A program made the position numbers and the translations under genes. The notes under the pieces are model-generated. The model did no database searches, was not told where the DNA came from, and worked only from the letters and a program-made list of their open reading frames with translations. Below, piece by piece: positions 1 through 64,000 of a DNA stretch of 64,000 nucleotides (the first letter of the stretch is position 1; each line of letters starts with the position of its first letter). The stretch is from the NCBI GenBank assembly GCA_030601865.1, contig JAUWAW010000001.1, forward strand, positions 46,433-110,432, written 5' to 3'. The DNA comes from Candidatus Nealsonbacteria bacterium (lineage in GTDB: Bacteria > Patescibacteriota > Minisyncoccia > Minisyncoccales > JAUWAW01).

Positions 1-302
1 GCCTCCAAGATATTAATCCTGTCAATAACCTTATGCCCGACTCTACCTATCCCCCACTCTATATCTGGATGCTGTTTCAAAAATTTGTAAACCTCCTCTC
101 TTTTTTTAGGTGATAATTTTTTACTATCTTTAAGGGTTGTCATCCTGAGCGAAGCCCGCCCAACTTTCTTCGAAAGTTGGGCGGGCGAAGCGAAGGATCC
201 CGTCGTTTTTACTACTACCGCCGCAGCCACCACTGGGCCTGAAAGCGGTCCGCGGCCTGCTTCATCAATTCCCACCATACGTTTATATCTCTTTTTCGCC
301 AT
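1..302 (-). CDS. rnhB: Ribonuclease HII (partial, N-terminal part; runs off the window start)
   Basis: My own translation of the minus strand from the ATG at 302..300 gives MAKKRYKRMVGIDEAGRGPLSGPVVAAAVVV...LKDSKKLSPKKREEVYKFL, the classic RNase HII N-terminus. It carries a roughly 60-nt in-frame palindromic insert at 140..200. Confidence 0.8.
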   Translation of the reverse strand, partial: MAKKRYKRMVGIDEAGRGPLSGPVVAAAVVVKTTGSFASPAQLSKKVGRASLRMTTLKDSKKLSPKKREEVYKFLKQHPDIEWGIGRVGHKVIDRINILE

Positions 303-975
303 TGACTTATTATATCATATTTGCTAAATTCAAAGCGATGGAGGGATAGATCTTTGAAAACAAGGTTGTCCCGTTTGATTGTGTTTCAATGTTTTATTCT
401 CTATGAAGGGAGAGAGTGCAATGAAAAGATTAATTGAAGCAGACGAAGTGTCATTGTAGCCTGTGTGGAGTTTACCAACGGCAACAGAAAATATTAGAAT
501 GTACACCAATGGAATGTTTAATCCGAAGGATTAAACACATTGCTGACTGAAATTTTAGGAAAGGATGAGAAATCTTTGCAGAATAAAGGGAAAAGGAGGT
601 TTATTTCTTATTTCGAATATGGTAAAGGTCGACATTATCATCTTTTTTTACGTTCTCTTAAATTTAAGATAAGATGTTACGTTTTAAAGCTTATTGCCAA
701 AATCCTTAATCTTGGCAAACCGTATTGTCGTATATGCTATCATACTGGAATGTATTGGTGTAAATGTAAACCATGGCAAGTTTCGGGCAATGGACCCAAA
801 CTCTGGAGAAGGCATTGTTATATGAAAGGATTTGAAAAGAAATACTAATTTTAGTTTTTTTGAAGAGGAAAAATAGAACCTTTCACCAAGCGCTAGGAAT
901 AGAAAAGAGGAAAAATTCTTTGGCGCTTTTTTATTTTGGCAAAAAAATCTATATATGATACAATACAACAATTGT

Positions 976-3900
976 ATGAAATTCACTCATCTTCACGTCC
1001 ATAGCCACTACTCCCTACTTGATGGACTTCCCAAAATAGACCAACTTTTGGATTATGTTAAGGAACTGGGAATGGATTCTGTGGCTTTAACTGACCACGG
1101 TGTTTTGTATGGGGCGGTTGAATTTTACAAAAAAGCAAAAGGAAAAGGCATCAAGCCCATTATTGGCTGCGAGGTCTATGTGGCCTACGAAAGAATGCAG
1201 CAAAAACGGCCTAATATTGATGACAAAAGATACCACTTGGTTCTTTTGGCCAAAAACGAACAGGGTTATAAAAACTTGGTTAAACTTGTTACCAAAGCCC
1301 ATTTAGAAGGTTTTTATTACAAACCAAGAATTGACCATCAGCTTCTTGAAAAACACGCCTCAGGTCTAATTGGCCTATCGGGCTGCCTGCAAGGCAGAAT
1401 TCCAAAGTTGGTCATAGCTGGCAAAACTGAAGAAGCAGAAAAACTGGCTCTTTACTATCAAAAAATCTTTGGCCAAGATAGTTTTTATTTGGAAATTCAA
1501 GACCATCCCAATCTCAAAGAGCAGCAAAAAGTAAACAATGCCTTAATTGATTTTTCCAAAAAACTTAATATCCCTTTAGTGGCTACCAACGACTGCCATT
1601 ATTTGAAATCAGAAGATGCCGAAGCCCAGGATATTTTAATGTTAATCAACACCGGCTCCAAGCAGGACGACCCGGAACGGCTCACAATGAAGGCGGACGA
1701 TTTTTCAATGCGCACGCCCCAGCAGATGAGTGAATTCTGCGCAAAACAAGGCGCGGCTGAAGCAGTAGAAAATACAGAAAAGATTAGCCAGATGTGCAAT
1801 TTTGAGTTTAAACTAGGTGAAACAAAATTGCCCTTTTTTGAAACACCCAATGACAAAACCCCAGATGAATATCTAAAAGAACTCTGCTATAAGGGGCTCG
1901 GAGAAAAGAAAAAACAAATTGAAAAGAAAAAACAAGCAATTGAGCGATTGGAATATGAACTGTCGGTAATAAAAGAAACTGGCTTTGCCCCCTACTTTTT
2001 GATTGTCCAGGATTTTGTTAACTGGGCAAAAGGGGAAAGAATTGTAGTTGGTCCCGGCAGAGGGAGTGATGCAAGCTCTCTGGTTTGCTACCTCTTGAAT
2101 ATTACCGAAGTTGACCCTTTGAAGCACGGTTTACTGTTCGAGCGCTTCCTTAATAAAGATCGTATCTCAATGCCCGATTTTGATCTTGATTTTACTGACA
2201 GAAGAAGGGACGAAGTCATTGACTATGTGGCTCAAAAATACGGCCGAGACAGGGTAGCTCAAATCATTACTTTTGGCACCATGGCCGCCAGAGCTGTCAT
2301 CCGAGATGTGGGCCGAGCCATGGGCGTAAGTTATGCCTTCTGCGACCAAACTGCTAAGATGATTCCCTTTGGCTCCACATTAGATGAGTGTTTAGAAAAA
2401 GTTTCAGAATTCCGCCAACTTTACGATACTGACGAGCAAGCCAGAAAACTGATTGACTCGGCTAAAAAATTAGAAGGAGTGGCTCGCCACGCCTCAACTC
2501 ATGCCTGCGGAGTAGTCATTTCCAAAGAACCCTTAACAGAACTTGTTCCTCTGCAGCACCCTACTCAAAACGACGAGAATATTGTGACTCAGTATGAGAT
2601 GCACGCCATAGAGGACTTAGGTCTTTTAAAAATAGACCTCTTGGGTTTAAAAAACCTAGCCATTATTGAAGACACTTTAGCCAAGATTTATGTTATTCAT
2701 AAGAAAAATATTGATATTTCTAAAATCCCTTTTGATGACAAAAAAACTTTCAGAATTTTCCAACAAGCCCAGACCACCGGCGTATTCCAATGTGAAAGTT
2801 CGGGCTTTAAAAGATACTTAAAACAATTAAAGCCCACTGTTTTTGACGATATAGTGGTCATGATTTCCCTTTATCGGCCAGGGCCCATAGAACTTATTCC
2901 TGAATATATTGCCAGAAAACATAAAAGAAAGAAAATAGAATATATCCATCCGTCTTTAAAGCCAGTCTTGGAAGCAACCTACGGATTACCGGTCTTTCAG
3001 GAACAGATTATGCAGATTGCCCGCACTTTGGCTGGCTTCTCCCTTTCTGAAGCCGATGTTTTAAGAAAAGCAATCGGTAAAAAAATTAAAGATTTATTAG
3101 AAGCCCAAAGAGAAAAGTTTATCCAGGGATGCATTAAAAAGAATATTTCTCAAGGAATTGCTGAAAAAGTTTTCCAATGGATTGAGCCGCATGCTCGTTA
3201 CTCATTCAATAAGGCCCATGGTACAGCCTACGGCATGATCGCCTATCAAACCGCCTATCTCAAAGCCCATTATCCATTGGAACTGATGGCTTCGGTTTTA
3301 ACCTCAGAAAAAACAGATGTGGAAAGAGTTGCTTTCTTAATTGAAGAATGCAAAGATATGGGCGTTGAAGTGCTGCCTCCCGATATTAATGAAAGTTATC
3401 GCCATTTCTCAGTGGTCCCCGAAGAAAATAAAATAAGATTCGGGCTTTTGGCCATAAAAAATGTTGGCTCTAATGTGGTGGAAGCCATAGTTAAAGAAAG
3501 AAAAGAAAGAGGAATTTTTAAATCTGTGGAAGATTTTATAAGCCGTATTAGTGCCCGAGATTTAAATAAAAGATCTTTGGAGAGTTTAATTAAAGCCGGT
3601 GCTTTTGATAAGTTAGCAGAAAGAAAACAACTTTTATTCAATTTGGAAAAACTTTTAGAATGGGGCAGGGAAACCCAGAAAACCAAGACCAATGGCCAAA
3701 AAGGACTTTTTGATAATACCACCTACACCGCTACCTTAGTCCTTGAAGAGACTGCACCTGCTTCCAAAAAAGAAAAATTAGAATGGGAAAAAGAATTATT
3801 AGGACTTTTTGTTACCAGCCATCCCCTGGAAGAGTTCAAGCATATCTTTGCCCAAAAAGCCATTTCCTTGCAAAAAATCAGCGATGGATTTATAAATAAA

Positions 3901-4149
3901 AGAGTAAGGGTGGGCGGCATTATTTCTGGCATTAAAAGGATTATCACTAAAAATGGCAAGCCAATGCTTTTTGTCAACTTGGAAGACCAGACCACTAAAG
4001 TTGAAGTCATTGCTTTTCCGGGGGTTCTGGAGAAAAACCCGAGTGTTTTCCAGGAAAATAAAATTGTTTTTGTTTCGGGCAGAGTAGACAGCCGAGACGG
4101 CGTGCCCAAAATAATTGCGGACGAAGTAGAAGAAATCGTGGAGAAATAA
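976..4149 (+). CDS. dnaE: DNA polymerase III alpha subunit
   Basis: 1064-aa ORF with the PHP-domain N-terminus (MKFTHLHVHSHYSLLDG), polymerase core, and an OB-fold at the C-terminus. The start is probably the internal ATG at 976 (MKFTHLH), not 955. Confidence 0.9.
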   Translation: MKFTHLHVHSHYSLLDGLPKIDQLLDYVKELGMDSVALTDHGVLYGAVEFYKKAKGKGIKPIIGCEVYVAYERMQQKRPNIDDKRYHLVLLAKNEQGYKNLVKLVTKAHLEGFYYKPRIDHQLLEKHASGLIGLSGCLQGRIPKLVIAGKTEEAEKLALYYQKIFGQDSFYLEIQDHPNLKEQQKVNNALIDFSKKLNIPLVATNDCHYLKSEDAEAQDILMLINTGSKQDDPERLTMKADDFSMRTPQQMSEFCAKQGAAEAVENTEKISQMCNFEFKLGETKLPFFETPNDKTPDEYLKELCYKGLGEKKKQIEKKKQAIERLEYELSVIKETGFAPYFLIVQDFVNWAKGERIVVGPGRGSDASSLVCYLLNITEVDPLKHGLLFERFLNKDRISMPDFDLDFTDRRRDEVIDYVAQKYGRDRVAQIITFGTMAARAVIRDVGRAMGVSYAFCDQTAKMIPFGSTLDECLEKVSEFRQLYDTDEQARKLIDSAKKLEGVARHASTHACGVVISKEPLTELVPLQHPTQNDENIVTQYEMHAIEDLGLLKIDLLGLKNLAIIEDTLAKIYVIHKKNIDISKIPFDDKKTFRIFQQAQTTGVFQCESSGFKRYLKQLKPTVFDDIVVMISLYRPGPIELIPEYIARKHKRKKIEYIHPSLKPVLEATYGLPVFQEQIMQIARTLAGFSLSEADVLRKAIGKKIKDLLEAQREKFIQGCIKKNISQGIAEKVFQWIEPHARYSFNKAHGTAYGMIAYQTAYLKAHYPLELMASVLTSEKTDVERVAFLIEECKDMGVEVLPPDINESYRHFSVVPEENKIRFGLLAIKNVGSNVVEAIVKERKERGIFKSVEDFISRISARDLNKRSLESLIKAGAFDKLAERKQLLFNLEKLLEWGRETQKTKTNGQKGLFDNTTYTATLVLEETAPASKKEKLEWEKELLGLFVTSHPLEEFKHIFAQKAISLQKISDGFINKRVRVGGIISGIKRIITKNGKPMLFVNLEDQTTKVEVIAFPGVLEKNPSVFQENKIVFVSGRVDSRDGVPKIIADEVEEIVEK

Positions 4150-4174
4150 CCCTACGAATTACGAATTTACAAAT

Positions 4175-5914
4175 ATGTCAAACAAAAAAATAGAAAAAAT
4201 TCGGCATTCGCTGGCGCATATTATGGCTGCAACGGTTAAGGAGCTTTATCCAAGAGTCAAATTCGGTATTGGCCCGGCCATTGAAAATGGTTTTTATTAT
4301 GATTTTGATTTAACCTCTCCTCTGTTCCCTGAAAATCTGCCAAAAATTGAAAAGAAAATACGGGAATTGATTAGAAAAGATTTAAAGTTTGAGAAAGAAA
4401 GTATTTCAAGAACAGAAGCCAAAAAAATATTTAAAAACCAACCATATAAATTCGAATTAATTAAAGAACTAAAAGGGCTACAAGTTTCATGTTTCAAGTT
4501 TCATGATTTCGTTGACTTGTGCAAGGGGCCTCATATTAAATCAACCAAAGAAATAAATCCCAAGGCGTTCAAATTAACTAAAATCGCCGGGGCTTACTGG
4601 CGGGGTGATGAGAAAAACCCCATGCTCACCCGCATTTATGGCGTGGCCTTTGAAACAGAAAAAGAATTAAAAGATTATTTAAAACAAGTTGAAGAAGCAG
4701 AACAAAGAGACCATCGTGTTTTGGGTGAAAAATTGGACTTATTTCATATTGATAAAGCCATCGGCCCAGGCCTTATCCTTTGGCATCCCAAAGGCGCACT
4801 CCTCAAAAAAATCATTGAGGATTATGTGCTTTCAGAATACCTAAAAGCCGGCTATCAACTGGTTAACACTCCCCATATTGCTAAAATTTCCATTTGGGAT
4901 ACCTCGGGCCACACCAAATTCTACAAAGACAGTATGTTCCCAGTCATGCAACTCAAGGAAATGGGCAAGGTAATCCCTTATCAGCTCAAACCAATGAATT
5001 GCCCTTTTCATATCTTGATTTATCAAAAAGAAATTAGAAGTTATCGCCAATTACCTATCCGATACACTGAATTAGGCACGGTTTATAGATACGAGAAATC
5101 AGGCACCTTGCACGGGCTGACGCGAGTGCGTGGTTTTACTCAAGATGATGCTCATATTTTCTGCACTCCTGAACAACTTGGTAAAGAGTTAGTGTCTGTT
5201 TTAAAACTAACTTTAAAAATATTTAAAACTTTTGGTTTTAAAGAATTTGAGATATGTCTTTCCACCCGGCCAAAAAAATATGTTGGCACTTTAAAAAGTT
5301 GGCAGAAAGCCACCAATGCTTTAAAATATGCCTTGGAAAAAGTAAAACTTGCCTATCAAATTGACCCTGGCGAGGGCGTTTTCTATGGACCCAAGATTGA
5401 CATTAAAATCAAAGATTCTTTGGGAAGGGCTTGGCAGTGTACCACCATCCAAGTTGATTTCAATTTACCTGAGGGATTTAATTTAAGCTATATTGATAAA
5501 AAAGGCAAAAAGAAACAGCCCATTATGATTCACCGAGCGCTTCTGGGTTCTTTGGAAAGATTTATTGGCGTTTTGATTGAGCATTATGCAGGCGCTTTCC
5601 CTTTGTGGCTGGCTCCAGAACAGACTTGGATTATTCCCGTAGGTACCCGTCACAAAAAATACGCCCGTGAAACATGCAAACAACTCTACGAGAACAGTTC
5701 TCGTAGTATTGTAAAAGACGCCAATGAAACCGTTTCCAAAAAAATAAGGGAAGGGGAAATCCAAAAAATTCCCTATCTCTTGGTTGTCGGCGACAAAGAA
5801 ATAAAAAGAAAATCAGTTAGGGTCCGCCAGCGAGGCAAGGGCGATATTGGAAAAATGAAACTGAATAAATTTATAGAAAAATGCCAGAATTGTCTTTGCA
5901 AACGCAAAAATTAA
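4175..5914 (+). CDS. thrS: Threonyl-tRNA synthetase (short form lacking N-terminal TGS/N1 domains)
   Basis: Starts in the N2/editing-type region (RHSLAHIMAA) and contains class II motifs including HRALLGSLERFIGVLIEHYAGAFPLWLAP, with the anticodon-binding domain at the C-terminus. Confidence 0.9.
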   Translation: MSNKKIEKIRHSLAHIMAATVKELYPRVKFGIGPAIENGFYYDFDLTSPLFPENLPKIEKKIRELIRKDLKFEKESISRTEAKKIFKNQPYKFELIKELKGLQVSCFKFHDFVDLCKGPHIKSTKEINPKAFKLTKIAGAYWRGDEKNPMLTRIYGVAFETEKELKDYLKQVEEAEQRDHRVLGEKLDLFHIDKAIGPGLILWHPKGALLKKIIEDYVLSEYLKAGYQLVNTPHIAKISIWDTSGHTKFYKDSMFPVMQLKEMGKVIPYQLKPMNCPFHILIYQKEIRSYRQLPIRYTELGTVYRYEKSGTLHGLTRVRGFTQDDAHIFCTPEQLGKELVSVLKLTLKIFKTFGFKEFEICLSTRPKKYVGTLKSWQKATNALKYALEKVKLAYQIDPGEGVFYGPKIDIKIKDSLGRAWQCTTIQVDFNLPEGFNLSYIDKKGKKKQPIMIHRALLGSLERFIGVLIEHYAGAFPLWLAPEQTWIIPVGTRHKKYARETCKQLYENSSRSIVKDANETVSKKIREGEIQKIPYLLVVGDKEIKRKSVRVRQRGKGDIGKMKLNKFIEKCQNCLCKRKN

Positions 5915-7455
5915 TCTCCCGCTATCAAGAGTGGTATCAATCTAAACAACCTCAAGAAGGTGTGCCGACCATCCATGTTGATGAAGTGGCCTCTAAGGTG
6001 GCTGCTTTTTATGAGAGAATCAGAGAGGTAGTGGATTGGAAAGAAGAACATCTGATGAGAAGAGCGGCCATAAGCAGGATGGTCAAAAGAAGGTTGCTTT
6101 TGGGCGAAAACCACCAGGATATGGCTGAATCCTTAATAATGGAATTAATCAGAGGAGGACACTTTCCTAACGATAAAATTGAAGAAAACAAGATTGAAGA
6201 GGTGCAAAAAATAATTGATAAGTATAGATTTATTCTTAAAAAGAGTCCTAAACCGCCCAAGGAAAAATTAAAAATCCAACTTTACAACTGGATTTTGGGA
6301 ATTGCTGCTTGTGAGGTTGAAGAAGCCTTGTCACCTCCCCTGAGAGAAAGAGCCCTGATGAATTATATGACTAAATTGATGCAGGAAAGAATTAGAATCA
6401 GCCAAGGAATTCTTGTCATCGGAGGGATGACAGAAGAAGAAAAAAATATCCAAACATATATCGCAGTGCAGCGGGCTTTATTTAAATTAGACGCGCCCCT
6501 TATCAGTTATAATCTTTTTAAAAAAAGATACCCTAACTACTATAGTGAGAACATTTACTCTGTTTGGGAAAGTGTAGAAAATGACTTAAACCATCCTCTG
6601 GCTGACAAGTTCTATAGAATCTGCGAAAAATATGACACGGCTTATCTACTTTTAGGTGATGTTCTATCTAAAGACCCCATGGGAGTCCAAGAAAAAATCT
6701 CACAACCGGCGGTTTTAGAAAGCGCTATCAAAAATGCCTATAATCAACGACTCAGCACACTCAAATCTCGGCTCTCTCGAGCAGCTGTTTATGCCACTTT
6801 ATCTATATTTCTGACCAATATTGTCTCCCTTTTAGCAGTGGAGATTCCATTTACTTGTTATGTTACCGGCCATTTTAATTTTTGGGCCATTGGCGTAGAT
6901 ATCCTAGGCCCCACTTTTTTAATGGCCTTTTTAGTAGTAACCATTAGGCCTCCTAAAAAAGAAAATTTGACTCATGTAATAATGGAAACGATGAAAATTG
7001 CCTATCAAAAAGAGAGAAAAGACATTTATGAGATTAAAATTAGAAAAAAACGAGGAATTATTCTCAATTTTATTATCAGTCTTTTTTACTTTTTCAGTTT
7101 CTGTCTATCGGTTGGTTTAGTAATTTGGGGGCTTTATAAAGTGCATTTTCCCATACTTTCTTATCCTATTTTTGTTATCTTTATTTCCTTAATTGCCTTT
7201 GCTGGAGCTAAAATCAGAGAAAGAGCCAAAGAATTACATATTATAGAAAAGAAAGAAAGTATGCTCAATATCGTGCTTGATTTATTTTCTGTACCCATTG
7301 TCCATTTGGGAAAATGGTTGTCAATCCGCTGGAAAAAGTATAATGTTATCTCGGTTTTTTTCAGCGCCTTAATAGATATGCCCTTTTTGCTTTTTGTAGA
7401 ATTCTTAGAACAATGGAGATACTTTCTCAAAGAAAAGAAAGAAGAAATCCACTAA
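5881..7455 (+). CDS. Hypothetical protein with soluble N-terminal domain and C-terminal multi-TM region
   Basis: Long ORF with no family I can recognise. The C-terminal 200 aa are strongly hydrophobic (about 4 TM). The 5' end overlaps thrS by 34 nt, so the true start is probably an internal ATG. Confidence 0.45.
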   Translation: MPELSLQTQKLISRYQEWYQSKQPQEGVPTIHVDEVASKVAAFYERIREVVDWKEEHLMRRAAISRMVKRRLLLGENHQDMAESLIMELIRGGHFPNDKIEENKIEEVQKIIDKYRFILKKSPKPPKEKLKIQLYNWILGIAACEVEEALSPPLRERALMNYMTKLMQERIRISQGILVIGGMTEEEKNIQTYIAVQRALFKLDAPLISYNLFKKRYPNYYSENIYSVWESVENDLNHPLADKFYRICEKYDTAYLLLGDVLSKDPMGVQEKISQPAVLESAIKNAYNQRLSTLKSRLSRAAVYATLSIFLTNIVSLLAVEIPFTCYVTGHFNFWAIGVDILGPTFLMAFLVVTIRPPKKENLTHVIMETMKIAYQKERKDIYEIKIRKKRGIILNFIISLFYFFSFCLSVGLVIWGLYKVHFPILSYPIFVIFISLIAFAGAKIRERAKELHIIEKKESMLNIVLDLFSVPIVHLGKWLSIRWKKYNVISVFFSALIDMPFLLFVEFLEQWRYFLKEKKEEIH

Positions 7456-7460
7456 CCTAA

Positions 7461-9419
7461 ATGAAATATCATATTGTTACTTACGGCTGTCAAATGAATA
7501 AAAGCGACAGTGAGAGGATTGCTACACTATTAGAGAATAAAGGATATCAGCCCGCGAAAGATATTTCTCGGGCTGATTTGGTAGTAATTAATATGTGTTC
7601 TGTTCGCCAAAAACCGGTAGACAAAGCCAAAAACCAGATTGCTCGTCTCCGCAATAAAAAAATTATTTTAATAGGTTGTATTTTAGATGCTGACAAAAAA
7701 GAATTTGCAAAAATGGGAGTTAAAATCTGGAGAGGTCTGACCTCTGCAAAACTTGCAGAGGTCAGACCTCTAACTGGTTTTGTGCCCATTATGAGAGGGT
7801 GTAATAATTTTTGTTCATACTGTGTTGTGCCTTACACTCGAGGGCCGGAAAAATATCGCAGTCAAAAAGAAATTATTGGCGAAGTTAAACATCTTCTTAA
7901 AAAAGGAATTAAAGAAATTACTTTGCTGGGTCAAAATGTCGATAGTTATAAATATAAACCACCACGGGATCCTTCGGCTTCGCCTCAGGATGATAACTCC
8001 GTTGTCAATTTTGTAAAATTACTTCAGAAAATTACTGTCTTGCCCGGCGATTTTAAGATTAAATTTATTACCAATCATCCCAAAGATTTTTCTGATGAAC
8101 TAATCGATGAGATTGCTCGGAATGACAAAATAATCAAATATGTTCACTTGCCAGTGCAGTCAGGTGATAATAAAATCTTAAAAAAGATGAACCGCAATTA
8201 TACTGGTGAGCAGTATTTGGCTTTGATTAAAAAAATTAAAAAGAAAATACCTAATGTTGACCTAACAACTGATATTATTGTTGGCTTTCCCGGTGAAACC
8301 GAAAAACAATTCCAAAAGACAGTTAACTTGTTTAAAAAGATTAAATTTGCTACCGCCTACATTGCCAAATACAGCCCCCGCCCCGGCACCGTTGCCTATA
8401 AACTAAAAGACAACGTCCCCCTCGCAGAAAAAAAGCGCCGAGAACAAACCCTGAGAAAATTAATACCTCCTACCCGTCATTCTGAGGCGAAGCCGAAGAA
8501 TCTCAACCAACGAGATCCTTCGGCTCGCTATCACTCGCCTCAGGATGACAATAACAAACTTATTGTTATTTTGGGGCCGACGGCTGTAGGGAAAACAGAG
8601 TTTTCAATAAAGCTGGCCAAAAAATTTAACGGCCAGGTGATTTCGGCTGACTCCCGTCAGGTCTATAAAGGAATGAACATCGGAACAGGTAAAATAAGCA
8701 AAAAAGAAAGGCAAGGTATCCCCCACTATCTTTTAGATATTGCCTCCCCCAGAAGAAGGTTTTCGGTTGCCCAATATCAAAAAAAGGCGATTGAAGTCAT
8801 AAACAAAATTTTAAAAAAGAAAAAAATCCCGTTTTTAGTAGGCGGAAGTCCTTTTTATATTTACTCTATTGTTGAGGGTTGGGTTTTTCCCAAAATGAAA
8901 GCCGACTTAAAACTGAGAAAAGAATTGGAAAAAAAATCAATTGAAGAACTTTTCAACATATTAAAAAAACTCTCTCCGCAGAGAGCCAAAACAATTGAAA
9001 AGAAAAACAAAAGACGGCTTATCAGGGCAATTGAGATTGCCAAGGCTTTAGGCAAAGTTTTGCCTCTGAAAAAAAATCCCCAATTTGATTGTTTGTTAAT
9101 AGGGATTAAACTAACAAAAGAAAAATTACAAAAAAAAGTTTCCCAAAGAGTTGATAAAATGATTGAATTAGGTCTTGAAAAAGAAGTAAAAAAATTATCT
9201 GAAAAATACGGCTTCAATTCTGTGTTGGGAGAAAGTATTGGCTACCAAGAATGGGAAAAAAGCGGCAGCCGGGCTGCCGCTGAAATAGCAGAGGAAATAA
9301 AATTTAATACTTATCATCTTGCCAAGCGGCAAATGACCTGGTTCAAAAAAGATAAAAGAATCCTTTGGGTTGAGAATTATAAACAAGCGGAAAATTTGAT
9401 CAAAAATTTCTTGGTATAA
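7461..9419 (+). CDS. miaB: Fusion protein: MiaB-like methylthiotransferase (MTTase N-domain + radical SAM, no TRAM) fused to MiaA tRNA dimethylallyltransferase
   Basis: N-terminus MKYHIVTYGCQMNKSDSE followed by the radical SAM motif GCNNFCSYCVVP. The C-terminal half has the MiaA P-loop LIVILGPTAVGKTEFSIKLA...ISADSRQVYKGMNIGT. The linker between the two halves is built from palindromic element sequence. Confidence 0.85.
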   Translation: MKYHIVTYGCQMNKSDSERIATLLENKGYQPAKDISRADLVVINMCSVRQKPVDKAKNQIARLRNKKIILIGCILDADKKEFAKMGVKIWRGLTSAKLAEVRPLTGFVPIMRGCNNFCSYCVVPYTRGPEKYRSQKEIIGEVKHLLKKGIKEITLLGQNVDSYKYKPPRDPSASPQDDNSVVNFVKLLQKITVLPGDFKIKFITNHPKDFSDELIDEIARNDKIIKYVHLPVQSGDNKILKKMNRNYTGEQYLALIKKIKKKIPNVDLTTDIIVGFPGETEKQFQKTVNLFKKIKFATAYIAKYSPRPGTVAYKLKDNVPLAEKKRREQTLRKLIPPTRHSEAKPKNLNQRDPSARYHSPQDDNNKLIVILGPTAVGKTEFSIKLAKKFNGQVISADSRQVYKGMNIGTGKISKKERQGIPHYLLDIASPRRRFSVAQYQKKAIEVINKILKKKKIPFLVGGSPFYIYSIVEGWVFPKMKADLKLRKELEKKSIEELFNILKKLSPQRAKTIEKKNKRRLIRAIEIAKALGKVLPLKKNPQFDCLLIGIKLTKEKLQKKVSQRVDKMIELGLEKEVKKLSEKYGFNSVLGESIGYQEWEKSGSRAAAEIAEEIKFNTYHLAKRQMTWFKKDKRILWVENYKQAENLIKNFLV

Positions 9420-9429
9420 CTTTATGTAA

Positions 9430-9451
9430 ATAACTCACGATCGTGAGTTAT
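9430..9451. terminator. 22-bp perfect palindrome (ATAACTCACGATCGTGAGTTAT) between convergent miaB-miaA and gatB; candidate bidirectional terminator
   Basis: Perfect self-complementary 22-mer with a CGATCG core, lying between two converging stop codons. Confidence 0.5.
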
Positions 9452-9456
9452 AAACA

Positions 9457-10914
9457 TTAAAGAAGTTGCTTTAATATTTGATTAACCAGTCCCGGGCTGG
9501 CTTTTCCTTTTGTTTGAGCCATAACTTTGCCCACCAGGAATTGTAAGGCGTTTTCTTTTCCCTTTTTATAATCCTCAACTGGTTTTGGGTTTTTATTAAT
9601 AACTTCTTTTATTATTTTTTCAATTTTTTTCTCATCAGTCATTTGTTGCCAGCCCTTTTCTTCAATAATATGGGAAGGGTCTCCTCCAGTGCCAAACATC
9701 TCTTTGAGAACGGTCTTAGCGATTTTGCTTGAAATCTCACCTTTGTAAATCAAAATAATAAACTCAGCAAAATTCTCGGGAGTGATGAGAAAATCCTCGC
9801 CGACAATAGAGGCCCCCTTCAAAAGACCTTGTAGGTCAGTAACAATATAGTTGACAGCCAATTGGGTGAACTTTTTAGTTTGCTTAATCTTTTCAATCTT
9901 TGCCCAGTTGTCCAGTTCAGACATAACTTTCTCAAGATATTCGCCCAAATTTTTATTAAAAACAAAAATTTCAATTTCCTCATCTTTGAGCGCGTATTCT
10001 CTTTTGAAACGTTCTCTACGGGACTGAGGCAATTCAGGAATTTCTGCTTTAATTTCATTGATAAAATCTTCTTCAAGATGAAGCGGAGGAAGGTTAGGTT
10101 CTGGAGCATGCAGGTCTTCCGTGGAAAACATACCACCTCCTTTTTTTCTCTGAGAAAAAGTCATTCCTTTTTCATCGTCCCATCCTCTTGTTTCGGGAAG
10201 CACTTTTTTACCCTTTTTCAAGAGTTCTCTTTGTCTTTCAATCTCAAATTCTGTTGCTTTTTCTGCTGCCCGGAAAGAATTTAAATTTTTAATCTCTACC
10301 TTTGTTCCTAATTTTTTACTGCCTTTCAGCGCCATTGAGATATTTACCTCCACCCTCATCTGACCTTTTTCCATATTAGCTTCAGAGACATTTAAGTATC
10401 TTAAGAGTATTTGCAATTCTTGGGCGAATTTCCTTGCTTCTCTTGCTGAACTAATATCGGGCTCTGTCACTAATTCTATAAGGGGTATCCCAGCTCGATT
10501 AAAATTAACTAAAGAATAATCTTCTTTATGGATTAACGTCCCCACATCTTCTTCTAAATGGAGTTCATGGATTCGTATTTTCTTAGCATCAATTTTTAAA
10601 AAACCATTCTTGCCCAAAGGAGAAATATCTTTACTTATTTGGTATCCTTTAGGTAAATCTGGATAGAAATAAAGCTTGCGAAAGAATTCGGACTTTCTAA
10701 CAATCTCACAATTCAGAGCTAGAGCAGTTTTAACTATCTTTTTCACCGTTTCTTTATTGAGAACCGGAAGCACTCCTGGGTGACCCATACAAATCGGACA
10801 AATATTGACATTGGCATGACTTTCGTTAACGTTATTCAGGCAAGAACAAAACATTTTGCTCTTGGTATTAAGTTCTATATGTATTTCTAAGCCAATTGTT
10901 GGTTGATAGTTCAT
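9457..10914 (-). CDS. gatB: Asp/Glu-tRNA amidotransferase subunit B
   Basis: N-terminus MNYQPTIGLEIHIELNTKSKMFCSC and a GatB/YqeY C-terminal domain. Confidence 0.9.
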   Translation of the reverse strand: MNYQPTIGLEIHIELNTKSKMFCSCLNNVNESHANVNICPICMGHPGVLPVLNKETVKKIVKTALALNCEIVRKSEFFRKLYFYPDLPKGYQISKDISPLGKNGFLKIDAKKIRIHELHLEEDVGTLIHKEDYSLVNFNRAGIPLIELVTEPDISSAREARKFAQELQILLRYLNVSEANMEKGQMRVEVNISMALKGSKKLGTKVEIKNLNSFRAAEKATEFEIERQRELLKKGKKVLPETRGWDDEKGMTFSQRKKGGGMFSTEDLHAPEPNLPPLHLEEDFINEIKAEIPELPQSRRERFKREYALKDEEIEIFVFNKNLGEYLEKVMSELDNWAKIEKIKQTKKFTQLAVNYIVTDLQGLLKGASIVGEDFLITPENFAEFIILIYKGEISSKIAKTVLKEMFGTGGDPSHIIEEKGWQQMTDEKKIEKIIKEVINKNPKPVEDYKKGKENALQFLVGKVMAQTKGKASPGLVNQILKQLL

Positions 10915-11561
10915 GTTTCCTTTATTATTTCAACACCGGAGCTAGTCCCGATAATATCAGCGCCGGCTTTGACCATGGCTTTGAGGTCTTTTAAGCTTTT
11001 AATTTTTCCTGCTGCTTTGATTAAAAGCCCTGGCACTGCTTTTTTCATAATGGCTAAGTGTCTGGCTTTTTCTTTTAGTTCTCTGTGTTCTAAAGGGTCT
11101 TTAAAGGTGGCTGTTTTAACGCAAATAGCGCCTGCTTTTTTAACAATTTGTGAGGCCTTTTTTATTTCTTCTTCAGTTAAATAGCCCGAACCAATAATCA
11201 CTTTAGTGGACAGAATTTTACAAAGCCCTTTTAGATCTTTCAAAACTTTGTCGTATCTTTCGTACTTCAAGTCAACAATATTCATCACCACATCTAATTC
11301 ATCAGCCCCGTCATTCTTTGCTTTTTGGCACATTTTTACTCTCTTTTGATGCGCGCTTTGACCCATTGGCGGGTCAATTAAAACAACAATTTTAATATCG
11401 GTATCTTTCAACTCCTTCTTCACCAACCCCACCCTTTCTGGATTAATACAAACACTCCGAAAACCGTATTTTTTAGCTTCCTGGCAAGTTTTTTTTATTG
11501 CTTTAGCCGTCGCCAACCGTTTTATATTCGTATGGTCAATAAGTTTTGCTATGTTTCTCAT
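10911..11561 (-). CDS. deoC: Deoxyribose-phosphate aldolase
   Basis: DeoC-like TIM-barrel motifs (GFRSVCINP, LIKAAGKIKSL..AGADIIGTSSG), with the Schiff-base lysine region present. Confidence 0.75.
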   Translation of the reverse strand: MRNIAKLIDHTNIKRLATAKAIKKTCQEAKKYGFRSVCINPERVGLVKKELKDTDIKIVVLIDPPMGQSAHQKRVKMCQKAKNDGADELDVVMNIVDLKYERYDKVLKDLKGLCKILSTKVIIGSGYLTEEEIKKASQIVKKAGAICVKTATFKDPLEHRELKEKARHLAIMKKAVPGLLIKAAGKIKSLKDLKAMVKAGADIIGTSSGVEIIKET

Positions 11562-12340
11562 GTTAAATTAAACTTGCTTTTCGCCTCTTCATACATATCT
11601 TTATAGATATGCATACTCACAGAAAAATGAGTATATGTTCCCACTGCCACGTCGAGCTCGTCTGCCATATGTTTTTGCAAAGCAGTAAAGGCGTAAGCGT
11701 TCTCAGGCCAGGCATTGTATAAATCATTGGTCTTCATCACCACAAACATATGCAGTTTTCCGTCCACCAATTGAGGATAGGCCAAAAGCAGACAGGGAGA
11801 AGATGTATCCTCTCTTTTGGGACCAAACTTCATTAAATCTCTAAAAGGAATCCAGGTGTGCATCACCACTGTTCGACGAGTTGGATCTTTTTTTAAGATT
11901 TGAATTGCTTTATCTACCTGGTCAATACGTTGAACCACGCACTTGCCATCAGGAGAAATCTTCTTTACTGCTGTCGCCAATTCCTCATCAGAATCTGTAA
12001 CACTCGGCAACCAAGCCCTTACTTTACAGTCTGGATAACAACGAAGCCGAGAATAATAAGTGTAATCAAAACTGTTTTCTTGCTCTTTTCCTGAACCGTG
12101 TATTAATTTCTTGGCATACTCATCAGCTTGTTCCCGGTTGGCATTAGCCTTTGAAGAAAGCCTGGGCTCGGAAAAAGGTTCTGAAACCTTTATCATTAAA
12201 GGTAGGTCTTTTGTTTCTATTTTGTATTCCGGGGCCTGGACGTACCTATCATGACCTTGCTTCATTACTAAGACACAGGCCTTTTCCCAGGCCTCGCCTA
12301 ACGTTTTTGCTTCAATTATTGTTGTATTGTACATAAGCAC
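11558..12340 (-). CDS. Thymidylate synthase family protein (archaeal-type ThyA-like)
   Basis: RRTVVMHTWIP aligns with the ThyA SRRIIVSAWNP motif. SPCLLLAY matches the catalytic PCH cysteine region, and WPENAYAF matches the Asn-containing motif (PFNIASY) that distinguishes dUMP- from dCMP-specific enzymes. Overall the match to bacterial ThyA is divergent. Confidence 0.6.
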   Translation of the reverse strand: MLMYNTTIIEAKTLGEAWEKACVLVMKQGHDRYVQAPEYKIETKDLPLMIKVSEPFSEPRLSSKANANREQADEYAKKLIHGSGKEQENSFDYTYYSRLRCYPDCKVRAWLPSVTDSDEELATAVKKISPDGKCVVQRIDQVDKAIQILKKDPTRRTVVMHTWIPFRDLMKFGPKREDTSSPCLLLAYPQLVDGKLHMFVVMKTNDLYNAWPENAYAFTALQKHMADELDVAVGTYTHFSVSMHIYKDMYEEAKSKFNLT

Positions 12341-12365
12341 TTTGCTAAGCTTTTAATTTTTTACT

Positions 12366-13250
12366 TTAGTCGTGCCAGCCGTATTCGTCGGCTGACTCGT
12401 ATTCGTCGGCTGACTCTTGGTTTTCTTTCTCGACCTTTTTGATGAACAGCTTCTGGTCCTGTTCATAATCTAAGCCATTCTTGAGAGCTATTTCAGCCTT
12501 CTGAAGCTCCCGGCCCAAATACATAGCATGTTCCTTGGTCTGTTGGAAATCACCGATTAAGTCAAGATTGACTATTGTTTTACAAATACGTTCTGCTGAA
12601 TCTCCTGTTATTTTACATTTTAATTTATTGTCTTGGAAATGTTCAACGATTATCTTATTCCTTTCTTTATTAATTAAAACAACAAAGAATCCTTTTGGGT
12701 CAGGTATCCAGTCAGGGCAGGAATGAGCTTCTATTTCTGCTACTTTCTCAATTTTCAAAACCTTTGGAGAAAACTCGCTGGGTTTGGTTTGCAAAAGCTT
12801 ATCAATCACTTCTTCAATTTTCTTACCGTCCCTCTCACCTACCATATTGACAGGTGAAATCTGTTTTCTGAATTGTTCAATCAGTTCTTTATCAATACCT
12901 TTTAGATAGGACATATTGCCTTTGGCTCCGATAATCATTTTATCATTGTCTATACCGCTTTTTACAAGACATTCTATTGCTTGAGAGACAAAATGACCTT
13001 TGGAAATTTTCCCGCAAAGAATCAAATACCTGATATTGGGATTGGAAACTATGTTTTGGATTATTTTTTCTATGCCGATGTTCTCTGTAACACATTTACC
13101 CCAGATTGCTACTTTCTGAGGACTGATTTTTATTTCATCAATACTAGCATTAGTGCAAACAGCCACTGGCGAAATTTTATTGCCCACCTCGTATCTTCCC
13201 TGAACTGGCGGCCAATTTTGCAGCTTGCTTTCCATATTGATAAGTCGCAC
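12366..13250 (-). CDS. MtrA-like (tetrahydromethanopterin S-methyltransferase subunit A fold) protein with extra C-terminal domain and acidic ESADEY repeats
   Basis: PVAVCTNAS...AIWGKCVTENIGIEKIIQNIVSNPNIRYLILCGKISKGHFVSQAI matches my recollection of the MtrA/PF04208 signature, including the His in a GH motif. The annotated start is a GTG at 13250; an ATG at 13235 (MESKLQ) is an alternative. The C-terminal ESADEYESADEY comes from an 18-bp tandem repeat. Confidence 0.55.
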   Translation of the reverse strand: MRLINMESKLQNWPPVQGRYEVGNKISPVAVCTNASIDEIKISPQKVAIWGKCVTENIGIEKIIQNIVSNPNIRYLILCGKISKGHFVSQAIECLVKSGIDNDKMIIGAKGNMSYLKGIDKELIEQFRKQISPVNMVGERDGKKIEEVIDKLLQTKPSEFSPKVLKIEKVAEIEAHSCPDWIPDPKGFFVVLINKERNKIIVEHFQDNKLKCKITGDSAERICKTIVNLDLIGDFQQTKEHAMYLGRELQKAEIALKNGLDYEQDQKLFIKKVEKENQESADEYESADEYGWHD

Positions 13251-13864
13251 TAACAGTGCGACGGGTCTGTCGCACTGTTAGTGCGACAATTAGGCCTAAA
13301 TTCTTGGTTTATTTTGCTGGCTTGAGGAGATTCCTGTTTATCGTATTTCTGAGCTTTTTTTTCTGAATAGGAAACCTCGCAAGGACCAGAAAGCGTCTCA
13401 AAAGTCAAGGCGCAAACCCGCATCCCGGCATATAAAATAATGGGCATAATTCCCAAATTCCCCAATTCCATCACTGCTTTTCCCTGCCAACCAGGGTCAA
13501 AGCGAGCGGCGGTTGAATGAACTATCATTCCCAACCTACCCAAAGAACTTCTACCATCCAGTCTTGCCATTATATCATTGGGTAAAATTATTTCTTCTTT
13601 TGTTATAGCAATCACAAATTCTTTTGATTGCAAGATAAAAGGAGCTCCATCTTCTATTTTTACTTCCTCCATTAATTTTTCGAAATTGATATCTCTTTTA
13701 AGGTCTAAATAGGGATATTGAGAGGGCTTAAAAGTTTTAAAAATATTGCCTAAATGTAAATCTAAGGAACAAGGTCCTAATTGCTTTTCAAAATCGGGCT
13801 CAGGCTTGATTGTGATTTTTCCTTCCCTAATATATTTTTTTATGTCTTTGTCTGAGAGAATCAT
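13250..13864 (-). CDS. dcd: dCTP deaminase (Dcd/dUTPase superfamily) with palindrome-encoded C-terminal extension
   Basis: MILSDKDIKKYIREGKITIKPEP...LGPCSLDLHLGN matches the Dcd N-terminus. The last 13 aa or so (..RPNCRTNSATDPSHC) are encoded by the palindrome at 13244..13287. Confidence 0.8.
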   Translation of the reverse strand: MILSDKDIKKYIREGKITIKPEPDFEKQLGPCSLDLHLGNIFKTFKPSQYPYLDLKRDINFEKLMEEVKIEDGAPFILQSKEFVIAITKEEIILPNDIMARLDGRSSLGRLGMIVHSTAARFDPGWQGKAVMELGNLGIMPIILYAGMRVCALTFETLSGPCEVSYSEKKAQKYDKQESPQASKINQEFRPNCRTNSATDPSHC

Positions 13865-14012
13865 TGATGTTTAAGACAGAAAAATTAGTCGTTGTTTTAT
13901 CATAGCACATTTTTGGAAATAAAAAAAATGGAAGGGGCCTTGTTAGACAAGACACCTTCTTGTGAATTGTGGATATTCTCAGATCATTCCTCCTTTTCAC
14001 TACCTCCTCTCA

Positions 14013-14690
14013 TTAGATAACCGGGCATTGGCATTTCTCTTTGAGACAGGTCCGGCATTTTCCAGGATAGGTTTGCCAAGTGACTTCGGAAAGAGATATC
14101 TGCAGTTTATTGCAAGCAGCAACAAGCCAGGCAAAAGCATCAGCCAATTCGGCCTCCAATTCTGCTCTCGGGCCTAATCTAAAGGCTCGGCTTATTTCCC
14201 CTATCTCTTCAAAAAGATGAAACCATATTTGGACTTGGAATTTTATTTTATTCACTCGTCCATAAATCCTTTCAAACATCTGCTGCCAACCGTCAAGGAT
14301 AAAGGGCTTTTGTTTCATTCTGTTCCTGTATTTCTCCAATAGTTCTCTATCGTCTTTGTATTTCAGTTCTTGAGAAATACAAGTACAGTTCTTTTCCTGT
14401 AAACAGTAAGGGCAGACACTCGGATATTTGTGCCAGACGGCATTCTCCAAATCAATCCCTGTTGGCTCGCAAGTATTGCAAAAGGCCAATAGCCAACCGA
14501 AAACATCCGGGATATTCTTTACCACACTTTCTCTGTCTTCCTTGCGCAGATGTTCAGCCAGTTCAGCCATCTCCTCAATAACATGAAGCAAGATATCAGA
14601 GGGACTGTAAATTTCGTCATTCCTTGCTCCATAAATTGAAAAAAATAACCCTTGCCATTGTCTAATACTTTGCGGTTTTTCCATCTCCAC
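14013..14690 (-). CDS. Tandem MazG-like all-alpha NTP pyrophosphohydrolase (two domains, each followed by a Cys4 motif)
   Basis: Two repeats of an EExxEL...D helix motif (IEEMAELAEHLRKEDRE and FEEIGEISRAF...ELEAELADAF), each followed by YPxxCxxCLxEKxCxC. Candidate dimeric dUTPase-like enzyme. Confidence 0.65.
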   Translation of the reverse strand: MEMEKPQSIRQWQGLFFSIYGARNDEIYSPSDILLHVIEEMAELAEHLRKEDRESVVKNIPDVFGWLLAFCNTCEPTGIDLENAVWHKYPSVCPYCLQEKNCTCISQELKYKDDRELLEKYRNRMKQKPFILDGWQQMFERIYGRVNKIKFQVQIWFHLFEEIGEISRAFRLGPRAELEAELADAFAWLVAACNKLQISLSEVTWQTYPGKCRTCLKEKCQCPVI

Positions 14691-14799
14691 ACTCCTTTCG
14701 TTTAAGTTAAAGAACTATGTTACAATCCTTTCGCACTGCGACCAAAGAGTACAAATTGCTACATTACTTTTAAGATTCCCCAGAACCAGCAAGTTCTTT

Positions 14800-15159
14800 T
14801 TATAAATTGGCCACTTCATTTTTTACCTCTAATTGTCGCCGAACAAGAAACGCAAAAAGCAGAAAATAACGTTCAAGGTCTTTAAGGGAACTCTGATAAT
14901 TCTTTCCCCCAAAAACAGCGTCGCAGAACACTTCCCGCACTCTTGCAATCTCCCGAAGACGACCACGCCAGCGAGAATCCGCAAGAGTCAGATCGAAGAG
15001 TTCAAGAGCTCTGTCAACTGCGCCCCAAAAAATATTTTTGTCTTTTCCTTGCCATTTACGCGCTCGTGTTACTTCACTACCAATATTTGCCAATTGCTCT
15101 GCCAAAGAAAGCTGAAACCATCTATTTTTAGCTAACTCTTTGTGAAAAAGTTTCTTCAT
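14800..15159 (-). CDS. Hypothetical small alpha-helical protein
   Basis: 119-aa ORF, co-directional with and overlapping the upstream gene by 4 nt. No family assigned. Confidence 0.4.
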   Translation of the reverse strand: MKKLFHKELAKNRWFQLSLAEQLANIGSEVTRARKWQGKDKNIFWGAVDRALELFDLTLADSRWRGRLREIARVREVFCDAVFGGKNYQSSLKDLERYFLLFAFLVRRQLEVKNEVANL

Positions 15160-15521
15160 CTTGATACGAGTTTTTCTACAATTTTTCTAATTTTTTCTTG
15201 AATCACGGGATTATCCACCTCTCGGGAGCGATTCCCAAAAGAGGGCTTCAGATTAATCACAGAATCAATCTCAATCCAGTCATTACCCGTTTTCTCAGGA
15301 TATAGGTTAATACCCCAGGTATGCTCTCTCTTTGAGTTTTCTTGCTCCATAAGAGAGACCTCTTCATCAGAGTGAAGTTCTCCTCCAACTGCCATAATTC
15401 CTTGCTCTACATCTACCACTGCCTTTACTAAATCACCGAACTGCTCTTTGGCAATACGTTTCAATTCTTCTCGTTTTATTGAATCTTTAATAATTATTAT
15501 TGGCATATATAATTTTCCCAA
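15156..15521 (-). CDS. Conserved hypothetical protein (DUF5674-like, recollection only)
   Basis: The motif ...FGDLVKAVVDVEQGIMAVGGELHSDEE...WGINLYPE resembles a conserved uncharacterised family. Confidence 0.4.
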   Translation of the reverse strand: MGKLYMPIIIIKDSIKREELKRIAKEQFGDLVKAVVDVEQGIMAVGGELHSDEEVSLMEQENSKREHTWGINLYPEKTGNDWIEIDSVINLKPSFGNRSREVDNPVIQEKIRKIVEKLVSR

Positions 15522-15525
15522 TAGC

Positions 15526-15948
15526 CTACTCTACTTCAATACCCATATTCTTGGCAGTGCCTTGTACAATGCGCATGGCCGCTTCAATGTCTTGGGTGTT
15601 GAAGTCAGGCATTTTCTTTTGGGCGATTTCTTTTAACTGGGCTTTGGTGATTTTGGCCACTTTTTTACGATTGGGTTCGCCCGAGCCTTTTTCAATGGCC
15701 GCTGCTTTTTTCAAAAGCTCGGAGGTTAAGGGCTGCTTTAATTTAAAAGTATAGGAGCCGTCTTCATAAACAGTCAGGTCAACCGGAATCTTAAAACCAG
15801 CCATATTTTTTGTTTGGTCATTAAACTTTTGGCAAAATTCAGCAATGTTTATGCCGTGTGGAGCCAAAGCCGGCCCAACCGGAGGAGCAGGGGTCGCTTT
15901 CCCTGCTGGAATCTGTAATTTTACTACTGTCTTGATTGATTTTGACAT
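15526..15948 (-). CDS. rplK: 50S ribosomal protein L11
   Basis: [33 protein letters not shown] is the L11 signature. The likely start is the ATG at 15948 ([12 protein letters not shown]); the ORF-track start at 15987 is an upstream extension. Confidence 0.9.
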
Positions 15949-15950
15949 AA

Positions 15951-16090
15951 TGAAATAACCAATAACCAAGATACAATAACCAAACAAATCTCAATAACCA
16001 ATAATCAATAACCAATTATATAATGTTTGGTTATTGGTGTTTGAAGATTGGTTATTGTTTGGTTATTGTTTCTTGTATCTTGGTGATTGA
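15951..16090. repeat. About 140-bp imperfect palindromic element rich in AATAACCA / TGGTTATT (copy 1 of 2), filling the nusG-rplK spacer
   Basis: Left arm aataaccaagatacaataaccaaacaa pairs with right arm ttgtttggttattgtttcttgtatcttggtgatt. It is about 85% identical to the copy at 56757..56884. Confidence 0.7.
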
Positions 16091-16093
16091 ACA

Positions 16094-16639
16094 TTATATC
16101 TTCTTAATTTGCAGCGAATCCAACTCAACCGGGGTGTCTCGGCCAAACATATTGACTAATACTTTCACTTTGCCTTTCTCGGCGTCAATTTCTGAGACCT
16201 TGCCATCAAAGTCTTTAAAGGGACCGTCAGTAATCTTGACCGGGTCGCCAATTTCAAATTCAATTTTATACTGCGGTTCTTCCACACCCATTCTTTTTTT
16301 CAAAATGTCAATTTCTTCTTTTGACACGGGGACCGGGGTTGTACCAGCCCCCACGAATCCAGTTACATTGGGCGTATTTCTGACCACATACCAGGAATCA
16401 TCAGTGACAATCATTTCCACTAAGACATAACCAGGGTAAATCTTTTCCTCCACTACCTTTCTTTTACCATCTTTAATCTTAATCTTTTTTTCTTTGGGCA
16501 CTAAAACATTAAAAATTTTATCGTCCATATCCAAGGATTCAATCCTTTGTTTTAGATTTTTGGCCACTGCATCCTCATATCCAGAATAAGTGTGAATAAC
16601 ATACCAGTTTTTCTCTTGCGGTAGTCTTTGTTTAGGCAT
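16094..16639 (-). CDS. nusG: Transcription termination/antitermination factor NusG
   Basis: NGN domain (WYVIHTYSGYEDAV) plus a KOW domain (GDPVKITDGPFKDFDGKV). Confidence 0.9.
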   Translation of the reverse strand: MPKQRLPQEKNWYVIHTYSGYEDAVAKNLKQRIESLDMDDKIFNVLVPKEKKIKIKDGKRKVVEEKIYPGYVLVEMIVTDDSWYVVRNTPNVTGFVGAGTTPVPVSKEEIDILKKRMGVEEPQYKIEFEIGDPVKITDGPFKDFDGKVSEIDAEKGKVKVLVNMFGRDTPVELDSLQIKKI

Positions 16640-16650
16640 ATTTGAGCTCT

Positions 16651-16720
16651 AATTCAAGATTATATATTTATACATTAGCGAATCAAGGTTCTAGCGGAGC
16701 GTTAGCGAGGCAGGTTCTTA
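16651..16720. promoter_or_regulatory. Repeat family F copy 1 (AATTCAAGATTATATATTTATACATTAGCGAATCAAGGTTCT...GGTTCTTA), 12 nt upstream of the nusG start; candidate promoter module
   Basis: Four copies occur in the window. Read on the minus strand each gives TTGATT-N17-ATAATC-like -35/-10 boxes pointing into the downstream minus-strand gene. Confidence 0.45.
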
Positions 16721-16918
16721 TAATACAAACTTGTTCAGTAAAGTGCTAAATAAAAAGTCCACGCTCCCCAAAAAAATGGCCACAGCAATTGAGGCGCCAA
16801 TAACAATCAAAGTGTATCTCAAAGTCTCCTGACGAGTAGGCCAGTTAACTTTTTTAATCTCTAGTCGCACTTCTTTCAAAAAAGTGACAATTTTTTTAGG
16901 AAAGGCGCTAATAGCCAT
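16718..16918 (-). CDS. secE: Preprotein translocase subunit SecE
   Basis: 66-aa protein with a single C-terminal TM segment, in the conserved secE-nusG-rplK order. Confidence 0.75.
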   Translation of the reverse strand: MAISAFPKKIVTFLKEVRLEIKKVNWPTRQETLRYTLIVIGASIAVAIFLGSVDFLFSTLLNKFVL

Positions 16919-16922
16919 GTTC

Positions 16923-16993
16923 TTAATTCAAGATTATATATTTATATATTAGCGAATCAAGGTTCTGACGAGCGTTAGCGAGGCAGGTTCTTA
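16923..16993. promoter_or_regulatory. Repeat family F copy 2, 2-5 nt upstream of the secE start
   Basis: Same sequence family as 16651..16720. Confidence 0.45.
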
Positions 16994-17052
16994 AAAACGG
17001 CCTTGCCGGCCATTTTTTATGGTAGCAAGCTAAAAGCAGGATGTCAACCCAG

Positions 17053-17499
17053 CTATCCAGCTATCTCCACTGACTCAATATAATATTGGTTGAGGATTTT
17101 GGTTAAGATGATGGCCTCAATTGTATAACCTATTTCGTCTTTCTCGTATATCTTGACTATGAAGCGGAATTTATCGTCCGTTAACTTTTCACTCTTTAAA
17201 ATCTCGTAACTTGTAAAATCATTAATTAAAGTAAATTGCTCTTTAAGTTTCTGCTCCATTGCTTGTTCAGTAAGATAAAGATTGGCCTGGGCTTCGTTTT
17301 TCTCAACCCGCGCTAAAATAAATCTATCCAGAATATCTTGAGCCGAGCCCTGTTCCATCTCTTGCTGCTGTTTTTCTAATTTTTCTTCAATCAGAGGAAT
17401 TCTTTTCTTTTCCAGCCGATGATACTGCCAAGCCAAAACCACCTCACCCAAAACAACAATCAAAAGAGCAATAACAAATGCTTTGATAACGTCTTTCAT
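17053..17499 (-). CDS. Hypothetical N-terminally membrane-anchored coiled-coil protein
   Basis: 148 aa with an N-terminal TM segment (AFVIALLIVVLGEVVLAW), directly downstream of gyrB. Confidence 0.4.
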   Translation of the reverse strand: MKDVIKAFVIALLIVVLGEVVLAWQYHRLEKKRIPLIEEKLEKQQQEMEQGSAQDILDRFILARVEKNEAQANLYLTEQAMEQKLKEQFTLINDFTSYEILKSEKLTDDKFRFIVKIYEKDEIGYTIEAIILTKILNQYYIESVEIAG

Positions 17500-17500
17500 A

Positions 17501-19480
17501 TTAAATATCTAAATTTTTGACCTTTTTAGCATGGGTTTGAATAAATTTTTTGCGCGGTAAAACCTCCTCGCCCATCAAAATGTCAAAAATTTGGTCGGCT
17601 TCTTTAACGTTCTCAATGGTCACTTGCAGTAAAATTCGGTTTTCTGGATCCATAGTCGTGGACCATAATTCTTCTGGATTCATTTCTCCCAAACCTTTAT
17701 AACGTTGAATTGAGGGAGTTATCTTTTTTCCCAAAGAACTTAAAATCTCAGTTTTATCTCCTTCAGTATAGGCATATTCAATTTGCTTGCCTGACTGAAT
17801 TTTGTAGAGCGGCGGCTGGGCAATGTAGAGATAACCTTCTTCAATAAGCGGTCTAAAGTATCTGTAAAAAAGAGTTAAAAGTAAAGTCCGAATATGATTT
17901 CCGTCAGAATCCGCGTCGCACATTAGGATTATGCGATGGTATCTCAATTTATCAAGATTAAAATCTTCGGCAATGGCGGTACCCAAGGCAATAATTAAGG
18001 CCTTAATTTCTTTGGAGGTTAAAATTCTATCTAAGCGGGTACGTTCAACATTCAAAATTTTGCCTCGCAAAGGTAAAATAGCTTGAAAATGTCTATCGCG
18101 AGCTTGGCGTCCCGACCCGCCGGCTGATTCTCCTTCCACCAAATAAAGCTCAGATTCTTCTGGTTTGCGAGAAATACAATCAGCTAATTTGCCGGGCAGG
18201 GCCAAGCCCTCCAATATTCCTTTTCTTAAAACTGTCTGACGAGCCGCCTTAGCTGCCTCTCTGGCTTTGGCTGATAAAATACAGTTTTCAATAATGGCTC
18301 TGGCATCTTGAGGATTATGTTCTAAGAAGTCGCTCAGGGTTTCAGAAATCACGCTCTCGACGGCCGGCTTAGCCTCCGGATTGCCCAGTTTTCGTTTGGT
18401 CTGACCCTCAAATTGCGGGTCTTTTATTTTAACTGAGATGACAGTAGTCAGGCCTTCTCGAATATCCTCACCTGATAAATTTGACTCTTTTTCTTTAAGT
18501 AAACCATTCTTACGAGCATAATCATTGAGGGTTCTGGTTAAAGCGGCCCGAAAGCCGGTTAGATGGCTGCCCCCATCTGAAGTACAAATATTATTGGCAA
18601 AGCTTTCTTCAAAGCACTCGTATTCCTTGGTATACTGAAAAGCACTCTCAACAATCATGCCATTTCTTTCACCCTGGCCATAGAAAATATTGGTATGACG
18701 AGGGATATTGCCCCGGATTAAATATTTAATGTAAGAAACAAGGCCCCCCTCAAAATAAAAAGTGGAGGATTTGGGAAGAAGGGCCGAGTGCGTGACCCCC
18801 TCTCTTTGGTCTGAAAAAATTATCTTCACTCCTTTCATCAGATAGGCCTGCTGACGAAGATGATTCAAGATTTTTCTCAGATTGAGTTTTATTTCTTTGA
18901 AAATTTCTGGATCTGGTTCAAAAATAATGCTCGTGCCCGACTTTTTACAGCGGCCTAATTTTTTAAGCTTGGTCTTTGCCTTACCTCGAGAGTATTCTTG
19001 AACATATCTAAACCCCTTTCGACAAACCTCCGCCTTTAAATAATTAGACAAAGCACAAACTGCTGAGACTCCCACTCCGTGTAGGCCTCCAGTGGACGCA
19101 TAAACCTTGCCGCCGAATTTAGCTCCTGCATGCAAGGTGGTCATTACTGTTTCCAGGCCCGATTTTTTAGTTTGAGGATGTTTTTCCACAGGAATACCCC
19201 GACCATTATCTTCAACCTTAACCCGGTTTTTGGGCAAGAGTGTGACCTTAATCTCATTACAATAGCCCATCAGCGCCTCGTCGATCGAATTCCCGATAAC
19301 CTCTACGAGTAAATGATGCAGACCTTCGGGTCCGGTTGAACCAATATACATTCCCGGTCTTTTGCGAACCGGCTCCACTCCTTTCAAAACATAAATTTCC
19401 TCAACGCCGTAGTCATCGCGACGTTTCTTCTTCGCTCGGCTACTTGTCTTTTTAGTTTTGGATGTTTTTTTGGGTGGCAT
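17501..19480 (-). CDS. gyrB: DNA gyrase / topoisomerase IV subunit B
   Basis: GHKL ATPase motifs, a TOPRIM domain (LYLVEGESAGGS) and the PLRGKILNVE motif, with a basic N-terminal extension. Confidence 0.85.
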   Translation of the reverse strand: MPPKKTSKTKKTSSRAKKKRRDDYGVEEIYVLKGVEPVRKRPGMYIGSTGPEGLHHLLVEVIGNSIDEALMGYCNEIKVTLLPKNRVKVEDNGRGIPVEKHPQTKKSGLETVMTTLHAGAKFGGKVYASTGGLHGVGVSAVCALSNYLKAEVCRKGFRYVQEYSRGKAKTKLKKLGRCKKSGTSIIFEPDPEIFKEIKLNLRKILNHLRQQAYLMKGVKIIFSDQREGVTHSALLPKSSTFYFEGGLVSYIKYLIRGNIPRHTNIFYGQGERNGMIVESAFQYTKEYECFEESFANNICTSDGGSHLTGFRAALTRTLNDYARKNGLLKEKESNLSGEDIREGLTTVISVKIKDPQFEGQTKRKLGNPEAKPAVESVISETLSDFLEHNPQDARAIIENCILSAKAREAAKAARQTVLRKGILEGLALPGKLADCISRKPEESELYLVEGESAGGSGRQARDRHFQAILPLRGKILNVERTRLDRILTSKEIKALIIALGTAIAEDFNLDKLRYHRIILMCDADSDGNHIRTLLLTLFYRYFRPLIEEGYLYIAQPPLYKIQSGKQIEYAYTEGDKTEILSSLGKKITPSIQRYKGLGEMNPEELWSTTMDPENRILLQVTIENVKEADQIFDILMGEEVLPRKKFIQTHAKKVKNLDI

Positions 19481-19489
19481 AGTTAAAAA

Positions 19490-21181
19490 TTATTTTCTCA
19501 CTTCCCACGATGGCTCCTTTTCCAAGGCTTTAACTATCTTGGCCATCAGTTTATCAATCTCCTCGGCAGTCAAAGTGTGGTCTTCTGCCTGGAAAATAAT
19601 ATGAAAGGCCAAATTTTTCTTTCCAGCTGGAATCTCTTCTCCTCCATACATATCAAAAAGGTCAACGTCTCGAATTAAAGGGCCGCCAGCCGCATTAATT
19701 TTATTTAAAACCTCTTCCACTAAAACTCCTTGGACAATTATAACCGCTAAATCTCGAACAGCAGCAGGGAATTTAGAAATTGGCTGATATTCATGTTCTT
19801 CTGAAGCCAACTTAATCAGTTTTTCAAAATCAAAATCAAAAGCAACTACCTCTTCAGAAGAAATCTTGCCCAGAAAACCAATCTCTTGATTATCTACCTT
19901 TATCTCAGCGCATTCTCCTTTCTGCCATATGTCAATCTTGCTCTGTTCCGGGGTCGGCTGATAACTATCATACCAGATATTACTTAGGCCAAGTTTTTTT
20001 AACATCAAATCAACCACTCCTTTAACTTGGTAAAAGATATCTATTGTCTTATTCTCGGCTGTCATCAATCCGGCAAGCATTTTTTTCTCCTGTCCGCCAA
20101 GAAATATCTTGCCCAATTCAAAGATTTTGATTTTTTTAAAATTATTTAAATTGTCTTTTACATTTTTGAGCAAATTAGGAATTAAGCTGGGCCGTAAATA
20201 TTTTTGTTTTCTGCTAATTGGGTTGGCTACTTCAATCTCTCCGCCTTGTTCAACAAAAGAATAGTTGTAAACTTCAGAAAAACCAAGTTCTTTCAGAATA
20301 TCTTTTATTCTGTCCTCCCAGAAGATATCAATGTTTCTTTGAGGCGGGATTAAAGAAGCTCTTGGAAAGACCGACTTAATCTTTCCGTAGCCATAAATCC
20401 TGCCAATCTCTTCAATTAAATCCTCCGGTAAAGAAACATCCAATCTCCTGGTTGGCACCTCTACCTGAAACATGAAACCCAAACTTCTTAAAATCTTGGA
20501 TATTTCTCTTTTGGGGATTTTAATTCCTAATAATCTTTCAACATAATCTAAATTTAATTGAATCTTTTTCACTAAAACTTTTTTAGGATAGAAATCTACC
20601 ATTCCCCTAAGCACTTTCCCTCCAGCTATCTCCTGAATCAAAGCGCAAACCCTTTCTTGAGCCAAGTCAATTAAATTTGGGTCTATACCATTTTCAAAAC
20701 GCCAGGAAGCATCTGTTTTTAATTTTAATTTTTGACAAGCGCGCCTTGTTAGCAAACGGTTAAAATTAGCTGCCTCAATAACTATATTTTTGGTTTTTTT
20801 ATCAACACCTGTTGTGTCCCCTCCTTTAATTCCGGCAATAGCAATCGGTTTGTTTGAATCAGCAATAACCAAAATATCTTTGTCTAATTTGTAGGTCTTA
20901 TCATCTAAGGTTTTAATTTTTTCTCCTTTTTTGGCTCTCCTGACAATGATTTTTTTACCCACTTTGTCCAAATCAAAAGCGTGAATGGGCTGGCCCATCT
21001 CCAGCATCACATAGTTGGCCGCATCAACAATATTGTTAATCGGCTGAAGGCCACAGGCCTTTAATCTCTGCTGAATCCATTTTGGCGAAGATTTTACTTT
21101 GACTCCAGTAATTACTTTGGCAGTATATCGCGGACAATCTTCTTGATTTTCAATTTGTAATTTAATAAAATCTTTTTTCAT
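19490..21181 (-). CDS. pheT: Phenylalanyl-tRNA synthetase beta subunit (main body: B3/4, B5, catalytic-like, anticodon-binding)
   Basis: EDCPRYTAKVITGVKVKSSPKWIQQRLKACG...HAFD aligns with E. coli PheT from residue 215 or so onward. Confidence 0.85.
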   Translation of the reverse strand: MKKDFIKLQIENQEDCPRYTAKVITGVKVKSSPKWIQQRLKACGLQPINNIVDAANYVMLEMGQPIHAFDLDKVGKKIIVRRAKKGEKIKTLDDKTYKLDKDILVIADSNKPIAIAGIKGGDTTGVDKKTKNIVIEAANFNRLLTRRACQKLKLKTDASWRFENGIDPNLIDLAQERVCALIQEIAGGKVLRGMVDFYPKKVLVKKIQLNLDYVERLLGIKIPKREISKILRSLGFMFQVEVPTRRLDVSLPEDLIEEIGRIYGYGKIKSVFPRASLIPPQRNIDIFWEDRIKDILKELGFSEVYNYSFVEQGGEIEVANPISRKQKYLRPSLIPNLLKNVKDNLNNFKKIKIFELGKIFLGGQEKKMLAGLMTAENKTIDIFYQVKGVVDLMLKKLGLSNIWYDSYQPTPEQSKIDIWQKGECAEIKVDNQEIGFLGKISSEEVVAFDFDFEKLIKLASEEHEYQPISKFPAAVRDLAVIIVQGVLVEEVLNKINAAGGPLIRDVDLFDMYGGEEIPAGKKNLAFHIIFQAEDHTLTAEEIDKLMAKIVKALEKEPSWEVRK

Positions 21182-21417
21182 TTTGCATTTTGTATTTTTA
21201 ATTTAGTTATAGCAGCTATCTCTCTGGCAATGCCCAGATGACAAAAACAATCATGCGCTCTATTGGGCAGAACATCAATATCCAAAATCCAATCTTTGCC
21301 TTTTTTCTCAACGCTCTCCACCTCAAAACTATGCATGGTCAAAAGCTGAGCCAAGTCCTTTGGTTTAGGCAGTTTCTTATTAAAAAAAGATTGTAGCCAA
21401 TTGTAAGAGAAAATCAT
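21178..21417 (-). CDS. pheT: PheT N-terminal fragment (79 aa), overlapping the main pheT ORF by ATGA in a different frame
   Basis: MIFSYNWLQSFF...LPNRAHDCFCHLGIAREIAAI matches the PheT N-terminus and B1 region. The OB-fold tRNA-binding domain is absent. Confidence 0.65.
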   Translation of the reverse strand: MIFSYNWLQSFFNKKLPKPKDLAQLLTMHSFEVESVEKKGKDWILDIDVLPNRAHDCFCHLGIAREIAAITKLKIQNAK

Positions 21418-21460
21418 AACCCTACGAATTACGAATTATTACGAATATACGAATAATTAA

Positions 21461-22303
21461 TTATTTAATTGCTAAATTTTTGTGTCTTTCCAATCCTTCT
21501 GCATAAAGCTTCTGGATTTGGGCAGCGCTCAGGGCTTGGGAATAGATGCGGACGTCGTCGATGAGGCCGTGAAACTTATCACTATCTGTAAGGCTATAAG
21601 CCCCTATTAAACACTTCTTATCTGGCGTCGCTGTTGGCAAAGAAGACTGACCACCCAAGGCTATCTGTTTACCGTCTACATATATCTTTAAATTCGTTCC
21701 ATCAGCGACGCCAACCACATAATGCCAAGTGTTTAACTCCAAAAAACCACTACCAGAATCAAGGGCACCAAAAGTCCCTTTCAATCTAATACTACCATTC
21801 AACTCAATGCTTAGGATATAGTTGTGAACACTGAAAACCGGAGACTGCCCTTTGCTCAAAATAGTTCTCCAATTATTACGTGAAATTTGCTTTATCCACG
21901 CTCCTACTGTTAATCCGTCAGTAATATCTAAAGTTGAATCAGTCCCGCAATCCACATAATTATCTATTCCGTCAAAACTCAAAGCCATGCCACCAGTGCC
22001 TCCGCCAGGAACTTCTACTCCTTGAGCCTGAACAGCTCCATAAATAGTGCCATCATTACCATAGCCAGACCTGTCAGGAGTTTTATTGCCTTCTATTGTC
22101 TCAAAGCTCCAAATACCAACTGCTTCTGCTCCTAAAGCATTCTGAATTGACTGACTGAATTGTAAGGATTTAACAAGTTCGGCTGCTCTTCTTTTTCCCG
22201 GTAAGTCCAAGGCGACCAAAACAATACTGGCCAATAACCCGATAATCGCAATGGCTACTAATAGTTCAATAACAGTAAAAGAATTTTGTGTCTGGAATTT
22301 CAT
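21461..22303 (-). CDS. Type IV pilin-like protein (N-terminal FTVIELLVAIAIIG methylation/cleavage motif) with C-terminal LamG/concanavalin-like domain
   Basis: The N-terminal hydrophobic segment matches the class III signal/prepilin motif. The C-terminal approximately 180 aa have a LamG-like jellyroll pattern (TWHYVVGVADGTNLKIYVDGK). Confidence 0.65.
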   Translation of the reverse strand: MKFQTQNSFTVIELLVAIAIIGLLASIVLVALDLPGKRRAAELVKSLQFSQSIQNALGAEAVGIWSFETIEGNKTPDRSGYGNDGTIYGAVQAQGVEVPGGGTGGMALSFDGIDNYVDCGTDSTLDITDGLTVGAWIKQISRNNWRTILSKGQSPVFSVHNYILSIELNGSIRLKGTFGALDSGSGFLELNTWHYVVGVADGTNLKIYVDGKQIALGGQSSLPTATPDKKCLIGAYSLTDSDKFHGLIDDVRIYSQALSAAQIQKLYAEGLERHKNLAIK

Positions 22304-22305
22304 TT

Positions 22306-23319
22306 TTAAAATTGTTGCAGAAATCTTAAATCGCCGTTGTAAAACAAACGGATGTCGTTAATTTTGTATTTCATCATAGCTAATCTATCCATGCCTATAC
22401 CAAAGGCAAACCCTTGCCAGTTCTTAGGATTTAGGCCAACAGCTTTAAATACAGCTGGATGAACCATGCCCGCTCCCATTATTTCTACCCAGCCAGTACG
22501 TGAGCAAGTGGAGCAACCCTTTCCTCCGCAGACCAAGCAACTGATATCTATCTCAAAACTGGGTTCAGTAAAAGGAAAAAAGCTTGGTCTGAGACGAATT
22601 TGAACCGGCTTGCCAAAGAATCTTTTGAAAAACTCTTCAATAATGGCTTTAAAATTACTAGCTGAAACATTTTTATCCACCATTAACCCTTCAACTTGAT
22701 AAAAGTTAATCTCATGAGAAGCATCAGTTGCTTCATGCCGGAAAATTCTTCCCGGAACAATAATCCTCAGGGGTGGCTGATTCTTTTCCATATATCTAAT
22801 CTGCACCGGCGAAGTATGAGTACGGAGTAAACGTCCGTTCTTTAAATAAAACGTATCCCACATATCTCTGGCAGGGTGTTCTTTGGGGATATTCAAGGCA
22901 TCAAAATTATACCATTCTGTTTCAATTTCCGGACCCTCAACCACTGAAAAACCCATCTGTTGGAAAATCTCCTCTGTTTTTCTTTTTACCTGGGTTAACG
23001 GATGGAGATGGCCGACAATCGGTTTTTTACCGGGCGCTGTCACATCAATCCATTCTTTCTCTTCCATTTCTTTGACCGCTTTTTGCTTAAGTTGCCGAGC
23101 TTTCTTATCAAACAAGATGGTTAAAGAATTCTTAACCTCATTTGCCTTTTTACCCAAGAGCTGTCTTTTTTTGGCTGGTAAATTTTTTAAAGAACGCAAA
23201 ACCTGGGTAACTTCTCCCTTTTTACCTAAATATTTTTTGTAAAGAGTATTGAGGGCTTTCAAATCTTGAGCCCTTTTTATTTCTCCTGAGGCGGTTTTTT
23301 TGAGACGAAAAATGTCCAT
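22306..23319 (-). CDS. pheS: Phenylalanyl-tRNA synthetase alpha subunit
   Basis: Class II core motifs (FRHEATDASHEINFYQVEGL, GIGMDRLAMM). Confidence 0.9.
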   Translation of the reverse strand: MDIFRLKKTASGEIKRAQDLKALNTLYKKYLGKKGEVTQVLRSLKNLPAKKRQLLGKKANEVKNSLTILFDKKARQLKQKAVKEMEEKEWIDVTAPGKKPIVGHLHPLTQVKRKTEEIFQQMGFSVVEGPEIETEWYNFDALNIPKEHPARDMWDTFYLKNGRLLRTHTSPVQIRYMEKNQPPLRIIVPGRIFRHEATDASHEINFYQVEGLMVDKNVSASNFKAIIEEFFKRFFGKPVQIRLRPSFFPFTEPSFEIDISCLVCGGKGCSTCSRTGWVEIMGAGMVHPAVFKAVGLNPKNWQGFAFGIGMDRLAMMKYKINDIRLFYNGDLRFLQQF

Positions 23320-23459
23320 ACATCTGTTCTCATTTTACCCTATTCCTAATGCAAAATCAACCAAAAAGTGTGGATAAAAAAATAGAGCGAATGGCTCAAT
23401 ATATACAAGAAACATGTCAAGCGCTTGACCTTGTTTTAGGTTTTTGTTATCATTAATAA

Positions 23460-23834
23460 ATGTCGTTGCGGAAGTTAGTTTTGCAATTAGGAGTTGGGGT
23501 TTTAGGGCTTTATTTAGCGGTCAGGTTTGTCCCTGAAATTGAGCTTACGAAAGGAATAAAAACTCTAATCTTGGCTGGCCTTGTTTTGGGCTTTCTTAAC
23601 TATTTTATCAAACCTGTCCTCAAAACAATCAGCCTGCCTCTAAGAATTTTAACTCTTGGTCTTTTTAGTTTTGTCATTAATATGGGCTTGATCTGGGCAG
23701 TAGACATTATTTTCCCTGACTTAATAATTAAGGGACTTTTGCCTCTTTTCTGGACCGCGCTCATTATCTGGGGACTGGGACTTCTTTTACCTCTTCTCAT
23801 TCCCAAAAAGAAGACAGTCCCTGTTAACGAATAA
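23460..23834 (+). CDS. Small 4-TM membrane protein (DUF360 / holin-4_2-like, recollection)
   Basis: 124 aa, almost entirely hydrophobic helices. Confidence 0.45.
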   Translation: MSLRKLVLQLGVGVLGLYLAVRFVPEIELTKGIKTLILAGLVLGFLNYFIKPVLKTISLPLRILTLGLFSFVINMGLIWAVDIIFPDLIIKGLLPLFWTALIIWGLGLLLPLLIPKKKTVPVNE

Positions 23835-24049
23835 TGAAACAATATCTTCCTTTGGCACAAATTATCACTGCTATCTTACTTATCGTCTCTATTCTCCTCC
23901 AGCAGCGGGGTACTGCTCTGGGTAGTGCCTTTGGAGGTGGAGGAGGATTTTATGCTACCCGTCGTGGCATCCAAAAAAAACTTCTCTTCGCCAGCGTAGT
24001 TTTGGGCAGCCTTTTTATTCTTCTGGCTTTGTTAAACTTATTAATCTAA
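23834..24049 (+). CDS. secG: Preprotein translocase subunit SecG
   Basis: 71 aa with two TM segments and a glycine-rich loop (GSAFGGGGGFYATRRG). Confidence 0.75.
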   Translation: MKQYLPLAQIITAILLIVSILLQQRGTALGSAFGGGGGFYATRRGIQKKLLFASVVLGSLFILLALLNLLI

Positions 24050-24050
24050 A

Positions 24051-26042
24051 ATGACCTCAAAAATTAAGGATTCCTTAAAGTTATTTTCCCTTGAACGAGG
24101 TAAACAGTTTTTTAAAATCCTGAGTAAAAAAGAGAGAGTAATTTTTTTGGCTCTCGTGGTTTTATTCTTCGGTTCATCTATTTTTCTTTGTTTCAATTTT
24201 TATTTTAAACATAGCGAATTTCGCCCCACGTTTGGAGGAACTTACACCGAAGGTGTAATTGGCCAACCCCGCTGGATTAACCCCATCTACTCGCCCACCA
24301 ATGATGTTGACCGCGACCTGGTAGAACTTATTTTTTCGGGCTTGGTAAAATATAATGGGCAGGGCGAAATTATTCCTGACTTAGCCCGTGAATACAAAAT
24401 TAAAGAAGAAGGAAGGGTGTTTGAGTTTTATTTAAAAGAGAATTTGGTCTGGCAGGATGGCCAACCCTTAACCACCGACGATATAATTTTTACTGTCAAA
24501 ACGGTCCAGAATTCAGATTATAAAAGTCCTCTGCGAGCCAGCTGGTTGGGCGTTCAAACAGAAAAAATTTCCGACCTTGAAATTCGCTTTACATTAAAAG
24601 ACCCTTATCCTCCTTTCCTTGAAACGCTCAGCTTGAAAATCTTGCCCCAACATATCTGGGAGGATGTACCCCCGCAAAGATTTCCTTTGGCTCTCTACAA
24701 TCTTCAGCCTGTTGGCTCAGGCTCCTATAAATTAACAGAAATCAAGCAAGATAAATTGGGCTATATAAAATCTTTAGCTCTTCAAACCAATCAAAAATAT
24801 TTCGGCCAAAAACCATTTATTCCAAAAATCAATTTTTTATTTTTTGACAATGAAGAAAACCTAATTAAAGCTGCTAATCAAGAAGAAATTAATGGCTTCA
24901 GTGTATTTCTTAAAGATCCTTTCTTATTTGAAAACCGTTTCGTCCCTCATAATATAGTTTTGCCCAGGTATTTTGCTATCTTTTTCAATTCCAAACAATC
25001 AAAAATTTTAGCAGACGAAAAAATAAGGCAGGCCTTAAACTACGGCACAGACAAAAAAGCTATCTTAGACAATGTTTTTAGCTCTTTGGGAAAAATCGTC
25101 CACTCCCCTATCCTGCCTGATGTTTACGGCTATTCAAAACCTGAAAAAATTTACGTATTTGACTCCAGAAAAGCCAAAGAACTTTTGGAAAAAGCCGGCT
25201 TTCGGGACCAAGATGGGGATGGCAAAAGAGAAAAAATTCTTACAAAACAAAAAGCATCTGCTTTCAAAAACCAGCTTAAATCCGGAAGTCAGAGTGCTGA
25301 AGTGACGGAATTACAAAGATGTTTGGCTCAAGACCCCCAAGTTTATCCAGAAGGTGAAGTTATTGGCTATTTTGGACCAGCCACTAAAAGAGCGGTTATT
25401 AGATTTCAGGAAAAATACGCTCAGGAGATCTTAGAGCCCTCGGGACTGAAAAAAGGTACGGGAATTGTCGGCCCAAGCACAAGAAGCAAATTAAATGAAA
25501 TTTGCGGAAAAACTTCAGAGGAAATCTTGCCCCTTAAATTCTCTTTAGTCACAGTAGACCAACCGCCTTTAGTCCAAACAGCCCAACTTTTAAAAGAACA
25601 ATGGGGGGCTTTAGGAGTTGAAATTGAAATTAGAACGGTTGGGCTCTCGCAGCTTGAAAAAGATTTTATCAAAAAAAGAAATTACGAAAGTTTGTTGTTT
25701 GGCGAGGTCTTAGGTAGTATGCCCGACCCTTTTCCCTTCTGGCATTCATCTCAAAAAAACGACCCGGGTTTAAATTTAGCTCTCTATGAAAATAAAAAGG
25801 TGGATAAATTACTTGAAGAGGCGCGCCAATCCCTAAATCCAGAGGTAAGGGCGCAAAAATATGAGCAGTTTCAGGAAATCTTGATTGAAGACGCTCCCTG
25901 TGTCTTTTTATACAGCCCTGATTATCTTTATTTGGTTTCCAAAACAATCAAGGGAATAGATATGGAGATGATTGTTGACCCTTCAAAAAGGTTCAGTACC
26001 ATAGAAAATTGGTATATTAAAACAAAAAGAAAATGGAAATAA
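24051..26042 (+). CDS. Extracellular solute-binding protein family 5 (oligopeptide-type SBP) with inserted peptidoglycan-binding-like domain
   Basis: N-terminal signal/TM, an SBP_bac_5-like body, and an internal segment (SAEVTELQRCLA...GYFGPATKRAVIRFQEKY) resembling PG_binding_1. Confidence 0.65.
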   Translation: MTSKIKDSLKLFSLERGKQFFKILSKKERVIFLALVVLFFGSSIFLCFNFYFKHSEFRPTFGGTYTEGVIGQPRWINPIYSPTNDVDRDLVELIFSGLVKYNGQGEIIPDLAREYKIKEEGRVFEFYLKENLVWQDGQPLTTDDIIFTVKTVQNSDYKSPLRASWLGVQTEKISDLEIRFTLKDPYPPFLETLSLKILPQHIWEDVPPQRFPLALYNLQPVGSGSYKLTEIKQDKLGYIKSLALQTNQKYFGQKPFIPKINFLFFDNEENLIKAANQEEINGFSVFLKDPFLFENRFVPHNIVLPRYFAIFFNSKQSKILADEKIRQALNYGTDKKAILDNVFSSLGKIVHSPILPDVYGYSKPEKIYVFDSRKAKELLEKAGFRDQDGDGKREKILTKQKASAFKNQLKSGSQSAEVTELQRCLAQDPQVYPEGEVIGYFGPATKRAVIRFQEKYAQEILEPSGLKKGTGIVGPSTRSKLNEICGKTSEEILPLKFSLVTVDQPPLVQTAQLLKEQWGALGVEIEIRTVGLSQLEKDFIKKRNYESLLFGEVLGSMPDPFPFWHSSQKNDPGLNLALYENKKVDKLLEEARQSLNPEVRAQKYEQFQEILIEDAPCVFLYSPDYLYLVSKTIKGIDMEMIVDPSKRFSTIENWYIKTKRKWK

Positions 26043-26168
26043 ACTTTCCAAAACAATTTAATTATCCACAGTCCCCCCTTGACAAAGATTTTGCTTCTGC
26101 TATACTTAAAATAGTTAACCCCCCCTGCGACATCTTTTTGATCTCGCAGGGTTTAACTTTTATGCTTT

Positions 26169-26711
26169 ATGTCTAAAGTAAAGGTTTTTATTCAAGTTGA
26201 CGGGAGTAATTTTTATCACCGCCTTAAAGAATTAGAGTTAAGAAATCTTTTGGACTTTGATTATCAAAAATTTACACAATTTATTATAAACGAAGAGAAA
26301 GAAGAAATATCTCTGGCAAATTATTATATCGGCTCGATTCGAACAGAAGCAGATAACCCCAAAAGTCAAGAATTATGGAGAAATCAGAGAATTTTATTGG
26401 GCCGACTTCAAAAACAAGGTTTTAAAATCGGCTTTGGCCATATGTTAAAGACAGACACATATCACGAAAAAGGCGTTGATGTTTTAATTGCTGTTGATAT
26501 GTTAATTGCTGCTTATGAAAACTTGTATGATAAGATAATTTTAGTAAGTTCTGATACTGACTTGTTGCCCGCCATTCTCAAGACCAAGGAGTTAGGCAAA
26601 ACTGTTGAATACATTGGCTTCTCTCACAAAGCCAGTCATGCAATGATTGCCAATTGTTCTTCAAGTTATTTACTAAGAAAAGGTGATGTAGAGAAATTTC
26701 TAAAATTATGA
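26169..26711 (+). CDS. NYN-domain (LabA-like) protein
   Basis: VFIQVDGSNFYHRL...GVDVLIAVDMLIAAYENLYDKIILVSSDTDLLPA is the NYN nuclease-fold signature. Confidence 0.7.
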   Translation: MSKVKVFIQVDGSNFYHRLKELELRNLLDFDYQKFTQFIINEEKEEISLANYYIGSIRTEADNPKSQELWRNQRILLGRLQKQGFKIGFGHMLKTDTYHEKGVDVLIAVDMLIAAYENLYDKIILVSSDTDLLPAILKTKELGKTVEYIGFSHKASHAMIANCSSSYLLRKGDVEKFLKL

Positions 26712-26770
26712 CCAAAAACAAAAAAATATTTTATGGGGTTTTATGAAACAATTTGTGAGAATATTATACT

Positions 26771-27403
26771 ATGGAACTCAAAAAACCTGACATCCGTTAT
26801 CTTAATAATATGAAAGAGGTACTTTGTGACCAGGAGTGGGCAAAAGATGCTCCTAATCTTGAGCTTTATTATATGTATCGCTACACAAAACGCGACGGCG
26901 CTTTGAGATATGACATTACTGAAATCCCATTTCAAATGTTAGGCAAAGAATATGTTAAAACAAAAGGCCACAGTCACGCAGGCGCCGAAACCTACGAGGT
27001 TTTACAAGGCAAAGCTATCTTCCTTCTCCAAAAATGTAACGAGAAAAAACCTGACGAGAAGACTTCTCGTCAGGTTGAGGATGTTTATGCGGTTGAGGTA
27101 AAAAGTGGTGATAAGGTATTTATTCCTGCTCATTACGGACATGTAACCATTAATCCCGGACCCGAAGACCTCAAAATGGCAAATTGGGTTTCCGACGCAT
27201 TCAAGTCAGATTATTCCCTTTATCTTGAAAAACAAGGCGCTTGCTATTACTGTATTAAAGGAAATCGGCCCCCATCACTCTGCAAGAGTGAGGGGGTAAA
27301 CTGGATTAAAAACGAAAATTATGGTAAAGTGCCAGAACTAAGATTTGAAAAGCCAAACAAAAATATTCCTGAAGATTTAAAGAAAGCTTTGATGGGAGAA
27401 TAA
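26771..27403 (+). CDS. Cupin-type (archaeal-type) glucose-6-phosphate isomerase-like protein
   Basis: The KTKGHSHAGAETYEVLQGKA motif resembles the metal-binding motif (TKGHYH..E.Y) of Pyrococcus-type cupin PGI. This is a recollection-level match. Confidence 0.5.
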   Translation: MELKKPDIRYLNNMKEVLCDQEWAKDAPNLELYYMYRYTKRDGALRYDITEIPFQMLGKEYVKTKGHSHAGAETYEVLQGKAIFLLQKCNEKKPDEKTSRQVEDVYAVEVKSGDKVFIPAHYGHVTINPGPEDLKMANWVSDAFKSDYSLYLEKQGACYYCIKGNRPPSLCKSEGVNWIKNENYGKVPELRFEKPNKNIPEDLKKALMGE

Positions 27404-27409
27404 AATCTT

Positions 27410-27493
27410 GCCGCGGTGGTGAAACTGGTAAACACGTTAGCTTCAGGAGCTAATGCTTGCAAAAGCTTGAGAGTTCGAATCTCTCCCGCGGCA
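27410..27493 (+). tRNA. tRNA-Leu (anticodon CAG), type II with long variable arm
   Basis: Hand-folded: acceptor GCCGCGG/CCGCGGC, 3-bp D-stem, anticodon stem TTAGC/GCTAA with loop TTCAGGA, a variable arm hairpin GCTT-GCAA-AAGC, T-arm GAGAG-TTCGAAT-CTCTC, discriminator A. No CCA is encoded. Confidence 0.8.
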
Positions 27494-27551
27494 CAAATTA
27501 GGCGGGTGGGAGAAATCCCGTGGGGGTGCAAATCCTCCTGCCCGTACAACT

Positions 27552-29231
27552 ATGCAAAAAGCAAAACAACCCTATTTGCGGATTATTCCGCTGGGCGGCT
27601 TAGGGGAAGTGGGTCGCAATATGATGCTCTTAGAATACAAAAGAGCGATTTTGATTATTGATGTGGGTCTTCGTATGCCGGAAGAAGATATGCCCGGCAT
27701 TGACTATATTATTCCCAACATAAACTATCTCAAGGGAAGAAGCAAAGATGTGTTAGGTGTTGTTTTCACTCATGGACATTATGACCATATTGGCGCTGTC
27801 CCCTATTTGATAGAAAAGATTGGCAATCCTCCAATCTTTGCTTCACGACTGACCAAGGGAATTATTCTAAGAAGGCAAGAGGAATTTCCTCTCCAGCCCA
27901 AATTAGAAATTGAGGAAGTAAAAGACGGCTCTAAAATTCAGTTAGGTCCTTTTAAGATTGAGTTTTTCAAACAAAACCATAATATCCCGGATAATTTAGG
28001 TCTTTTTATTGAAACGCCAGTGGGAAATATTCTGCACACTTCTGATTTTAAGTTTGACCCGCATCCCATTTATGACAGGCCAACTGATTTTAGAAAACTC
28101 AATGACTTAGCCAGACGAAGAATTCTGCTCTTAATGTCTGATTCAACCGGAGCAGAAAACGAAGGTCATTCTTTTTCTGAAAAAACCATTATGGAGAACT
28201 TGGAAGAAATCTTTAAGCAGGCAAAGGGCAGAATAATTGCCGCTACTTTTGCTTCCCTGATTAACAGAATTCAGCAGATTATTACTTTGTCTGAAAAATA
28301 TAAAAGAAAAGTGGTGCTTGAGGGCTATAGTATGAAAAACTATGTAGAACTCGCCAAGACGCTTGGTTATCTCAAAATGGAAAAAAACACTCTTATTAAG
28401 GCAAAAGAAGCAAGAAATTTTCCTGATTCAAGAATCACTATTTTATGCACCGGAGCCCAGGGCGAAGGTTCGGCCGCCCTGATGAAAATCGCCAACAAAG
28501 AGCATAAATATATTCGGCTAAGAAGGGACGACTCGGTTATTCTTTCTTCTTCGGTAATCCCTGGCAATGAAAGAACAGTACAAATTGTCAAGGATGAAAT
28601 TTTGCGGCAAAAAGCCAAGGTCTTTCACTACAAGATGATGGATATTCATGCCGGGGGCCACGGCCAGCAGGAAGAATTATTAGAAATGCTCAAGATTATG
28701 CGGCCGAAATGTTTTCTGCCCATCCATGGCCAAATTTCAATGTTAGTGGCTCATAATGAACTTGCCAAAGCCGCGGGTCTAAGCGAAAAAAATGTGCTTC
28801 TAATAGAAAACGGTCAGATAATTCGGCTTTTCGCTAACGGGATTTCTGTTGAAAAAAAACGAGCGGCTCATTACTATGTCATGGTTGATGGCTTGGGCAT
28901 AGGAGATATTGGCGAGGTTGTTTTGCGCGATCGCCAGATGTTAGCCAAAGATGGTATGTTTGTCATTGTGGCGGTGGTTGATAGGCAAACAGGCAAAGTC
29001 AAAAGTTCTCCCGACATTATCTCCAGGGGCTTTGTTTATTTACGGGAGTCAAAACAACTTTTGGCTGAAACTCGCAAAAAAGTTATTGCCATTGTTAATA
29101 AAGCAGCTGGCAAAGGGGGAGCAGTCAACTGGGCTTATATTAAAGATGAAATCCGCAACAAAATCGGCCAGTTTCTGTATAAGAAAACACAACGTCGACC
29201 CATAATTTTACCCGTTGTTATAGAAGTGTAA
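27552..29231 (+). CDS. rnj: Ribonuclease J (metallo-beta-lactamase / beta-CASP)
   Basis: LRIIPLGGLGEVGRNMM plus HTHGHYDHIGAVPYL and the beta-CASP and C-terminal domains. Confidence 0.85.
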   Translation: MQKAKQPYLRIIPLGGLGEVGRNMMLLEYKRAILIIDVGLRMPEEDMPGIDYIIPNINYLKGRSKDVLGVVFTHGHYDHIGAVPYLIEKIGNPPIFASRLTKGIILRRQEEFPLQPKLEIEEVKDGSKIQLGPFKIEFFKQNHNIPDNLGLFIETPVGNILHTSDFKFDPHPIYDRPTDFRKLNDLARRRILLLMSDSTGAENEGHSFSEKTIMENLEEIFKQAKGRIIAATFASLINRIQQIITLSEKYKRKVVLEGYSMKNYVELAKTLGYLKMEKNTLIKAKEARNFPDSRITILCTGAQGEGSAALMKIANKEHKYIRLRRDDSVILSSSVIPGNERTVQIVKDEILRQKAKVFHYKMMDIHAGGHGQQEELLEMLKIMRPKCFLPIHGQISMLVAHNELAKAAGLSEKNVLLIENGQIIRLFANGISVEKKRAAHYYVMVDGLGIGDIGEVVLRDRQMLAKDGMFVIVAVVDRQTGKVKSSPDIISRGFVYLRESKQLLAETRKKVIAIVNKAAGKGGAVNWAYIKDEIRNKIGQFLYKKTQRRPIILPVVIEV

Positions 29232-29254
29232 AAAAGTTAAGATATATAAAATAT

Positions 29255-30232
29255 ATGCGTGTTTTTTCGGGCATTCGGCCCACCGGCGATATTCATATAG
29301 GCAATTATTTGGGAGCCATAAAAAATTGGGTCAATTTGCAAGATAAAGCAGATTGTATTTTTTGTATTGTTGATTTACATGCTTTGACTACCCCTTACAA
29401 AGCAAAAAAGCTGCAAAAAAACATTTTTGACTTAGCTGTCACTTATTTGGCAGCTGGTCTTAACCCCAAAAGATGTATCTTTTTTGTCCAGTCACAAGTC
29501 AAAGCACACGTTGAATTAGCTTGGCTTCTGTCAACCATTACTCCGCTCGGCGAACTGCAACGAATGACCCAATTCAAAGAAAAATCAACCAAACACCCAG
29601 AAAGCATCAATGCCGGACTTTTAAATTACCCGGTTTTGATGGCCGCTGACATTTTGCTTTACCAAACCGATATTGTGCCAGTAGGCCAAGACCAAAAACA
29701 ACATGTAGAATTAGCCCGAACCATTGCCCGAAAGTTCAACCAACGATTTGGCAAGGTTTTCAAAGAGCCAAAGGTCCAGCTGCAAAAAATCGGAGCTAAA
29801 ATAATGTCTCTGCAAAATCCAAATAAAAAAATGTCCAAAACCGACTCCCCTGCTTCTTATATCGGCCTGTTTGAAAATCCCAGAGAAATCAAACAAAAAA
29901 TAATGGCAGCAATGACTGACTCGGGCAAAGAAATAATATATAATCCCAGCAGAAAACCAGGTATTTCTAATCTCTTAAGTATTTATTCTCTTTTCAGCGG
30001 CAAAACAATTAAACAAATAGAAAAAGAGTTTAAAGGTAAGGGTTATGCTCAATTCAAAAAATCTTTGGCTCAAGTTCTAATAAAATCTCTTGCGCTATTT
30101 CGTGAAAAAAGAAAAGAACTTTTGAAAAACAGAACAAAAGTTCAAAAAATCCTTGAAAACGGCGCCAAAAAAGCCCAGACAATCGCTAATAGCACAATGG
30201 AACAAGCCAAGAAAAGAATGGGCCTTAATTAA
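29255..30232 (+). CDS. trpS: Tryptophanyl-tRNA synthetase
   Basis: The HIGH-region variant (TGDIHIGNYLGA) and KMSKT motif. Confidence 0.9.
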   Translation: MRVFSGIRPTGDIHIGNYLGAIKNWVNLQDKADCIFCIVDLHALTTPYKAKKLQKNIFDLAVTYLAAGLNPKRCIFFVQSQVKAHVELAWLLSTITPLGELQRMTQFKEKSTKHPESINAGLLNYPVLMAADILLYQTDIVPVGQDQKQHVELARTIARKFNQRFGKVFKEPKVQLQKIGAKIMSLQNPNKKMSKTDSPASYIGLFENPREIKQKIMAAMTDSGKEIIYNPSRKPGISNLLSIYSLFSGKTIKQIEKEFKGKGYAQFKKSLAQVLIKSLALFREKRKELLKNRTKVQKILENGAKKAQTIANSTMEQAKKRMGLN

Positions 30233-30247
30233 TCCATAACTTGGTGA

Positions 30248-30296
30248 ATGGTCTAAAACCCGAGGTTGTTTGGTCTAACCTCGGGTTTTAGACCAT
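30248..30296 (+). terminator. Hairpin downstream of trpS (ATGGTCTAAAACCCGAGGTT / AACCTCGGGTTTTAGACCAT, 9-nt loop)
   Basis: Perfect 20-bp inverted repeat beginning 16 nt after the trpS stop. Confidence 0.55.
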
Positions 30297-30368
30297 TGCT
30301 TTGCTTGCCTTGTTTTTTCATCACTGAATAATCTCTAAGTATGTGCGGCAATGAAAGGAGAAGGTATA

Positions 30369-30842
30369 ATGGCTGATTGGACTGATTTTATCAAAGAACA
30401 AGAAAAAGCAATACAAGAATTCGTTGGCGAAGAGAAAGTCATCGTGGCTCTCTCTGGGTGTATGGACAGCTCACTAACTACTATGTTAGTCCATCATGCT
30501 CTAAAGAAAGACCAAGTTTCGATGATCACCATCGACGACGGACTCAGAAGGAAAGGCGAACCTCAATGGGTAGTCAACACCTTTGCCAGCTTAGGCATTA
30601 AAGTAGGAACTCTAATAGTGAATCCTAAGTGGCTATTTTCTTCCTTGGGTCAAGCCAGGAATCCAGAAGTGAAAAGAGCAAGGTTTCGCTCTTTCTTTTA
30701 CAAAACCCTTGCTAGTCACGCTGAAAAAACAGGAGCTAAGGTTCTCTTTCAGGGAACCAATAGGGCCGATGTCCAGGAGACGGTTGGTGGTGTTAAACTC
30801 CAACATAAAAAAGTAAATCATTCCCAATCCTCCTTAGGGTAA
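30369..30842 (+). CDS. PP-loop ATP pyrophosphatase fragment resembling the GMP synthase ATP-PPase domain (truncated; possible gene remnant)
   Basis: VIVALSGCMDSS (the SGGxDS variant) and VLFQGTNRADVQETVGG resemble GuaA, but the ORF stops before the dimerisation domain. The probable start is at 30369, preceded by AAAGGAGAAGG. Confidence 0.45.
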   Translation: MADWTDFIKEQEKAIQEFVGEEKVIVALSGCMDSSLTTMLVHHALKKDQVSMITIDDGLRRKGEPQWVVNTFASLGIKVGTLIVNPKWLFSSLGQARNPEVKRARFRSFFYKTLASHAEKTGAKVLFQGTNRADVQETVGGVKLQHKKVNHSQSSLG

Positions 30843-30903
30843 TATGATAAATTTCTCCATTGACAAATTCGTATCTTCGTTGAGGCATAAAGTTAGTTAA
30901 CAG

Positions 30904-30950
30904 CGTTCCGATCCCTGTAAAATTTACGGGGATCGGAACGTTGTTTTTTT
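30904..30950 (+). terminator. Rho-independent terminator (12-bp GC-rich stem CGTTCCGATCCC / GGGATCGGAACG followed by TTGTTTTTTT)
   Basis: Perfect stem, 13-nt loop and a T-run. Confidence 0.7.
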
Positions 30951-30992
30951 GATTAGCCACTGGTCCAGTTTTCACCGATTTCGGGGACGCTA

Positions 30993-31784
30993 CTATTTAC
31001 TATTTAATAATTTCAGAAATTCATTGTGGATTTTGCCGTTTGTTATAATAAGATGGCTTACGTTCTGGCCATGAAATTTCCCATCCAAGCCAGTAATTGT
31101 AGCGCCGGCTTCTTTGGCAATGACTATGCCTGCCGCTACATCCAGCACTTCCTCTTTCCCGCTTAGGTCAAAATATGCCTCATAGCCGCCCTGCGCAATA
31201 AAGCAACAAGCAAAACCTCCTAAGCCCAGAGCGCGAAAACGATAAGCATGCTTAGAAATTAATTCTAATCTTTTTGAAAACAGTTTATGTTCTTCTACTC
31301 TTAACTTATCACTGGAAGCCATATCCAAATAAATTATTGCTTCTTTGAGATTATCAATATCTGAAACTCTAATTCTTTTGTTGTTACAGAAAGCCCCTTT
31401 GTCTTTCTCTGCCCAATATAAATCGCCTATTGTGAGCAGGTAAATAACGCCAATAATCGGTTCATCTCCCTTCCATAAAGCGATTGAGACATTAAAAAGT
31501 TTGATTCCCTTGGCATAATATTTAGTGCCGCATAAAGCATCAAGTATCCAAAGATAGTCGCTATCGCCTTTAATCCTTCCGTATTCCTCACCGTCAATTT
31601 GGTGGCTAGGATACTTCTGTTTAATTTTTTCTATAATTATTTTTTCGGCCTCTAAATCCATATTAGTCAGAATATCTCGTTTGTCGGCTTTAGTTTTTTC
31701 TACCCTGACTCTATCAAATCCATTCATTAAAATCTCTCCTGCCTCTTTAGCGAGTTCTATAGCAAATTTTAATTCTTCACTCAT
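30993..31784 (-). CDS. Inositol monophosphatase family protein
   Basis: IMPase-fold motifs (WILDALCGTKYY is a variant of WIIDPLDGT; GKEEVLDVAAG). Confidence 0.7.
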   Translation of the reverse strand: MSEELKFAIELAKEAGEILMNGFDRVRVEKTKADKRDILTNMDLEAEKIIIEKIKQKYPSHQIDGEEYGRIKGDSDYLWILDALCGTKYYAKGIKLFNVSIALWKGDEPIIGVIYLLTIGDLYWAEKDKGAFCNNKRIRVSDIDNLKEAIIYLDMASSDKLRVEEHKLFSKRLELISKHAYRFRALGLGGFACCFIAQGGYEAYFDLSGKEEVLDVAAGIVIAKEAGATITGLDGKFHGQNVSHLIITNGKIHNEFLKLLNSK

Positions 31785-33204
31785 AAATTTGGCTCACGCC
31801 TGTGTCGTTTACATATTGACATTCTTCGGCTTTTAATAAATTAATTAGTTCTTTTAATTTCGCTTCAAGTAGTCCCCTATCATTTGCCTCAACGCAAAGC
31901 CGAATCAGCGGGTCATTTGCCGATGGCCGAATATTGAAATTCCAGTCAGGATAGCGCACAGTTAAAGTATCAAAATCAGAAATCTCTCCATCAGAATACT
32001 TTTCTCTAACTTTGTCTAAAACCTTATTCATTACCTCCAGCGCCTCGGGAGTCAAATCATCAGTGATAGCAAAACCGGGCAAAGAAAAATTATATTCGCC
32101 GCTCACTGGATATTGAATACGCGCCTCTCTTGTTAATTGACCTAAACTTTTGCCAGATTCTGAAATTATTTGAAAAATCTGACAAAGGGCTATTAAACTA
32201 TTTTCCACCATATAATTGTCGAAATTATAATATATATGACCGGAACATTCAGCGCCAAATAAAGCGTTTTCTTTTCTCATCCGGTTCTTAAAAAAGGCGT
32301 GGCCTACTAACTCTATTTTAGGAATTCCTCCGCTTTCAATAATCTTCTTTTTGATATAACGAGTGGCTCGTATGTCATACAGAATTACTCGTCCTGGCTC
32401 CTTTCTGCACATCATTTCAGTAATTAAAGTATTGAGATAAACTCCGAAAATAAAATCGCCATTTTCGTCAATAAAAAATATTCTATCGGCATCGCCGTCA
32501 AAAGCCACGCCTAAGTCCGCCTTAACTTCTTGCACTTTCTTTACTAATTGTTCTCTATTCTCTTTCAAAAAAGGATTAGGGGGATGGCCAGGGTAATGAC
32601 CATCTAACTGCCAATTAAGTTTGATAAATTCTATTTGCGGCAGGTATTTTTCTAAATGGTCTATTTCTAAACTGCCAACCGCATTTGAAGCGTCCACTAC
32701 AACCTTCAAAAGTTTTATCTTGTTAACATCAACAAACGATAGAACCCTGGCAATAAAATCCTGCCAGATATTTTTTTGAGTTAATTTCCCTTTTTTTTCA
32801 GCTCCTACCTCTTGATAATTTAGATAATTTTCTTTTAATTTCTCCATGCCAAAGCCCTGGCCAAAAGGAGTTGCCCCGGGCCCAATAATCTTTATGCCGC
32901 TTAAATGGCCGGCGGAATGAGAAGCAGTAATCTCCAGACCAATATCAAATTTATAATGACCAGCGGCAAAATAGACCACATCAGTTCCTGCCAGCCCAAT
33001 ATCAGTAACGTCAGACCCCTGGTCAAGCACTCCTTTAATTAATGCTTTGTGGATTTTGGGCGTAACCAAACTTACATCGCGTCCAACCACTACATTTTTA
33101 GCATTAAAAGTACGCACCAAAATCCTGGCAATAGTATAGACAATATTGTCATTAATATCTTTGGGATACTCCCCTCGGATATCATAAGCGCGAAAAATCT
33201 CCAT
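31777..33204 (-). CDS. Phosphoglucomutase/phosphomannomutase family protein
   Basis: Alpha-D-phosphohexomutase motifs (ITASHS...GIKI, GVAFDGDADRIFFIDENG). Confidence 0.85.
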   Translation of the reverse strand: MEIFRAYDIRGEYPKDINDNIVYTIARILVRTFNAKNVVVGRDVSLVTPKIHKALIKGVLDQGSDVTDIGLAGTDVVYFAAGHYKFDIGLEITASHSAGHLSGIKIIGPGATPFGQGFGMEKLKENYLNYQEVGAEKKGKLTQKNIWQDFIARVLSFVDVNKIKLLKVVVDASNAVGSLEIDHLEKYLPQIEFIKLNWQLDGHYPGHPPNPFLKENREQLVKKVQEVKADLGVAFDGDADRIFFIDENGDFIFGVYLNTLITEMMCRKEPGRVILYDIRATRYIKKKIIESGGIPKIELVGHAFFKNRMRKENALFGAECSGHIYYNFDNYMVENSLIALCQIFQIISESGKSLGQLTREARIQYPVSGEYNFSLPGFAITDDLTPEALEVMNKVLDKVREKYSDGEISDFDTLTVRYPDWNFNIRPSANDPLIRLCVEANDRGLLEAKLKELINLLKAEECQYVNDTGVSQIYE

Positions 33205-33254
33205 AATTCAAAATGGGGTTGATTTTAAGACCATTTTCATTATATACTTAAAAT

Positions 33255-34229
33255 ATGTCGTTTTCAATAGGCATTATTGGTCTGCCCAATGCGGGCAAGT
33301 CCACCCTATTTAAGGCCTTAACCAAAAAAGAGGTTGAAATCGCTCCCTATGCTTTTACCACTCGAGACCCCAATATTGGTATTGTTTCTGTTCCCGATAT
33401 AAGGTTAAAAAAAATTGCTGAAAAGATAAAGCCCCAAAAAATAACCCCCACTTTTATTAAATTTGTAGATATCGCTGGGTTGGTAAAAGGTGCCCATAAG
33501 GGAGAGGGTCTAGGCAACCAATTTTTGGCACATATTAGAAACTGCGATGCTGTGGTGGAGGTGGTGCGAGCTTTTGAAAACGCTGAAATAGAACATGTTG
33601 AGGGCTCTGTTGAGCCAAAAAGAGACATTGACATAATTAAAACAGAACTCTTGATGAAAGATTTGGAAATTTTGGAAAAATGCGGTCTTTTTCCAAAAAT
33701 TAAAGAGCAAGTATCTCAAGACAAACTAATTTCAGAAATGAATCTGTCGGAAGAAGAAAAACTTGCCATCAAAGAGTATCAATTTTTAACTGAAAAGCCC
33801 AGAGTTTTTGTTTTTAATGTATCGGGAGGCCATCCCGATAGGAGCGACGAAACGCTTTCTCTGGATCTCAAGTTAGAAGAAGAACTTTCTGAACTCTCAG
33901 AAGCAGAAGCAGAAGAATTAGGCATGGACTCCCAACTTGATAAATTAATCACCGCCTGCTACAATATCCTTGACCTGATTACTTTTTTTACTGTCACCGG
34001 GGGGAAAGAGACCAGGGCCTGGACTCTAAAAAAAGATTCAAAAGTGTTTGAAGCAGCTGGCTACGTCCATTCTGATTTTGCGGAAAAATTTATCAAAGCC
34101 GAAGTCATTCCCTGGCAACAATTAGTAGAAGCTCAATCCTGGACAGGGGCCCGTGAAAAAGGCTGGCTCAGAACAGAAGGAAAAGAGTATATAGTCAAGG
34201 ACGGAGATGTAATTGAATTCAAAATATAA
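33255..34229 (+). CDS. ychF: Ribosome-binding ATPase YchF (Obg-family) with C-terminal TGS domain
   Basis: GIIGLPNAGKSTLFKALT and FTTRDPNIGIV, followed by a TGS-like C-terminus. Confidence 0.9.
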   Translation: MSFSIGIIGLPNAGKSTLFKALTKKEVEIAPYAFTTRDPNIGIVSVPDIRLKKIAEKIKPQKITPTFIKFVDIAGLVKGAHKGEGLGNQFLAHIRNCDAVVEVVRAFENAEIEHVEGSVEPKRDIDIIKTELLMKDLEILEKCGLFPKIKEQVSQDKLISEMNLSEEEKLAIKEYQFLTEKPRVFVFNVSGGHPDRSDETLSLDLKLEEELSELSEAEAEELGMDSQLDKLITACYNILDLITFFTVTGGKETRAWTLKKDSKVFEAAGYVHSDFAEKFIKAEVIPWQQLVEAQSWTGAREKGWLRTEGKEYIVKDGDVIEFKI

Positions 34230-34316
34230 CCCTACGAATTACGAATTCATACGAATATACCAATAATTATCCCTTATTAAAAATTCGTATATTCGTAAGT
34301 ATTCGTAATTCGTAGG
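34230..34316. repeat. About 87-bp palindromic element built from TACGAAT heptamers (ACCCTACGAATTACGAATTCATACGAATATAC ... ATTCGTATATTCGTAAGTATTCGTAATTCGTAGG); repeat family G full copy
   Basis: Arms are reverse complements. Half-copies occur at 4149..4168 and 21418..21450, each abutting a start or stop codon. Confidence 0.65.
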
Positions 34317-34321
34317 AGAAT

Positions 34322-35273
<952 letters not shown>

Positions 35274-35274
<1 letters not shown>

Positions 35275-35471
35275 TGGAATGTTACTTTTGCCAACGTAAT
35301 ATTAAGGAAATCGATTTTAAGGAGACAATGTTGCTCCGAAATTTTATCTCGGGCTTGGGGAAAATCAGGCCGAGAAAAAAAACCGGCCTCTGCGCTAAAC
35401 ATCAGAGGCAATTGGCAAAGGCCATAAAGAGGGCCAGGCATTTGGGATTGCTTTCATATATCTCTAAATGA
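35274..35471 (+). CDS. rpsR: 30S ribosomal protein S18
   Basis: ...[32 protein letters not shown]. Confidence 0.85.
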
Positions 35472-36464
35472 ACCTTTATCTCTAAATAAACCTTCTTTTA
35501 TCTTCTTGGCTATTTTCGGATTCTCTTTCAAAAATGTCCTGGCGCCTTCCATGCCTTGGCCCAGTTTTGTATTCTCATATTGGAACCAAGACCCGGCTTT
35601 TTTTATGATTCCCTGTTTTAAGCCGGTATTTAAAATATCGCCTAAATAAGAAATGCCTTCGTTGTAATAAATGTCAAATTCAGTGGTCTTAAAGGGAGCG
35701 GCCACTTTATTTTTAACAATCTTAGCTTTGATACGACTGCCAATAATTTCATCTTTATATTTTATCTGGGCAATTCTCCTCAAATTAATCCTAACCGAAG
35801 AATAAAATTTCAAAGCCATCCCTCCAGGGGTTGTCTCAGGATTGCCGAAACGGATTCCGATTTTCATTCTAGTTTGATTCAAAAAGACAACTATGGTTTT
35901 GGTTTTAGACACAATTCCGGCCAGCTTTCTCAACGCTTGGCTCATTAACCTAGCTTGAAGTCCTATATGCTGGTCTCCCATCTCTCCAGCAATCTCTGCT
36001 TTGGGAGTTAAAGCAGCTACTGAATCAATAACAATGACATCAACCGTGCCTGACCTGACCAAGGACTCAACAATCTGCAAGGCCTGTTCTCCAGAGTCGG
36101 GTTGAGAAATAAGCAAATCGTCAGTATTTACTCCAAGACGTTTGGCATAATCAGGGTCTAAAGCATGTTCTGCATCAATAAAGGCGGCCACCCCTCCCTT
36201 TTTCTGAGCTTCAGCAGAGATATGTAACGCCAAGGTACTCTTTCCGGTGGACTCAGGCCCAAATATCTCAATAACCCGACCTCTGGGAATGCCTCCCACA
36301 CCCAAAGCCAAATCAAGAGAAATAGAGCCGGTCGGAATAGCATCTACATCTACTGCTCTGATCTCTTTTAGCTTGACAATCGCCCCTTCTCCAAACCGTT
36401 GTTTTATCTCATCTAAAGTTTCTTGAAGGTTGCCTTTTTCATCTTCTTTTTTTTGTTTTGCCAT
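35454..36464 (-). CDS. recA: Recombinase RecA
   Basis: Walker [10 protein letters not shown], the L1/L2 regions and ...[10 protein letters not shown]. Confidence 0.9.
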
Positions 36465-36470
36465 AATGTC

Positions 36471-38984
36471 TCATAATAGCACTTTAAAGGTCTCGGGGTC
36501 AAGCTCTACTCTATCTCCTTTTTTTAGCTCGCCTGATAAGATGGCTTTAGCTAAAACGTTTTCTACTTTATCTTGGATAACCCTTCTCATTTCTCTTGCT
36601 CCAAAAGTAGGAGAATAGCCAAGCTTCACTATTTTCTCTTTGAGGGCATCGGTAATAATAAAGTCAATGTCTTTTCCTTTGAGGTTTTTCTTTAAGTCCT
36701 GAAACATCAGCTGGGCAATATCTAAAAGGTTATCTTTAGTTAAGGGCCTAAAAACAACCACCGCATCAAACCGATTAATAAATTCCGGTCGGAAGATTTC
36801 CTTCTCAAAAAGTTCATCTAAAAGTTTCTGTTTAACTTGAGACCACTCGGTTTTCTCTCGGAGAGCTTTTAAGATAATTTTATAACCAGCATTAGAAGTA
36901 GCAATAATGATTGAGTTCTGAAAACTTACTTTTCTGCCCTGGCCATCGGTTAAATACCCTTCGTCTAAAACCTGTAAAAACAAATTTAAGATGTTGGGAT
37001 GGGCTTTTTCAATTTCATCCAACAGTATTAGGGAAAAGGGATTTTCCCTAACCGGGGTAGTCAAAAGCCCTTCTTGGCCCAATTCTCCAATCAAACGAGG
37101 TATATCTTTTATGGCTTGGAACTCTGACATATCCAGTCGAATCATCCGTTTCTCTGACCTAAAATAAATTTCAGCTAAAACCTTAGAGGTTTCAGTTTTG
37201 CCCACACCAGTGGGGCCTAAGAATAAAAAGCTACCCATGGGACCCTTTCTAATGGTAATCTTAGCCCTGGCTCTTCTCAACGCCTCAGAAATTTCTCTAA
37301 CCGCTTCATCCTGATTAATGATTCTTTTGTGAATTAATTCTTCTAAATTAAGCAAAAGTTTTTTCTCTTTACCCGCTAATTCTCCTACCGGCACCTCTAC
37401 TTTTTCAGCAATAACTTTGGCCACATGACTGGGCAAAACAACAGGGTCTTTGGTTGAGGTGGCCACAAATGCTGCCACCTCATCTAAAAGGTCTATTGCT
37501 TTTTTAGGAAAAGGAAGGTTGGGCAAGTACTGGGCAGCTAAAGAAATTATCTCGCGGAGGGCAGGCTGTGAAATTAATACTTTATGGGTTTTTTCAAGGC
37601 GGAGACATAAACTTTCTAAAAGTTGGAGGGTTTCTTCTTGAGGAATCTCGGAGACCTCTACTTTTTCAAAAAGATTCAAAATAGAAGGATTCTGCTCAAT
37701 TTTTTGGTGCAGACCAGTATAAGTAGTAATGGCCATGATTTGGAATTGAGGAAGATGTAAATAAGAACCTAAAATCCCAGAAATATCAACCACGCCTGGC
37801 CGAGCTTCCCCACCAACATAATTGTGGAATTCATCAATGACCAAAATAATGTTGCCGGCAGAAACCGTTTCCTGGAAAATCTTCTCTAAATTCTCTTCTA
37901 CTTGCTCTGGGTCTGGCAAACGGGCTAAAAAAGAAGGCATATCTAATTCTACTATCCTTTTATAATTTATCGGCTCTGAACTCTCACCCAAAAAACTCTT
38001 TAAAGCGAGGGCCTGAACAATACTTCTTCTGCCGGTGCCTGCTTCCCCCACCAATAAAACATTATTGATTTTTGTGCGAGACAAAATTGTCTCCACCATC
38101 TTTATTTCTTCTTGATGGCCAACAACCTCGGGCAATCTCTTTTTGACAACATCGGTTAAATCCAGGGAATATTTATCTAAGGTTAAGGTATAACCGGCGG
38201 CCCATTCTTTAGCCAAGGTTCCCATTCTGGCTAAATTTTTGGCAGACCAGAATTTTTTTCTTTCTTTTACCTTCCACTCCAGGTTCTCCAACCACCAAGC
38301 CAAATTTTCAATATCTTCTACCTTAAGATTATTTTCAATTAAAATCTTTTGGAAAATAGAATTGTGTTGAGCCAGAGCAACTATTAAATCGGTTATCTCC
38401 ACTCTCACTCCTCCTCTTTCTTGAGCTCTTTTTAAGGCCCCCAGAATTGTCTTCTGGAAACACTCCGAGAAAGTTGCTCTGTCGGGGATGTTAGCCCCGA
38501 CATTTTTTAAGTGTCCTTCTAATGTTTTTTTAATTTTTTCTAAACTTAAAAGGGCCCTTTGAAAGACAAAATTTAATTTTTGGTTATCTATTAAAAGAAA
38601 ATAGAAAAGAAAGTTGGAATTAGTTTCACACTTTTTTCTTCTGGCCCATTTTATTGATTTTTGAACCGCCTTGGCTGTTTCAAAATTTAAAAACTCTGCC
38701 AAATTCTCTTTGTTTTTAATGGCCGGCTTCTTCAGCTTAAACTTGAAAAACGCCTCAATAAGCACGATTAAACCAGCCAAACAAAAGACAAAAATAGATA
38801 CACCCAAAAAACTGCTAAAAGCGAAATTAAAAAAATTGCCCAGGATACACAAGGAAAGAAATATGACAAAAAATACACTCAAAATCTTGCGCAGTTTTCT
38901 AAGGGTGCCCAAACAGAGAATTCTTTGCCATCTTAACGCCTTATAAATACCTGTTTGTTTTAGATTAAAATTAAACCCAGGCAT
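36471..38984 (-). CDS. Clp/Hsp100-family double AAA+ ATPase (ClpB/ClpC-like) with N-terminal transmembrane segments
   Basis: Two Walker A boxes (LLVGEAGTGRRS and FLFLGPTGVGKTE). The N-terminal 90 aa or so are predicted TM helices. Confidence 0.8.
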   Translation of the reverse strand: MPGFNFNLKQTGIYKALRWQRILCLGTLRKLRKILSVFFVIFLSLCILGNFFNFAFSSFLGVSIFVFCLAGLIVLIEAFFKFKLKKPAIKNKENLAEFLNFETAKAVQKSIKWARRKKCETNSNFLFYFLLIDNQKLNFVFQRALLSLEKIKKTLEGHLKNVGANIPDRATFSECFQKTILGALKRAQERGGVRVEITDLIVALAQHNSIFQKILIENNLKVEDIENLAWWLENLEWKVKERKKFWSAKNLARMGTLAKEWAAGYTLTLDKYSLDLTDVVKKRLPEVVGHQEEIKMVETILSRTKINNVLLVGEAGTGRRSIVQALALKSFLGESSEPINYKRIVELDMPSFLARLPDPEQVEENLEKIFQETVSAGNIILVIDEFHNYVGGEARPGVVDISGILGSYLHLPQFQIMAITTYTGLHQKIEQNPSILNLFEKVEVSEIPQEETLQLLESLCLRLEKTHKVLISQPALREIISLAAQYLPNLPFPKKAIDLLDEVAAFVATSTKDPVVLPSHVAKVIAEKVEVPVGELAGKEKKLLLNLEELIHKRIINQDEAVREISEALRRARAKITIRKGPMGSFLFLGPTGVGKTETSKVLAEIYFRSEKRMIRLDMSEFQAIKDIPRLIGELGQEGLLTTPVRENPFSLILLDEIEKAHPNILNLFLQVLDEGYLTDGQGRKVSFQNSIIIATSNAGYKIILKALREKTEWSQVKQKLLDELFEKEIFRPEFINRFDAVVVFRPLTKDNLLDIAQLMFQDLKKNLKGKDIDFIITDALKEKIVKLGYSPTFGAREMRRVIQDKVENVLAKAILSGELKKGDRVELDPETFKVLL

Positions 38985-39328
38985 AAGCCAACTATTAATA
39001 AAGCTGGCAAGGCAAGCCAGCCAATTAAAATTACTATTCCTGCCAAAAAGAATAAAACTTCTATTAAAAGACCAATGACGATTAAAAAGCTTCTCATCAC
39101 CGCGCCGATAAGACGGGTAATCATATTAAAAGTGAAGGTCTCGAAATATCTCTTCAAATCTAATCCTCGGCCATAAGAGGAGCGGTATCTTCGCCAAGGA
39201 GAAAAAAGAGTTCTCAAAAGCAAGCCCATAGAAAAATATTTCAAATTAAAAGCAAGGAAATTCTTCCAAGCTTTTAAAATTGCCCTGGGCACATCAAAAA
39301 AATGCCATTCTAAATATTTAATCAACAT
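38960..39328 (-). CDS. Hypothetical membrane protein
   Basis: 122-aa hydrophobic ORF overlapping the clp start. Weak support. Confidence 0.3.
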   Translation of the reverse strand: MLIKYLEWHFFDVPRAILKAWKNFLAFNLKYFSMGLLLRTLFSPWRRYRSSYGRGLDLKRYFETFTFNMITRLIGAVMRSFLIVIGLLIEVLFFLAGIVILIGWLALPALLIVGLCLGLILI

Positions 39329-40485
39329 AATTGCTTAGTTATTTTATTGTAGCACATTTGAATTAATTTCTTAATATCTATATTTTTCTCTGCTCTTTCT
39401 ACTTCTTTTAGATTGGCTTTGGTTGTTGGATGCTTTGGTAAGAATCTAACGCAGCAGTCCTGGTCCGGCAAAATGGAAATTTCAAAAGTATTGATTTGTC
39501 TTGCCATTTTAATTATCTCTTGTTTGTCCTGACCAAGCAAAGGCCTTAAAATTGGCAGGTCTGTTACTTGCTCAATAACTTTTATATTCTCTAAAGTTTG
39601 CGAAGCCACTTGGCCAATACTCTCTCCGGTAACAACGGCCAGACATTTTTCTTTTTTGGCGACTTCTTGAGCAATTCTGAACATCATCCGACGATACAAA
39701 ATCACTCTTAATTTGGCCGGGGTTTTAAGTAGAATTTCCTTCTGGATACCGGCAAAAGGCGCTAAATAAAGTTTTGAACCCTGCTGAAATTTGTCTAAAA
39801 CCTTGACTATTTTCTGGACTTTTTCAATTGATGCCTTGTTTGTGTAAGGATAGGCGTGAAAGTGCAGGAAAATTATGGCCACTCCCCTTTTGAGCATTAA
39901 AAAAGCAGCCACTGGAGAGTCAATGCCACCTGATAAAAGAGTCACTGCTTTTCCGCTGACGTTGACGGGCAAGCCACCCTGCCCCTTTATTCTTTCTGTA
40001 TATAAAAAGGCAAACTTCTCTACTATTTCAATAAATAAAGTAATATCCGGGTTCTCCAAATCAACTTTTTTCTTTAATTTCTTTAAAATTTCTGCCCCCA
40101 CTTGTTCATTAATCTCTGTTGAGGTTAATAGAAACTCTTTTTTTGACCGTTGCGTGGCAATTTTAAAAGTTTTAAATTTTTGAGTTTTCAAAACTTCAAG
40201 CGCTTTCTTTTTTATTTCGCCAATTTTTTGTGGGCAGTCTACGGCAAAAGCAAAATAAGCAATGCCAAAGACATTTTTTAATACCCCGGCAATTTTTTTT
40301 CCCTCTCCACTGCCCTTCTCACTTATTTTAACCAAAAGCCGTCCTGAAATCCTTTTAACAAATTCAAAAAACTCTGGCCTTAGCGCCTTTTTAATGTTCT
40401 CCACCAACTTTTCCTCAAAAAACCGCCGATTTTTCCCTTTCAACCCAATCTCTGCGTAGTGACAAATAATATACTCCATTAGCAT
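39322..40485 (-). CDS. thiI: tRNA 4-thiouridine synthase ThiI (THUMP + PP-loop, no rhodanese domain)
   Basis: PP-loop SGGIDSPVAAFLMLKRG with an N-terminal THUMP-like region. Confidence 0.8.
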   Translation of the reverse strand: MLMEYIICHYAEIGLKGKNRRFFEEKLVENIKKALRPEFFEFVKRISGRLLVKISEKGSGEGKKIAGVLKNVFGIAYFAFAVDCPQKIGEIKKKALEVLKTQKFKTFKIATQRSKKEFLLTSTEINEQVGAEILKKLKKKVDLENPDITLFIEIVEKFAFLYTERIKGQGGLPVNVSGKAVTLLSGGIDSPVAAFLMLKRGVAIIFLHFHAYPYTNKASIEKVQKIVKVLDKFQQGSKLYLAPFAGIQKEILLKTPAKLRVILYRRMMFRIAQEVAKKEKCLAVVTGESIGQVASQTLENIKVIEQVTDLPILRPLLGQDKQEIIKMARQINTFEISILPDQDCCVRFLPKHPTTKANLKEVERAEKNIDIKKLIQMCYNKITKQLC

Positions 40486-40488
40486 ATT

Positions 40489-41640
40489 TTAACATATAAT
40501 TATTCCGCCGCCTAAAAGTTTTTCTCCTTTATAGAAAACCACTGATTGACCCGGGGTGACGGCGCGTTGGGGCTTGGCAAAAATTACTTTACAGCGCCTG
40601 CCCGCTATTTTTTTTATTGCTTCAACTTCAATTACTGGCGAACGATACCTTATTTTCGCTTTTATCCCAACTATTGGAGTTGAACTCCAATAGTTTGAAA
40701 TCCAGTTAACATCTTTGACAATCAATTCTTTTTTTTCCAAATGTTTTTCGTTCTTGGTGACAATTAAAGCATTATTTTTGACATCCTTGTCTAAAACATA
40801 GTATGGACCTCCGGCAAGCCCTATCCCCTTTCGCTGACCAATAGTATAAAACCACAACCCCTGATGCTCGCCAATACTACGAGAACAGTTCTCGTAGTAT
40901 TCTAAGATGGGGCCAGGATTTGTTTTAAGATGTTTTCTCAAAAATTCCTCTGTTGTTTTTTTAATAAAGCAAACTTCTTGAGATTCTCTGGCTTCAAGTA
41001 CCGGCAAGTCAAACTCCTTGGCCATCTGTCTTACTTGTCTTTTGGTGTAATCCCCAATGGGAAACAAAATGTGTTTTAATTGTTTCTGGCCCAACTGCCA
41101 TAAAAAATATGATTGATCTTTTTCTTTATCTTTTGCTCTTACCAATGTGTAATTTTGTATTTTTGTGTCAGAATTCTGCGACCTGCCCGTAATGCTTCGC
41201 ATAGCGATACAGGCGGGTCGCAGGATTTTGACACAGTTTAGATCTTTATTTGTATTTTCACATTTACGCGCATAGTGGCCAGTGGCAATAAAATCTGCGT
41301 CCAAGCCCAAGGCTTTTTTCAATAAAAGTCCAAATTTTATTTCTTTGTTGCAGACCACACAAGGGTTGGGGGTTCTGCCTCTTTTATATTCTTTCAAAAA
41401 ATAATTAATGATTTTTCTCTTAAACTCTTTTCTTAAATCCAAAACCAAAAATGGAATGCCTAATTTTTTAGCAATTTTTCTGACTCTTCTCTCACTTTCT
41501 CTGAAATGAGACGACTCATAAAGTTTCATAAAAACTCCTGTTACATTAAAATTAGCCCTTTTAAGAAGGGCTGCTGCTACCGAACTATCCACGCCACCGG
41601 ACATCGCCACTATTACCTTATTTTTTCTTTTTGCTTTCAT
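40489..41640 (-). CDS. mnmA: tRNA-specific 2-thiouridylase MnmA (carries two in-frame palindromic inserts)
   Basis: PP-loop VIVAMSGGVDSSVAAALL and the catalytic Cys regions. The inserts are at 41164..41235 and 40874..40900. Confidence 0.85.
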   Translation of the reverse strand: MKAKRKNKVIVAMSGGVDSSVAAALLKRANFNVTGVFMKLYESSHFRESERRVRKIAKKLGIPFLVLDLRKEFKRKIINYFLKEYKRGRTPNPCVVCNKEIKFGLLLKKALGLDADFIATGHYARKCENTNKDLNCVKILRPACIAMRSITGRSQNSDTKIQNYTLVRAKDKEKDQSYFLWQLGQKQLKHILFPIGDYTKRQVRQMAKEFDLPVLEARESQEVCFIKKTTEEFLRKHLKTNPGPILEYYENCSRSIGEHQGLWFYTIGQRKGIGLAGGPYYVLDKDVKNNALIVTKNEKHLEKKELIVKDVNWISNYWSSTPIVGIKAKIRYRSPVIEVEAIKKIAGRRCKVIFAKPQRAVTPGQSVVFYKGEKLLGGGIIIC

Positions 41641-42007
41641 GGTCCTTGATGGCTGATTTAAGGGCTGTTTCGGCTAATCGGATACAATGAAGTTTTGGTT
41701 TGGGAACTTCGCCCACTTGTTCAGCAATATCGTCAAAAGTAATCTTCTTTGCCTGTTTCAACGTCTTGCCTTCTGCCAAAGCGCAAATCATATCTGAAAT
41801 GGCTATGGCGTGTCCGCATCCGAGCGTTTCAAATTTTGCCTCTTTAATACGTTCTTTTCCATCCTTTTTTTCTACTTTGATATAAATTTTCATCACGTCG
41901 CCACACCTCAAATTTTGGGTATCCCCTACTCCATTTGCATCTTTAATCTTGCCCAAGTGTCTGGGGTGTAAAAAATGCTCCATTATTTTTTTTGAGTAAT
42001 AAACCAT
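41618..42007 (-). CDS. iscU: Fe-S cluster assembly scaffold (IscU/NifU-like)
   Basis: MEHFLHPRHLG...LRCGDVMKIYIKV...LGCGHAIAISDM. Confidence 0.8.
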   Translation of the reverse strand: MVYYSKKIMEHFLHPRHLGKIKDANGVGDTQNLRCGDVMKIYIKVEKKDGKERIKEAKFETLGCGHAIAISDMICALAEGKTLKQAKKITFDDIAEQVGEVPKPKLHCIRLAETALKSAIKDHESKKKK

Positions 42008-42011
42008 AAAA

Positions 42012-43142
42012 TTAATATCTTCCCGAAATCTTTCTCAGCCGTTTTATAACCTCGGGTAAGATTTTTAAAACATAGTCAATTTCCTGTTTTGTCGTATACC
42101 TCCCCAAGGTTAATCTCAAAGAACCATGGGCTTGTTCTGGAGTAAGCCCCAAAGCTAAAAGCACATGAGAGGGCTCTAAGCTTCTTGTAGAACAAGCCGA
42201 GCCAGTGGAGGCGGCAATTCCCTCCTGGTCCAAAGCAATCACCATACTTTCTCCTTCTGCGCCTTCAAAAGTAACATTAACATTGTTGGCAAGGCGATAT
42301 TCTCTTGAGCCATTTAATTTTGAGTTGGGAATTTTTTCTAAGATGCTGTCAATGAGTTTGTCGCGCAGTTCTTGGGTTTTGGGGATGTTGGGGATGTTAG
42401 GGATTTGGCTAATGGCAGTGCCCAAACCAACAATTCCAGCTACGTTCTCGGTGCCAGAGCGCATTCCGTGTTCTTGATTTCCACCATAGATTAAAGGTCT
42501 AATTGAAGTGCCCTTTTTAATATACAAAGCGCCGATTCCTTTGGGTCCGTAAATCTTGTGGGCAGACAAAGTCAAAAGGTCAACACCTAATTTTTGCACA
42601 TCACAATCTAAATAATTTACTGCCTGCACTGCATCAGTATGAAATAGAATTTTTGAGTTTTTTAATAACTTACCAATTTCAGCAATTGGCTGGATACTGC
42701 CGATTTCATTGTTGGCATACATTACAGAAACTAAAACTGTGTTTTCTTTAATGGCTTTCTCAACATCAGAAACTTTAACTATCCCTTCTTTACCTACCGG
42801 CAAATAAGTAACTTCTACTCCTTCCTTTTCTAATGCTTCACAAGGTTCAAAAACTGCGTGATGCTCAATTTTGGTTGTAATGATATGTGAAGGACTTATT
42901 CCAAAAATGGCTAAGTTGTTTGCCTCGGTGGCTGAGCCGGTAAAAACAATTTCTGAAGGAGAACAACTCAAAAAACCGGCCACTCTTTCTCTGGCTTTAT
43001 CAACTGCCATTTGAGCTTTTTGACCGAAATTATGAATTGAAGAAGGATTGCCGCATTCCTCTTTCAAATACGGCAACATCTCCTTCAAAACCTTAGGGTC
43101 AACCGGTGTGGTCGCCGCGTAATCAAGATAAATTGGCTTCAT
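42012..43142 (-). CDS. iscS: Cysteine desulfurase (IscS/NifS family)
   Basis: The PLP-lysine region SAHKIYGPKGIGALYIKKG and an active-site loop with GSACS. Contains an in-frame tandem IPNIPNIPK repeat. Confidence 0.85.
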   Translation of the reverse strand: MKPIYLDYAATTPVDPKVLKEMLPYLKEECGNPSSIHNFGQKAQMAVDKARERVAGFLSCSPSEIVFTGSATEANNLAIFGISPSHIITTKIEHHAVFEPCEALEKEGVEVTYLPVGKEGIVKVSDVEKAIKENTVLVSVMYANNEIGSIQPIAEIGKLLKNSKILFHTDAVQAVNYLDCDVQKLGVDLLTLSAHKIYGPKGIGALYIKKGTSIRPLIYGGNQEHGMRSGTENVAGIVGLGTAISQIPNIPNIPKTQELRDKLIDSILEKIPNSKLNGSREYRLANNVNVTFEGAEGESMVIALDQEGIAASTGSACSTRSLEPSHVLLALGLTPEQAHGSLRLTLGRYTTKQEIDYVLKILPEVIKRLRKISGRY

Positions 43143-43234
43143 ATTATTTCTCTAATTTAACACATTTTCTTGTATTATATTACTTTAACAAAAAAGTTTG
43201 TTTTGGTCAATTTAGGCTTTTTGTTATACTAAAT

Positions 43235-45313
43235 ATGATGACTAAGAAAGCATTAATTTTTTCTTTCTTTGTTTTAGGGCTAACCTCGCTTCTCAGTCAA
43301 GTTATGATTCTGCGGGAATTAACCGTGAGTTTTTACGGTAATGAATTTTTTATTGGTTTGGTTTTAGCTTCCTGGTTGGCCTGGGTGGCGGTGGGCAGCG
43401 GGCTGGGAGGAAAACTCTTAAACAAAATTAAGGAAACCTCGGGTCTTTTAATCAGCCTTTACTTCTTAGTTGGACTTTTCTTTTTTTTGGAAATATTTTT
43501 AATTAGGTTTTTAAAGGGATGGATCGGGATGCCCGGAGAAATTCCCAATTTAATCATAGCCGGTCTAACTGCTTTATTAACTCCTGCCCCGCTCTGTTTA
43601 CTTTTGGGTTTGTGGTGGACCTGTGCCACCAGAATGTTTTCCCAGGGAAAAGCTCAACTTGTTAATCGCGCCTATTTCATAGAAACCCTGGGCTTTATTT
43701 TAGGTGGCATTTTGTTTAGCCTTTTTTTGGTCAATCTCCAGTTTCCCTGGATGGCTAACTTTCAATTCAAAGGACAAAACTTATTAGAATCAGTCAATTC
43801 TCCTTACGGCAATATTGCTGTAACTAAAATTGGGGAACAATATAATTTTTATGAAAGTGGATTGCTTTTGGGCTCTGAAGAAGAAATTCAATTTTCAGAA
43901 GATTTAATCCACCTTTCCCTTTTACAACATCCTTCTCCTCAAAAAGTTCTTTTAATTGGCAATGGTTTTAATGGGGCTGTAAATGAGATATTGAAACACC
44001 AGCCAGAAAAAATTTATTATTTAGAACTTGACCCAAAATTAATTGAACTTTCCCAAAAATATATCTCTCAAGAATTTAAAGAAGTATTGACTCATCCAGC
44101 TGTAAAAATTATCAATACTGATGGCCGTTATTTTCTTCAAGGAACTAAAGAAAAATTTGATGCCATTTTGCTTAATTTACCAGACCCCTCAACCGCTTTA
44201 ATTAATCGCTTTTACACACAAGAGTTTTTTGAAAAAGCAAAAGAGAAATTAGCCCCAAACGGGATTTTTGCTACCTATCTTACCTTCTCCCCCAGCACTC
44301 CGGGTAAAAATTTAGAAAACCTTAATGCTTCCATATTTAGAACCTTAAAAAAAGTTTTCAATCAAGTAATTGTTTTGCCGGAAGAAACCAATTTCTTTTT
44401 GGCTTCCCAGAACGAAAATTTGACTTACAATTTTGAAATCTTGATTCAAAGATTTGAACAAAGGAATATTGAAACTAAATTTCTTACTAAAGAATATATA
44501 ACTTATCGTCTGTCTAATGATAGGATTGAAAAGACACTGGCTTTGTTTGAAAAAAATGAAAAAGCTAAAGAAAATAAAGATTTCAAACCCATTGCTTATT
44601 TTTACCAGACCCTATTTTGGTTAGACCGTTTTTACCCTCAATTTTCTAATTTTTTTAAACAGTTGGTTTCTGCTTTTTGGTTAGTATTTGCTGGCGCTTT
44701 AATATTTTTAACCCTGCTTTTGCTTAAAAGAAGAAAAGGTTGGAGAAAAAACTTTTCTCTATTATCTGTAGCTATAGCTGGATTTTCTTTAATGGCCTTG
44801 GAAATAATAATTATTTTCAGTTATCAAATAACCATTGGTTATCTTTATTACCGAATCGCTTTGTTGATTGCTGCCTTAATGGCAGGCATGGCCCTTGGTG
44901 TTTGGTATGGAAATAAGAAAGGGCGACCACACAAGGTCGCCCCTACATTCCATTTATTATTAATAATGTTCTGTGTAATCTTATTTTTAGCATTTCCTTT
45001 TCTTTCAAAAATTCCTTCTGGTCTGACAGCAGAAATTATCTTTTTAATTTGTGCAGGTGTGGCTGGATTTTTAGGAGCGGCTATTTTTTCCTTTGCCAAC
45101 CAACTATATCTTTCTTCTCAATCGGACCCTCATAAAAAAACCGGCACCATCTACGCAGTAGATTTAGCCGGTTCTTGTTTTGGAGCCCTATTGCCCGGTT
45201 TAATTCTTATCCCGGTTTTCGGCGTTTTCCAAACCTTAATTGTTATTGCCTTGGCCAACCTCTGGATAGTATTAATTTTCTTGGGGTTTAATACGGGCGA
45301 TTTTTCTTTTTAG
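43235..45313 (+). CDS. Membrane-embedded spermidine synthase-like (polyamine aminopropyltransferase) protein with N- and C-terminal multi-TM regions
   Basis: Central SpeE-like domain (VLLIGNGFNGAVNEIL...YYLELDPKLIELS...DAILLNLPDP) flanked by hydrophobic segments. The start is probably 43235; the annotated 43106 overlaps iscS. Confidence 0.65.
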   Translation: MMTKKALIFSFFVLGLTSLLSQVMILRELTVSFYGNEFFIGLVLASWLAWVAVGSGLGGKLLNKIKETSGLLISLYFLVGLFFFLEIFLIRFLKGWIGMPGEIPNLIIAGLTALLTPAPLCLLLGLWWTCATRMFSQGKAQLVNRAYFIETLGFILGGILFSLFLVNLQFPWMANFQFKGQNLLESVNSPYGNIAVTKIGEQYNFYESGLLLGSEEEIQFSEDLIHLSLLQHPSPQKVLLIGNGFNGAVNEILKHQPEKIYYLELDPKLIELSQKYISQEFKEVLTHPAVKIINTDGRYFLQGTKEKFDAILLNLPDPSTALINRFYTQEFFEKAKEKLAPNGIFATYLTFSPSTPGKNLENLNASIFRTLKKVFNQVIVLPEETNFFLASQNENLTYNFEILIQRFEQRNIETKFLTKEYITYRLSNDRIEKTLALFEKNEKAKENKDFKPIAYFYQTLFWLDRFYPQFSNFFKQLVSAFWLVFAGALIFLTLLLLKRRKGWRKNFSLLSVAIAGFSLMALEIIIIFSYQITIGYLYYRIALLIAALMAGMALGVWYGNKKGRPHKVAPTFHLLLIMFCVILFLAFPFLSKIPSGLTAEIIFLICAGVAGFLGAAIFSFANQLYLSSQSDPHKKTGTIYAVDLAGSCFGALLPGLILIPVFGVFQTLIVIALANLWIVLIFLGFNTGDFSF

Positions 45314-46321
45314 TTTTTTGTTGGCTCGATACTCCCCTATCTTTCTCTTTCTTGCCTCGGTCCATCTATCCAAGCCAAGCAGTTTTGACTTGAAAATCCA
45401 AATGGCTGAGAAAGCTATGGCCAAAGGCAGCAAAACAGAATCTAAAATTGTGTTACCTATGCCGGTACTAACTTCAGTAGGAAGTCCGGCTGCTTGAGCA
45501 ACAGGCACACCAACGAACCTTCCCTGCACCATAACTTTACAACTATTGCTGCGAGAGAGGTAATTTGTATAAACTAAGGCAACGGTGATTAAATTATTTG
45601 TGCCATAACCTAAATTCTCTATTGAGGCAACTTTTGCTTCAAAAGTGATTGTTTTCGTCTGCTCAGATAATAAATTGCCTACATTAATGGCTCGAGAACT
45701 AATATTGCGAGTATTAGAAACACCGTCTATCCTCAAATTGTCTTGATAGCTTATATTTGGTGGTAAATTTGCTTTGACCTTTATATTTTGAGCTTTAATA
45801 TTACTGGTTGATTCAAGCCTTATCTTAAAAAGTAATTGGTCAAAAGGCTCGGCTTTCAAAGAGTCATACCAAACTGTATCTCCTCTGGAGAGATTCTTGA
45901 CAGATGTTTTAACACTAAAAGAGGGGCATTTGGTGGTAAATGTCTTGTCTTCCCCATAACCATTCTTTTTAGTGTTATTTTGAGCTACAGCCCGAAAATG
46001 ATATTGGGTGCAGGGAGATAAACCAGAAAGATTCACTGAGAAAGCGCCGATATGCCTTCTTTCTTCCACTGGTGTTGTGCGGCCGTAAGAGGTGTTTTTG
46101 CCATATTGAAACCAAAGTTTTAAGTCCACGCACCCGCCATCGTCAGTCACATCACCTCTCAAAAGAACCGAAGATAAAGTAATATTAGTGGCTGAGCGCG
46201 TGACTACCGTAGCGCGCACCACCATAGCAAAAACACAGATTGGGACAAGTAATCCCAAAATGAGTAAAAAGACAAATTGAGTTTTCGAGTTTCTTTGTTT
46301 TTTAACCAGATATTTATTCAT
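45272..46321 (-). CDS. Secreted surface protein with Fn3-like repeat and C-terminal LPXTG-type sorting signal (LPTEVS + hydrophobic segment + basic tail)
   Basis: N-terminal signal/TM. The C-terminus is LPTEVSTGIGNTILDSVLLPLAIAFSAIWIF followed by a Lys/Arg-rich tail. Sits next to a sortase gene. Confidence 0.55.
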   Translation of the reverse strand: MNKYLVKKQRNSKTQFVFLLILGLLVPICVFAMVVRATVVTRSATNITLSSVLLRGDVTDDGGCVDLKLWFQYGKNTSYGRTTPVEERRHIGAFSVNLSGLSPCTQYHFRAVAQNNTKKNGYGEDKTFTTKCPSFSVKTSVKNLSRGDTVWYDSLKAEPFDQLLFKIRLESTSNIKAQNIKVKANLPPNISYQDNLRIDGVSNTRNISSRAINVGNLLSEQTKTITFEAKVASIENLGYGTNNLITVALVYTNYLSRSNSCKVMVQGRFVGVPVAQAAGLPTEVSTGIGNTILDSVLLPLAIAFSAIWIFKSKLLGLDRWTEARKRKIGEYRANKKLKRKIARIKPQEN

Positions 46322-46350
46322 TGTTTTTAGGTTTTTAAGTTTTTAGGTTT

Positions 46351-46950
46351 TTAGTCTAACACTGCCTCCACGGCAATTCTGTAAAGGTCTTTACCCGGAG
46401 GCCAGCAACTTAATAAGATTAACACGGACTTAGAGTTTGTCAACCCGGAAGGAAGCTCCTCTCCTCGGTCAAGGAAAAACTTGTTGGTCACCCGGTAAAC
46501 ATATTGACGGTTATTAAAACAAACATAAATTTCATCTCCTTCAGCTAACTTATTCAAATCAGTAAAAATTCTATCATAATTGATATCAGGCCAGCCCTCA
46601 GGTGCGCTGTGGCCTAAAATTATTGCTCTACCCTGCTCTCCGGGCAAAGCGGAATCCGGGTAATGCAGAACTCCTTCTTTTAGATATTTTTGAAAATCTT
46701 TGTTGTCAGTGCTTTCGGTAAAAACAATGGGGGCTTCCTCCTCAATTTTAGGGATTGAAATAGTATTTTCTAAAACAGTGCTCTCATTTTCAAAGCTATC
46801 AGGTTCTTGTGTTTGCAGCTTGCCATAAATAACTTTGTAATTAAAAAACAAGGAAATCTCCTGCCAATTTATAATCAAAAAAACCACCAGAAATATAAAA
46901 ACAAAGGGTTTCCAGAACTTTTTAATTGCCTCTGTAAAATTCATTAGCAT
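46351..46950 (-). CDS. Sortase family transpeptidase
   Basis: N-terminal TM and a catalytic region with ILGHSAP... and the C-terminal LILLSCWP (TLxTC-type Cys). Confidence 0.65.
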   Translation of the reverse strand: MLMNFTEAIKKFWKPFVFIFLVVFLIINWQEISLFFNYKVIYGKLQTQEPDSFENESTVLENTISIPKIEEEAPIVFTESTDNKDFQKYLKEGVLHYPDSALPGEQGRAIILGHSAPEGWPDINYDRIFTDLNKLAEGDEIYVCFNNRQYVYRVTNKFFLDRGEELPSGLTNSKSVLILLSCWPPGKDLYRIAVEAVLD

Positions 46951-46997
46951 AATTCAAGATGATATATAATAACAAAATTCACCCGTTTTGTCAAACC

Positions 46998-47028
46998 AAA
47001 ACTATCGAGAACTGTTCTCGATAGTTTT
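46998..47028. terminator. 31-bp palindrome AAAACTATCGAGAAC-T-GTTCTCGATAGTTTT abutting the lepA stop (family D variant)
   Basis: 15-bp perfect arms. Related to the in-frame CDS copies TACGAGAACAGTTCTCGTA. Confidence 0.55.
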
Positions 47029-48833
47029 TAACTTCTAAGGAGTTTCAGGTATATTTCCTCGGGAATAGGGGTGCGGCCGTGTTTTTGGAGAATTTTTTTG
47101 CCTTTGCGTTGTTTGACTAAGAGTTTCTTTTTGCGGGTAAAGTCGCCGCCGTACAGGGGCGCGGTCACATCCTTGCGCAGGGCGCGGATATCCTCACGCG
47201 CGATTATTTTGCCGCCAATTTGGGCTTGAAGCGATTGGGTAAAGTTTTTTGGAGGCAGGACATCCTTTAATCTTTTGAGAAACTGACGCGCCTGCTTGCG
47301 CGCCGCGTCTTTATAAACAATGCGCGAGAAACAGGGCTTCAGTTCGCGCGAAACCAAAAACTCAAGTTTAATAAGGTCGCTTTTTTTATACTCGTCAAAT
47401 TCGTAACTAAAGGAAGCGAACCCCTTGCTAATGCTTTTCAGTTTGTCTAAAAAATCCTCAATAATCTCAGCAAGCGGCGCATAAAACTCTAAAAGCAAGG
47501 TATCTTTATCTAAAACTTGCGAGGAAATAAACTTGCCTCGTTTCTGCTCAACTAATTCATGGATTTTGCTGTTGTGTCTGGTCGGGCTGACAATGTTTAA
47601 TTTAACCCAGGACTCCGCTATATAGTCAATCTCGCCCTGGTCCGGCAGTTCTGCGGCCGAATGGACTAAAATCGGCTCTTTTTGCTTTTTTGTCTTTACC
47701 TTGAAAACAACCGAAGGAGAAGTAAGAACCACTTGGGTGCCATACTCCCGCTTTAACCTTTCCATGGTGATTTCCAGATGAAGCATACCTAAAAAGCCGA
47801 TGCGCAGTCCCCTGCCTAAATAAGGATTGCTCATAGGTTTGGCTGTGAGAGAAGTGTCGTTGAGCCGCAGTTTGTCAAAATTGGCTTTCAGGGTTTCAAA
47901 GTTTTGGCCTTGCCCTTGCCCCTGCCCCGGAAAAACATTGGCAAAAACCAATGGCTTGGGCTCTTTATAGCCAGGCAGGCGAGGACAGTCCTCGCCTGAT
48001 TTGGTTGTTATTGTCTCGCCGATTCTGACGTCTGAAACGTTTTTTATGCCCGTGGCGATGTAGCCGATTTGGCCGGCTATTAGTTTTGGCACAGGACTAC
48101 GTTGCGGTATGAAAATGCCGACTTCTCTTGTTTCGGCGCGGACTTTTTGATTGACAAAATAAATTTGGTCGCCTTTTTTGATTTCGTTGCCAAACAGCCG
48201 CACATAGGCAATTACTCCCTGAAAATTGTCGTAAATTGAATCAAAAACCAGGGCTTTTAATACTCCTCCGCCCTCTGTTTTTGGCTGCGGCGCCTGCTTT
48301 ATCAACGCTTCAAGAACTTTCTCTATATTCTCGCCTGTTTTGGCGGAAATAGTTAAAATTTCCCCTGAATCAATACCTAAAAGATTGGCTAATTCCTGCT
48401 TAACTTTTTCTAATTGCTCCTCGCTCGGACAAACATCTATTTTATTGATAACCGGTATTATTTTCAAACTCTGCGCCTGCGCCAGGCGCAGATTAGCCAG
48501 GGTCTGTGCCTGAATGCCTGAAACCACGTCAACCAATAAAATAACACATTCAACAGCGGCCAAAGACCGTTCTACTTCATAGGAAAAATCCATATGGCCA
48601 GGCGTGTCAATCAAGTTTAATTGGTACTTGCGGCCGGCCAGACCATACTCCATTGCACAGGGCTGCATCTTGATAGTGATGCCGCGCTCTCTTTCCAAAT
48701 CCATCTGGTCCAAAACCTGTTCGCGCATCTGCTCTTTCTTCAAGGTGTTGGTAATTTCCAAAAACCGGTCAGCCAGAGTTGATTTGCCGTGGTTTATATG
48801 CGCGATTATAGAGAAATTTCGTATATTTCCCAT
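47028..48833 (-). CDS. lepA: Elongation factor 4 (LepA)
   Basis: G-domain IIAHINHGKSTLADR and DTPGHMDF, and the LepA C-terminal domain. Visibly GC-richer than its neighbours, and contains a GQGQGQ insert. Confidence 0.9.
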   Translation of the reverse strand: MGNIRNFSIIAHINHGKSTLADRFLEITNTLKKEQMREQVLDQMDLERERGITIKMQPCAMEYGLAGRKYQLNLIDTPGHMDFSYEVERSLAAVECVILLVDVVSGIQAQTLANLRLAQAQSLKIIPVINKIDVCPSEEQLEKVKQELANLLGIDSGEILTISAKTGENIEKVLEALIKQAPQPKTEGGGVLKALVFDSIYDNFQGVIAYVRLFGNEIKKGDQIYFVNQKVRAETREVGIFIPQRSPVPKLIAGQIGYIATGIKNVSDVRIGETITTKSGEDCPRLPGYKEPKPLVFANVFPGQGQGQGQNFETLKANFDKLRLNDTSLTAKPMSNPYLGRGLRIGFLGMLHLEITMERLKREYGTQVVLTSPSVVFKVKTKKQKEPILVHSAAELPDQGEIDYIAESWVKLNIVSPTRHNSKIHELVEQKRGKFISSQVLDKDTLLLEFYAPLAEIIEDFLDKLKSISKGFASFSYEFDEYKKSDLIKLEFLVSRELKPCFSRIVYKDAARKQARQFLKRLKDVLPPKNFTQSLQAQIGGKIIAREDIRALRKDVTAPLYGGDFTRKKKLLVKQRKGKKILQKHGRTPIPEEIYLKLLRS

Positions 48834-50434
48834 TAATATTCTTCTTCAAAGATTTGGGCGGTGAAAGTGTAGAGGTCAATATCTTCTTCTTTCCAGCAGT
48901 CCCAGGGCAGACCGACTTTTTGAAAGCAAAGTTCTCCCATAAATTTTTCTAAATCCCAATTATTGTCAGTAGCTACTTGGGGCAGAAAAACACCATTTCT
49001 CAAGCCCTTTCTAATTTGCACGCCGTGTTTGCCAATCTCAATTCCCTGCCAATTATCAATTTTCTCTAAGGGACTCAAAACCGAAATTTCATAGTCAAGC
49101 TCACCAAGTTCATCCTCTCCCACAGGATAAAATCTTTTATCCTGGGTGGCAGCCGCAATGGCCATTTGAGAAACAACTTGATACAGAGGTATGTCAGTGG
49201 GTGAAAAACGGCCAATGCAGCCCCGTAGCTGGCTCTGCTTCTTTAAAGTAACAAAAGCACCCAAGTTTTGATTTAATATGGATTCTTCAACTTGAAATTC
49301 TGGAATTTTACCTTCTTTGACAAAAGTTTCAACTGAATTCTTAGCGATTTCCAAAAGTTTTTCTTGCTCTGTTTTCTTTAATAAATGACTCTGTCTTGGT
49401 CCAAAAAAGCCAATGGCTGCATAGCCAACCACTTGCGATTTATCACCTATGGGCACGTCTCCGGAATTGGCATATTTTAATAATTTAATTTCTTCAGCAG
49501 CCAATTCTTTGGCTACTAACATGATTGTTTTGATAGCATCTTCTGCGCAAACAAAAGTTACTGCTCCAGGAATATTCTCTTTTTCCAAGTCCTGAATTGT
49601 TTTTTCTAACTCCCCTACCCTACCGGTTAAAATGGCTTCAATGGTTTTGCTATCTGCCTGTTGAGCATCACCATAGCTAGGATAATGCGACAAATCAGAA
49701 CTGGCAATCAGTAAAATATTCTTACCTCTGATATTTTTAACAATGGCTTGAGCTAAAATTTTGTAATCTTCTTCTGGGCTGTTGCCCAAAATAATGGGTA
49801 CAATCCGTGGTACGTGCACGGACAAAGGAGATCCTTCGGCCTTCGGCCTCAGGATGACTTGCAAAAAAGGTAATTCCACCTCAAGGGAATGCTCTCTTTG
49901 ATGAACACTCTCTCTGAAAAAAATTCTTTCGTTTTCTGCAATAATTTTTTCAGCTAATTGAGAATCTATTTCTACTTCTCCTAAGGGAGTTTTATAAAAA
50001 CCTCGTGGGAAAATAGAAATACCTTCAAATCTCTCATAATGGCTGTTGCCAATAAGAATCACCGTAGCAAATTGGTTCAAATCGTGACGATCGTCATAAC
50101 TTGAACCACCCATCAGTTGCTTAAAGCCGTAGGCGGCCACGGGGCCAGAAAATGGATAGCCAGCATGGGGCAGAACTAAAGCAAAAATCTCGCCTTCGGT
50201 TTCTGGCGGACTTGCCTTTTCCAAAAATTGGTCAATCATTTTCTCTAACTCCTCAGGGTCTCCAGGATAAAATTGTCCAGCCACTGCCGGCTGCCGAATT
50301 ATTTTTTCTTCTTTTTCAAAAACGTCTGAAACCATAGCTTTTTGAGAAATATCTTCCCCTCCCTTAAATATTAAAAGTATACTAATCGCACCAACAACAA
50401 AAATTAATAAAGCTATTATTAGAACTTTCTTCAT
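48833..50434 (-). CDS. Fusion of AmmeMemoRadiSam system protein B (MEMO1-like) and protein A (AMMECR1 domain), with N-terminal signal/TM anchor
   Basis: MEMO-like motifs (ALVLPHAGYPFSGPVAAY; the SSDLSHY region) in the N-terminal half. The C-terminal half has the AMMECR1 motif GAFVTL...LRGCIG. Confidence 0.7.
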   Translation of the reverse strand: MKKVLIIALLIFVVGAISILLIFKGGEDISQKAMVSDVFEKEEKIIRQPAVAGQFYPGDPEELEKMIDQFLEKASPPETEGEIFALVLPHAGYPFSGPVAAYGFKQLMGGSSYDDRHDLNQFATVILIGNSHYERFEGISIFPRGFYKTPLGEVEIDSQLAEKIIAENERIFFRESVHQREHSLEVELPFLQVILRPKAEGSPLSVHVPRIVPIILGNSPEEDYKILAQAIVKNIRGKNILLIASSDLSHYPSYGDAQQADSKTIEAILTGRVGELEKTIQDLEKENIPGAVTFVCAEDAIKTIMLVAKELAAEEIKLLKYANSGDVPIGDKSQVVGYAAIGFFGPRQSHLLKKTEQEKLLEIAKNSVETFVKEGKIPEFQVEESILNQNLGAFVTLKKQSQLRGCIGRFSPTDIPLYQVVSQMAIAAATQDKRFYPVGEDELGELDYEISVLSPLEKIDNWQGIEIGKHGVQIRKGLRNGVFLPQVATDNNWDLEKFMGELCFQKVGLPWDCWKEEDIDLYTFTAQIFEEEY

Positions 50435-50482
50435 CTTGGTTTTGTATTATACCTTCTTAAAGGGGATTAGCCAATACCTCTT

Positions 50483-51595
50483 TTATTCCCAAACACCAGG
50501 GATTTTTTCGCCATCGGAGCATTGGCCGTTTTGGAGGTTGTTTTGGGTGACAAAAAAGCCTTGCCTGACAATGGCCGGCTCTCCTGATTCAGGGCAAAAG
50601 GTGGTGCTGCCTTCGGGGTCGTAAATGTTGCCGGTGTAAACATATTTCAGGCCATACTCCTGAGCCATTTGCCGGGCTTTCTGCAAGGTCTCAATAGGAG
50701 TGGGAGGCAGATTAAGTAACTTGTAATCAGGATGAAAACGGGTAAAATGCAAAGGGATATCTGTGCCCAGATTTTCTTTAATCCATAAAATTAAATTTCT
50801 GAAATCTTCTTCCCGGTCGTTTTCTGTGGGAATAACCAAATTGACAATTTCCAGCCAGACACCTTGTTCCTTGATAATCTTCATTGCTTCCAAAACAGGC
50901 CCCACATGGCCAGCTGTCATTTCCTGATAAAATTTGTCATCAAAGCCCTTAAAGTCAATTTTGTAAGCATCAATGTAGGGCAAAAGGTCTCTTAAGGGTT
51001 CGGGGTTAATGTAGCCAGCGCTAATAACCACATTTTTCAAACCGTTTTCATGCGCCAATAGAGCAATGTCTAACATATATTCGTAAAAAGCAGTTGGTTC
51101 AGTATAAGTAAAAGCAATTGATTGGGCGCCTGATTTTAAGGCCTTTTCCACCACTTGTTGGGGCGTCATTTTTATTGATGACACCTCCCAAGGGAAAACC
51201 TGGGCAATCTGCCAGTTTTGGCAAAATTTACACTGCAAATTGCAGCCGGTAGTGGCAATAGAATAAGTTTTAGTGCCGGGCAGAAAATGATAAAGCGGTT
51301 TTTTCTCAATGGGGTCAAGGTGTGAGGCAACAATTTGCCCGTAAACTATGGAGTAAAGTTCTCCCTCTATATTCTTTTTGGCTCGGCAAATCCCAATTTG
51401 ACCCTCAGATAAAATACATCTATTGGGACAAAGATTACATCTCACCATTTTACTGCCCAATTTCTCATAGTACTTGGCTAAATGTAAATCTTGGGGAGTA
51501 ACCCCTCCCCCGCGCTCTCTACCCCAAATAAGAAACACAGCCAAACCAACAATGATGATTAAAAATATAATGGCGCCTATCTTTGCTTTAAGCAT
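50483..51595 (-). CDS. AmmeMemoRadiSam system radical SAM enzyme with N-terminal TM anchor
   Basis: CNLQCKFCQNW (CxxxCxxC), with upstream Cys-rich CNLCPNRC...C. The N-terminus is a hydrophobic helix. Confidence 0.7.
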   Translation of the reverse strand: MLKAKIGAIIFLIIIVGLAVFLIWGRERGGGVTPQDLHLAKYYEKLGSKMVRCNLCPNRCILSEGQIGICRAKKNIEGELYSIVYGQIVASHLDPIEKKPLYHFLPGTKTYSIATTGCNLQCKFCQNWQIAQVFPWEVSSIKMTPQQVVEKALKSGAQSIAFTYTEPTAFYEYMLDIALLAHENGLKNVVISAGYINPEPLRDLLPYIDAYKIDFKGFDDKFYQEMTAGHVGPVLEAMKIIKEQGVWLEIVNLVIPTENDREEDFRNLILWIKENLGTDIPLHFTRFHPDYKLLNLPPTPIETLQKARQMAQEYGLKYVYTGNIYDPEGSTTFCPESGEPAIVRQGFFVTQNNLQNGQCSDGEKIPGVWE

Positions 51596-51609
51596 AAAAC
51601 CCTTTTATT

Positions 51610-51645
51610 TGTGTCAAAATCCTGCGATCGCAGGATTTTGACACA
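51610..51645. terminator. 36-bp perfect palindrome TGTGTCAAAATCCTGCGATCGCAGGATTTTGACACA (family B copy), intergenic
   Basis: Perfectly self-complementary. The identical sequence occurs at 56120..56155, and an expanded variant lies inside mnmA. Confidence 0.6.
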
Positions 51646-51651
51646 GTTTTA

Positions 51652-51966
51652 CTACAAAAAATAGAGATAAAATAAGAATATCAGAATAACTAAACTCAAG
51701 ATAATAACATAAATATTTGTCCATTTTTCGTCCTTGAGCCATCTTCTCAGGGTGAATTTAAGATAAATAAAAACATGCAAAATAAAGAATATAATGAAAG
51801 GAATGGGCAGCCATTTATCGTGCAGTTTCTCTGCTAAAACCGGGTCCATAATGCCTTTGGTCATACCATAACCAGAAATAAAATACAACATCATCAGTAA
51901 AGCCAAAACATAGCCAGAAAACCTGGCTGTTTTAATGAGAATTCTATTGATTTGAGTCTTGTCCAT
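51652..51966 (-). CDS. Small hypothetical membrane protein (3 predicted TM)
   Basis: 104-aa hydrophobic ORF in an operon-like arrangement. Confidence 0.35.
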   Translation of the reverse strand: MDKTQINRILIKTARFSGYVLALLMMLYFISGYGMTKGIMDPVLAEKLHDKWLPIPFIIFFILHVFIYLKFTLRRWLKDEKWTNIYVIILSLVILIFLFYLYFL

Positions 51967-51983
51967 AAATTTAATGCAAATGT

Positions 51984-52610
51984 TTAACTTACGATGTTAA
52001 ACATATTATAAATAGCGTAGGCGAAAAATAGAGTTCCGACAATCAAAGCGGCAATTCGGCCTACCAACTGGAATTCTTTCATTTTATTCAAATAGCCCAA
52101 AAAAACAAGGGGCAGGAAATACAGGGTTGTGCCCAAAAAAAACATTAAAAAATAAACTATACCTTTCAAGGCGCTGTGGAGCGTAAAGACATAGGTTAAA
52201 GACATTAAAAAGGGCGGGCAGATATTGACTCCCATTAAAAAACCCATCAAAAGCGGTATTTTAGCATTGTATTTTTTGATTTTGTGACAAAAACTAAACC
52301 TCTTCCATTTCATCAAGCCCAAAGCATGCAGAATTAAAATAAGAGAAAGCAACATTAAAGCGACCATTAAAATAAGATTGAGGACTTGGTTATTAATCCT
52401 CTGCCCCAAATAGCCAAAGACAGCTCCAAAAGTTACGTAGCCGAGCAATCTGCCAAAAATGAATTTAAGAATAACGAAAAGGTTCTCCCTCCTTCCCCGC
52501 GCCTCGGCAATCATCATTGGAGCAACAAAGGGGATACAGAAAGTTAGACAATATATGCCTGCTGACAGCCCTAAAAGAAATGGTGAAATAAAAATCTCTG
52601 ACATAAGCAA
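51984..52610 (-). CDS. Polytopic membrane protein, CcdA/DsbD-like or TauE/SafE-like (uncertain)
   Basis: About 6 TM. Has a CxxxC pair (CLTFC) in TM1 and a CPP motif in a later TM, reminiscent of CcdA-type thiol-disulfide transporters. Confidence 0.35.
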   Translation of the reverse strand: MLMSEIFISPFLLGLSAGIYCLTFCIPFVAPMMIAEARGRRENLFVILKFIFGRLLGYVTFGAVFGYLGQRINNQVLNLILMVALMLLSLILILHALGLMKWKRFSFCHKIKKYNAKIPLLMGFLMGVNICPPFLMSLTYVFTLHSALKGIVYFLMFFLGTTLYFLPLVFLGYLNKMKEFQLVGRIAALIVGTLFFAYAIYNMFNIVS

Positions 52611-52729
52611 TATCTACTTTCATTTTAAGCAATTTTTTGCTAAAATCAAAGGGAGAGGGCCCGTAGCCCCTCACCCAGATTGCTCTGCGCTTTGCGCAAA
52701 TTTGTTGAAAACAGGGCAATCTGGGTGAG

Positions 52730-52803
52730 GGGCCTATAGTATAATGGCATTACACCGCATTCGCATTGCGGAAATGTGAGTTCGATTCTCGCTGGGTCCA
52801 CCA
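52730..52803 (+). tRNA. tRNA-Ala (anticodon CGC), CCA encoded
   Basis: Hand-folded: acceptor GGGCCUA pairs with UGGGUCC including the G3:U70 alanine identity pair. Anticodon stem CCGCA/TGCGG with loop TTCGCAT, T-arm GTGAG-TTCGATT-CTCGC, then discriminator A and CCA. The D-arm is unusually short. Confidence 0.7.
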
Positions 52804-52856
52804 TAGCCGATTTTCGGGCGGCTGAATTATAGAAAAATTTAAGGATTGAAATTTAT

Positions 52857-53357
52857 ATGAGAGAATACAAATCAAACTTCGCAAAATATTCTTCTTTTTG
52901 GTATTCTTTAATTGTTTGTTCGGTAATAATCCTAATTATTGCCTCAAGGTTTGATTCGTGGTCTGTTATTTCTTCATGTTTAGTAATGGGGCCGTTGATA
53001 TTTTTCTGTGTTTGGGTTGTGCTTATTGTTAAGTTTACTTTTTTTAGGATCACTAACGAGGGTAGATTAGAATGCTTTTTGCCCGGAACTTCTTTTAGAA
53101 AGAAAAGTATAGATATTAAGAGTATTACTTCCATAAGGCGAGAACATGTGAGTAAGGGTTTACGCCTTTTACGTAGATTTTCTGTTCCTGTCTTACGTTT
53201 AAGTTGGCTTAATAGATACAATCAAGAAGAGTTTATAGATGTTTCTTACGCTATTTTTAACAGAAAAACACTGACTCAATTTTTAAGGGACCTAAGGCAG
53301 TTAAACCCGAGCATAGAATTAGATTCATATTATAAAAAAATAACAAAAGATTACTAA
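52857..53357 (+). CDS. Hypothetical membrane protein (2 TM + PH-like soluble domain?)
   Basis: 166-aa ORF downstream of tRNA-Ala. Weak bacterial-PH-like pattern. Confidence 0.35.
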   Translation: MREYKSNFAKYSSFWYSLIVCSVIILIIASRFDSWSVISSCLVMGPLIFFCVWVVLIVKFTFFRITNEGRLECFLPGTSFRKKSIDIKSITSIRREHVSKGLRLLRRFSVPVLRLSWLNRYNQEEFIDVSYAIFNRKTLTQFLRDLRQLNPSIELDSYYKKITKDY

Positions 53358-53480
53358 ATTAACAGAGAGACAATTTTTACAAAACCAAAATAATCCCTGC
53401 TGTTTCACGCGGTAAAAGTTGTTTTAGTAGAATTTATAAACCTGAAAGATATTTATATAAAAGCGGCTCGGAGGCTTTTA

Positions 53481-53990
53481 TTGTGTGAGAGAACCGCAAA
53501 GATTATTTTGGGTAGTAAAAGAGACATGATTTCTGGTGACTCATTTCAAGATTTTAGGGAATTCACTTATCATCTTGAGAACTTTTGGTTACGTGCTTTT
53601 GCATATAGGGAAAAGATATGTCAACTCATAAACTTAATGCTGGATTTAAGATTTTCCGAAAAAGAACCTCTGTTTTTTACACTATTGAAAGATTCAAGAG
53701 TAAGAGAAAGTGGGCTGAAAGTGGAGTTAGAAAAATTCAACAAAAACAAGATTTTCCGAGAGGTATTAATGAAACGAAAATTGATTACGCACAGGATATA
53801 TTATGATTCCTTAATTTCCGGCTATGATAGGCAGTTTAAGCCTTTTCAGAAAAAGAATATTGGCTCAATACAAAAAACATGGTTGTCAAATATGAGAGAA
53901 GAGGTGAGTTTTGCCAAAAAGTTTACAGAGAAGGTAATGGATTTTAATGACATTATAATGCGGAAGTTGATAGATTATAAAAAAAGATGA
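53481..53990 (+). CDS. Hypothetical protein with possible HEPN-type Rx4H motif (RKLITH)
   Basis: 169-aa alpha-helical ORF in the tRNA-adjacent islet. The motif MKRKLITHRIYY fits Rx4-6H. Confidence 0.3.
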   Translation: MCERTAKIILGSKRDMISGDSFQDFREFTYHLENFWLRAFAYREKICQLINLMLDLRFSEKEPLFFTLLKDSRVRESGLKVELEKFNKNKIFREVLMKRKLITHRIYYDSLISGYDRQFKPFQKKNIGSIQKTWLSNMREEVSFAKKFTEKVMDFNDIIMRKLIDYKKR

Positions 53991-54152
53991 TTTTCTGAAA
54001 CCATGGCAAGATTTGAATAGCTAAAAAGGGGTGGGGAAGCGAGGAAAACTAAAAATTGCGTTGGCAATTTTTGCCAAAGGCAGAAAAATTTGGTTTTTCC
54101 GTGCCCGGATTTTGTTTGTAGAAAGTTCTAACTTTCTCTAAAAAACACCACT

Positions 54153-54566
54153 ATGCTAAGTCGCAAACAACTGGGGAAATTTGGTGAAGATATTGCTGTT
54201 AAATATCTCAAAAAGCGCGGCTATAAGATTTTGGCAAGGAATTGGCAAAACAAATGGGGAGAGATTGATATTGTGGCCTCGCCCCCCACCACTTTTCTGC
54301 AAAAAGTGGTGGGGGGTAAAAAGAAAAAAATAATTGTTTTCTGCGAAGTTAAAACAATAGAAAAAAAGCCGGGGTTTAGCCCGGAAGATGAAATTGATTG
54401 GAAAAAAGAAAGGCAGCTTTCAAAAATGGCTCAAATTTATTTATCCAGTAATAAAATTCCTCTGGAAAGCCCTTGGCGGATTGATGTTTTAGCCATAGAA
54501 ATTGACCCTTTCTCTGAAAATCCTTCCATCCGCCACTTTGAAAACGTTATCGAGGATAGTTATTAA
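54153..54566 (+). CDS. yraN: YraN-family (UPF0102) endonuclease-like protein with in-frame hairpin insert
   Basis: GEDIAVKYLKKRGYKILARNW..GEIDIVA...IVFCEVK matches the UPF0102 pattern. There is a 35-nt perfect hairpin at 54282..54316 inside the CDS. Confidence 0.65.
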   Translation: MLSRKQLGKFGEDIAVKYLKKRGYKILARNWQNKWGEIDIVASPPTTFLQKVVGGKKKKIIVFCEVKTIEKKPGFSPEDEIDWKKERQLSKMAQIYLSSNKIPLESPWRIDVLAIEIDPFSENPSIRHFENVIEDSY

Positions 54567-54749
54567 TTTTTTTAAATATATTTTTTATTTCTTCTTTCGC
54601 TTTCAAATCCGTTTCCATTATCGACGTTAAATTGGCAATTGCCGAAGTTCAACTTCGGCAGTTTTTTCAATTTAAAACAATATTATCACACTACAAAATA
54701 AAAAGCTTGTCAAGATTGTCAAAGTTTTTGAAATGGATTACTATTAAAA

Positions 54750-56117
54750 TTGATGAACGGAAATTCCTCAAATGAATTGCCAGACAAGATGCCCCCGCAG
54801 AGCGTGGAGGCGGAGCAATGCCTTTTGGGCTGTTTAATGCTGGACAAAAACGCTGTTATCAAGGTGGCTGATTTTTTAGAGCCACGGGATTTTTATAAAA
54901 GAACGCATCAGCAAATCTATCAAGCTGCTATTGACCTCTTTGAAAAAAGAGAGCCGATTGATGTCTTAAGTTTATCCACTCGCTTAAAAGAAAAAGGAGG
55001 ATTAGATGAAATTGGCGGTAATACTTATTTAACCCAGTTGGTTAATTCTGTGCCTACGGCCAGCAATATTTTAAATTATGCTAAAATTGTGCAGCGCAAA
55101 AGAATTTTGCGTGACCTCATTTCTGCTTCTCAGGAAATAGGCGGGATGGGCTATAAAGAAGCGGATGACGTGGATGAGCTTCTTGACCAGGCGGAAAGAA
55201 GAATTTTCAGTATTGCTCAAAAAAGCTTAAGTCAAAGATTTGTGCTAGTCAAAGATACTTTAGAAGAAGCTTTTGAGAGATTTGATACGCTTTCCAAAGA
55301 AGGAGCCAAGCTGCGAGGCATTCCCACCGGCTTTTCTGACCTTGATAATATTTTAGCCGGCTTGCAAAAATCAGACCTCATAATTTTGGCCTCACGCCCC
55401 AGTTTGGGTAAATCAAGCATGGCCGTGGACATTGCCCGGTATGTGGCCGTGCATGAAAAAATCCCGGTGGGTATATTTAGTTTGGAAATGTCCAACGACC
55501 AGATTGTGGATAGGTTAATTGCAGCTCAAGCCAATGTTGACCTTTGGAGATTGAGAACGGGTCGGCTTTCAAGTGAGGGAGAAAATAATGATTTTGTCAG
55601 AATTCGCAAAGCACTTGATGTTCTTTCCTTAGCCCCTATTTTTATTGACGATGCAGCCACTTCTAATATTTTGCAAATGAGGGCCATGGCCAGAAGATTG
55701 CAGGCAGACCAGGGCTTAGGTTTAATCATTGTTGATTATTTGCAGCTTATGGAACCGAGAAATCCCAATGTCAACATGGTGCAGCAAGTAACTGAAATCT
55801 CTAAGTCCTTGAAAGGGCTGGCCCGAGAACTCCAGATACCGGTTTTAGCCCTCTCGCAATTATCACGTGCTGTTGAACAAAGAACACCCCAGATTCCAAG
55901 ATTATCCGACCTTCGTGAAAGCGGCTCGCTGGAGCAGGATAGCGACGTGGTTTTGTTTATACATCGTGAGGATCGCTACAAGCCCGACACGCCTAGGAAA
56001 AATATCGCTGATATACTTATTGCCAAACACAGGAATGGACCCATCGGCAAAATAGAATTATATTTTGATGAACAAAGGGTCACTTTCCGCAACCTGGAGA
56101 AAAAACAACAAGAGTAA
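54750..56117 (+). CDS. dnaB: Replicative DNA helicase DnaB
   Basis: N-terminal domain (SVEAEQCLLGCLML), Walker A (SRPSLGKSS) and the arginine finger region. Confidence 0.9.
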   Translation: MMNGNSSNELPDKMPPQSVEAEQCLLGCLMLDKNAVIKVADFLEPRDFYKRTHQQIYQAAIDLFEKREPIDVLSLSTRLKEKGGLDEIGGNTYLTQLVNSVPTASNILNYAKIVQRKRILRDLISASQEIGGMGYKEADDVDELLDQAERRIFSIAQKSLSQRFVLVKDTLEEAFERFDTLSKEGAKLRGIPTGFSDLDNILAGLQKSDLIILASRPSLGKSSMAVDIARYVAVHEKIPVGIFSLEMSNDQIVDRLIAAQANVDLWRLRTGRLSSEGENNDFVRIRKALDVLSLAPIFIDDAATSNILQMRAMARRLQADQGLGLIIVDYLQLMEPRNPNVNMVQQVTEISKSLKGLARELQIPVLALSQLSRAVEQRTPQIPRLSDLRESGSLEQDSDVVLFIHREDRYKPDTPRKNIADILIAKHRNGPIGKIELYFDEQRVTFRNLEKKQQE

Positions 56118-56119
56118 AC

Positions 56120-56155
56120 TGTGTCAAAATCCTGCGATCGCAGGATTTTGACACA
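56120..56155. terminator. 36-bp perfect palindrome (family B copy) between dnaB and recR
   Basis: Identical to 51610..51645. Confidence 0.6.
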
Positions 56156-56160
56156 AAATT

Positions 56161-56754
56161 ATGTATCCAAATTCTATTCAAAAACTTATAGATTTGTTCT
56201 CCAAATTTCCCACGGTGGGTCCTCGGACGGCCTCGCGTTTTGTTTTTTATTTAATGTATCTTCCCAAAGAAAAAATTGAAGAACTCGTTCAAGCCATCTC
56301 TAATTTTAAAAACAAGATTAAACTTTGTCAGCTTTGTTTCAATCCCTTGGAAGGCGAAGGAGGCCTTTGCAAAATTTGTTCTGACCCTACCAGAGACAAA
56401 ACCTTGCTCTGTATTGTTGAAAAAGAAACTGATTTGCAAGCCATAGAAAAAATTAAAAAATATAAGGGTCTTTATTTTATTTTGGGAGGCACGGTTTCTA
56501 ATCTGAAACCAGAAGCCCTAAAAAAACTACGGCTCAAAGAATTAGAAGAACGGGTTAAAAGTCCTGAAATCCAGGAAGTTATCCTGGCAACCAATTCTAC
56601 TACCGAGGGTCAAGCCACGGCTTTATATTTACAAAGATTATTAAAACCCTTCAATAAAAAAATCGTCCAACTCGGACGAGGATTACCTATGGGCGGCGAA
56701 TTAGAGTATGCTGATGAAGAAACACTCTCTTCGGCTCTGGAGAGCAGAAGGTAA
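56161..56754 (+). CDS. recR: Recombination protein RecR
   Basis: HhH N-terminus (LIDLFSKFPTVGPRTASRFVFYL), a C4 zinc finger (CQLC...CKIC) and a Toprim domain. Confidence 0.9.
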   Translation: MYPNSIQKLIDLFSKFPTVGPRTASRFVFYLMYLPKEKIEELVQAISNFKNKIKLCQLCFNPLEGEGGLCKICSDPTRDKTLLCIVEKETDLQAIEKIKKYKGLYFILGGTVSNLKPEALKKLRLKELEERVKSPEIQEVILATNSTTEGQATALYLQRLLKPFNKKIVQLGRGLPMGGELEYADEETLSSALESRR

Positions 56755-56756
56755 AA

Positions 56757-56884
56757 CACCAATAACCAAGAAACAATAACCAAACAAATTTCAATAACCA
56801 ATAACCAATTTCCAAACTGTTTGGTTATTGATGTTTGAAGATTGGTTATTGTTTGGTGATTGTATCTTGTATCTTGGTTATTTC
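56757..56884. repeat. About 130-bp AATAACCA/TGGTTATT palindromic element, copy 2, between convergent recR and rplU (overlaps the rplU 3' end)
   Basis: About 85% identical to 15951..16090. Its right arm supplies the last codons of rplU. Confidence 0.7.
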
Positions 56885-57172
56885 TACTTCTGTAAAGGGC
56901 TGTCTATGCCCTGTTTTTTTCTTATACCGTGTTTTAGGTTTGTACTTAAAAACAATTACTTTTTTGCCTTTGCCCTGTTTCAAAACTTTGCCCATAACTT
57001 TGGCTCCTTTAACCAAAGGAGTGCCAATCTCCACTTTTTTATTCTTCTCCACTAATAAAACCTGGTCAAAGATTACTTCTTTGCCCTCTTTCTCCTCTAT
57101 TTTCTCTATTTTGATTTTATCCCCGGGAGCAACAAGATATTGTTTGCCTCCGGTTTTAATGACAGCTAACAT
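56846..57172 (-). CDS. rplU: 50S ribosomal protein L21
   Basis: MLAVIKTGGKQYLVAPGDKIKIEKI...GHRQPFTEVEITKI. Confidence 0.85.
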   Translation of the reverse strand: MLAVIKTGGKQYLVAPGDKIKIEKIEEKEGKEVIFDQVLLVEKNKKVEIGTPLVKGAKVMGKVLKQGKGKKVIVFKYKPKTRYKKKTGHRQPFTEVEITKIQDTITKQ

Positions 57173-57174
57173 AA

Positions 57175-58212
57175 TTATTCTAAACTGGCAGGTCTTTCTA
57201 TTTGTTTAACTTCCATTTTGGACTGGCCGCCAGTTACCTTGAGCACATCTTTATCAATCTTGCCAAATTCTTTGTAAGCATTATTATAGCTGTTTATCGT
57301 GGTACCAAGATGAGTGCCCAGTTTCTCCATATAATTATTGTAGTTTGCCAAGTGGCGGCCGAGCATCTCTACTCTTTTGCGGATTTCCTTGGCCGACTTC
57401 TCAATTTGAAACGCTCTCAAGCCCTGCAAAATTGTCTGTAAATAAGCGTAAAAAGAAGTGGGAGAAACAATATGAACGTGCTTTTCTCGCACTGCATACT
57501 CAATCAAATCCCGGGTGTTGCTTTTAATCGCTCCAATCTTATTAACCAATAAATCATAATAAACTGCTTCAGCTGGAATAAACATAAAAGCAAATCCCAA
57601 AGTGCCTTCCCGGGGTCTGATATACTTGGCTGTTTCTTCAATGCGGTTTTTCAAATCCTGTCTGAAGGTTTTTTCTAATTGTTCTCGTCGGCCCGGGTCT
57701 TTTTCTTCAATAATTCTATTATAATTTTCTAAGGAAAACTTAGAGTCAATGGGAATAATTTTATCTTCTCTAACAAATATGACCGCATCAACAATTTGAC
57801 CGTCTTTAAATTGATACTGCATTTGATACTGACTGGGGCTGAAAACATTTTTTAATAACTCTTCCAAATAATATTCTCCTAAAATGCCACGCTGCTTAGG
57901 ATTTTTTAAGATATTTTCCAAGGACTGCAGCTGCTCAGCAAAACCAACCACTTGCTTGTTGGTTTCATCAAGCTTGGTCAACTTTTCTGTTACATCGCGG
58001 ATAATTTTAGCGCTCTGACTAAATTGCTCTTGGATGGCTTTACCGGATTCAGACAATCTATTATCCAGAACTTGATTAAGATTATTAAGTTGCTGCTGCA
58101 GCATTAACAATGACTGAGTTTCCTTTTCTGGCCTTCTTTTTAATAGCAAAAAAATAACCATGCCCAATCCTATCAAAAGAACCAAAAAAAATATCAAAAA
58201 AAAGTAATCCAT
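57175..58212 (-). CDS. rmuC: DNA recombination protein RmuC
   Basis: N-terminal TM, coiled coil and the RmuC C-terminal domain (GFAFMFIPAEAVYYDLL). Confidence 0.8.
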   Translation of the reverse strand: MDYFFLIFFLVLLIGLGMVIFLLLKRRPEKETQSLLMLQQQLNNLNQVLDNRLSESGKAIQEQFSQSAKIIRDVTEKLTKLDETNKQVVGFAEQLQSLENILKNPKQRGILGEYYLEELLKNVFSPSQYQMQYQFKDGQIVDAVIFVREDKIIPIDSKFSLENYNRIIEEKDPGRREQLEKTFRQDLKNRIEETAKYIRPREGTLGFAFMFIPAEAVYYDLLVNKIGAIKSNTRDLIEYAVREKHVHIVSPTSFYAYLQTILQGLRAFQIEKSAKEIRKRVEMLGRHLANYNNYMEKLGTHLGTTINSYNNAYKEFGKIDKDVLKVTGGQSKMEVKQIERPASLE

Positions 58213-58316
58213 TAGATTACTTTAGCATGAGAAATAAAATGAAGCAAGGAGGGGTGTCAACTCAATACTCCAAGCAAAATCTTCAAATCGTTGCGATCGT
58301 CATAATCTGAAGTATG

Positions 58317-58931
58317 TTATTTTTCCTCCTTTAGTAAGTTAAGTATTTCTTCTGGTCGGTCAACTTTATCAACAGTGAAAATGAAAATATACTTCCTTAG
58401 TCCAGCATCATCTATTTCTTTTATGAAACTGGCAGGAATTGGATATTTACCGACATAGACACTTTTTTGAAGTTGTTGGAACTGCATCAAAAGAAGTTCT
58501 TGACGAATAATCCTTCTCCAATGTTTTCTTTTTTCAGGAATATCAAAAATCACTATTCTTAGTTTTCCGTCCCAAGGTTTTTTTAGAATTAAATATCTGT
58601 TTTCAACATAACTCACAACTTTCTTGCCTTTGTCAGTTAAATGATAAATTTTTTGTTTTGGGTCTTTGCTGATTAAACCATCCTCTATTAAACGATAGAG
58701 GTTTGTCTCTATTGTCTTTTTCTTAAAAGTCAGTTCTTTGTAAGATTTGACACCAAACATCTGCTTCATCAATCCAAAGGCAGGATAAGAGTCGGGCAAT
58801 CCTCTTAAAAAGTCCTTTCCTCCTTCTTTGAGGGAAAACAAAATATAGGAGGCAGCATTCAATCCCTGATTAAATAATCTTTGGGCAAAGTTTCTTTTTT
58901 TAAGTTGAAAAAAATATCTTTTTGTCGGCAT
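58317..58931 (-). CDS. Winged-helix protein with C-terminal Cas2/VapD-like or PaaX_C-like segment (uncertain family)
   Basis: The central LYRLIEDGLISKD...YHLTDKGKKVV is wHTH-like. LRIVIFDIPEKRKHWRRIIRQELLLMQFQQLQKSVYVG resembles the Cas2 beta1-alpha1 signature (hydrophobic strand + RRR..L...G.Q.SV). No CRISPR array nearby. Confidence 0.4.
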   Translation of the reverse strand: MPTKRYFFQLKKRNFAQRLFNQGLNAASYILFSLKEGGKDFLRGLPDSYPAFGLMKQMFGVKSYKELTFKKKTIETNLYRLIEDGLISKDPKQKIYHLTDKGKKVVSYVENRYLILKKPWDGKLRIVIFDIPEKRKHWRRIIRQELLLMQFQQLQKSVYVGKYPIPASFIKEIDDAGLRKYIFIFTVDKVDRPEEILNLLKEEK

Positions 58932-59006
58932 AATAGGTTATTATTACTTCTTCAAATCGTTGCGATCGTCATAAGTTGAAGGAAGGAAAAATTCATTTTA
59001 ATAAAA

Positions 59007-59054
59007 TTTCAACGGCATAAAATCTCAACGGCATAGAATTTCAACGGCAACGAA
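59007..59054. repeat. Three perfect-period 16-bp tandem repeats (TYTCAACGGCAWARAA)
   Basis: tttcaacggcataaaa / tctcaacggcatagaa / tttcaacggcaacgaa. Copies 2-3 overlap the last codons of the cation/Ca antiporter gene. The array lies upstream of the wHTH gene. Confidence 0.6.
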
Positions 59055-59984
59055 AATGATGTAAAGGAAAAGTAAAACCAAGGCTTCTTTTTTGGTGATT
59101 TTTTGGCCGGTGCGAACGATAATTAAGAAAAATATGGCGGCTATGACCAGGAAAATCCGGGCGATAGCAAAAGGAGAAAAGTCCGTAATCTCAATGGGAC
59201 AAATCAAACAAACCACGCCCAAGACCAAGGTGGCAGGCACAATAATAGAACCCATTAGATTTCCCAGGACCATCCAATTCTGACCTCTCTTAGCAGAAAC
59301 AATGGCAAAATAGATTTCGGGTAAGGCATTAACCAAGCCGATGATTAAAATTCCCATTATGGGAATTGATAAGTTAAAGCTCTCAAAAAAATAAATACTG
59401 CTATTAACCAAACCTTCAGCTGCTAAAAACAGAAGGGCTAAAGCTAAAACCATTTTCCCTAAGTCCTTGACAAAGGTCTTAAACTCTCTGATAATTCCTT
59501 CGTCCGCATCTTCATAAACTTTTTTGAATCTTTCTTTTTTAGAAAAAAGCCAAAAAATATAAAGAGTAAAAGCTGAAAGCAAAACTAAGCCATCTCCCCT
59601 GCCCAATTTTCCATCTAAGATTAAAATTAAGGGCAAGATGGCCACCCCGGCGGTAAAAAGAGTGCTGGTCTGAACCATGCGACTGGGGGCAGGGAGAGTG
59701 GCTCCGGCAACCAAAACTGCCAAAGCCACAGCTAAAGTCAAATCAACCACATTCCCTCCCATTATGTCGCCCAAAGAAAGCTGAGGAATCTTATGCAAGG
59801 CAGCATTTATGCCAACAAAAAGATTGGGCAGAGAACCAACCACCGCCATAACAAAGAAAGCCAGCACAAACTCCCGCCAACCCAAATATTTAGCCATTCT
59901 TATTAAAGCGCTGACCAACCACGAGCCCGCACAAAAAAGCATCAGACACGAACCTATGAAAATAAAGATATAAAGCCAAATCAT
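59025..59984 (-). CDS. Sodium/calcium exchanger (CaCA, YrbG-like) membrane protein
   Basis: Two alpha-repeat regions (GSLPNLFVGINAA; GNALPEIYFAIVSA) and about 10 TM. Confidence 0.7.
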   Translation of the reverse strand: MIWLYIFIFIGSCLMLFCAGSWLVSALIRMAKYLGWREFVLAFFVMAVVGSLPNLFVGINAALHKIPQLSLGDIMGGNVVDLTLAVALAVLVAGATLPAPSRMVQTSTLFTAGVAILPLILILDGKLGRGDGLVLLSAFTLYIFWLFSKKERFKKVYEDADEGIIREFKTFVKDLGKMVLALALLFLAAEGLVNSSIYFFESFNLSIPIMGILIIGLVNALPEIYFAIVSAKRGQNWMVLGNLMGSIIVPATLVLGVVCLICPIEITDFSPFAIARIFLVIAAIFFLIIVRTGQKITKKEALVLLFLYIIFVAVEILCR

Positions 59985-62602
59985 ACTGTTTTTTTAGTGA
60001 TGAAAAACCATTTAGTGATTTCAATCAGTAATATATTGAACAATCCCAAGCCGAGAACCAATTGCCAATCAAAAAAGTTCAGGGGCACAGTTTTTAAGAG
60101 TGTTTGTAAAACCGGCAGATAGAGGGCGGCAATGAGGGCAATTACTCCAAAAGTCCAGGCAAAGATTAAAAATTTATTAGAAAAAGGATTTATATGCCAA
60201 AGATTTCTTCTTAAACTTTTGCAAGAGAAAATATAAAACATTGAGTCAATGGTTAAACCAGCAAAGATTATGGATCTAATATGGGGAATTTCATAACCAG
60301 AATACTTTATTAACCAAAAAAATAATCCCAAAAGCAAAATATCAGTTATCAGTCCAATAATAAAAATCAAGGTCTTCATTTCTTTGGTTAAAAGAGGGGT
60401 ATTGTGACCCTGGGGTTTTTGCTTCATTATGTCTTTTTCCTTTGGTTCAAATGCCAAACAAAGACTAAGTGGACCATCTTCAATCAGATTGACCCACAAA
60501 ATTTGGACAGCTAAAATCGGTAAGGGCCAACCTAAAACAAGACTCACCCCAATCAAAATTACCTCGGTAAAACTATCCGAAAGTAAATAGGTAATAACCT
60601 TGCGGATGTTGTCAATAATCACTCTCCCCTCCTCAACTGCCGCCACAATAATATTAAAATTATCAGTCAGCAGAACCAAATCAGAAACCTCTTTGGCCAC
60701 ATCTGTGCCTGAGCCCAGGGCCACGCCAATGTCGGCTTTCTTTAAAGCCGGAGCATCATTGATGCCGTCTCCGGTCATAGCCACCACCTCTCCTCTCGCC
60801 TGCCAGGCCTCAATAATCCTCATTTTGTGCTGAGGTTCAGCTCGAGCGTAAATCTCAATATGTTTTACTTTCTTTTGGAACTCCTCGTCTGACATTGCAT
60901 CCAGGTCCTTGCCCTCAATAATGTTTTCTTTTTTTGTTCTCAAGCCAATTTCTTTAGCCACGGCTTTAGCCGTAAGCAGATGGTCGCCAGTAACTAAAAT
61001 AGGTCTCATGCCTGCTTTTCGGCAAAGATTGATTGCTTCTTTGGCTTCTTTTCGCAAAGGGTCTCTCAATCCAATAAAACCAACAAAGGTTAAATTGTTA
61101 ACTGCCAATTTTTTTGTTTTTTTGTAAGCCACGGCTATCACCCTTAATCCTTGGCTGGTTAAATCCTCCAATTTTTTAAATAATTCTGTCTCCTTTTTTT
61201 TAGTTAATTTGGAAAGGGAAAGAATTTTTTCTGGAGCTCCACAAATATAAAGAATATTGCCTTGCTTTCCTTGGTACAAGGTAGCGATAAATTTATTCTG
61301 AGGATTAAAAGGAATTTCATCAATTTTGGGAAATTCTTCTTCCAAATCTGGTTTTCTTATTCCTATCTCTGCCCCGGCCAAAATCAAGGCTCTGTCAGTT
61401 GGTCTACCCCTAACCTTCCATAAGGGATAGGGTTTTTGAGGATTCTCAATAAAGGCTTCGTTACAAAGAACGGCAATGGTTACGGCTAAAACTTGGTCTG
61501 GGTCTTTTTTAGTTTTAAAAACTTCCGGCCATTTCTTTTTTTCCTCCTCCGCAATCTCTTTTCTTAGAGTTGAGGTTTTAGCCACAACCATTTTGCCTTC
61601 TGTTAAGGTTAAGGTTTTGTCGGTGCAAATTGTTGAAGTGCTGCCCAGGGTTTCCGCGGCCACCAATTTTCTGACCAGACCCTTCTTCTTTAAAATCCTT
61701 TCCATGCCCAAGGCTAAAATAACGGTCATGGCCACGGGCAGGCCTTCGGGGATGGCCGCTACTGCCACGGCCACCGCGGTTTCAAACATTTCCAAGAATT
61801 TCCTTTCCCTTAAGAGCCCTCCTAAAAAAATTAAAATACAAACCAAGGCAATGACCACCCCAATTATTTTACTGAGCCGAGCTAATCTCTTTTGAAGAGG
61901 AGTTTTTTCTTCTTTGGTCTCTTTAACTAAAATGGCGACTTTACCTATTTCGGTACCACACCCAATAGCCGTCACCACTGCCTTGGCTTTCCCATCTTGC
62001 ACCAAACATCCCATATAGACCATATTATCCCGGTCAGCTACGGGAGTGTTCTTTGGTAAAATTTTGAGCGTTTTTTGTGCTGCCAGCCACTCTCCGGTCA
62101 AAGGGGCCTCGTTTATTTTTAAATCACGACTCTCAAGCAATCTTGCATCAGCCGGAACCTTGTTTCCGGCAGAGAGCATGATAATATCGCCTTTAACCAG
62201 CGCCTTGGAACCAATTTCTTTCTGATGGCCATCTCTAATGACTTGGGCTTCAATCTTAACTACTTTCTTCAGTTTTCTTAAAGCACCAGTGGCTTTATTT
62301 TCCTGCCAAAAACCAACCACAGTGTTTAAAACCACAGCCCCAAAAATAACAATGGCATCGGTAAATTTTTGAAAAAGTAAAACTATTATTCCTGCCACCA
62401 CCAAAATATAAATCAAAGGACTCTTGAACTGGGTCAAAAATATTCTTAGTTTTGACAAGGGTTTTTCTTCAGGAAGAACATTGGAACCTGACTTTTTTCT
62501 TCTCTCCCTTACTTCGTCCTCAGTTAAACCCTGCTCAATGTCTGAGTTTAATAACTTTAATACTTTTTGCCTTGAAAGACTGTGCCAACTATTGTTAGCC
62601 AT
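59981..62602 (-). CDS. Cation-transporting P-type ATPase (P2-type, Ca2+-ATPase-like)
   Basis: TGES-type actuator region, phosphorylation site ICTDKTLTLT (an unusual variant of DKTGTLT), the hinge MTGDGINDAPALKKADIGVA and 10 TM. Confidence 0.85.
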   Translation of the reverse strand: MANNSWHSLSRQKVLKLLNSDIEQGLTEDEVRERRKKSGSNVLPEEKPLSKLRIFLTQFKSPLIYILVVAGIIVLLFQKFTDAIVIFGAVVLNTVVGFWQENKATGALRKLKKVVKIEAQVIRDGHQKEIGSKALVKGDIIMLSAGNKVPADARLLESRDLKINEAPLTGEWLAAQKTLKILPKNTPVADRDNMVYMGCLVQDGKAKAVVTAIGCGTEIGKVAILVKETKEEKTPLQKRLARLSKIIGVVIALVCILIFLGGLLRERKFLEMFETAVAVAVAAIPEGLPVAMTVILALGMERILKKKGLVRKLVAAETLGSTSTICTDKTLTLTEGKMVVAKTSTLRKEIAEEEKKKWPEVFKTKKDPDQVLAVTIAVLCNEAFIENPQKPYPLWKVRGRPTDRALILAGAEIGIRKPDLEEEFPKIDEIPFNPQNKFIATLYQGKQGNILYICGAPEKILSLSKLTKKKETELFKKLEDLTSQGLRVIAVAYKKTKKLAVNNLTFVGFIGLRDPLRKEAKEAINLCRKAGMRPILVTGDHLLTAKAVAKEIGLRTKKENIIEGKDLDAMSDEEFQKKVKHIEIYARAEPQHKMRIIEAWQARGEVVAMTGDGINDAPALKKADIGVALGSGTDVAKEVSDLVLLTDNFNIIVAAVEEGRVIIDNIRKVITYLLSDSFTEVILIGVSLVLGWPLPILAVQILWVNLIEDGPLSLCLAFEPKEKDIMKQKPQGHNTPLLTKEMKTLIFIIGLITDILLLGLFFWLIKYSGYEIPHIRSIIFAGLTIDSMFYIFSCKSLRRNLWHINPFSNKFLIFAWTFGVIALIAALYLPVLQTLLKTVPLNFFDWQLVLGLGLFNILLIEITKWFFITKKTV

Positions 62603-62703
62603 ATTACTTTTATTTTAACATTTTAACAAAAATTAACAAAAAAATTGGCTATCTCCAAGCCAATCAAAAAAAACAAACTGTAACAAAATCAAATTTCTTT
62701 TAT

Positions 62704-62828
62704 TTCAAGAATATATGTTTATACATTAGCGAATCAAGGTTCTTGAGCGAAGCGAGAGGTTCTTAATTCAAGAATATGTGATTATTCCTTAGCGAATCAA
62801 GGTTCTCGAGCGAAGCGAGAGGTTCTTA
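62704..62828. promoter_or_regulatory. Two tandem copies of repeat family F (62704..62766 and 62765..62828) upstream of the P-type ATPase gene, overlapping the murF 3' end
   Basis: Same family as 16651..16720 and 16923..16993. Confidence 0.45.
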
Positions 62829-63873
62829 ATTCTTCCACTATCTTGGACATCTCCATTTCTTGGGAGCCGTCGATGAGGATGAGGTCGCCTTGCCTAAGTT
62901 CTTTTTGCAGGGCCAGGCCGGCCTCTTCCGGCTGCATAAACTGGAAAACTTTTCCTTGGCTCATCCCCTGTATGATAGCTCCTTGAGTAATAAACTTGGC
63001 GCGCGCGCCTACTGTAAAAAGCAAATCGCAAGACCCGGCTACTTTCTCACCAATGGCCTCATGTGACTGAGTGGTATATTTGCCAATGCCCAAAACATCG
63101 CCCAAAACAGCAATTTTTCTGCCAGAAGCAGGGATTTTTCCTAAAATTCCCAGAGCCTCAACCATAGAAAAAGGGTTGGCATTGGCACTATCATCTAAAA
63201 TTTGGGAATTTTTTATCCCCTTAATTAGTCGCATCTTGCCGGGAAGGGATTGATAAAACCTGAGGGTCTGAGAGAGTTTCACTAAATTAATATCTAAGAC
63301 CATTCCCACAGCAGTAGCTGCCAGCACGCTATACATCTGTTTTTTGCCAAAAAGATTCTCCAGCCAAATCGGAACAATATTTCCTTTATAATTGAGTTTA
63401 AAATTTGTTCCCTTTTCACTTATATGAATATCACTTGCTTGAAAATCTGTTGCTTCAGAAAGGCCAAAAGTTAAAGCAGGGGTTTTGCTCTCATCCTTTA
63501 TCTCCCTGACCGTCTCATCATCAGCATTCAAAACCAAATGTGCTCGCCTCGCCGAAAACGGCGAGGCGAGGCGGGCCTGCTTTGGCAAAACTTTAGCCAA
63601 CTCTATTACCCTGACCACATCTTTTTTCTCCCCAGCAAACAAAACCTCATCAGCAGGTATCTCGCCTACGGCAGTAATCACTAAAATAGTTTTTCTTGCT
63701 TTTTTCACAAAAAAAAGGTCAGGAATGCCTTCTAAAATTAAAAATTTTGTTTTGCCAAAGTGCTTTTTTAGAACTTGAAAAATCGCCTCAGCCGCACAAG
63801 CCCGACCCTTGCCAGTGACAACGATTAGTATGGGACGTTTAATAAGAAATAAAAGTTTGGTGAGAAAACTCAT
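62797..63873 (-). CDS. murF: Mur ligase family protein, MurF-like (short form) with in-frame GC-rich hairpin insert
   Basis: DDSANANPFSMVEALGIL matches the MurF DDSYNANP motif, with a Mur ligase middle and C-terminal domain pattern. A 28-nt perfect hairpin lies at 63543..63570. Confidence 0.65.
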   Translation of the reverse strand: MSFLTKLLFLIKRPILIVVTGKGRACAAEAIFQVLKKHFGKTKFLILEGIPDLFFVKKARKTILVITAVGEIPADEVLFAGEKKDVVRVIELAKVLPKQARLASPFSARRAHLVLNADDETVREIKDESKTPALTFGLSEATDFQASDIHISEKGTNFKLNYKGNIVPIWLENLFGKKQMYSVLAATAVGMVLDINLVKLSQTLRFYQSLPGKMRLIKGIKNSQILDDSANANPFSMVEALGILGKIPASGRKIAVLGDVLGIGKYTTQSHEAIGEKVAGSCDLLFTVGARAKFITQGAIIQGMSQGKVFQFMQPEEAGLALQKELRQGDLILIDGSQEMEMSKIVEELRTSRFAREP

Positions 63874-63882
63874 ATGTATATT

Positions 63883-64000
63883 TTATTCATAATCCGGTGG
63901 AATTTGCCAATAATCAATGATATATTTGGCTAATTGTTGAAAAATAGGCACAGCCGAGTATTCAGCTGTTCTTGTTTTTGGATTGTTTAGTTTTATTAAG
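63883..64000 (-). CDS. 3' end of an upstream minus-strand gene (partial; product unknown)
   Basis: Open frame ending ...AEYSAVPIFQQLAKYIIDYWQIPPDYE* with its stop at 63883..63885. Too short to classify. Confidence 0.3.
   Translation of the reverse strand, partial: LIKLNNPKTRTAEYSAVPIFQQLAKYIIDYWQIPPDYE

Follow-up and report, generated by a model that had tools for sequence, protein, structure and literature searches.

A TRAM-less MiaB–MiaA fusion gene with in-frame palindromic inserts in a Patescibacteria genome

The fused gene and its two halves

The gene described here lies at 7461..9419 on the forward strand of the window (the whole 64-kb stretch of DNA that was analysed) and encodes a MiaB without TRAM fused to MiaA, in one ORF of 652 aa that runs from ATG to TAA and is uninterrupted in the assembly. 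Three domains follow one another on that strand: the MTTase N-terminal domain UPF0004 (aa 2-85, 7464..7715; Pfam PF00919, E 3e-22), the radical-SAM core with its C114-x3-C118-x2-C121 motif (aa 108-290, 7782..8330; Pfam PF04055, E 3e-33) and a complete MiaA, or tRNA dimethylallyltransferase (aa 367-639, 8559..9377; TIGR00174 and Pfam IPPT). The first-pass annotation had described a single ORF with an MTTase N-domain, a radical SAM core and a complete MiaA, and Pfam, NCBIfam and the intact catalytic motifs agree with it; a scan with domain HMMs returned UPF0004, Radical_SAM and IPPT and no TRAM. A protein that is 100% identical (P0001) is encoded by a 119,850-bp NCBI contig. The order ThrRS, membrane protein, fused gene and gatB is common to the window and to L001, and the 37-nt gap between the convergent fused gene and gatB is spanned by a palindrome with centre CGATCG (9421..9460), likely a bidirectional, terminator-like hairpin, a function read from its position alone. 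The AF2 model has a mean pLDDT of 87, with a pTM of 0.58, so that the inter-domain geometry is not confident and no fixed interface is predicted.

The identity of the MiaB half is supported at several levels. The auxiliary-cluster cysteines C10 (in the conserved YGCQMN motif), C46 and C73 are kept, C46 and C73 being invariant in 120 homologues, as are the radical-SAM cysteines C114, C118 and C121; GQNV, PxQSG and other invariant MiaB motifs have been retained as well. In profile searches the half scores 351 bits with MiaB, against 263.7 with MtaB and 219.2 with RimO, and the subfamily model TIGR00089 gives 372 bits (cutoff 251). That the domain is no longer a MiaB, whether inactive since it lost TRAM and took up two insertions or turned to another substrate (e.g., t6A, like MtaB), seems to us very improbable. 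This proposal can point to insertions that fall within the catalytic half and to a score of 350.9 bits with the MiaB equivalog TIGR01574, just under the curated cutoff of 355.3; but the shortfall can be attributed to the absent TRAM (about 70 profile positions), the inserts sit in family-variable loops of low pLDDT, all six cluster cysteines and the invariant motifs are in place, the MiaB model beats that of MtaB by 87 bits, and a linkage to MiaA that is conserved over more than 100 clusters favours i6A as the substrate.

The lack of TRAM in the MiaB half, also claimed in the first reading of the sequence, holds by several measures. No TRAM (PF01938) is matched by Pfam in the 652-aa protein even at E<=0.1, and the match to TIGR01574 extends only to about position 369 of the 437 in the profile. 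The same Pfam test detects TRAM in P0104 and in L008-L010, and the window protein shows a gap of about 65 residues when aligned to TRAM-bearing fused relatives. In an alignment with the window protein, the MiaB of Bacteroides uniformis (7mjz/7mjv, 457 aa) is covered no further than its residue 378, and nothing here corresponds to its C-terminal TRAM. A tblastn search of the 64-kb window with the MiaB half, the MiaA half and TRAM revealed no paralogue and no stand-alone TRAM.

The second half is a full MiaA. TIGR00174 is matched over positions 1-285 of 288 (256 bits, cutoff 148.65), and IPPT (PF01715) over its whole profile (1-243/243) at aa 400-631, with E 2e-64 and 217.8 bits against a cutoff of 23.6. 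The P-loop GPTAVGKT (372-379) and the DSRQ motif (397-400) are intact, and conservation reaches 90% or more at each of G372, T374, G377, K378, D397, S398, R399 and Q400, the majority being invariant. MiaA forms i6A37 on tRNAs that read UNN codons, using DMAPP; the only tRNAs in the window are Leu-CAG and Ala-CGC, neither of them an expected MiaA substrate.

Fused and separate relatives in Patescibacteria

Related genomes, in which the first reading had proposed to look for separate and fused versions, contain both. All of the other homologues listed (119/119) are fused and come from Patescibacteria, with labels that include Nealsonbacteria and Paceibacterota; in BLASTP those listed are 44-69% identical to the window protein, and the two-domain proteins form some 17-20 clusters at 50% identity; matches from outside the CPR covered the MiaB half only. 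In NCBI and JGI these fusion proteins are labelled simply "MiaA" or "MiaB". With the window protein counted in, 120 proteins were listed, and the distance from a radical-SAM anchor to the P-loop could be measured in 110 of them; it is typically 33-50 aa, with no element, and the linker is element-free in 108 of these 110. Six fused relatives keep a TRAM between the halves, with anchor-to-P-loop distances of 99-111 aa. Patescibacteria show all four combinations, TRAM being present or absent both where miaB and miaA are fused and where they are separate. A separate, TRAM-less miaB near miaA occurs in L005, L006, L007 and L012; miaA overlaps it or is immediately adjacent in L006, L007 and L012, and lies about 330-360 nt downstream in L005. 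The stop codon of miaB and the start codon of miaA overlap as ATGA in L006 and L008. TRAM-bearing and separate forms are scattered over several positions of an NJ tree, which, being crude, is read here for the local branching window, (P0002, P0003) and not for a count of fusions, fissions and TRAM losses.

Judged by these comparisons, the fusion is real, old and common in Patescibacteria, and the palindromic element A discussed below is not its cause. Its origin is best explained, on the same comparative grounds, by two coupled genes whose reading frames merged, TRAM being lost separately, because 119 of 119 listed relatives are fused, short linkers are free of the element, fusions that bear TRAM exist, and separate pairs overlap at ATGA. 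The fusion would predate both the TRAM loss and the element, since six fused relatives still carry the domain. Patescibacteria have neighbouring miaB and miaA with overlapping stop and start codons, and a one-base frame merge would have joined such a pair in an ancestor; the TRAM RNA-clamp domain would then have been lost after fusion, apparently more than once. Covalent fusion is not strictly required for this loss, because a TRAM-less MiaB is also found as a separate gene beside miaA.

Palindromic inserts and element A

Three palindromic insertions distinguish the window protein from the other listed proteins, among which it is the only one of 120 to have all three. The first is palindrome B (7729..7774), with perfect 19-bp arms and a 3-nt loop, which reads in frame as RGLTSAKLAEVRPL and folds at -24.4 kcal/mol as DNA (z -9.75) and -40.5 as RNA. 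The gene is three codons longer than its relatives at this point, and a VRP...GLTS palindrome peptide like that of palindrome B is present in the linker of P0019. The second is an 18-codon insertion on the forward strand (7950..8003), absent from P0002-P0008, in the variable radical-SAM loop after GQNV(N/D)SY. Its core (7966-7995, read as RDPSASPQDDN) is a solo copy of element A, an exact match at 7968-7993 and the third copy in the gene; the consensus of this element is GTCATYCTGAG-GCGAAGC-CGAAGRATC, usually found as an inverted doublet. The 10-residue block means of pLDDT around the solo insert are 68 (aa 161-170) and 56 (aa 171-180), and the loop that holds it is also variable in solved MiaB.

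The third insertion is a REPIN-like inverted doublet of element A (8476..8549), translated as RHSEAKPKNLNQRDPSARYHSPQDD, which makes up the inter-domain linker. It consists of a left arm at 8477-8502 (TCATTCTGAGGCGAAGCCGAAGAATC), an 11-nt spacer and, on the other strand, an opposed copy at 8514-8548 (TCATCCTGAGGCGAGTGATAGCGAGCCGAAGGATC). The left arm differs from the 7968 copy solely by a compensated C>T/G>A pair. The first-pass annotation had seen two opposed copies of element A at the junction, and this stands; its detail of the copies had to be corrected, the 9-nt interior expansion belonging to the copy at 8514-8548. The two arms fold together into a single long hairpin (DNA -25.2 kcal/mol, z -8.6; RNA -45.4 kcal/mol), and dinucleotide shuffles gave an expectation of 0 element-A matches. 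At the gathering threshold Rfam reported only two tRNAs in the whole window, the hairpins matching no family, and at E<=5 on 7400-9500 only chance-level matches. The linker site is disordered (AF2 pLDDT below 50 for aa 340-362), and the syntenic orthologue (P0002/L001) has only NKGRTF there, without the element. A homologous in-frame doublet occupies the same linker site in L003, from a different sample, and among the fused proteins element-A peptides are confined to the window protein and P0003. The inserts are otherwise specific to the window protein relative to its 119 relatives, the doublet shared with P0003 apart. P0002, the sister of P0003 in the NJ tree, does not have the doublet that the window protein and P0003 share, a pattern that takes either an exact loss or two acquisitions at the same position.

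The linker probably represents one later in-frame insertion of an element-A doublet into an existing, disordered and permissive linker, because elsewhere, too, the element usually comes as an opposed doublet. The first reading had instead suggested that the fusion arose through insertion of the element, or recombination, at the former gene boundary. Such an event between two copies, joining miaB and miaA and removing TRAM, would fit a doublet placed exactly between the halves, where TRAM-bearing relatives have their TRAM, and its presence at the same site in L003. We nevertheless consider it extremely unlikely: fusion without the element is the rule (119 of 119 others fused, 108 of the 110 measured linkers element-free, the syntenic orthologue included), fused forms that keep TRAM exist, the ATGA overlaps of unfused pairs explain the fusion by frame merge, and a doublet is how the element normally occurs rather than a scar of recombination. 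Just as little credit goes to an artefact in which a misassembly or misread within the hairpins would have joined two genes, or a pseudogene. Indel errors can result from strong palindromes, and the halves are in different frames in some MAGs; against this, 119 independent fused homologues have the downstream MiaA in the frame seen here, the length of each of the three inserts is divisible by 3 and none contains a stop codon, and the in-frame doublet of L003 was obtained independently from another sample. A later insertion, then, would have placed the doublet in an already existing short linker, and others the solo copy in the variable radical-SAM loop and a second palindrome ahead of the radical-SAM core. 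The inserts would be passengers, which persist because they are in frame, stop-free and in disordered surface segments; a longer flexible linker and very stable mRNA hairpins are possible side effects. A palindrome in the ThrRS gene (5686-5711) was considered as a further insertion and rejected, there being no indel relative to the L001 orthologue.

Element A is also present in other genes of the window. An in-frame copy in the RNase HII gene (139..200, reverse strand of the window), with a nested 15-bp inner hairpin, reads GSFASPAQLSKKVGRASLRMT, and alignment to PDB entries shows about 17-20 extra residues in this RNase HII between AAAVV and DSKKLS. Another copy on the reverse strand (49828..49859) reads VILRPKAEGSP, in frame within a Memo-AMMECR1 fusion ORF (48833..50434). 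In total, all five copies in the window are in frame within ORFs, in three genes. Metagenomes contain the exact 26-mer in at least 120 stretches, whose GC content is 32-67%. An inverted partner accompanies 64 of 124 metagenome copies, compared with 9 of 600 control positions, and 102 of 131 copies lie outside long open frames. The Y5/R23 pair is compensatory, with 66 T-A, 58 C-G and one T-G among 125 unique copies. CRISPR arrays were considered for metagenome copies spaced 69-70 nt (L106, L087) and rejected, the intervening sequence being itself repeated, as in tandem repeats.

Predicted tRNA modification and comparison with known systems

MiaA and MiaB act in sequence on A37 and are separate, unlinked enzymes in model bacteria, and TRAM is regarded as the RNA-binding module of MiaB. 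In the fused protein, the MiaA half is predicted to transfer dimethylallyl to N6 of A37, giving i6A, and the MiaB half, with its auxiliary and radical-SAM [4Fe-4S] clusters, to methylthiolate C2, giving ms2i6A. A tethered or adjacent MiaA, gripping the same anticodon stem-loop, may supply tRNA affinity and proximity, and the i6A product could move on to the MiaB site without being fully released. Replacement of TRAM by MiaA as the tRNA clamp is plausible, and published work (PMC2952846) agrees with TRAM being a general RNA clamp whose place a different module could take. The two active sites act on one and the same A37; MiaA therefore cannot keep it in its channel during the MiaB reaction, and hand-over would require a rearrangement or a second binding mode. 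A separate TRAM-less MiaB exists, moreover, so that dispensing with TRAM does not depend on a covalent link. Alternatively, fusion might only ensure 1:1 co-expression of MiaB and MiaA, which we regard as unlikely. This would agree with the TRAM-less MiaB that is a separate polypeptide beside miaA in L005, L006, L007 and L012, with a substrate discrimination of MiaB that lies outside TRAM (PMC2952846) and with the lack of a fixed interface in the AF2 prediction; it agrees less well with the suggestive observation that every TRAM-less miaB examined (the fused genes and those four) is fused to, or followed by, miaA, and with non-CPR matches being restricted to the MiaB half.

As a joint explanation, we find it likely that the protein is an inherited, TRAM-less, bifunctional A37 enzyme that originated by frame merge, with MiaA-aided hand-over of the tRNA and hairpins that came later as passengers. 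More tentatively, and with somewhat more doubt than confidence, MiaA may have taken over the role of TRAM in Patescibacteria while element A would be an undescribed, cross-phylum, REPIN-like mobile hairpin. If so, the fused or translationally coupled pair would be a processive module for A37 hypermodification, adding i6A and ms2 in one encounter with the tRNA, and a natural experiment in which an RNA-binding domain is replaced by the preceding enzyme of the pathway; element A would colonise coding sequence in frame in gene-dense CPR genomes, as Rickettsia palindromic elements (RPEs) do in Rickettsia, and remodel loops and linkers of essential enzymes. A family of more than 100 sequence clusters, joined and TRAM-less, would allow a direct test of the contribution of TRAM and of the channelling of successive tRNA modifications, and ms2i6A synthesis, as predicted from the genes, would have been kept despite the strong genome reduction of the CPR. 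In annotations, MiaB–MiaA fusions are now named as one half only, and in-frame hairpins resemble domain linkers and can lead evolutionary inference astray, which happened with this gene; the inserts suggest an RPE-like remodelling of proteins by mobile palindromes outside Rickettsia. The literature search found no description of a MiaB–MiaA fusion in Patescibacteria, no account of palindromic elements in CPR coding genes and no occurrence of the element variant CCTGAGCGAAGCGAAGG as text, which is weak evidence, subscription papers being mostly outside its coverage.

The MiaB half resembles the solved MiaB of Bacteroides uniformis (PDB 7mjv-7mjz) in its UPF0004 domain with three cysteines and its radical-SAM CxxxCxxC core, with 37% identity and a Foldseek target-normalised TM of 0.65 relative to 7mjz, but it has no C-terminal TRAM, MiaA being in that place, and it carries two extra palindrome-encoded loop segments. 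The MiaA half matches solved MiaA over its full length, with the P-loop and DSRQ motifs (E. coli 2zm5/3foz; B. halodurans 2qgn/3exa), and superposes on the E. coli MiaA-tRNAPhe structure (2zm5/3foz) with a target-normalised TM of 0.86 and an rmsd of 2.4 A; unlike free-standing MiaA, its N-terminus is tethered to the MiaB core by some 30 linker residues, compared with some 6 in relatives. Other Patescibacteria fusions, e.g., that of Nealsonbacteria CP179889.1, have the same architecture and order, and the nearest relative is syntenic, whereas the three palindromic insertions are found together in the window protein alone, six relatives have TRAM, and some sister genomes carry miaB and miaA unfused.

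Regarding the element, its inverted termini (GTCAT...ATGAC) invite comparison with MITEs; among the 125 unique copies there are no conserved flanks and no obvious target-site duplication, very short duplications being beyond this test. REP and REPIN sequences are mobilised by RAYT (Y1) transposases, encoded by a single-copy gene of the genome that carries them. A REPIN is defined as two inverted REP hairpins with a short spacer (PMC3337134), and element A is alike in being a short imperfect hairpin, typically present as two inverted copies that with a short spacer form a longer hairpin, and in often being clustered with variant copies. However, REPs and REPINs are extragenic, whereas in this genome element A lies within genes; and they are lineage-specific, against which an identical 26-mer in contigs of such different GC content argues for element A. 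RPEs are in-frame palindromic repeats in unrelated housekeeping genes that add surface peptides (review PMC10969869), and element A resembles them in being in frame, stop-free and compatible with the fold, at loop positions of low pLDDT and with the catalytic motifs untouched. RPEs, which belong to Rickettsia sequence families, measure about 100-150 bp, compared with 26-74 nt for element A when set against these families, or by form about 28 nt for a solo copy and 52-106 nt for a doublet, and element A differs from them in being unrelated in sequence, in lying mostly outside genes elsewhere and in occurring in very diverse taxa rather than in one genus.

Domains and possible working of the fused enzyme

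The MiaBA gene is a single unbroken ORF of 652 codons (window 7461..9419, + strand). Pfam recognises UPF0004 (aa 2-85), Radical_SAM (aa 108-290) and full-length IPPT (aa 400-631) in its product, and no match to TRAM was found with the threshold relaxed to E<=0.1. In NCBIfam, the match to the MiaB equivalog profile stops near position 369 of 437 and, at 350.9 bits, falls below the 355.3-bit cutoff (the same half scores 263.7 bits for MtaB and 219.2 for RimO), and TIGR00174 (MiaA) is matched over 1-285 of its 288 positions (256 bits). These matches bear out the first-pass annotation, which had read one polypeptide made of the MiaB N-domain and radical SAM core without TRAM, followed by a complete MiaA. 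Among solved structures, the N-terminal half aligns with Bacteroides uniformis MiaB (7mjz/7mjv) only up to residue 378 of 457, and the C-terminal half aligns with full-length MiaA entries. The auxiliary-cluster cysteines (C10, C46, C73), the CxxxCxxC motif (C114, C118, C121), the MiaA P-loop (aa 372-379) and DSRQ (aa 397-400) are all present, and vary little or not at all among family members. An AlphaFold2 model, with 120 homologues as input, reached a mean pLDDT of 87; in Foldseek its target-normalised TM to MiaB was 0.65, the value expected because TRAM is missing, and its TM to tRNA-bound E. coli MiaA was 0.86 (rmsd 2.4 A). Each half is typical of its family, apart from the TRAM domain that the MiaB half lacks.

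Both catalytic halves are intact and have been conserved together in more than 100 clusters. The MiaA half would form i6A37, to which the MiaB half would then attach the 2-methylthio group; without TRAM, tethered or adjacent MiaA, or mere proximity, would give the tRNA affinity for the MiaB step. Domain swaps in B. subtilis have shown that TRAM is exchangeable between MiaB and MtaB, and that the i6/t6 discrimination resides in other domains (PMC2952846); this exchangeability is consistent with TRAM being a generic clamp. A hand-over step would also be needed, because the MiaA and MiaB sites compete for the same A37. The chances that MiaA has a specific clamp or hand-over role are evenly balanced, with the caveat that unfused TRAM-less MiaB beside miaA also exists; no defined inter-domain geometry is seen in the AlphaFold2 model (pTM 0.58).

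Fusion in Patescibacteria and its history

The fused architecture is already in public databases under the labels 'MiaA' or 'MiaB' alone, and literature searches found it neither described nor studied experimentally. In a search of 5.8 billion proteins, the best matches listed comprise the window protein and 119 others, all of which have both domains (UPF0004 + Radical_SAM + IPPT; 44-69% BLASTP identity) and belong to MAGs of Patescibacteria, labelled for instance Nealsonbacteria or 'Patescibacteria group'. The 50%-identity representative library holds about 17-20 two-domain clusters, its lower-ranked matches being single MiaB or MiaA; among GTDB species representatives, non-CPR matches covered the MiaB half alone. 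The stretch between the YSPRPGT anchor at the end of rSAM and the P-loop of MiaA, measurable in 110 of the 120 listed proteins (window protein included), typically spans 33-50 aa, which is practically linker-free. Six proteins stand at 99-111 aa because TRAM is kept between the halves (five of them have a precomputed TRAM match; a re-scan of P0104 also gave one).

Separate genes are also found: in several Patescibacteria among the GTDB species representatives, miaB is directly followed by miaA, the MiaB having TRAM at loci L008-L010 and lacking it at L005, L006, L007 and L012. The junctions overlap or abut (L006:916-979, L007:4019-4038, L008:4194-4209, L012:4092-4113), with an ATGA stop/start overlap in L006 and L008 and an overlap of a few bases in L007 and L010; TRAM-less MiaB encoded separately at such loci is 325-377 aa long. 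Patescibacteria therefore hold all four combinations of fused or separate genes with or without TRAM.

The first-pass annotation had proposed that insertion of, or recombination at, element A at the former gene boundary created the fusion. This is refuted, since 108 of the 110 measured proteins lack the element, including the nearest relative, P0002, whose gene order is that of the window (ThrRS, 523-aa membrane protein, MiaBA, convergent gatB) and whose linker is only NKGRTF at the site of the window's 30-residue element-derived stretch. The fusion is inherited and was not formed in this genome. Its simplest history, given element-free fused relatives, TRAM-bearing fusions and overlapping separate genes, would start from a translationally coupled miaB-miaA pair, pass through a reversible one-base frame merge and end with the loss of TRAM in the linked context, probably more than once, as TRAM-bearing forms are scattered over a crude NJ tree. 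Element A is unnecessary for any of these steps.

Hairpin insertions within MiaBA

The linker was indeed found to contain two opposed copies of the element-A motif (TCATYCTGAG...GAAGRATC; 8477-8502 and 8514-8548), as first annotated, with a third copy at 7968-7993; no match is expected in shuffles. Codon-level comparison with the loci of P0002 (L001) and a second relative, P0003 (L003), defined three window-specific segments. The first consists of three extra codons inside palindrome B (7729-7774), a palindrome that has perfect arms of 19 bp and is read as RGLTSAKLAEVRPL. In the second, 18 codons are inserted at 7950-8003, in the variable loop that follows GQNV(N/D)SY; a solo element A, read as RDPSASPQDDN, forms the core of this insertion. 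The third is the linker segment at 8466-8555, with the element-A doublet (8476-8549) as its core. This doublet folds as one long hairpin (DNA -25.2 kcal/mol, z -8.6; RNA -45.4 kcal/mol). The only stretch with pLDDT below 50 is aa 340-362; means for 10-residue blocks are 68 (aa 161-170) and 56 (aa 171-180), and the aa 161-180 loop is likewise longer and variable in solved MiaB, so that the inserts probably sit at permissive, disordered surface positions. The catalytic motifs are unaffected by them.

The anchor-to-P-loop distance is 61 aa in the window protein and 59 aa in P0003 (67% identical, from a separate sample), in which a homologous doublet occupies the same codon position; its termini are equal to those of the window doublet and its interior differs. 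The doublet is absent in P0002, though P0002 groups with P0003 in the NJ tree; either a shared insertion was followed by precise loss in P0002, or there were two gains at one site. Since their arrangement is exactly that of the inverted pairs in metagenomes, the two opposed copies are best taken as a single insertion of a REPIN-like doublet. Overall, MiaBA is probably a bifunctional enzyme that was inherited and carries hairpin insertions as passengers.

Peptides encoded by other palindromes occur at permissive sites of MiaBA in relatives: P0003 (L003:1832-3742) carries CAPKSRLKSGRRRA at aa ~62-76, further cases occur in linkers or loops of P0019, P0042 and P0076, and the P0019 linker peptide LVRPVKVFTGLTS is similar to palindrome B. 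Recurrent colonisation of the same loops is suggested.

Element A and other palindromes

All five copies of element A in the window lie inside ORFs, in frame and stop-free, three of them in MiaBA. Another (139-200, with a nested 15-bp inner hairpin) lies in RNase HII (- strand ORF 3..314, running past the window edge), where about 17-20 residues are added, relative to solved RNase HII, between AAAVV of the DEAGRG...AAAVV catalytic strand and DSKKLS. The last (49830-49857) is in frame in a 533-aa ORF (48833-50434, -) that fuses a Memo-like domain (AmmeMemoRadiSam system protein B type) to AMMECR1; this ORF also has an in-frame CGATCG-type palindrome (50073-50108), and adjoins what appears, by sequence reading alone, to be the radical-SAM partner of the system (50483-51595, -).

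Other palindromes are found in the window. Sites 51608-51649 and 56116-56157, and also 58280-58312, 58949-58981, 50074-50106 and 9421-9460, comprise perfect palindromes of 36 nt that are identical to one another (TGTGTCAAAATCCTGCGATCGCAGGATTTTGACACA) and palindromes of a second family; all are centred on CGATCG or GCGATCGC, recalling HIP1-type palindromes, and most are intergenic and terminator-like. ORF 40492-41673 (-) has two embedded palindromes, apparently in frame, one (40872-40897) resembling 5686-5711 in ThrRS and the other (41164-41235) related to a TGTGTCA...TGACACA family. A long AT-rich inverted repeat (AATAACCAA-like units, arms of ~64 nt, 76-94% identity) occurs at 15952-16088 and 56753-56884, 40.8 kb apart, and could represent mobile-element ends or a shared regulatory structure. 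Dispersed repeats include a 63-nt one ending in AAGGTTCTNGAGCGAAGCGAGAGGTTC, with a hairpin in element-A style (16649-16711, 16923-16985, 62700-62825), and a CCTACGAATTACGAAT repeat (21411-21461, 34221-34323) with a 46-nt-arm inverted repeat at 34224-34323. In GatB (9457-10914, -), a divergent segment KKGGGMFSTEDLHAPEPNLPPLHLEEDFI (nt ~10080-10150) stands where the L001 orthologue has the usual EAAHDYRYFPEPDLP motif, which no alternative frame restores.

Exact matches to the element-A 26-mer were found in at least 120 metagenome stretches (L084-L203; at least 131 copies). Among the matches listed, GC ranges from 32 to 67%, and long open frames contain only 29 of the 131 copies, so that outside this genome the element is mostly intergenic; its spread is strikingly wide for a short hairpin of identical sequence. 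The 125 unique copies among these matches share the unit G-TCATYCTGAGGCGAAGCCGAAGRATC-T, and their flanks show no conservation. Positions 5 (Y) and 23 (R) covary almost perfectly (66 T-A, 58 C-G, 1 T-G), which supports an ATYCT/AGRAT stem. The central GCGAAGC is the very stable d(GCGAAGC) mini-hairpin. An inverted partner (GATYCTTC...TCAGRATGAC) lies within 45 nt downstream in 64 of 124 listed copies, against 9 of 600 random positions, giving units of 52-106 nt. Copies frequently cluster with variant hairpins or form tandem repeats of 69-70 nt (for example, L106:2631-2795 and L087:1461-1748). No Rfam family matched element A, and a text-string literature search returned no paper with a closely related variant of its core.

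With element-driven fusion set aside, what is left is a natural fusion with domain replacement, together with hairpin insertions in a CPR genome. By definition, a REPIN consists of two inverted REPs and a spacer (PMC3337134), a form shared by the element-A doublet; inside genes, element A resembles in behaviour the Rickettsia palindromic elements (PMC10969869). By analogy with these systems, an RPE-like or REPIN-like insertion phenomenon appears to be present in a CPR genome.

Follow-up and report, generated by a model that had tools for sequence, protein, structure and literature searches.

The DNA considered here is a 64,000-nucleotide (64-kb) stretch from a Candidatus Nealsonbacteria bacterium, which we call the window throughout. 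On the basis of Pfam searches, its 61 open reading frames (ORFs) represent a housekeeping gene set of the CPR type, including dnaE, thrS, miaB-miaA, gatB, gyrB, pheST, recA, clpB, thiI, mnmA, nifU, iscS, lepA, dnaB, and recR. The gene of primary interest is mnmA, which resides in the gene string iscS-nifU-mnmA-thiI as judged from the Pfam assignments of its neighbors. Its product matches the PDB MnmA entries 9hln/2der with an E value of 4e-76 (phmmer), and it carries both the PP-loop motif (SGGxDS) and the Cys93, Cys96, and Cys223 columns, all of which are invariant. The three-domain MnmA fold was recovered by PDB search, AlphaFold2, and Foldseek, where the AlphaFold2 model has a mean pLDDT of 84 and aligns to 2HMA/2DET with TM values of 0.86-0.90. 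Its closest homologs are only 62-64% identical, and those that are named come from Patescibacteria or Parcubacteria.

A sequence-only reading of this DNA had reported a 72-nt nested palindrome within mnmA that shares its arms with two intergenic 36-mers (family B). We confirmed the element letter for letter at window positions 41164-41235, and its relationship to the 36-mers is well supported. A search of the window for the consensus arm TGTGTCAAAATCCTGCGA, allowing up to three mismatches, yielded six matches that make up three elements, compared with 0.07 matches expected by chance, and none of 100 shuffled sequences reached six. The arms begin at 41164 and 41218 (the left arm having two mismatches), 51610 and 51628, and 56120 and 56138, and the only other sites of the 18-nt arms in the window are therefore the two 36-mers, which are perfect palindromes with 0 nt separating their arms. 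The coordinates of these and related features are collected in the table.

Table. Palindromic elements of the window and the gene that hosts the 72-nt insert.
Feature	Position in window	Strand	Description
mnmA, tRNA 2-thiouridine(34) synthase	40489..41640	-	383 aa; host of the insert
Nested palindrome, 72 nt	41164..41235	-	Translated as residues 136-159, CVKILRPACIAMRSITGRSQNSDT
Outer arm, coding-strand 3' arm	41164..41183	.	Two substitutions relative to the family consensus
Outer arm, coding-strand 5' arm	41216..41235	.	18-nt core equals the consensus arm
Inner hairpin, 32 nt	41184..41215	.	Nested at the exact center of the 36-mer consensus (GCGA-TCGC)
Asymmetric tag, conserved	41236..41239	.	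GTTT on + strand, AAAC on coding strand; 3/3 copies, single orientation
Intergenic copy, 36-mer 51610-51645 plus TT/GTTT flanks	51608..51649	+	Between a 104-aa ORF and a radical-SAM gene
Intergenic copy, 36-mer 56120-56155 plus same TT/GTTT flanks, inverted	56116..56157	-	dnaB-recR spacer
Family A (core CTACGAGAACNGTTCTCGTAG)	5680-5712, 27048-27076, 40873-40901, 46998-47028		Three in-frame copies (thrS, cupin glucose-6-phosphate isomerase, mnmA); fourth copy intergenic
Family C (GATCCTTCGGC...GCCTCAGGATGA)	142-198, 7959-7997, 8478-8552, 49827-49858		Peptides RDPSASPQDDN, HSEAKPKNL

In a self-BLAST, the two intergenic copies match each other perfectly over 42 nt (TT, the 36-mer, and GTTT), and the mnmA copy has the GTTT(A) flank in common with them. 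When placed in a common orientation, all three copies read AAAC-palindrome-AA, and thus the repeat unit is slightly asymmetric. The palindrome itself has the ends TGTGTC...GACACA inside the AAAC/GTTT flank, and four of its six reading frames are open. Both substitutions in the outer arm of the mnmA copy are nonsynonymous (D to N and F to S), and this arm also participates in a lengthening of the stem by CC/GG. By removing Phe and Asp, these two changes might hint at amelioration of the inserted sequence. The inner 32-nt hairpin is without a second copy in the window, where a k-mer search found only scattered 9-mers. Consequently, a nested insertion is indistinguishable from a full-length element whose other copies are deleted derivatives. 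The fold of the mnmA copy is a single long stem with outer segments of 7+3+8 bp and inner segments of 7+3 bp, capped by a hexaloop. The 101 nt around the mnmA copy are predicted to fold with an energy of -42.9 kcal/mol (z = -8.8), which was equaled by none of 200 shuffled sequences.

Features that might connect the element to a known family or mobilization system were sought in several ways. There is no clear target-site duplication, since the flanks (AAAC-palindrome-AA(A/T)) offer at most an AA/AAA repeat amid an A-rich background. Likewise, none of the window's 61 ORFs is recognized by Pfam as a transposase, a RAYT, or an IS200-like gene, and Rfam detects two tRNAs in the window and no family matching the element. 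Paired arms were not found in the genome, metagenome, and viral contig collections, which returned 21, 42, and 3 loci, respectively, each with a single arm and from unrelated organisms. We read these single-arm loci as chance matches. Translations of the two open frames of the 36-mer retrieved no candidate from a set of 5.8 billion proteins, although this is a weak negative given that one version of the host protein itself (P0001, described below) should share words with the query.

The insert lies in phase 0 within the mnmA ORF and adds exactly 24 codons, which are codon-aligned and free of stops, between the ATGHYAR and KDQSYFL blocks of MnmA. Alignment to solved MnmA structures, a check proposed in the sequence-only reading, locates the insert, with query residues 130-165 standing opposite about six residues of the PDB chains. 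In the AlphaFold2 model, residues 132-156 constitute the sole long stretch with pLDDT values below 50. This stretch is flanked by beta-strands 123-128 and 162-167, and the insert itself has no secondary structure in the model. The insert thus lengthens a beta-hairpin of the N-terminal catalytic domain at its tip. Removal of the 24 codons leaves ...KCENTNKDLN-KIQNYTLVRAKDK, a trimmed loop that corresponds in length and pattern to the common CPR form (for example, KREIKNKNLKIKNYELLRAKDK). Our literature search found no usable account of how this MnmA hairpin relates to tRNA.

A very stable hairpin (-43 kcal/mol) within an ORF raises the question of whether the segment is translated at all. It could be an intervening sequence or the site of a programmed ribosomal hop, or mnmA could be a pseudogene or an assembly chimera. 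There is precedent in the GC-rich mobile hairpins of yeast mitochondria, which are bypassed by ribosomes. However, the insert comprises a whole number of stop-free codons in frame, its flanks and all catalytic motifs of the enzyme are intact, and Rfam offers no match. Comparable inserts in other organisms (see below) are all open as well, though they were ascertained from called full-length proteins. Moreover, a 12,444-bp Logan contig from run SRR14872663, retrieved with a 371-aa version of MnmA (P0001), is 100% identical to window positions 38655-51098 with the insert included. An assembly artifact is unlikely because this second assembly is identical across mnmA. Taken together, these observations make every form of the nontranslation explanation very improbable.

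The element had also been described as resembling a terminator. In support of this description, it has the shape of a terminator hairpin, and both 36-mers rank first in a terminator scan. However, these hits are antisense with respect to the flanking genes, and at each of the three sites, mnmA included, the hairpin and its TTT(T) tail run antisense to the genes around them. On the sense strand, the start codons of recR and the radical-SAM gene follow the 36-mers by 5-15 nt. The intergenic copy at 51608-51649 is flanked by genes that are both on the minus strand, and the other fills a dnaB-recR spacer of 43 nt. The term therefore fits the shape of the element and not its position. An intrinsic terminator located on the sense strand 3' of a gene, as in SPRITE, was also considered as a classification and rejected, because the tail is antisense at every site. 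SPRITE is a dispersed pneumococcal repeat that resembles rho-independent terminators (PMC10969869), and our element shares with it both the dispersal and the look of an intrinsic terminator. It differs in that its tail has only 3-4 T residues in antisense orientation and in that one copy is coding.

A hairpin scan and self-BLAST uncovered two or more additional palindrome families that have in-frame copies in the window. Palindromes from outside the family of the 72-nt element are found in frame in thrS, mnmA, pgi, miaB, Memo, and UPF0102, and most of them coincide with beta-hairpins or linkers. Since several families occur in frame across the window, in-frame palindromes are a property of the genome and not of mnmA alone. 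The sequence-only reading had compared to RPEs the presence of one repeat family both between genes and as an in-frame insert between conserved MnmA blocks, and this characterization is borne out for the mnmA element and applies to the other families of the window as well.

Family A copies encode the peptides LYENSSRSI in thrS, EYYENCSRSI in mnmA, and KPDEKTSRQV in the cupin-type glucose-6-phosphate isomerase. The thrS and mnmA copies are identical over 25 nt and both encode YENxSRSI, and arm changes between copies of the family are compensatory. The isomerase peptide falls within a surplus of 12 residues in a beta-hairpin relative to PDB homologs. Family C has one intergenic copy with a nested inner hairpin (142-198), two copies in miaB, and one in-frame copy in the Memo/AMMECR1 gene. 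One of the miaB copies, an 87-nt hairpin (-45 kcal/mol), serves as the linker in a single ORF (7461-9419) that fuses MiaB to MiaA. The window also contains 41-nt palindromes at 54279-54319 and 7731-7771. One lengthens a beta-hairpin of a UPF0102 (YraN-like) protein, whose 105 residues span an 80-position profile. Another is an in-frame “double palindrome” in miaB, each arm of which is itself palindromic, and a similar double palindrome occurs between genes at 13244-13287.

A different kind of palindrome is present elsewhere in mnmA. At 40669-40695, a perfect 27-nt palindrome with no other copy in the window encodes NYWSSTPIV in place of the family-conserved GKEPKLPLKV, for a net gain of only one codon. 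This case looks like palindrome formation in situ by template switching, as opposed to insertion. The same mechanism, intramolecular template switching with correction of a quasi-palindrome, could be proposed for the 72-nt element in place of insertion of a mobile unit, and the 27-nt palindrome demonstrates a sequence that fits such a process. Furthermore, nonmobile coding palindromes are known from Nematomorpha, whose mitochondrial genes contain perfect inverted repeats inside their translated regions (PMC6649704). In those genes, however, each arm codes for a conserved part of the protein and the repeats are not dispersed, whereas our element is an added, nonconserved loop that belongs to a repeat family. 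The explanation is contradicted by the fact that the 72-mer has its arms and 4-6 nt of asymmetric flank in common with two distant loci, and it does not sit well with a clean addition of 24 codons relative to homologs. We therefore regard formation of the 72-nt element in situ as barely plausible.

Several other properties of the window were recorded. GATC (41 observed versus ~224 expected) and TCGA (47 versus ~224) are each depleted about 5-fold, which suggests that the genome may be under restriction-avoidance pressure. GGCC and CCGG are over-represented, and several of the rare GATC sites are palindrome centers. Additional intergenic repeats include a 127-nt AATAACCAA-rich inverted-repeat element (15958-16084 and 56758-56878, 88% identical), a TACGAAT-rich element in three copies (4146/21416/34226), and an AT-rich element of 40-71 nt with a TAGCGAATCAAGGTTCT end in four copies (16650/16924/62704/62759), possibly promoter regions. 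Identical 26-nt direct repeats TCTTCAAATCGTTGCGATCGTCATAA at 58280-58305 and 58949-58974 surround a 204-aa ORF with a PaaX-middle/Cas2-like domain, and a related palindrome is present at 50073-50108. These repeats might serve as operators or mark the two ends of a small mobile element. The GC skew of the window simply tracks gene orientation and carries no replication-strand information.

Among the 120 nearest homologs of the window's MnmA, the spacer between the GHY and DQSYFL motifs ranges from 16 to 55 residues, with modes at 16, 20, and 25-26, and it is at least 30 residues long in 30 of them. We retrieved the DNA for 10 of these loci, nine bearing inserts and one representing the base form. 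In six of the nine insert-bearing loci, as in the window itself, the loop is overlapped by the gene's most stable 90-nt fold, and in one further insert-bearing locus the loop ranks second in stability. Loop z-scores reach as low as -10 among the fetched homologs. The hairpin signal of the loop fold is weak or absent for three insert-bearing homologs (P0108, P0045, and P0007), and the base-form locus (P0090; L072) has no loop hairpin at all (MFE 0). In the latter (L072 10394-10498), the ordinary 10-residue CPR extension is encoded by about five units of a 7-nt tandem repeat, (A)GGAATT. Coding by 7-nt tandem repeats accounts for the peptide-level repeats seen in many homologs (IRNKELGIRE, KIENRKQKIE, and the like).

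The loop inserts are GC-rich relative to their own genes. By BLASTN they are also mutually unrelated, with the exception of P0114 and P0084. The insert of P0114 (L067 3632-3823) is of the P0084 type (L071 2661-2810) with an additional 42-nt GC-rich hairpin nested inside it. Because this extra hairpin sits within an insert common to both loci, the loop of L067 must have been struck at least twice, with the nested hairpin inside the older insert and away from its apex. In another locus, an element of ~58 nt from the mnmA loop recurs in inverted orientation in a neighboring gene (L066 10370-10528 and 11583-11640), where it forms an in-frame linker, EGEESKLSSSPFAVAWESEK, that fuses thioredoxin and FeThRed_B. 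These two proteins are encoded by separate genes in L067. Part of the loop insert of L068 likewise recurs between genes. On the groundwater CPR contig L071 (643-2295), the NifU protein encoded 5' of mnmA is 550 aa long and contains an intein, with intein-splicing and LAGLIDADG domains.

The sequence-only reading had noted that homologous inserts in the MnmA of unrelated taxa would speak against a mobile palindrome. No such homology was found, as the DNA of the loop inserts in other CPR organisms is unrelated to the element. Given these unrelated inserts and the 16- to 55-residue range of the spacer, the MnmA loop is permissive and hypervariable, and it has taken up different repeats time and again.

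Hairpins that recur at a single site across many lineages could nevertheless reflect selection for structure there. If so, the hairpin in mnmA would be a selected cis-acting element, such as a terminator of antisense transcription, a determinant of RNase action or stability, or a site of translational pausing within the iscS-nifU-mnmA-thiI operon, and the peptide would be its by-product. Such a role would account for unrelated strong hairpins in the same loop-coding DNA of several CPR lineages and for the fact that all three copies in the window face one way relative to transcription, with the T tail antisense. However, many homologs, including the commonest forms, have no hairpin at this place, as exemplified by the base-form locus. 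Palindromes of the same and other families are also present in unrelated genes and spacers, and the T tail is very short. The bias in orientation (n = 3) is explained equally well by purifying selection against sense-strand terminators. We therefore consider a selected nucleic acid structure unlikely.

A selective advantage could instead reside in the protein, with the extended loop serving as a new interaction surface, for example for tRNA or for the adjacent cysteine desulfurase/NifU sulfur donors. CPR MnmA proteins generally do have an extended hairpin at this position (modes at 25-26 versus 16-20 residues), and mnmA is linked to iscS and nifU in all fetched loci. However, the sequences of the inserts are unrelated across lineages and contribute anywhere from 0 to ~39 extra residues, the insert is modeled with very low confidence and without secondary structure, and its peptide is the mere translation of a repeat that is also present in noncoding DNA. 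An adaptive protein feature is thus a rather improbable explanation.

Each of these alternatives fits fewer observations than the following proposal. The 72-nt element is probably a selfish REP/RPE-like palindromic repeat that entered mnmA in frame and persists as a disordered lengthening of the loop that the enzyme tolerates, with its orientation filtered by selection against sense-strand termination. The family unit is ~42 nt, comprising a perfect 36-nt palindrome and an asymmetric AAAC...AA flank, and would represent a dispersed hairpin-forming repeat that is REP-like in size and anatomy and RPE- or MITE-like in behavior. Its mobility would explain the dispersal of an identical tagged unit, which is the observation that points to it. 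According to this proposal, one copy entered the part of mnmA that encodes a beta-hairpin of the PP-loop domain, at its solvent-exposed tip, and this copy either brought the 32-nt inner hairpin at its center or gained it afterward. The mnmA gene would have stayed intact because the length of the element is a multiple of three and four of six frames are open, and with so many open frames it is not improbable for an ORF to survive the insertion. The element is presumably translated as an extension of ~24 disordered residues that the enzyme tolerates, and most likely it is neutral and serves no host function. It would survive because the loop is permissive and because the hairpin with its T tail, being antisense, is unable to terminate the operon transcript.

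A broader and much more tentative idea, about which we have considerable doubt, is that CPR/Patescibacteria genomes harbor a large, hitherto undescribed population of very short hairpin elements that routinely colonize coding DNA, prefer hairpin-prone DNA, and nest at palindrome centers. Nesting is seen in the mnmA element and in the family C copy at 142-198. If the idea is true, beta-hairpin loops like that of MnmA become insertion hot spots independent of lineage, and hairpin elements would broadly give rise to longer loops and even to fused genes in these reduced genomes, as in MiaB-MiaA and in the thioredoxin-FeThRed_B protein of L066.

Protein-coding palindromic repeats have so far been regarded as peculiar to Rickettsia, apart from sporadic intragenic REPs in other organisms. 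The same behavior in an ultra-small CPR genome would mean that the phenomenon recurs in reduced genomes and shapes both surface loops and gene fusions. This view is supported by the several families in 64 kb and by the independent hits on the MnmA loop by unrelated hairpins across lineages. It would further mean that coding palindromes can mislead the annotation and alignment of CPR proteins. On the practical side, the MnmA loop inserts constitute a natural insertion series for gauging the tolerance of a tRNA-modifying enzyme at this position. We found no paper describing palindromic coding inserts in CPR organisms, but our literature search was incomplete and this absence is not proof of novelty.

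Comparison with known repeats places the element close to several classes. The sequence-only reading had raised the possibility of HIP1-like enrichment, but GCGATCGC appears only three times in the 64 kb, two of them inside elements, and is therefore not enriched as a highly iterated palindrome would be. MITEs (Correia/NEMIS, ERIC, and Nezha) resemble the element in having terminal inverted repeats, which here are arms of 18-20 nt, and in being nonautonomous, capable of in-frame fusions, and productive of hairpin-forming transcripts. They differ in that the element has no convincing target-site duplication and no partner IS in the window, and its unit of 36 nt consists of arms only, compared to a usual MITE length of 70-300 bp.

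REPs are known to have intragenic copies, which sometimes occupy the same site in orthologs and are sometimes nested in other small palindromes (Di Nocera et al. 2013, PMC3733652). Like a REP, the element is a palindrome in the range of 20-40 nt with a conserved tetranucleotide at one end only. However, this one-sided tag is AAAC/GTTT and not GTAG (or CGTC), and its stems are perfect whereas those of REPs are imperfect. The 64-kb window holds three copies, two of which are extragenic, and no RAYT.

RPEs are dispersed palindromes that occur both between genes and in frame in the housekeeping genes of a small-genome bacterium (Ogata et al. 2000/2002; PMC10969869). Their translation adds a surface segment that the protein fold can accommodate, and several families are present per genome (PMC10969869). 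The element shares the combination of intergenic and in-frame copies as well as the coexistence of several families. It is nevertheless not a member of the RPE family proper, as it measures 36 nt (72 nt when nested) compared to ~100-150 bp for RPEs, and it lacks the CGTC in which RPEs end (PMC3733652). Furthermore, RPEs are restricted to Rickettsia and have family-specific conserved peptides, whereas the element belongs to CPR/Patescibacteria and has the AAAC/GTTT tag. The relation to RPEs is drawn by behavior and not by sequence. Because the defining length and CGTC end of RPEs and the GTAG of REPs are not found, we call the element REP/RPE-like and a member of neither class.

Follow-up and report, generated by a model that had tools for sequence, protein, structure and literature searches.

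Does an AmmeMemoRadiSam system whose proteins begin with membrane segments act at the membrane, and if so on which face? Canonical systems of this kind (TIGR04335-04337) are soluble and cytoplasmic. We analyzed a 64,000-nucleotide stretch of DNA (hereafter the window) from the small-genome bacterium Candidatus Nealsonbacteria, for which the original prediction was a membrane-anchored AmmeMemoRadiSam operon. Sequence comparisons lead us to regard it as reasonably probable that this is an AmmeMemoRadiSam variant tethered to the membrane and facing outward (extracytoplasmic), with a dedicated transmembrane reductant supply.

The AmmeMemoRadiSam genes and their N-terminal segments

Four open reading frames of the module were confirmed within 48833-52610, all on the minus strand: genes for a DsbD_2-family six-helix membrane protein matching PF13386 (51984-52610), a small protein of 104 aa with three hydrophobic helices (51652-51966), a 370-aa AmmeMemoRadiSam radical SAM (rSAM) enzyme (50483-51595), and a 533-aa Memo-AMMECR1 fusion (48833-50434). 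The rSAM and fusion genes are separated by 48 nt on the same strand, and their order is also present in at least 30 related loci. Between the small-protein and rSAM genes stands a perfect 34-bp palindrome (51611-51644; no strand assigned), with an identical second copy at 56121-56154 (2 exact copies versus 0 expected); as RNA, it would form a hairpin of -26.6 kcal/mol (z -6.5) without a U-tract.

Profile searches bore out the predicted MEMO, AMMECR1, and radical SAM domains. The rSAM enzyme scored 376.9 bits on TIGR04337 (cutoff, 220), residues 47-341 of the fusion (49412-50296) scored 242.6 bits on TIGR04336 (cutoff, 26), and residues 359-529 (48848-49360) scored 166.4 bits on TIGR04335 (cutoff, 99). 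With all three models above their cutoffs, the locus is by sequence an AmmeMemoRadiSam system. The rSAM CxxxCxxC motif corresponds to C118/C122/C125, and additional N-terminal cysteines occur at positions 53, 56, 60, and 70. Across 26 sequences, the Memo metal-site residues H90, H132, D247, H250, and C296 are invariant, as are R404, G405, C406, and G408 of the AMMECR1 RGCIG site; the AMMECR1 half aligns to PH0010 at 1e-33.

The AF2 model of the fusion has a mean pLDDT of 86.7, with low confidence confined to the linker and two inserts in the Memo half, which are the sole disordered loops within domains. Both inserts are in-frame, one of about 10 aa (GGSSYDDRHD; 50081-50110) and the other of about 11-13 aa (KAEGSPLSVHVPR; 49805-49843), and both are missing from the 25 homologues compared. 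The prediction of two palindromic inserts held insofar as they are real and their DNA contains short palindromes; they gave no match as copies of a repeated element within the window and are ordinary, lineage-specific loop insertions. The fusion itself had been taken as a special feature of the locus, which it is not: at least 7707 homologues exist, JGI labels them "protein B/protein A," and the Memo-AMMECR1 fusion was noted in 2007 (PMC2034487); it is both common and already annotated.

The predicted N-terminal transmembrane segments are present on both proteins, at residues 4-22 of the fusion (50369-50425) and residues 6-24 of the rSAM enzyme (51524-51580). Among homologues of 50-78% identity, the hydrophobic N terminus of the fusion is kept in 108/120, and the rSAM helix is retained together with a "FLIYxREK" motif in 116/120. 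The window's own N termini contain no AxA site, lipobox, or RR motif in either protein: the fusion (start, MKKVLII) has no Tat S/T-R-R-x-F-L-K motif and no cysteine ahead of residue 296, and the rSAM enzyme (start, MLKAKIGAII) has no twin-arginine motif.

Relatives of both proteins bear export signals. An export signal or anchor sequence was found at the N terminus of 71 of 78 related fusion proteins, with 7 having none; by class, orthologues from 80 genomes of many phyla comprised 26 with a lipobox cysteine, 5 with RR motifs, and 42 with another signal peptide or anchor. To our knowledge, lipoproteins are always extracytoplasmic. Four rSAM orthologues (L040, L044, L045, and L068) have canonical S/T-R-R-x-F-L-K signals; one of them, L044, reaches 375.8 bits against TIGR04337. 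Among 80 rSAM relatives from a broader metagenome sampling, 38 have twin-arginine N termini and 34 begin with a hydrophobic signal or anchor of non-Tat type, in many cases with an AxA-like cleavage site. Our literature search turned up no account of a radical SAM enzyme being exported. These orthologue signals strengthen the exported or redox-handled context proposed originally. The claim that the system acts at the membrane stands with respect to the tethers and was understated, as the lipoprotein, Sec-type, and twin-arginine signals of orthologues point to the outer face.

The membrane proteins encoded with the system

The DsbD_2 protein has 208 aa from a TTG start; an ATG lies two codons further downstream, and this ATG (52604) is the probable true start. 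It matches PF13386 at an E value of 6e-23, gave no PF02683 match in the profile search, and had no sequence match in the PDB. The CcdA-like cysteine placement was confirmed: Cys21 and Cys25 (TM1, CxxxCxP), Cys108, and Cys131 (TM4, CPP) are kept in 21/21 aligned orthologues, which comprise two arrangement types. The gene occupies the same position in six CPR contigs (L082-L087), and neither the window's module nor those contigs encode a thioredoxin-like client or thioredoxin-fold gene within the module.

Neighbor and fusion patterns in relatives support the original assignment of both upstream membrane proteins to the system, and we found the five-gene module again in independent CPR, Omnitrophota, Verrucomicrobiota, and Lentisphaerota contigs. 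Over metagenome and genome loci combined, a DsbD_2 gene adjoins 43/57 non-Tat rSAM genes versus 0/42 Tat-type genes. The respective fractions are 22/34 versus 0/38 in metagenomes (Fisher, 3e-10) and 21/23 versus 0/4 in genomes (Fisher, 9e-4), all of these tests ignoring shared ancestry. The association is common to two gene orders and two DsbD_2 subfamilies, and adjacency to signal-less rSAM genes was 0/5.

The small protein belongs to no Pfam or NCBIfam family (no Pfam match at E ≤ 1 beyond noise) and is represented by 185 clusters in a 1.84-billion-protein library. His49 is kept in 117/117 members and His64 in 116/117. The K+R content is 3.4 in the N-tail, 2.2 in loop 1, and 3.55 in loop 2, with the N-tail and loop 2 exceeding loop 1 in 117/117 members, and the predicted topology is N-in/C-out. 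In one cluster (P0135) and six others, the small protein and the rSAM enzyme form a single polypeptide; in these natural fusions, the positively charged loop 2 of the small protein joins the rSAM helix directly, which together with the K+R bias would put the rSAM domain across the membrane from the positive loops. Other relatives are fused to a Cyt-b5 domain (PF00173), and a tandem relative (P0269) aligns over the whole of PF01292 at a subthreshold 24.5 bits (gathering score, 30.1). The top 10 Foldseek hits were all SdhC/SdhD, none significant (E, 1.4-3). From these subthreshold matches, the small protein is a candidate haem-b-type electron-transfer subunit. It is present in only 5/13 type-A genome loci and absent from many otherwise complete modules.

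A fifth conserved component, which the original prediction did not include, is by sequence a 12-TM "fused MFS/spermidine synthase"-like protein encoded on the plus strand at 43238-45313. It matches PF01564 (E, 1.3e-25) and NF037959 (50 bits; cutoff, 40) and has five predicted TM helices before and seven after a 309-aa soluble domain, which a crude charge bias puts outside. In the window, lepA, a sortase gene, and a surface-protein gene stand between it and the module. Counterparts in three CPR contigs (L082, L084, and L086) share 45-49% identity with it in alignments covering 98% of its length and converge directly on the fusion gene. A gene of this type adjoins 15/27 signal-bearing rSAM loci and 26/72 metagenome loci. 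No earlier description appears to exist of a link between such a protein and exported rSAM enzymes.

Sidedness of the catalytic domains

We infer how the window's own proteins sit in the membrane, including an outward rSAM domain, from simple charge and hydropathy rules. The rSAM helix has a net charge of +2.14 in its N flank versus +0.16 in its C flank; the N flank is the more positive in 103/117 homologues and the reverse holds in 3, and for the fusion helix these numbers are 76 and 23. In the model that we favor, the fusion and the rSAM enzyme would each be inserted by an N-terminal signal-anchor in an N-in/C-out orientation, leaving the catalytic domains exposed at the outer surface of the cytoplasmic membrane. 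The DsbD/CcdA-like protein would use its TM1 and TM4 cysteines to carry reducing equivalents through the membrane, keeping the many cysteines of the exported proteins reduced as CcdA does for apocytochrome c; we propose that this pairing exists because the window's rSAM enzyme crosses by a non-Tat route, unfolded. The small protein would dock on the rSAM anchor helix, to which it is fused in some genomes, and it probably holds a haem b that offers a second route for electrons. The 12-TM protein may be an additional partner, perhaps one that deals with SAM or a compound derived from it. Catalytic domains on the outer face would in turn imply that the substrate is an envelope or outer-leaflet molecule, which would narrow the search for it.

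Several considerations count against the outward-facing reading. We know of no Fe-S protein that is exported unfolded and then receives its clusters on the far side of the membrane. Both SAM and reductants of low potential belong to the cytoplasm, the locus has no established SAM exporter, and thiol-disulfide exchange lacks the reducing power that a [4Fe-4S]2+ cluster requires if SAM is to be cleaved. The missing RR motif on the window's rSAM enzyme, the missing PF02683 match, and the missing thioredoxin-like client weigh on the same side. We extend the reading only tentatively, as one that may well not hold, to a whole rSAM clade including the window's enzyme, whose members would work outside the membrane either Tat-exported and folded or, like the window's, Sec-anchored and then matured or kept reduced by a DsbD-like conduit, here with the help of a small haem-type protein, the 12-TM partner taking part in SAM handling. 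If true, radical SAM chemistry would be seen outside the cytoplasm for the first time, and the molecule on which the Memo/AMMECR1 system acts would belong to the cell envelope.

An unlikely but serious alternative is a split topology, in which an N-out/C-in anchor keeps the rSAM domain cytoplasmic and only Memo-AMMECR1 lies outside. Either an rSAM-modified substrate would then be exported by the DsbD_2/LysE-type or 12-TM protein, or the rSAM enzyme would mature Memo-AMMECR1 ahead of its export, in the manner of anaerobic sulfatase-maturating rSAM enzymes. SAM, reductant, and Fe-S assembly would all be available in the cytoplasm with none needed outside, the enzyme is PflA-like and so of a family acting on protein substrates, and type-A rSAM anchors have no RR motif. 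Furthermore, a signal-less TIGR04337 rSAM enzyme is paired with a signal-bearing fusion at five loci, so the two proteins need not share a membrane side, and two of these five fusions bear RRxFL motifs, as would suit export in the folded state. However, the charge bias is opposite to this arrangement in the 103 rSAM homologues, and the small-protein/rSAM fusions would have to place their most positive loops outside. The rSAM enzymes of close relatives themselves bear cleavable-looking Sec or canonical Tat signals, and the anticorrelation of DsbD_2 with Tat follows the rSAM signal type.

That the DsbD_2 protein is instead a LysE-superfamily transporter (of a metal, a sulfite-like anion, SAM, or a substrate or product of the system), with a structural, haem-free small protein beside it, seems to us unlikely. 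PF13386, whose members are often annotated as TauE/SafE-like exporters, includes the window protein, and PF02683 does not; a relative weakly resembles the ArsG efflux permease (34.8 bits; cutoff, 200), and the absence of a thioredoxin-like partner fits a transporter as well. Against this stand the four invariant cysteines, with a DsbD/CcdA-like Cys-x-Pro in both TM1 and TM4, and a type-B relative (L081) that exceeds the PF02683 gathering score (29.7 versus 27.1). The gene is also missing exactly where the rSAM enzyme uses Tat, which is not predicted for a substrate transporter.

We consider it very unlikely that all catalytic domains are cytoplasmic and that the N-terminal helices merely tether the enzymes to the inner face, close to a lipid substrate. 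The solubility of canonical systems and the lack of lipobox, AxA site, and RR motif in the window proteins would suit this arrangement, but it conflicts with the lipobox cysteines of 26/78 orthologous fusions, the twin-arginine signals of about 40 related rSAM enzymes, the positive N flanks of both helices, and the known relatives of the DsbD-type protein that serve the extracytoplasmic side. Lastly, gene-start artefacts masking soluble proteins have a negligible probability: the internal Met34 of the fusion does stand upstream of its domain, but the helices are conserved across homologues, the rSAM segment has a conserved sequence motif, its next methionine (M50) falls within the conserved domain (start, residue 40), and independent gene calls on other contigs include both segments.

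Comparison with known systems

Like canonical AmmeMemoRadiSam systems (TIGR04335/TIGR04336/TIGR04337), the locus has adjacent genes and keeps the CxxxCxxC motif, the Memo metal site, and the RGCIG cysteine. Unlike them, it has A and B fused, N-terminal signal-anchors on both proteins, and additional DsbD_2, small two-histidine 3-TM, and 12-TM spermidine-synthase-like proteins, and its relatives bear lipoprotein, Sec, or Tat signals. With CcdA/DsbD (PF02683 and PF13386), the DsbD_2 protein shares a six-helix LysE-superfamily fold family, a cysteine followed by proline in TM1 and TM4, and a place beside genes for exported cysteine-rich proteins. This putative conduit, as judged from its sequence, differs in that its conserved cysteines number four (CxxxC plus two) and not two, that its module has no thioredoxin-like client, and that it matches PF13386 only.

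The small protein resembles SdhC/SdhD and cytochrome b561 (PF01292) in its three helices, its invariant histidine pair, and a predicted N-in/C-out topology like that of SdhC/D, and its relatives include fusions to a cytochrome-b5 domain and the tandem form spanning PF01292. It differs from these haem-b anchors in lacking a significant match (Foldseek E > 1; PF01292, 24.5 versus 30.1), and its haem binding is putative; by functional analogy, it may be likened to MsrQ feeding periplasmic MsrP. Tat signals are expected for cofactor-loaded Fe-S proteins exported folded, such as periplasmic hydrogenase and the Fe-S subunits of the DMSO-reductase family, and related rSAM enzymes share the canonical S/T-R-R-x-F-L-K motif with these, in contrast to the window's own rSAM enzyme, which has no RR motif. 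The 12-TM protein, whose closest known counterparts are fused MFS/spermidine synthases (NF037959) and membrane-bound polyamine aminopropyltransferase-like proteins (PRK03612), passes NF037959 and PF01564, and unlike true spermidine synthases it scores far under their equivalog cutoffs (136 versus 472 bits). The trio and the B-A fusion were already known, and what our sequence comparisons with relatives suggest as new are the patterns of export signals, of DsbD_2 and Tat, of the small protein, and of the 12-TM protein.

The module and its genomic setting

The individual proteins of the module already have annotations, and AmmeMemoRadiSam is a known system, still functionally unsolved. Within it, a large clade appears to be exported and to have transmembrane redox helpers of its own. 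Because such annotations exist and the clade is so large, the window stands as one representative of it.

The module lies in one minus-strand run of five genes, encoding a DsbD_2-family membrane protein (208 aa, 51984-52610; PF13386 DsbD_2, E 6e-23), a small membrane protein (104 aa, 51652-51966), a radical SAM (rSAM) enzyme (370 aa, 50483-51595; TIGR04337 at 376.9 bits, cut-off 220), a Memo-AMMECR1 fusion (533 aa, 48833-50434) and LepA, whose gene overlaps the stop codon of the 533-aa fusion gene by 1 base (TAATG). Both the Memo and AMMECR1 Pfam families match the fusion, with TIGR04336 (Memo, protein B) covering aa 47-341 at 242.6 bits (cut-off 26) and TIGR04335 (AMMECR1, protein A) covering aa 359-529 at 166.4 bits (cut-off 99). 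The original prediction of an operon of four ORFs is confirmed at 48833-52610 on the minus strand, and all three models that it named for profile searches (TIGR04335, TIGR04336 and TIGR04337) matched above their cut-offs. The 104-aa small protein had no family match in TIGR/NCBIfam or Pfam profile searches. LepA was rejected as a functional partner because its adjacency to the module is not kept in relatives. The G+C content is about 39%, and identical module proteins also occur on a Patescibacteria-type contig.

The rSAM enzyme carries a CxxxCxxC motif (C118/C122/C125) and four N-terminal cysteines, the Memo half of the fusion retains H90, H132, D247, H250 and C296, and the AMMECR1 half retains Cys406 of RGCIG. 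The nearest solved structures were PH0010, MM0484 and ST0229 for AMMECR1, human MEMO1 for Memo and PflA for rSAM. Cys503 and Cys513 of the AMMECR1 half were considered as a redox pair specific to the exported clade, a candidate rejected because cytoplasmic archaeal homologues have both.

The Memo-AMMECR1 fusion is an already known part of the finding. At least 7707 homologues were found at E < 1e-10, and the best 120 of these all combine Memo with AMMECR1 in a protein of about 500 aa, some already named 'protein B/protein A'; the fusion was noted as early as 2007 (PMC2034487). The predicted joining of B and A in one protein is thus real but commonplace and previously known. The AlphaFold model of the fusion (mean pLDDT 86.7) is confident except for the linker (aa 25-41) and two loops (aa 111-115 and 199-206), which are insertions unique to the window protein among 26 aligned homologues. 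The description of these Memo inserts as palindromic holds for the insertions and for the short palindromes in their DNA, but not for any repeat copies in the window; with each insert unique there, we rejected them as mobile palindromic elements and regard them as ordinary insertions in loops.

A perfect 34-bp palindrome (GTGTCAAAATCCTGCGATCGCAGGATTTTGACAC) is present in two identical copies, one inside the operon between the small-protein and rSAM genes (51611-51644) and the other just past dnaB (56121-56154). It gives a strong hairpin (-26.6 kcal/mol), lacks a U-tract and may be a binding site or REP-like element. Within 52611-52803, immediately upstream of the DsbD_2 gene, a plus-strand tRNA-Ala(CGC) gene is followed by an inverted repeat with 17-nt arms (CCCCTCACCCAGATTGC...GCAATCTGGGTGAGGGG), which is probably a terminator between two divergent units. 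Also near the module, a minus-strand run at 39322-43142 encoding a cysteine desulfurase (Aminotran_5), NifU_N/IscU, MnmA and ThiI reflects Fe-S and thiolation housekeeping. Among relatives, loci L084 (4451-5662) and L085 have the same five-gene module with unlike upstream flanks; in one of these flanks, an archaeal-type AdoMet synthase gene (PF01941) and a further rSAM gene immediately precede the module. The L086 module is followed by a Flavodoxin_4 gene.

Membrane tethers, export signals and topology

Both the rSAM enzyme and the fusion have an N-terminal hydrophobic helix of about 19 residues. Among the best 120 homologues of each protein, this helix is kept in 116 rSAM enzymes, where a conserved FLIYxREK motif follows it, and in 108 fusions. 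The proposed N-terminal membrane tethers are real, and the possibility that internal starts give soluble proteins fails because the helix is kept in most homologues and is followed by the motif in rSAM. The window rSAM and fusion N-termini lack both an RR motif and a lipobox. Of 117 rSAM homologues, 103 have a helix whose N flank exceeds the C flank in positive charge and 3 show the reverse (net charges of +2.14 for the N flank and +0.16 for the C flank); the N flank of the fusion helix is more positive in 76 homologues versus 23 with the reverse. From this charge bias, we infer a predicted N-in/C-out orientation for both window proteins.

An argument independent of the helix flank charges comes from natural fusions of the small protein to the rSAM N-terminus, found in seven protein clusters (442-443 aa) in which two small-protein helices are joined straight onto the rSAM helix. 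The N-tail and loop 2 of the small protein are richer in Lys+Arg than loop 1 in every member, which predicts N-in, loop 2 in and the C-terminus out. Since loop 2 runs directly into the rSAM helix in these fusions, the rSAM domain would lie outside.

We fetched 80 genome loci encoding the fusion from Patescibacteria, Omnitrophota, Verrucomicrobiota, Lentisphaerota, Planctomycetota, Chloroflexota, Zixibacteria, Clostridia and others, and judged 78 complete fusion N-termini. A lipobox ending in Cys is present in 26 of the 78 (for example, MKLLKLILLLFVIIILSAC, and MKRIVVVAMVVLVAAC followed by a Pro/Thr linker), RR motifs are present in 5 (2 of which also have a lipobox), 42 have a signal peptide or anchor of another kind, and 7 have no signal. 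Lipoproteins are exported by definition, which argues that this Memo-AMMECR1 clade is extracytoplasmic in most lineages.

Textbook twin-arginine signals were observed on rSAM enzymes of three Anaerolineae loci (L040, L044 and L045) and a Syntrophorhabdaceae MAG (L068), with N-termini such as MRQVSRREFIKGLAGLGL..., TRRQFVKWLTGLGLG... and MLSRRNFIK.... The L044 enzyme matches TIGR04337 at 375.8 bits, and these four Tat-signal enzymes are therefore true members of the family. In a wider metagenome sample of 80 loci, which was seeded with signal-bearing rSAM enzymes, 38 rSAM N-termini are twin-arginine ([ST]RRxFLK or the TKREFLK variant) and 34 are hydrophobic signals or anchors of a non-Tat kind, with AxA-like ends in many of them. 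The Tat pathway carries proteins across already folded and loaded with cofactor, as an Fe-S enzyme needs. The literature searched yielded no account of exported radical SAM enzymes.

Anaerolineae-type Tat-signal rSAM enzymes of L040, L045 and L163 have an extra N-terminal segment with CxxCH (for example, GLDCRACHGSTEPSR). CxxCH is the haem-c attachment signature; here it may have arisen by chance or may mark a metal site. In Clostridia-labelled MAGs (L055, L060 and L073), two rSAM genes adjoin a fusion with a Tat/Sec signal, the first encoding a signal-less TIGR04337 enzyme (307 bits) and the second a divergent rSAM enzyme of 370-390 aa whose N-terminal segment is Cys-rich (75.9 bits, under the cut-off).

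In a split-topology or maturase model, rSAM would instead work inside the cell and Memo-AMMECR1 outside. A non-Tat rSAM would need to acquire its Fe-S clusters outside the cell, any outside rSAM would need a source of SAM and low-potential electrons, and five loci pair a signal-less rSAM with an exported fusion. These points keep the model alive, and we consider it less likely than an outward-facing rSAM. The prediction that the system acts at the membrane stands for the tethers and can be sharpened to the reading that we favor, in which the enzymes would be membrane-anchored at the outer face and served by dedicated redox helpers.

The small protein and a spermidine-synthase-like neighbor

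The small protein is often missed by gene callers, as with the uncalled copies between the DsbD_2 and rSAM genes of L084 and L085. A word-indexed homologue search returned only 5 sequences, and an exhaustive profile search returned 185 clusters. All 117 members have His49, and 116 of them have His64. Among the 150 relatives listed, 36 exceed 190 aa (P0271-P0343), and 8 of the 10 longer relatives scanned have, beyond helix 3, a Ser/Thr/Asn-rich low-complexity linker and then a cytochrome-b5 domain (PF00173; gathering score 23.7, which six reach or exceed and two fall slightly under). These b5-bearing relatives form an apparently undescribed family of membrane-anchored proteins. Furthermore, a tandem-duplicated relative aligns along an entire prokaryotic cytochrome b561 at a score below threshold, and the ten best PDB matches of the small-protein AlphaFold model (pLDDT 84) are SdhC/SdhD haem anchors, all with E>1. 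On the basis of the conserved histidines, the b5 fusions and these sub-threshold matches, we propose the small protein as a candidate haem-b electron-transfer component. It was rejected as a universal component: it is found in 5 of the 13 type-A genome loci (DsbD_2 gene upstream, as in the window) and missing from 8, and it is thus a real but accessory component.

In most type-A loci, as well as in three independent CPR contig sets with differing other flanks, the gene that directly converges with that of the fusion encodes a fifth component of the system, a membrane protein (about 750 aa) containing a spermidine-synthase domain. The window has a 12-TM counterpart (691 aa, 43238-45313, plus strand; PF01564 and NF037959) with 45-49% identity to the products of the relatives' convergent genes over 98% of its length, encoded 3.5 kb from the module. 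Inserted between the fusion and 12-TM genes, which are directly adjacent in relatives, are lepA and, at 45272-46950, a sortase gene and a gene for a 349-aa surface protein with a weak CLIPPER domain match, an LPTEVSTG-like sorting motif, a C-terminal TM helix and a Lys/Arg-rich tail. The 12-TM protein occurs alike beside Tat-type (13/38) and non-Tat (13/34) rSAM genes of the metagenome sample. Ten loci (L093, L113, L120, L126, L129, L135, L141, L145, L148 and L161) have a signal-bearing rSAM, DsbD_2 and the 12-TM protein with neither Memo nor AMMECR1 within 3 kb, and may represent a related exported rSAM module working without them. Charge analysis of the 12-TM protein by crude segmentation (K+R of 20 versus 4) places its soluble domain outside, and we speculate that it handles SAM or a derivative outside the cell. 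No paper on fused MFS/spermidine synthases was found in the literature searched.

DsbD_2 proteins and the route of export

The DsbD_2 gene lies upstream, in the window order, in 13 genome loci, and a second DsbD_2 subfamily (type B), one member of which is also above the PF02683 DsbD_TM threshold, immediately follows the fusion gene in 8 others. Four cysteines are common to all DsbD_2 proteins compared, in CxxxCxP (TM1), one loop and CxP (TM4); the TM1 and TM4 cysteines fit the CcdA-like Cys placement first noticed in the upstream membrane protein. A PDB sequence search with the DsbD_2 protein gave no match.

DsbD_2 adjoins 21 of 27 signal-bearing rSAM genes and none of 5 signal-less ones in the genome loci. 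Its gene is adjacent to none of the Tat rSAM genes (0/38 in the metagenome set and 0/4 in the genome set) and to many with non-Tat signals or anchors (22/34 and 21/23), giving Fisher values, with shared ancestry ignored, of 3e-10 and 9e-4, respectively. The gene-neighborhood comparison thus places DsbD_2 in the system, its presence tracking the rSAM export route. This pattern would be expected if a reductant conduit were needed only for a cysteine-rich rSAM that crosses the membrane unfolded. DsbD_2 may instead be a transporter; a reductant conduit is our preferred inference.

Memo and AMMECR1, which are linked to human disease, show conservation from archaea to humans, and to our knowledge no reaction has been established for either of them or for their radical SAM partner in prokaryotes. 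In the literature searched, the function of AmmeMemoRadiSam received incidental mentions only. The abstract of Burroughs et al. 2019 is said to link Memo to nucleotide-base and aliphatic isoprenoid modification, and some contexts reported here may already be described in that work.

The main points of our finding are the predicted extracytoplasmic radical SAM chemistry and a testable rule relating DsbD_2 to Tat. If the system is exported, its substrate should be reachable from the outer membrane face, and SAM and electrons would have to reach radical SAM chemistry outside the cell, a supply that we have not seen described before. A need for the DsbD-like protein should likewise arise only in enzymes that Tat does not export, and the DsbD_2-Tat anticorrelation is a simple prediction, genetically testable in cultivable Verrucomicrobiota, Planctomycetota or Desulfobacterota. 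As a reductant conduit, DsbD_2 would have a role resembling that of CcdA, which keeps apocytochrome c reduced.
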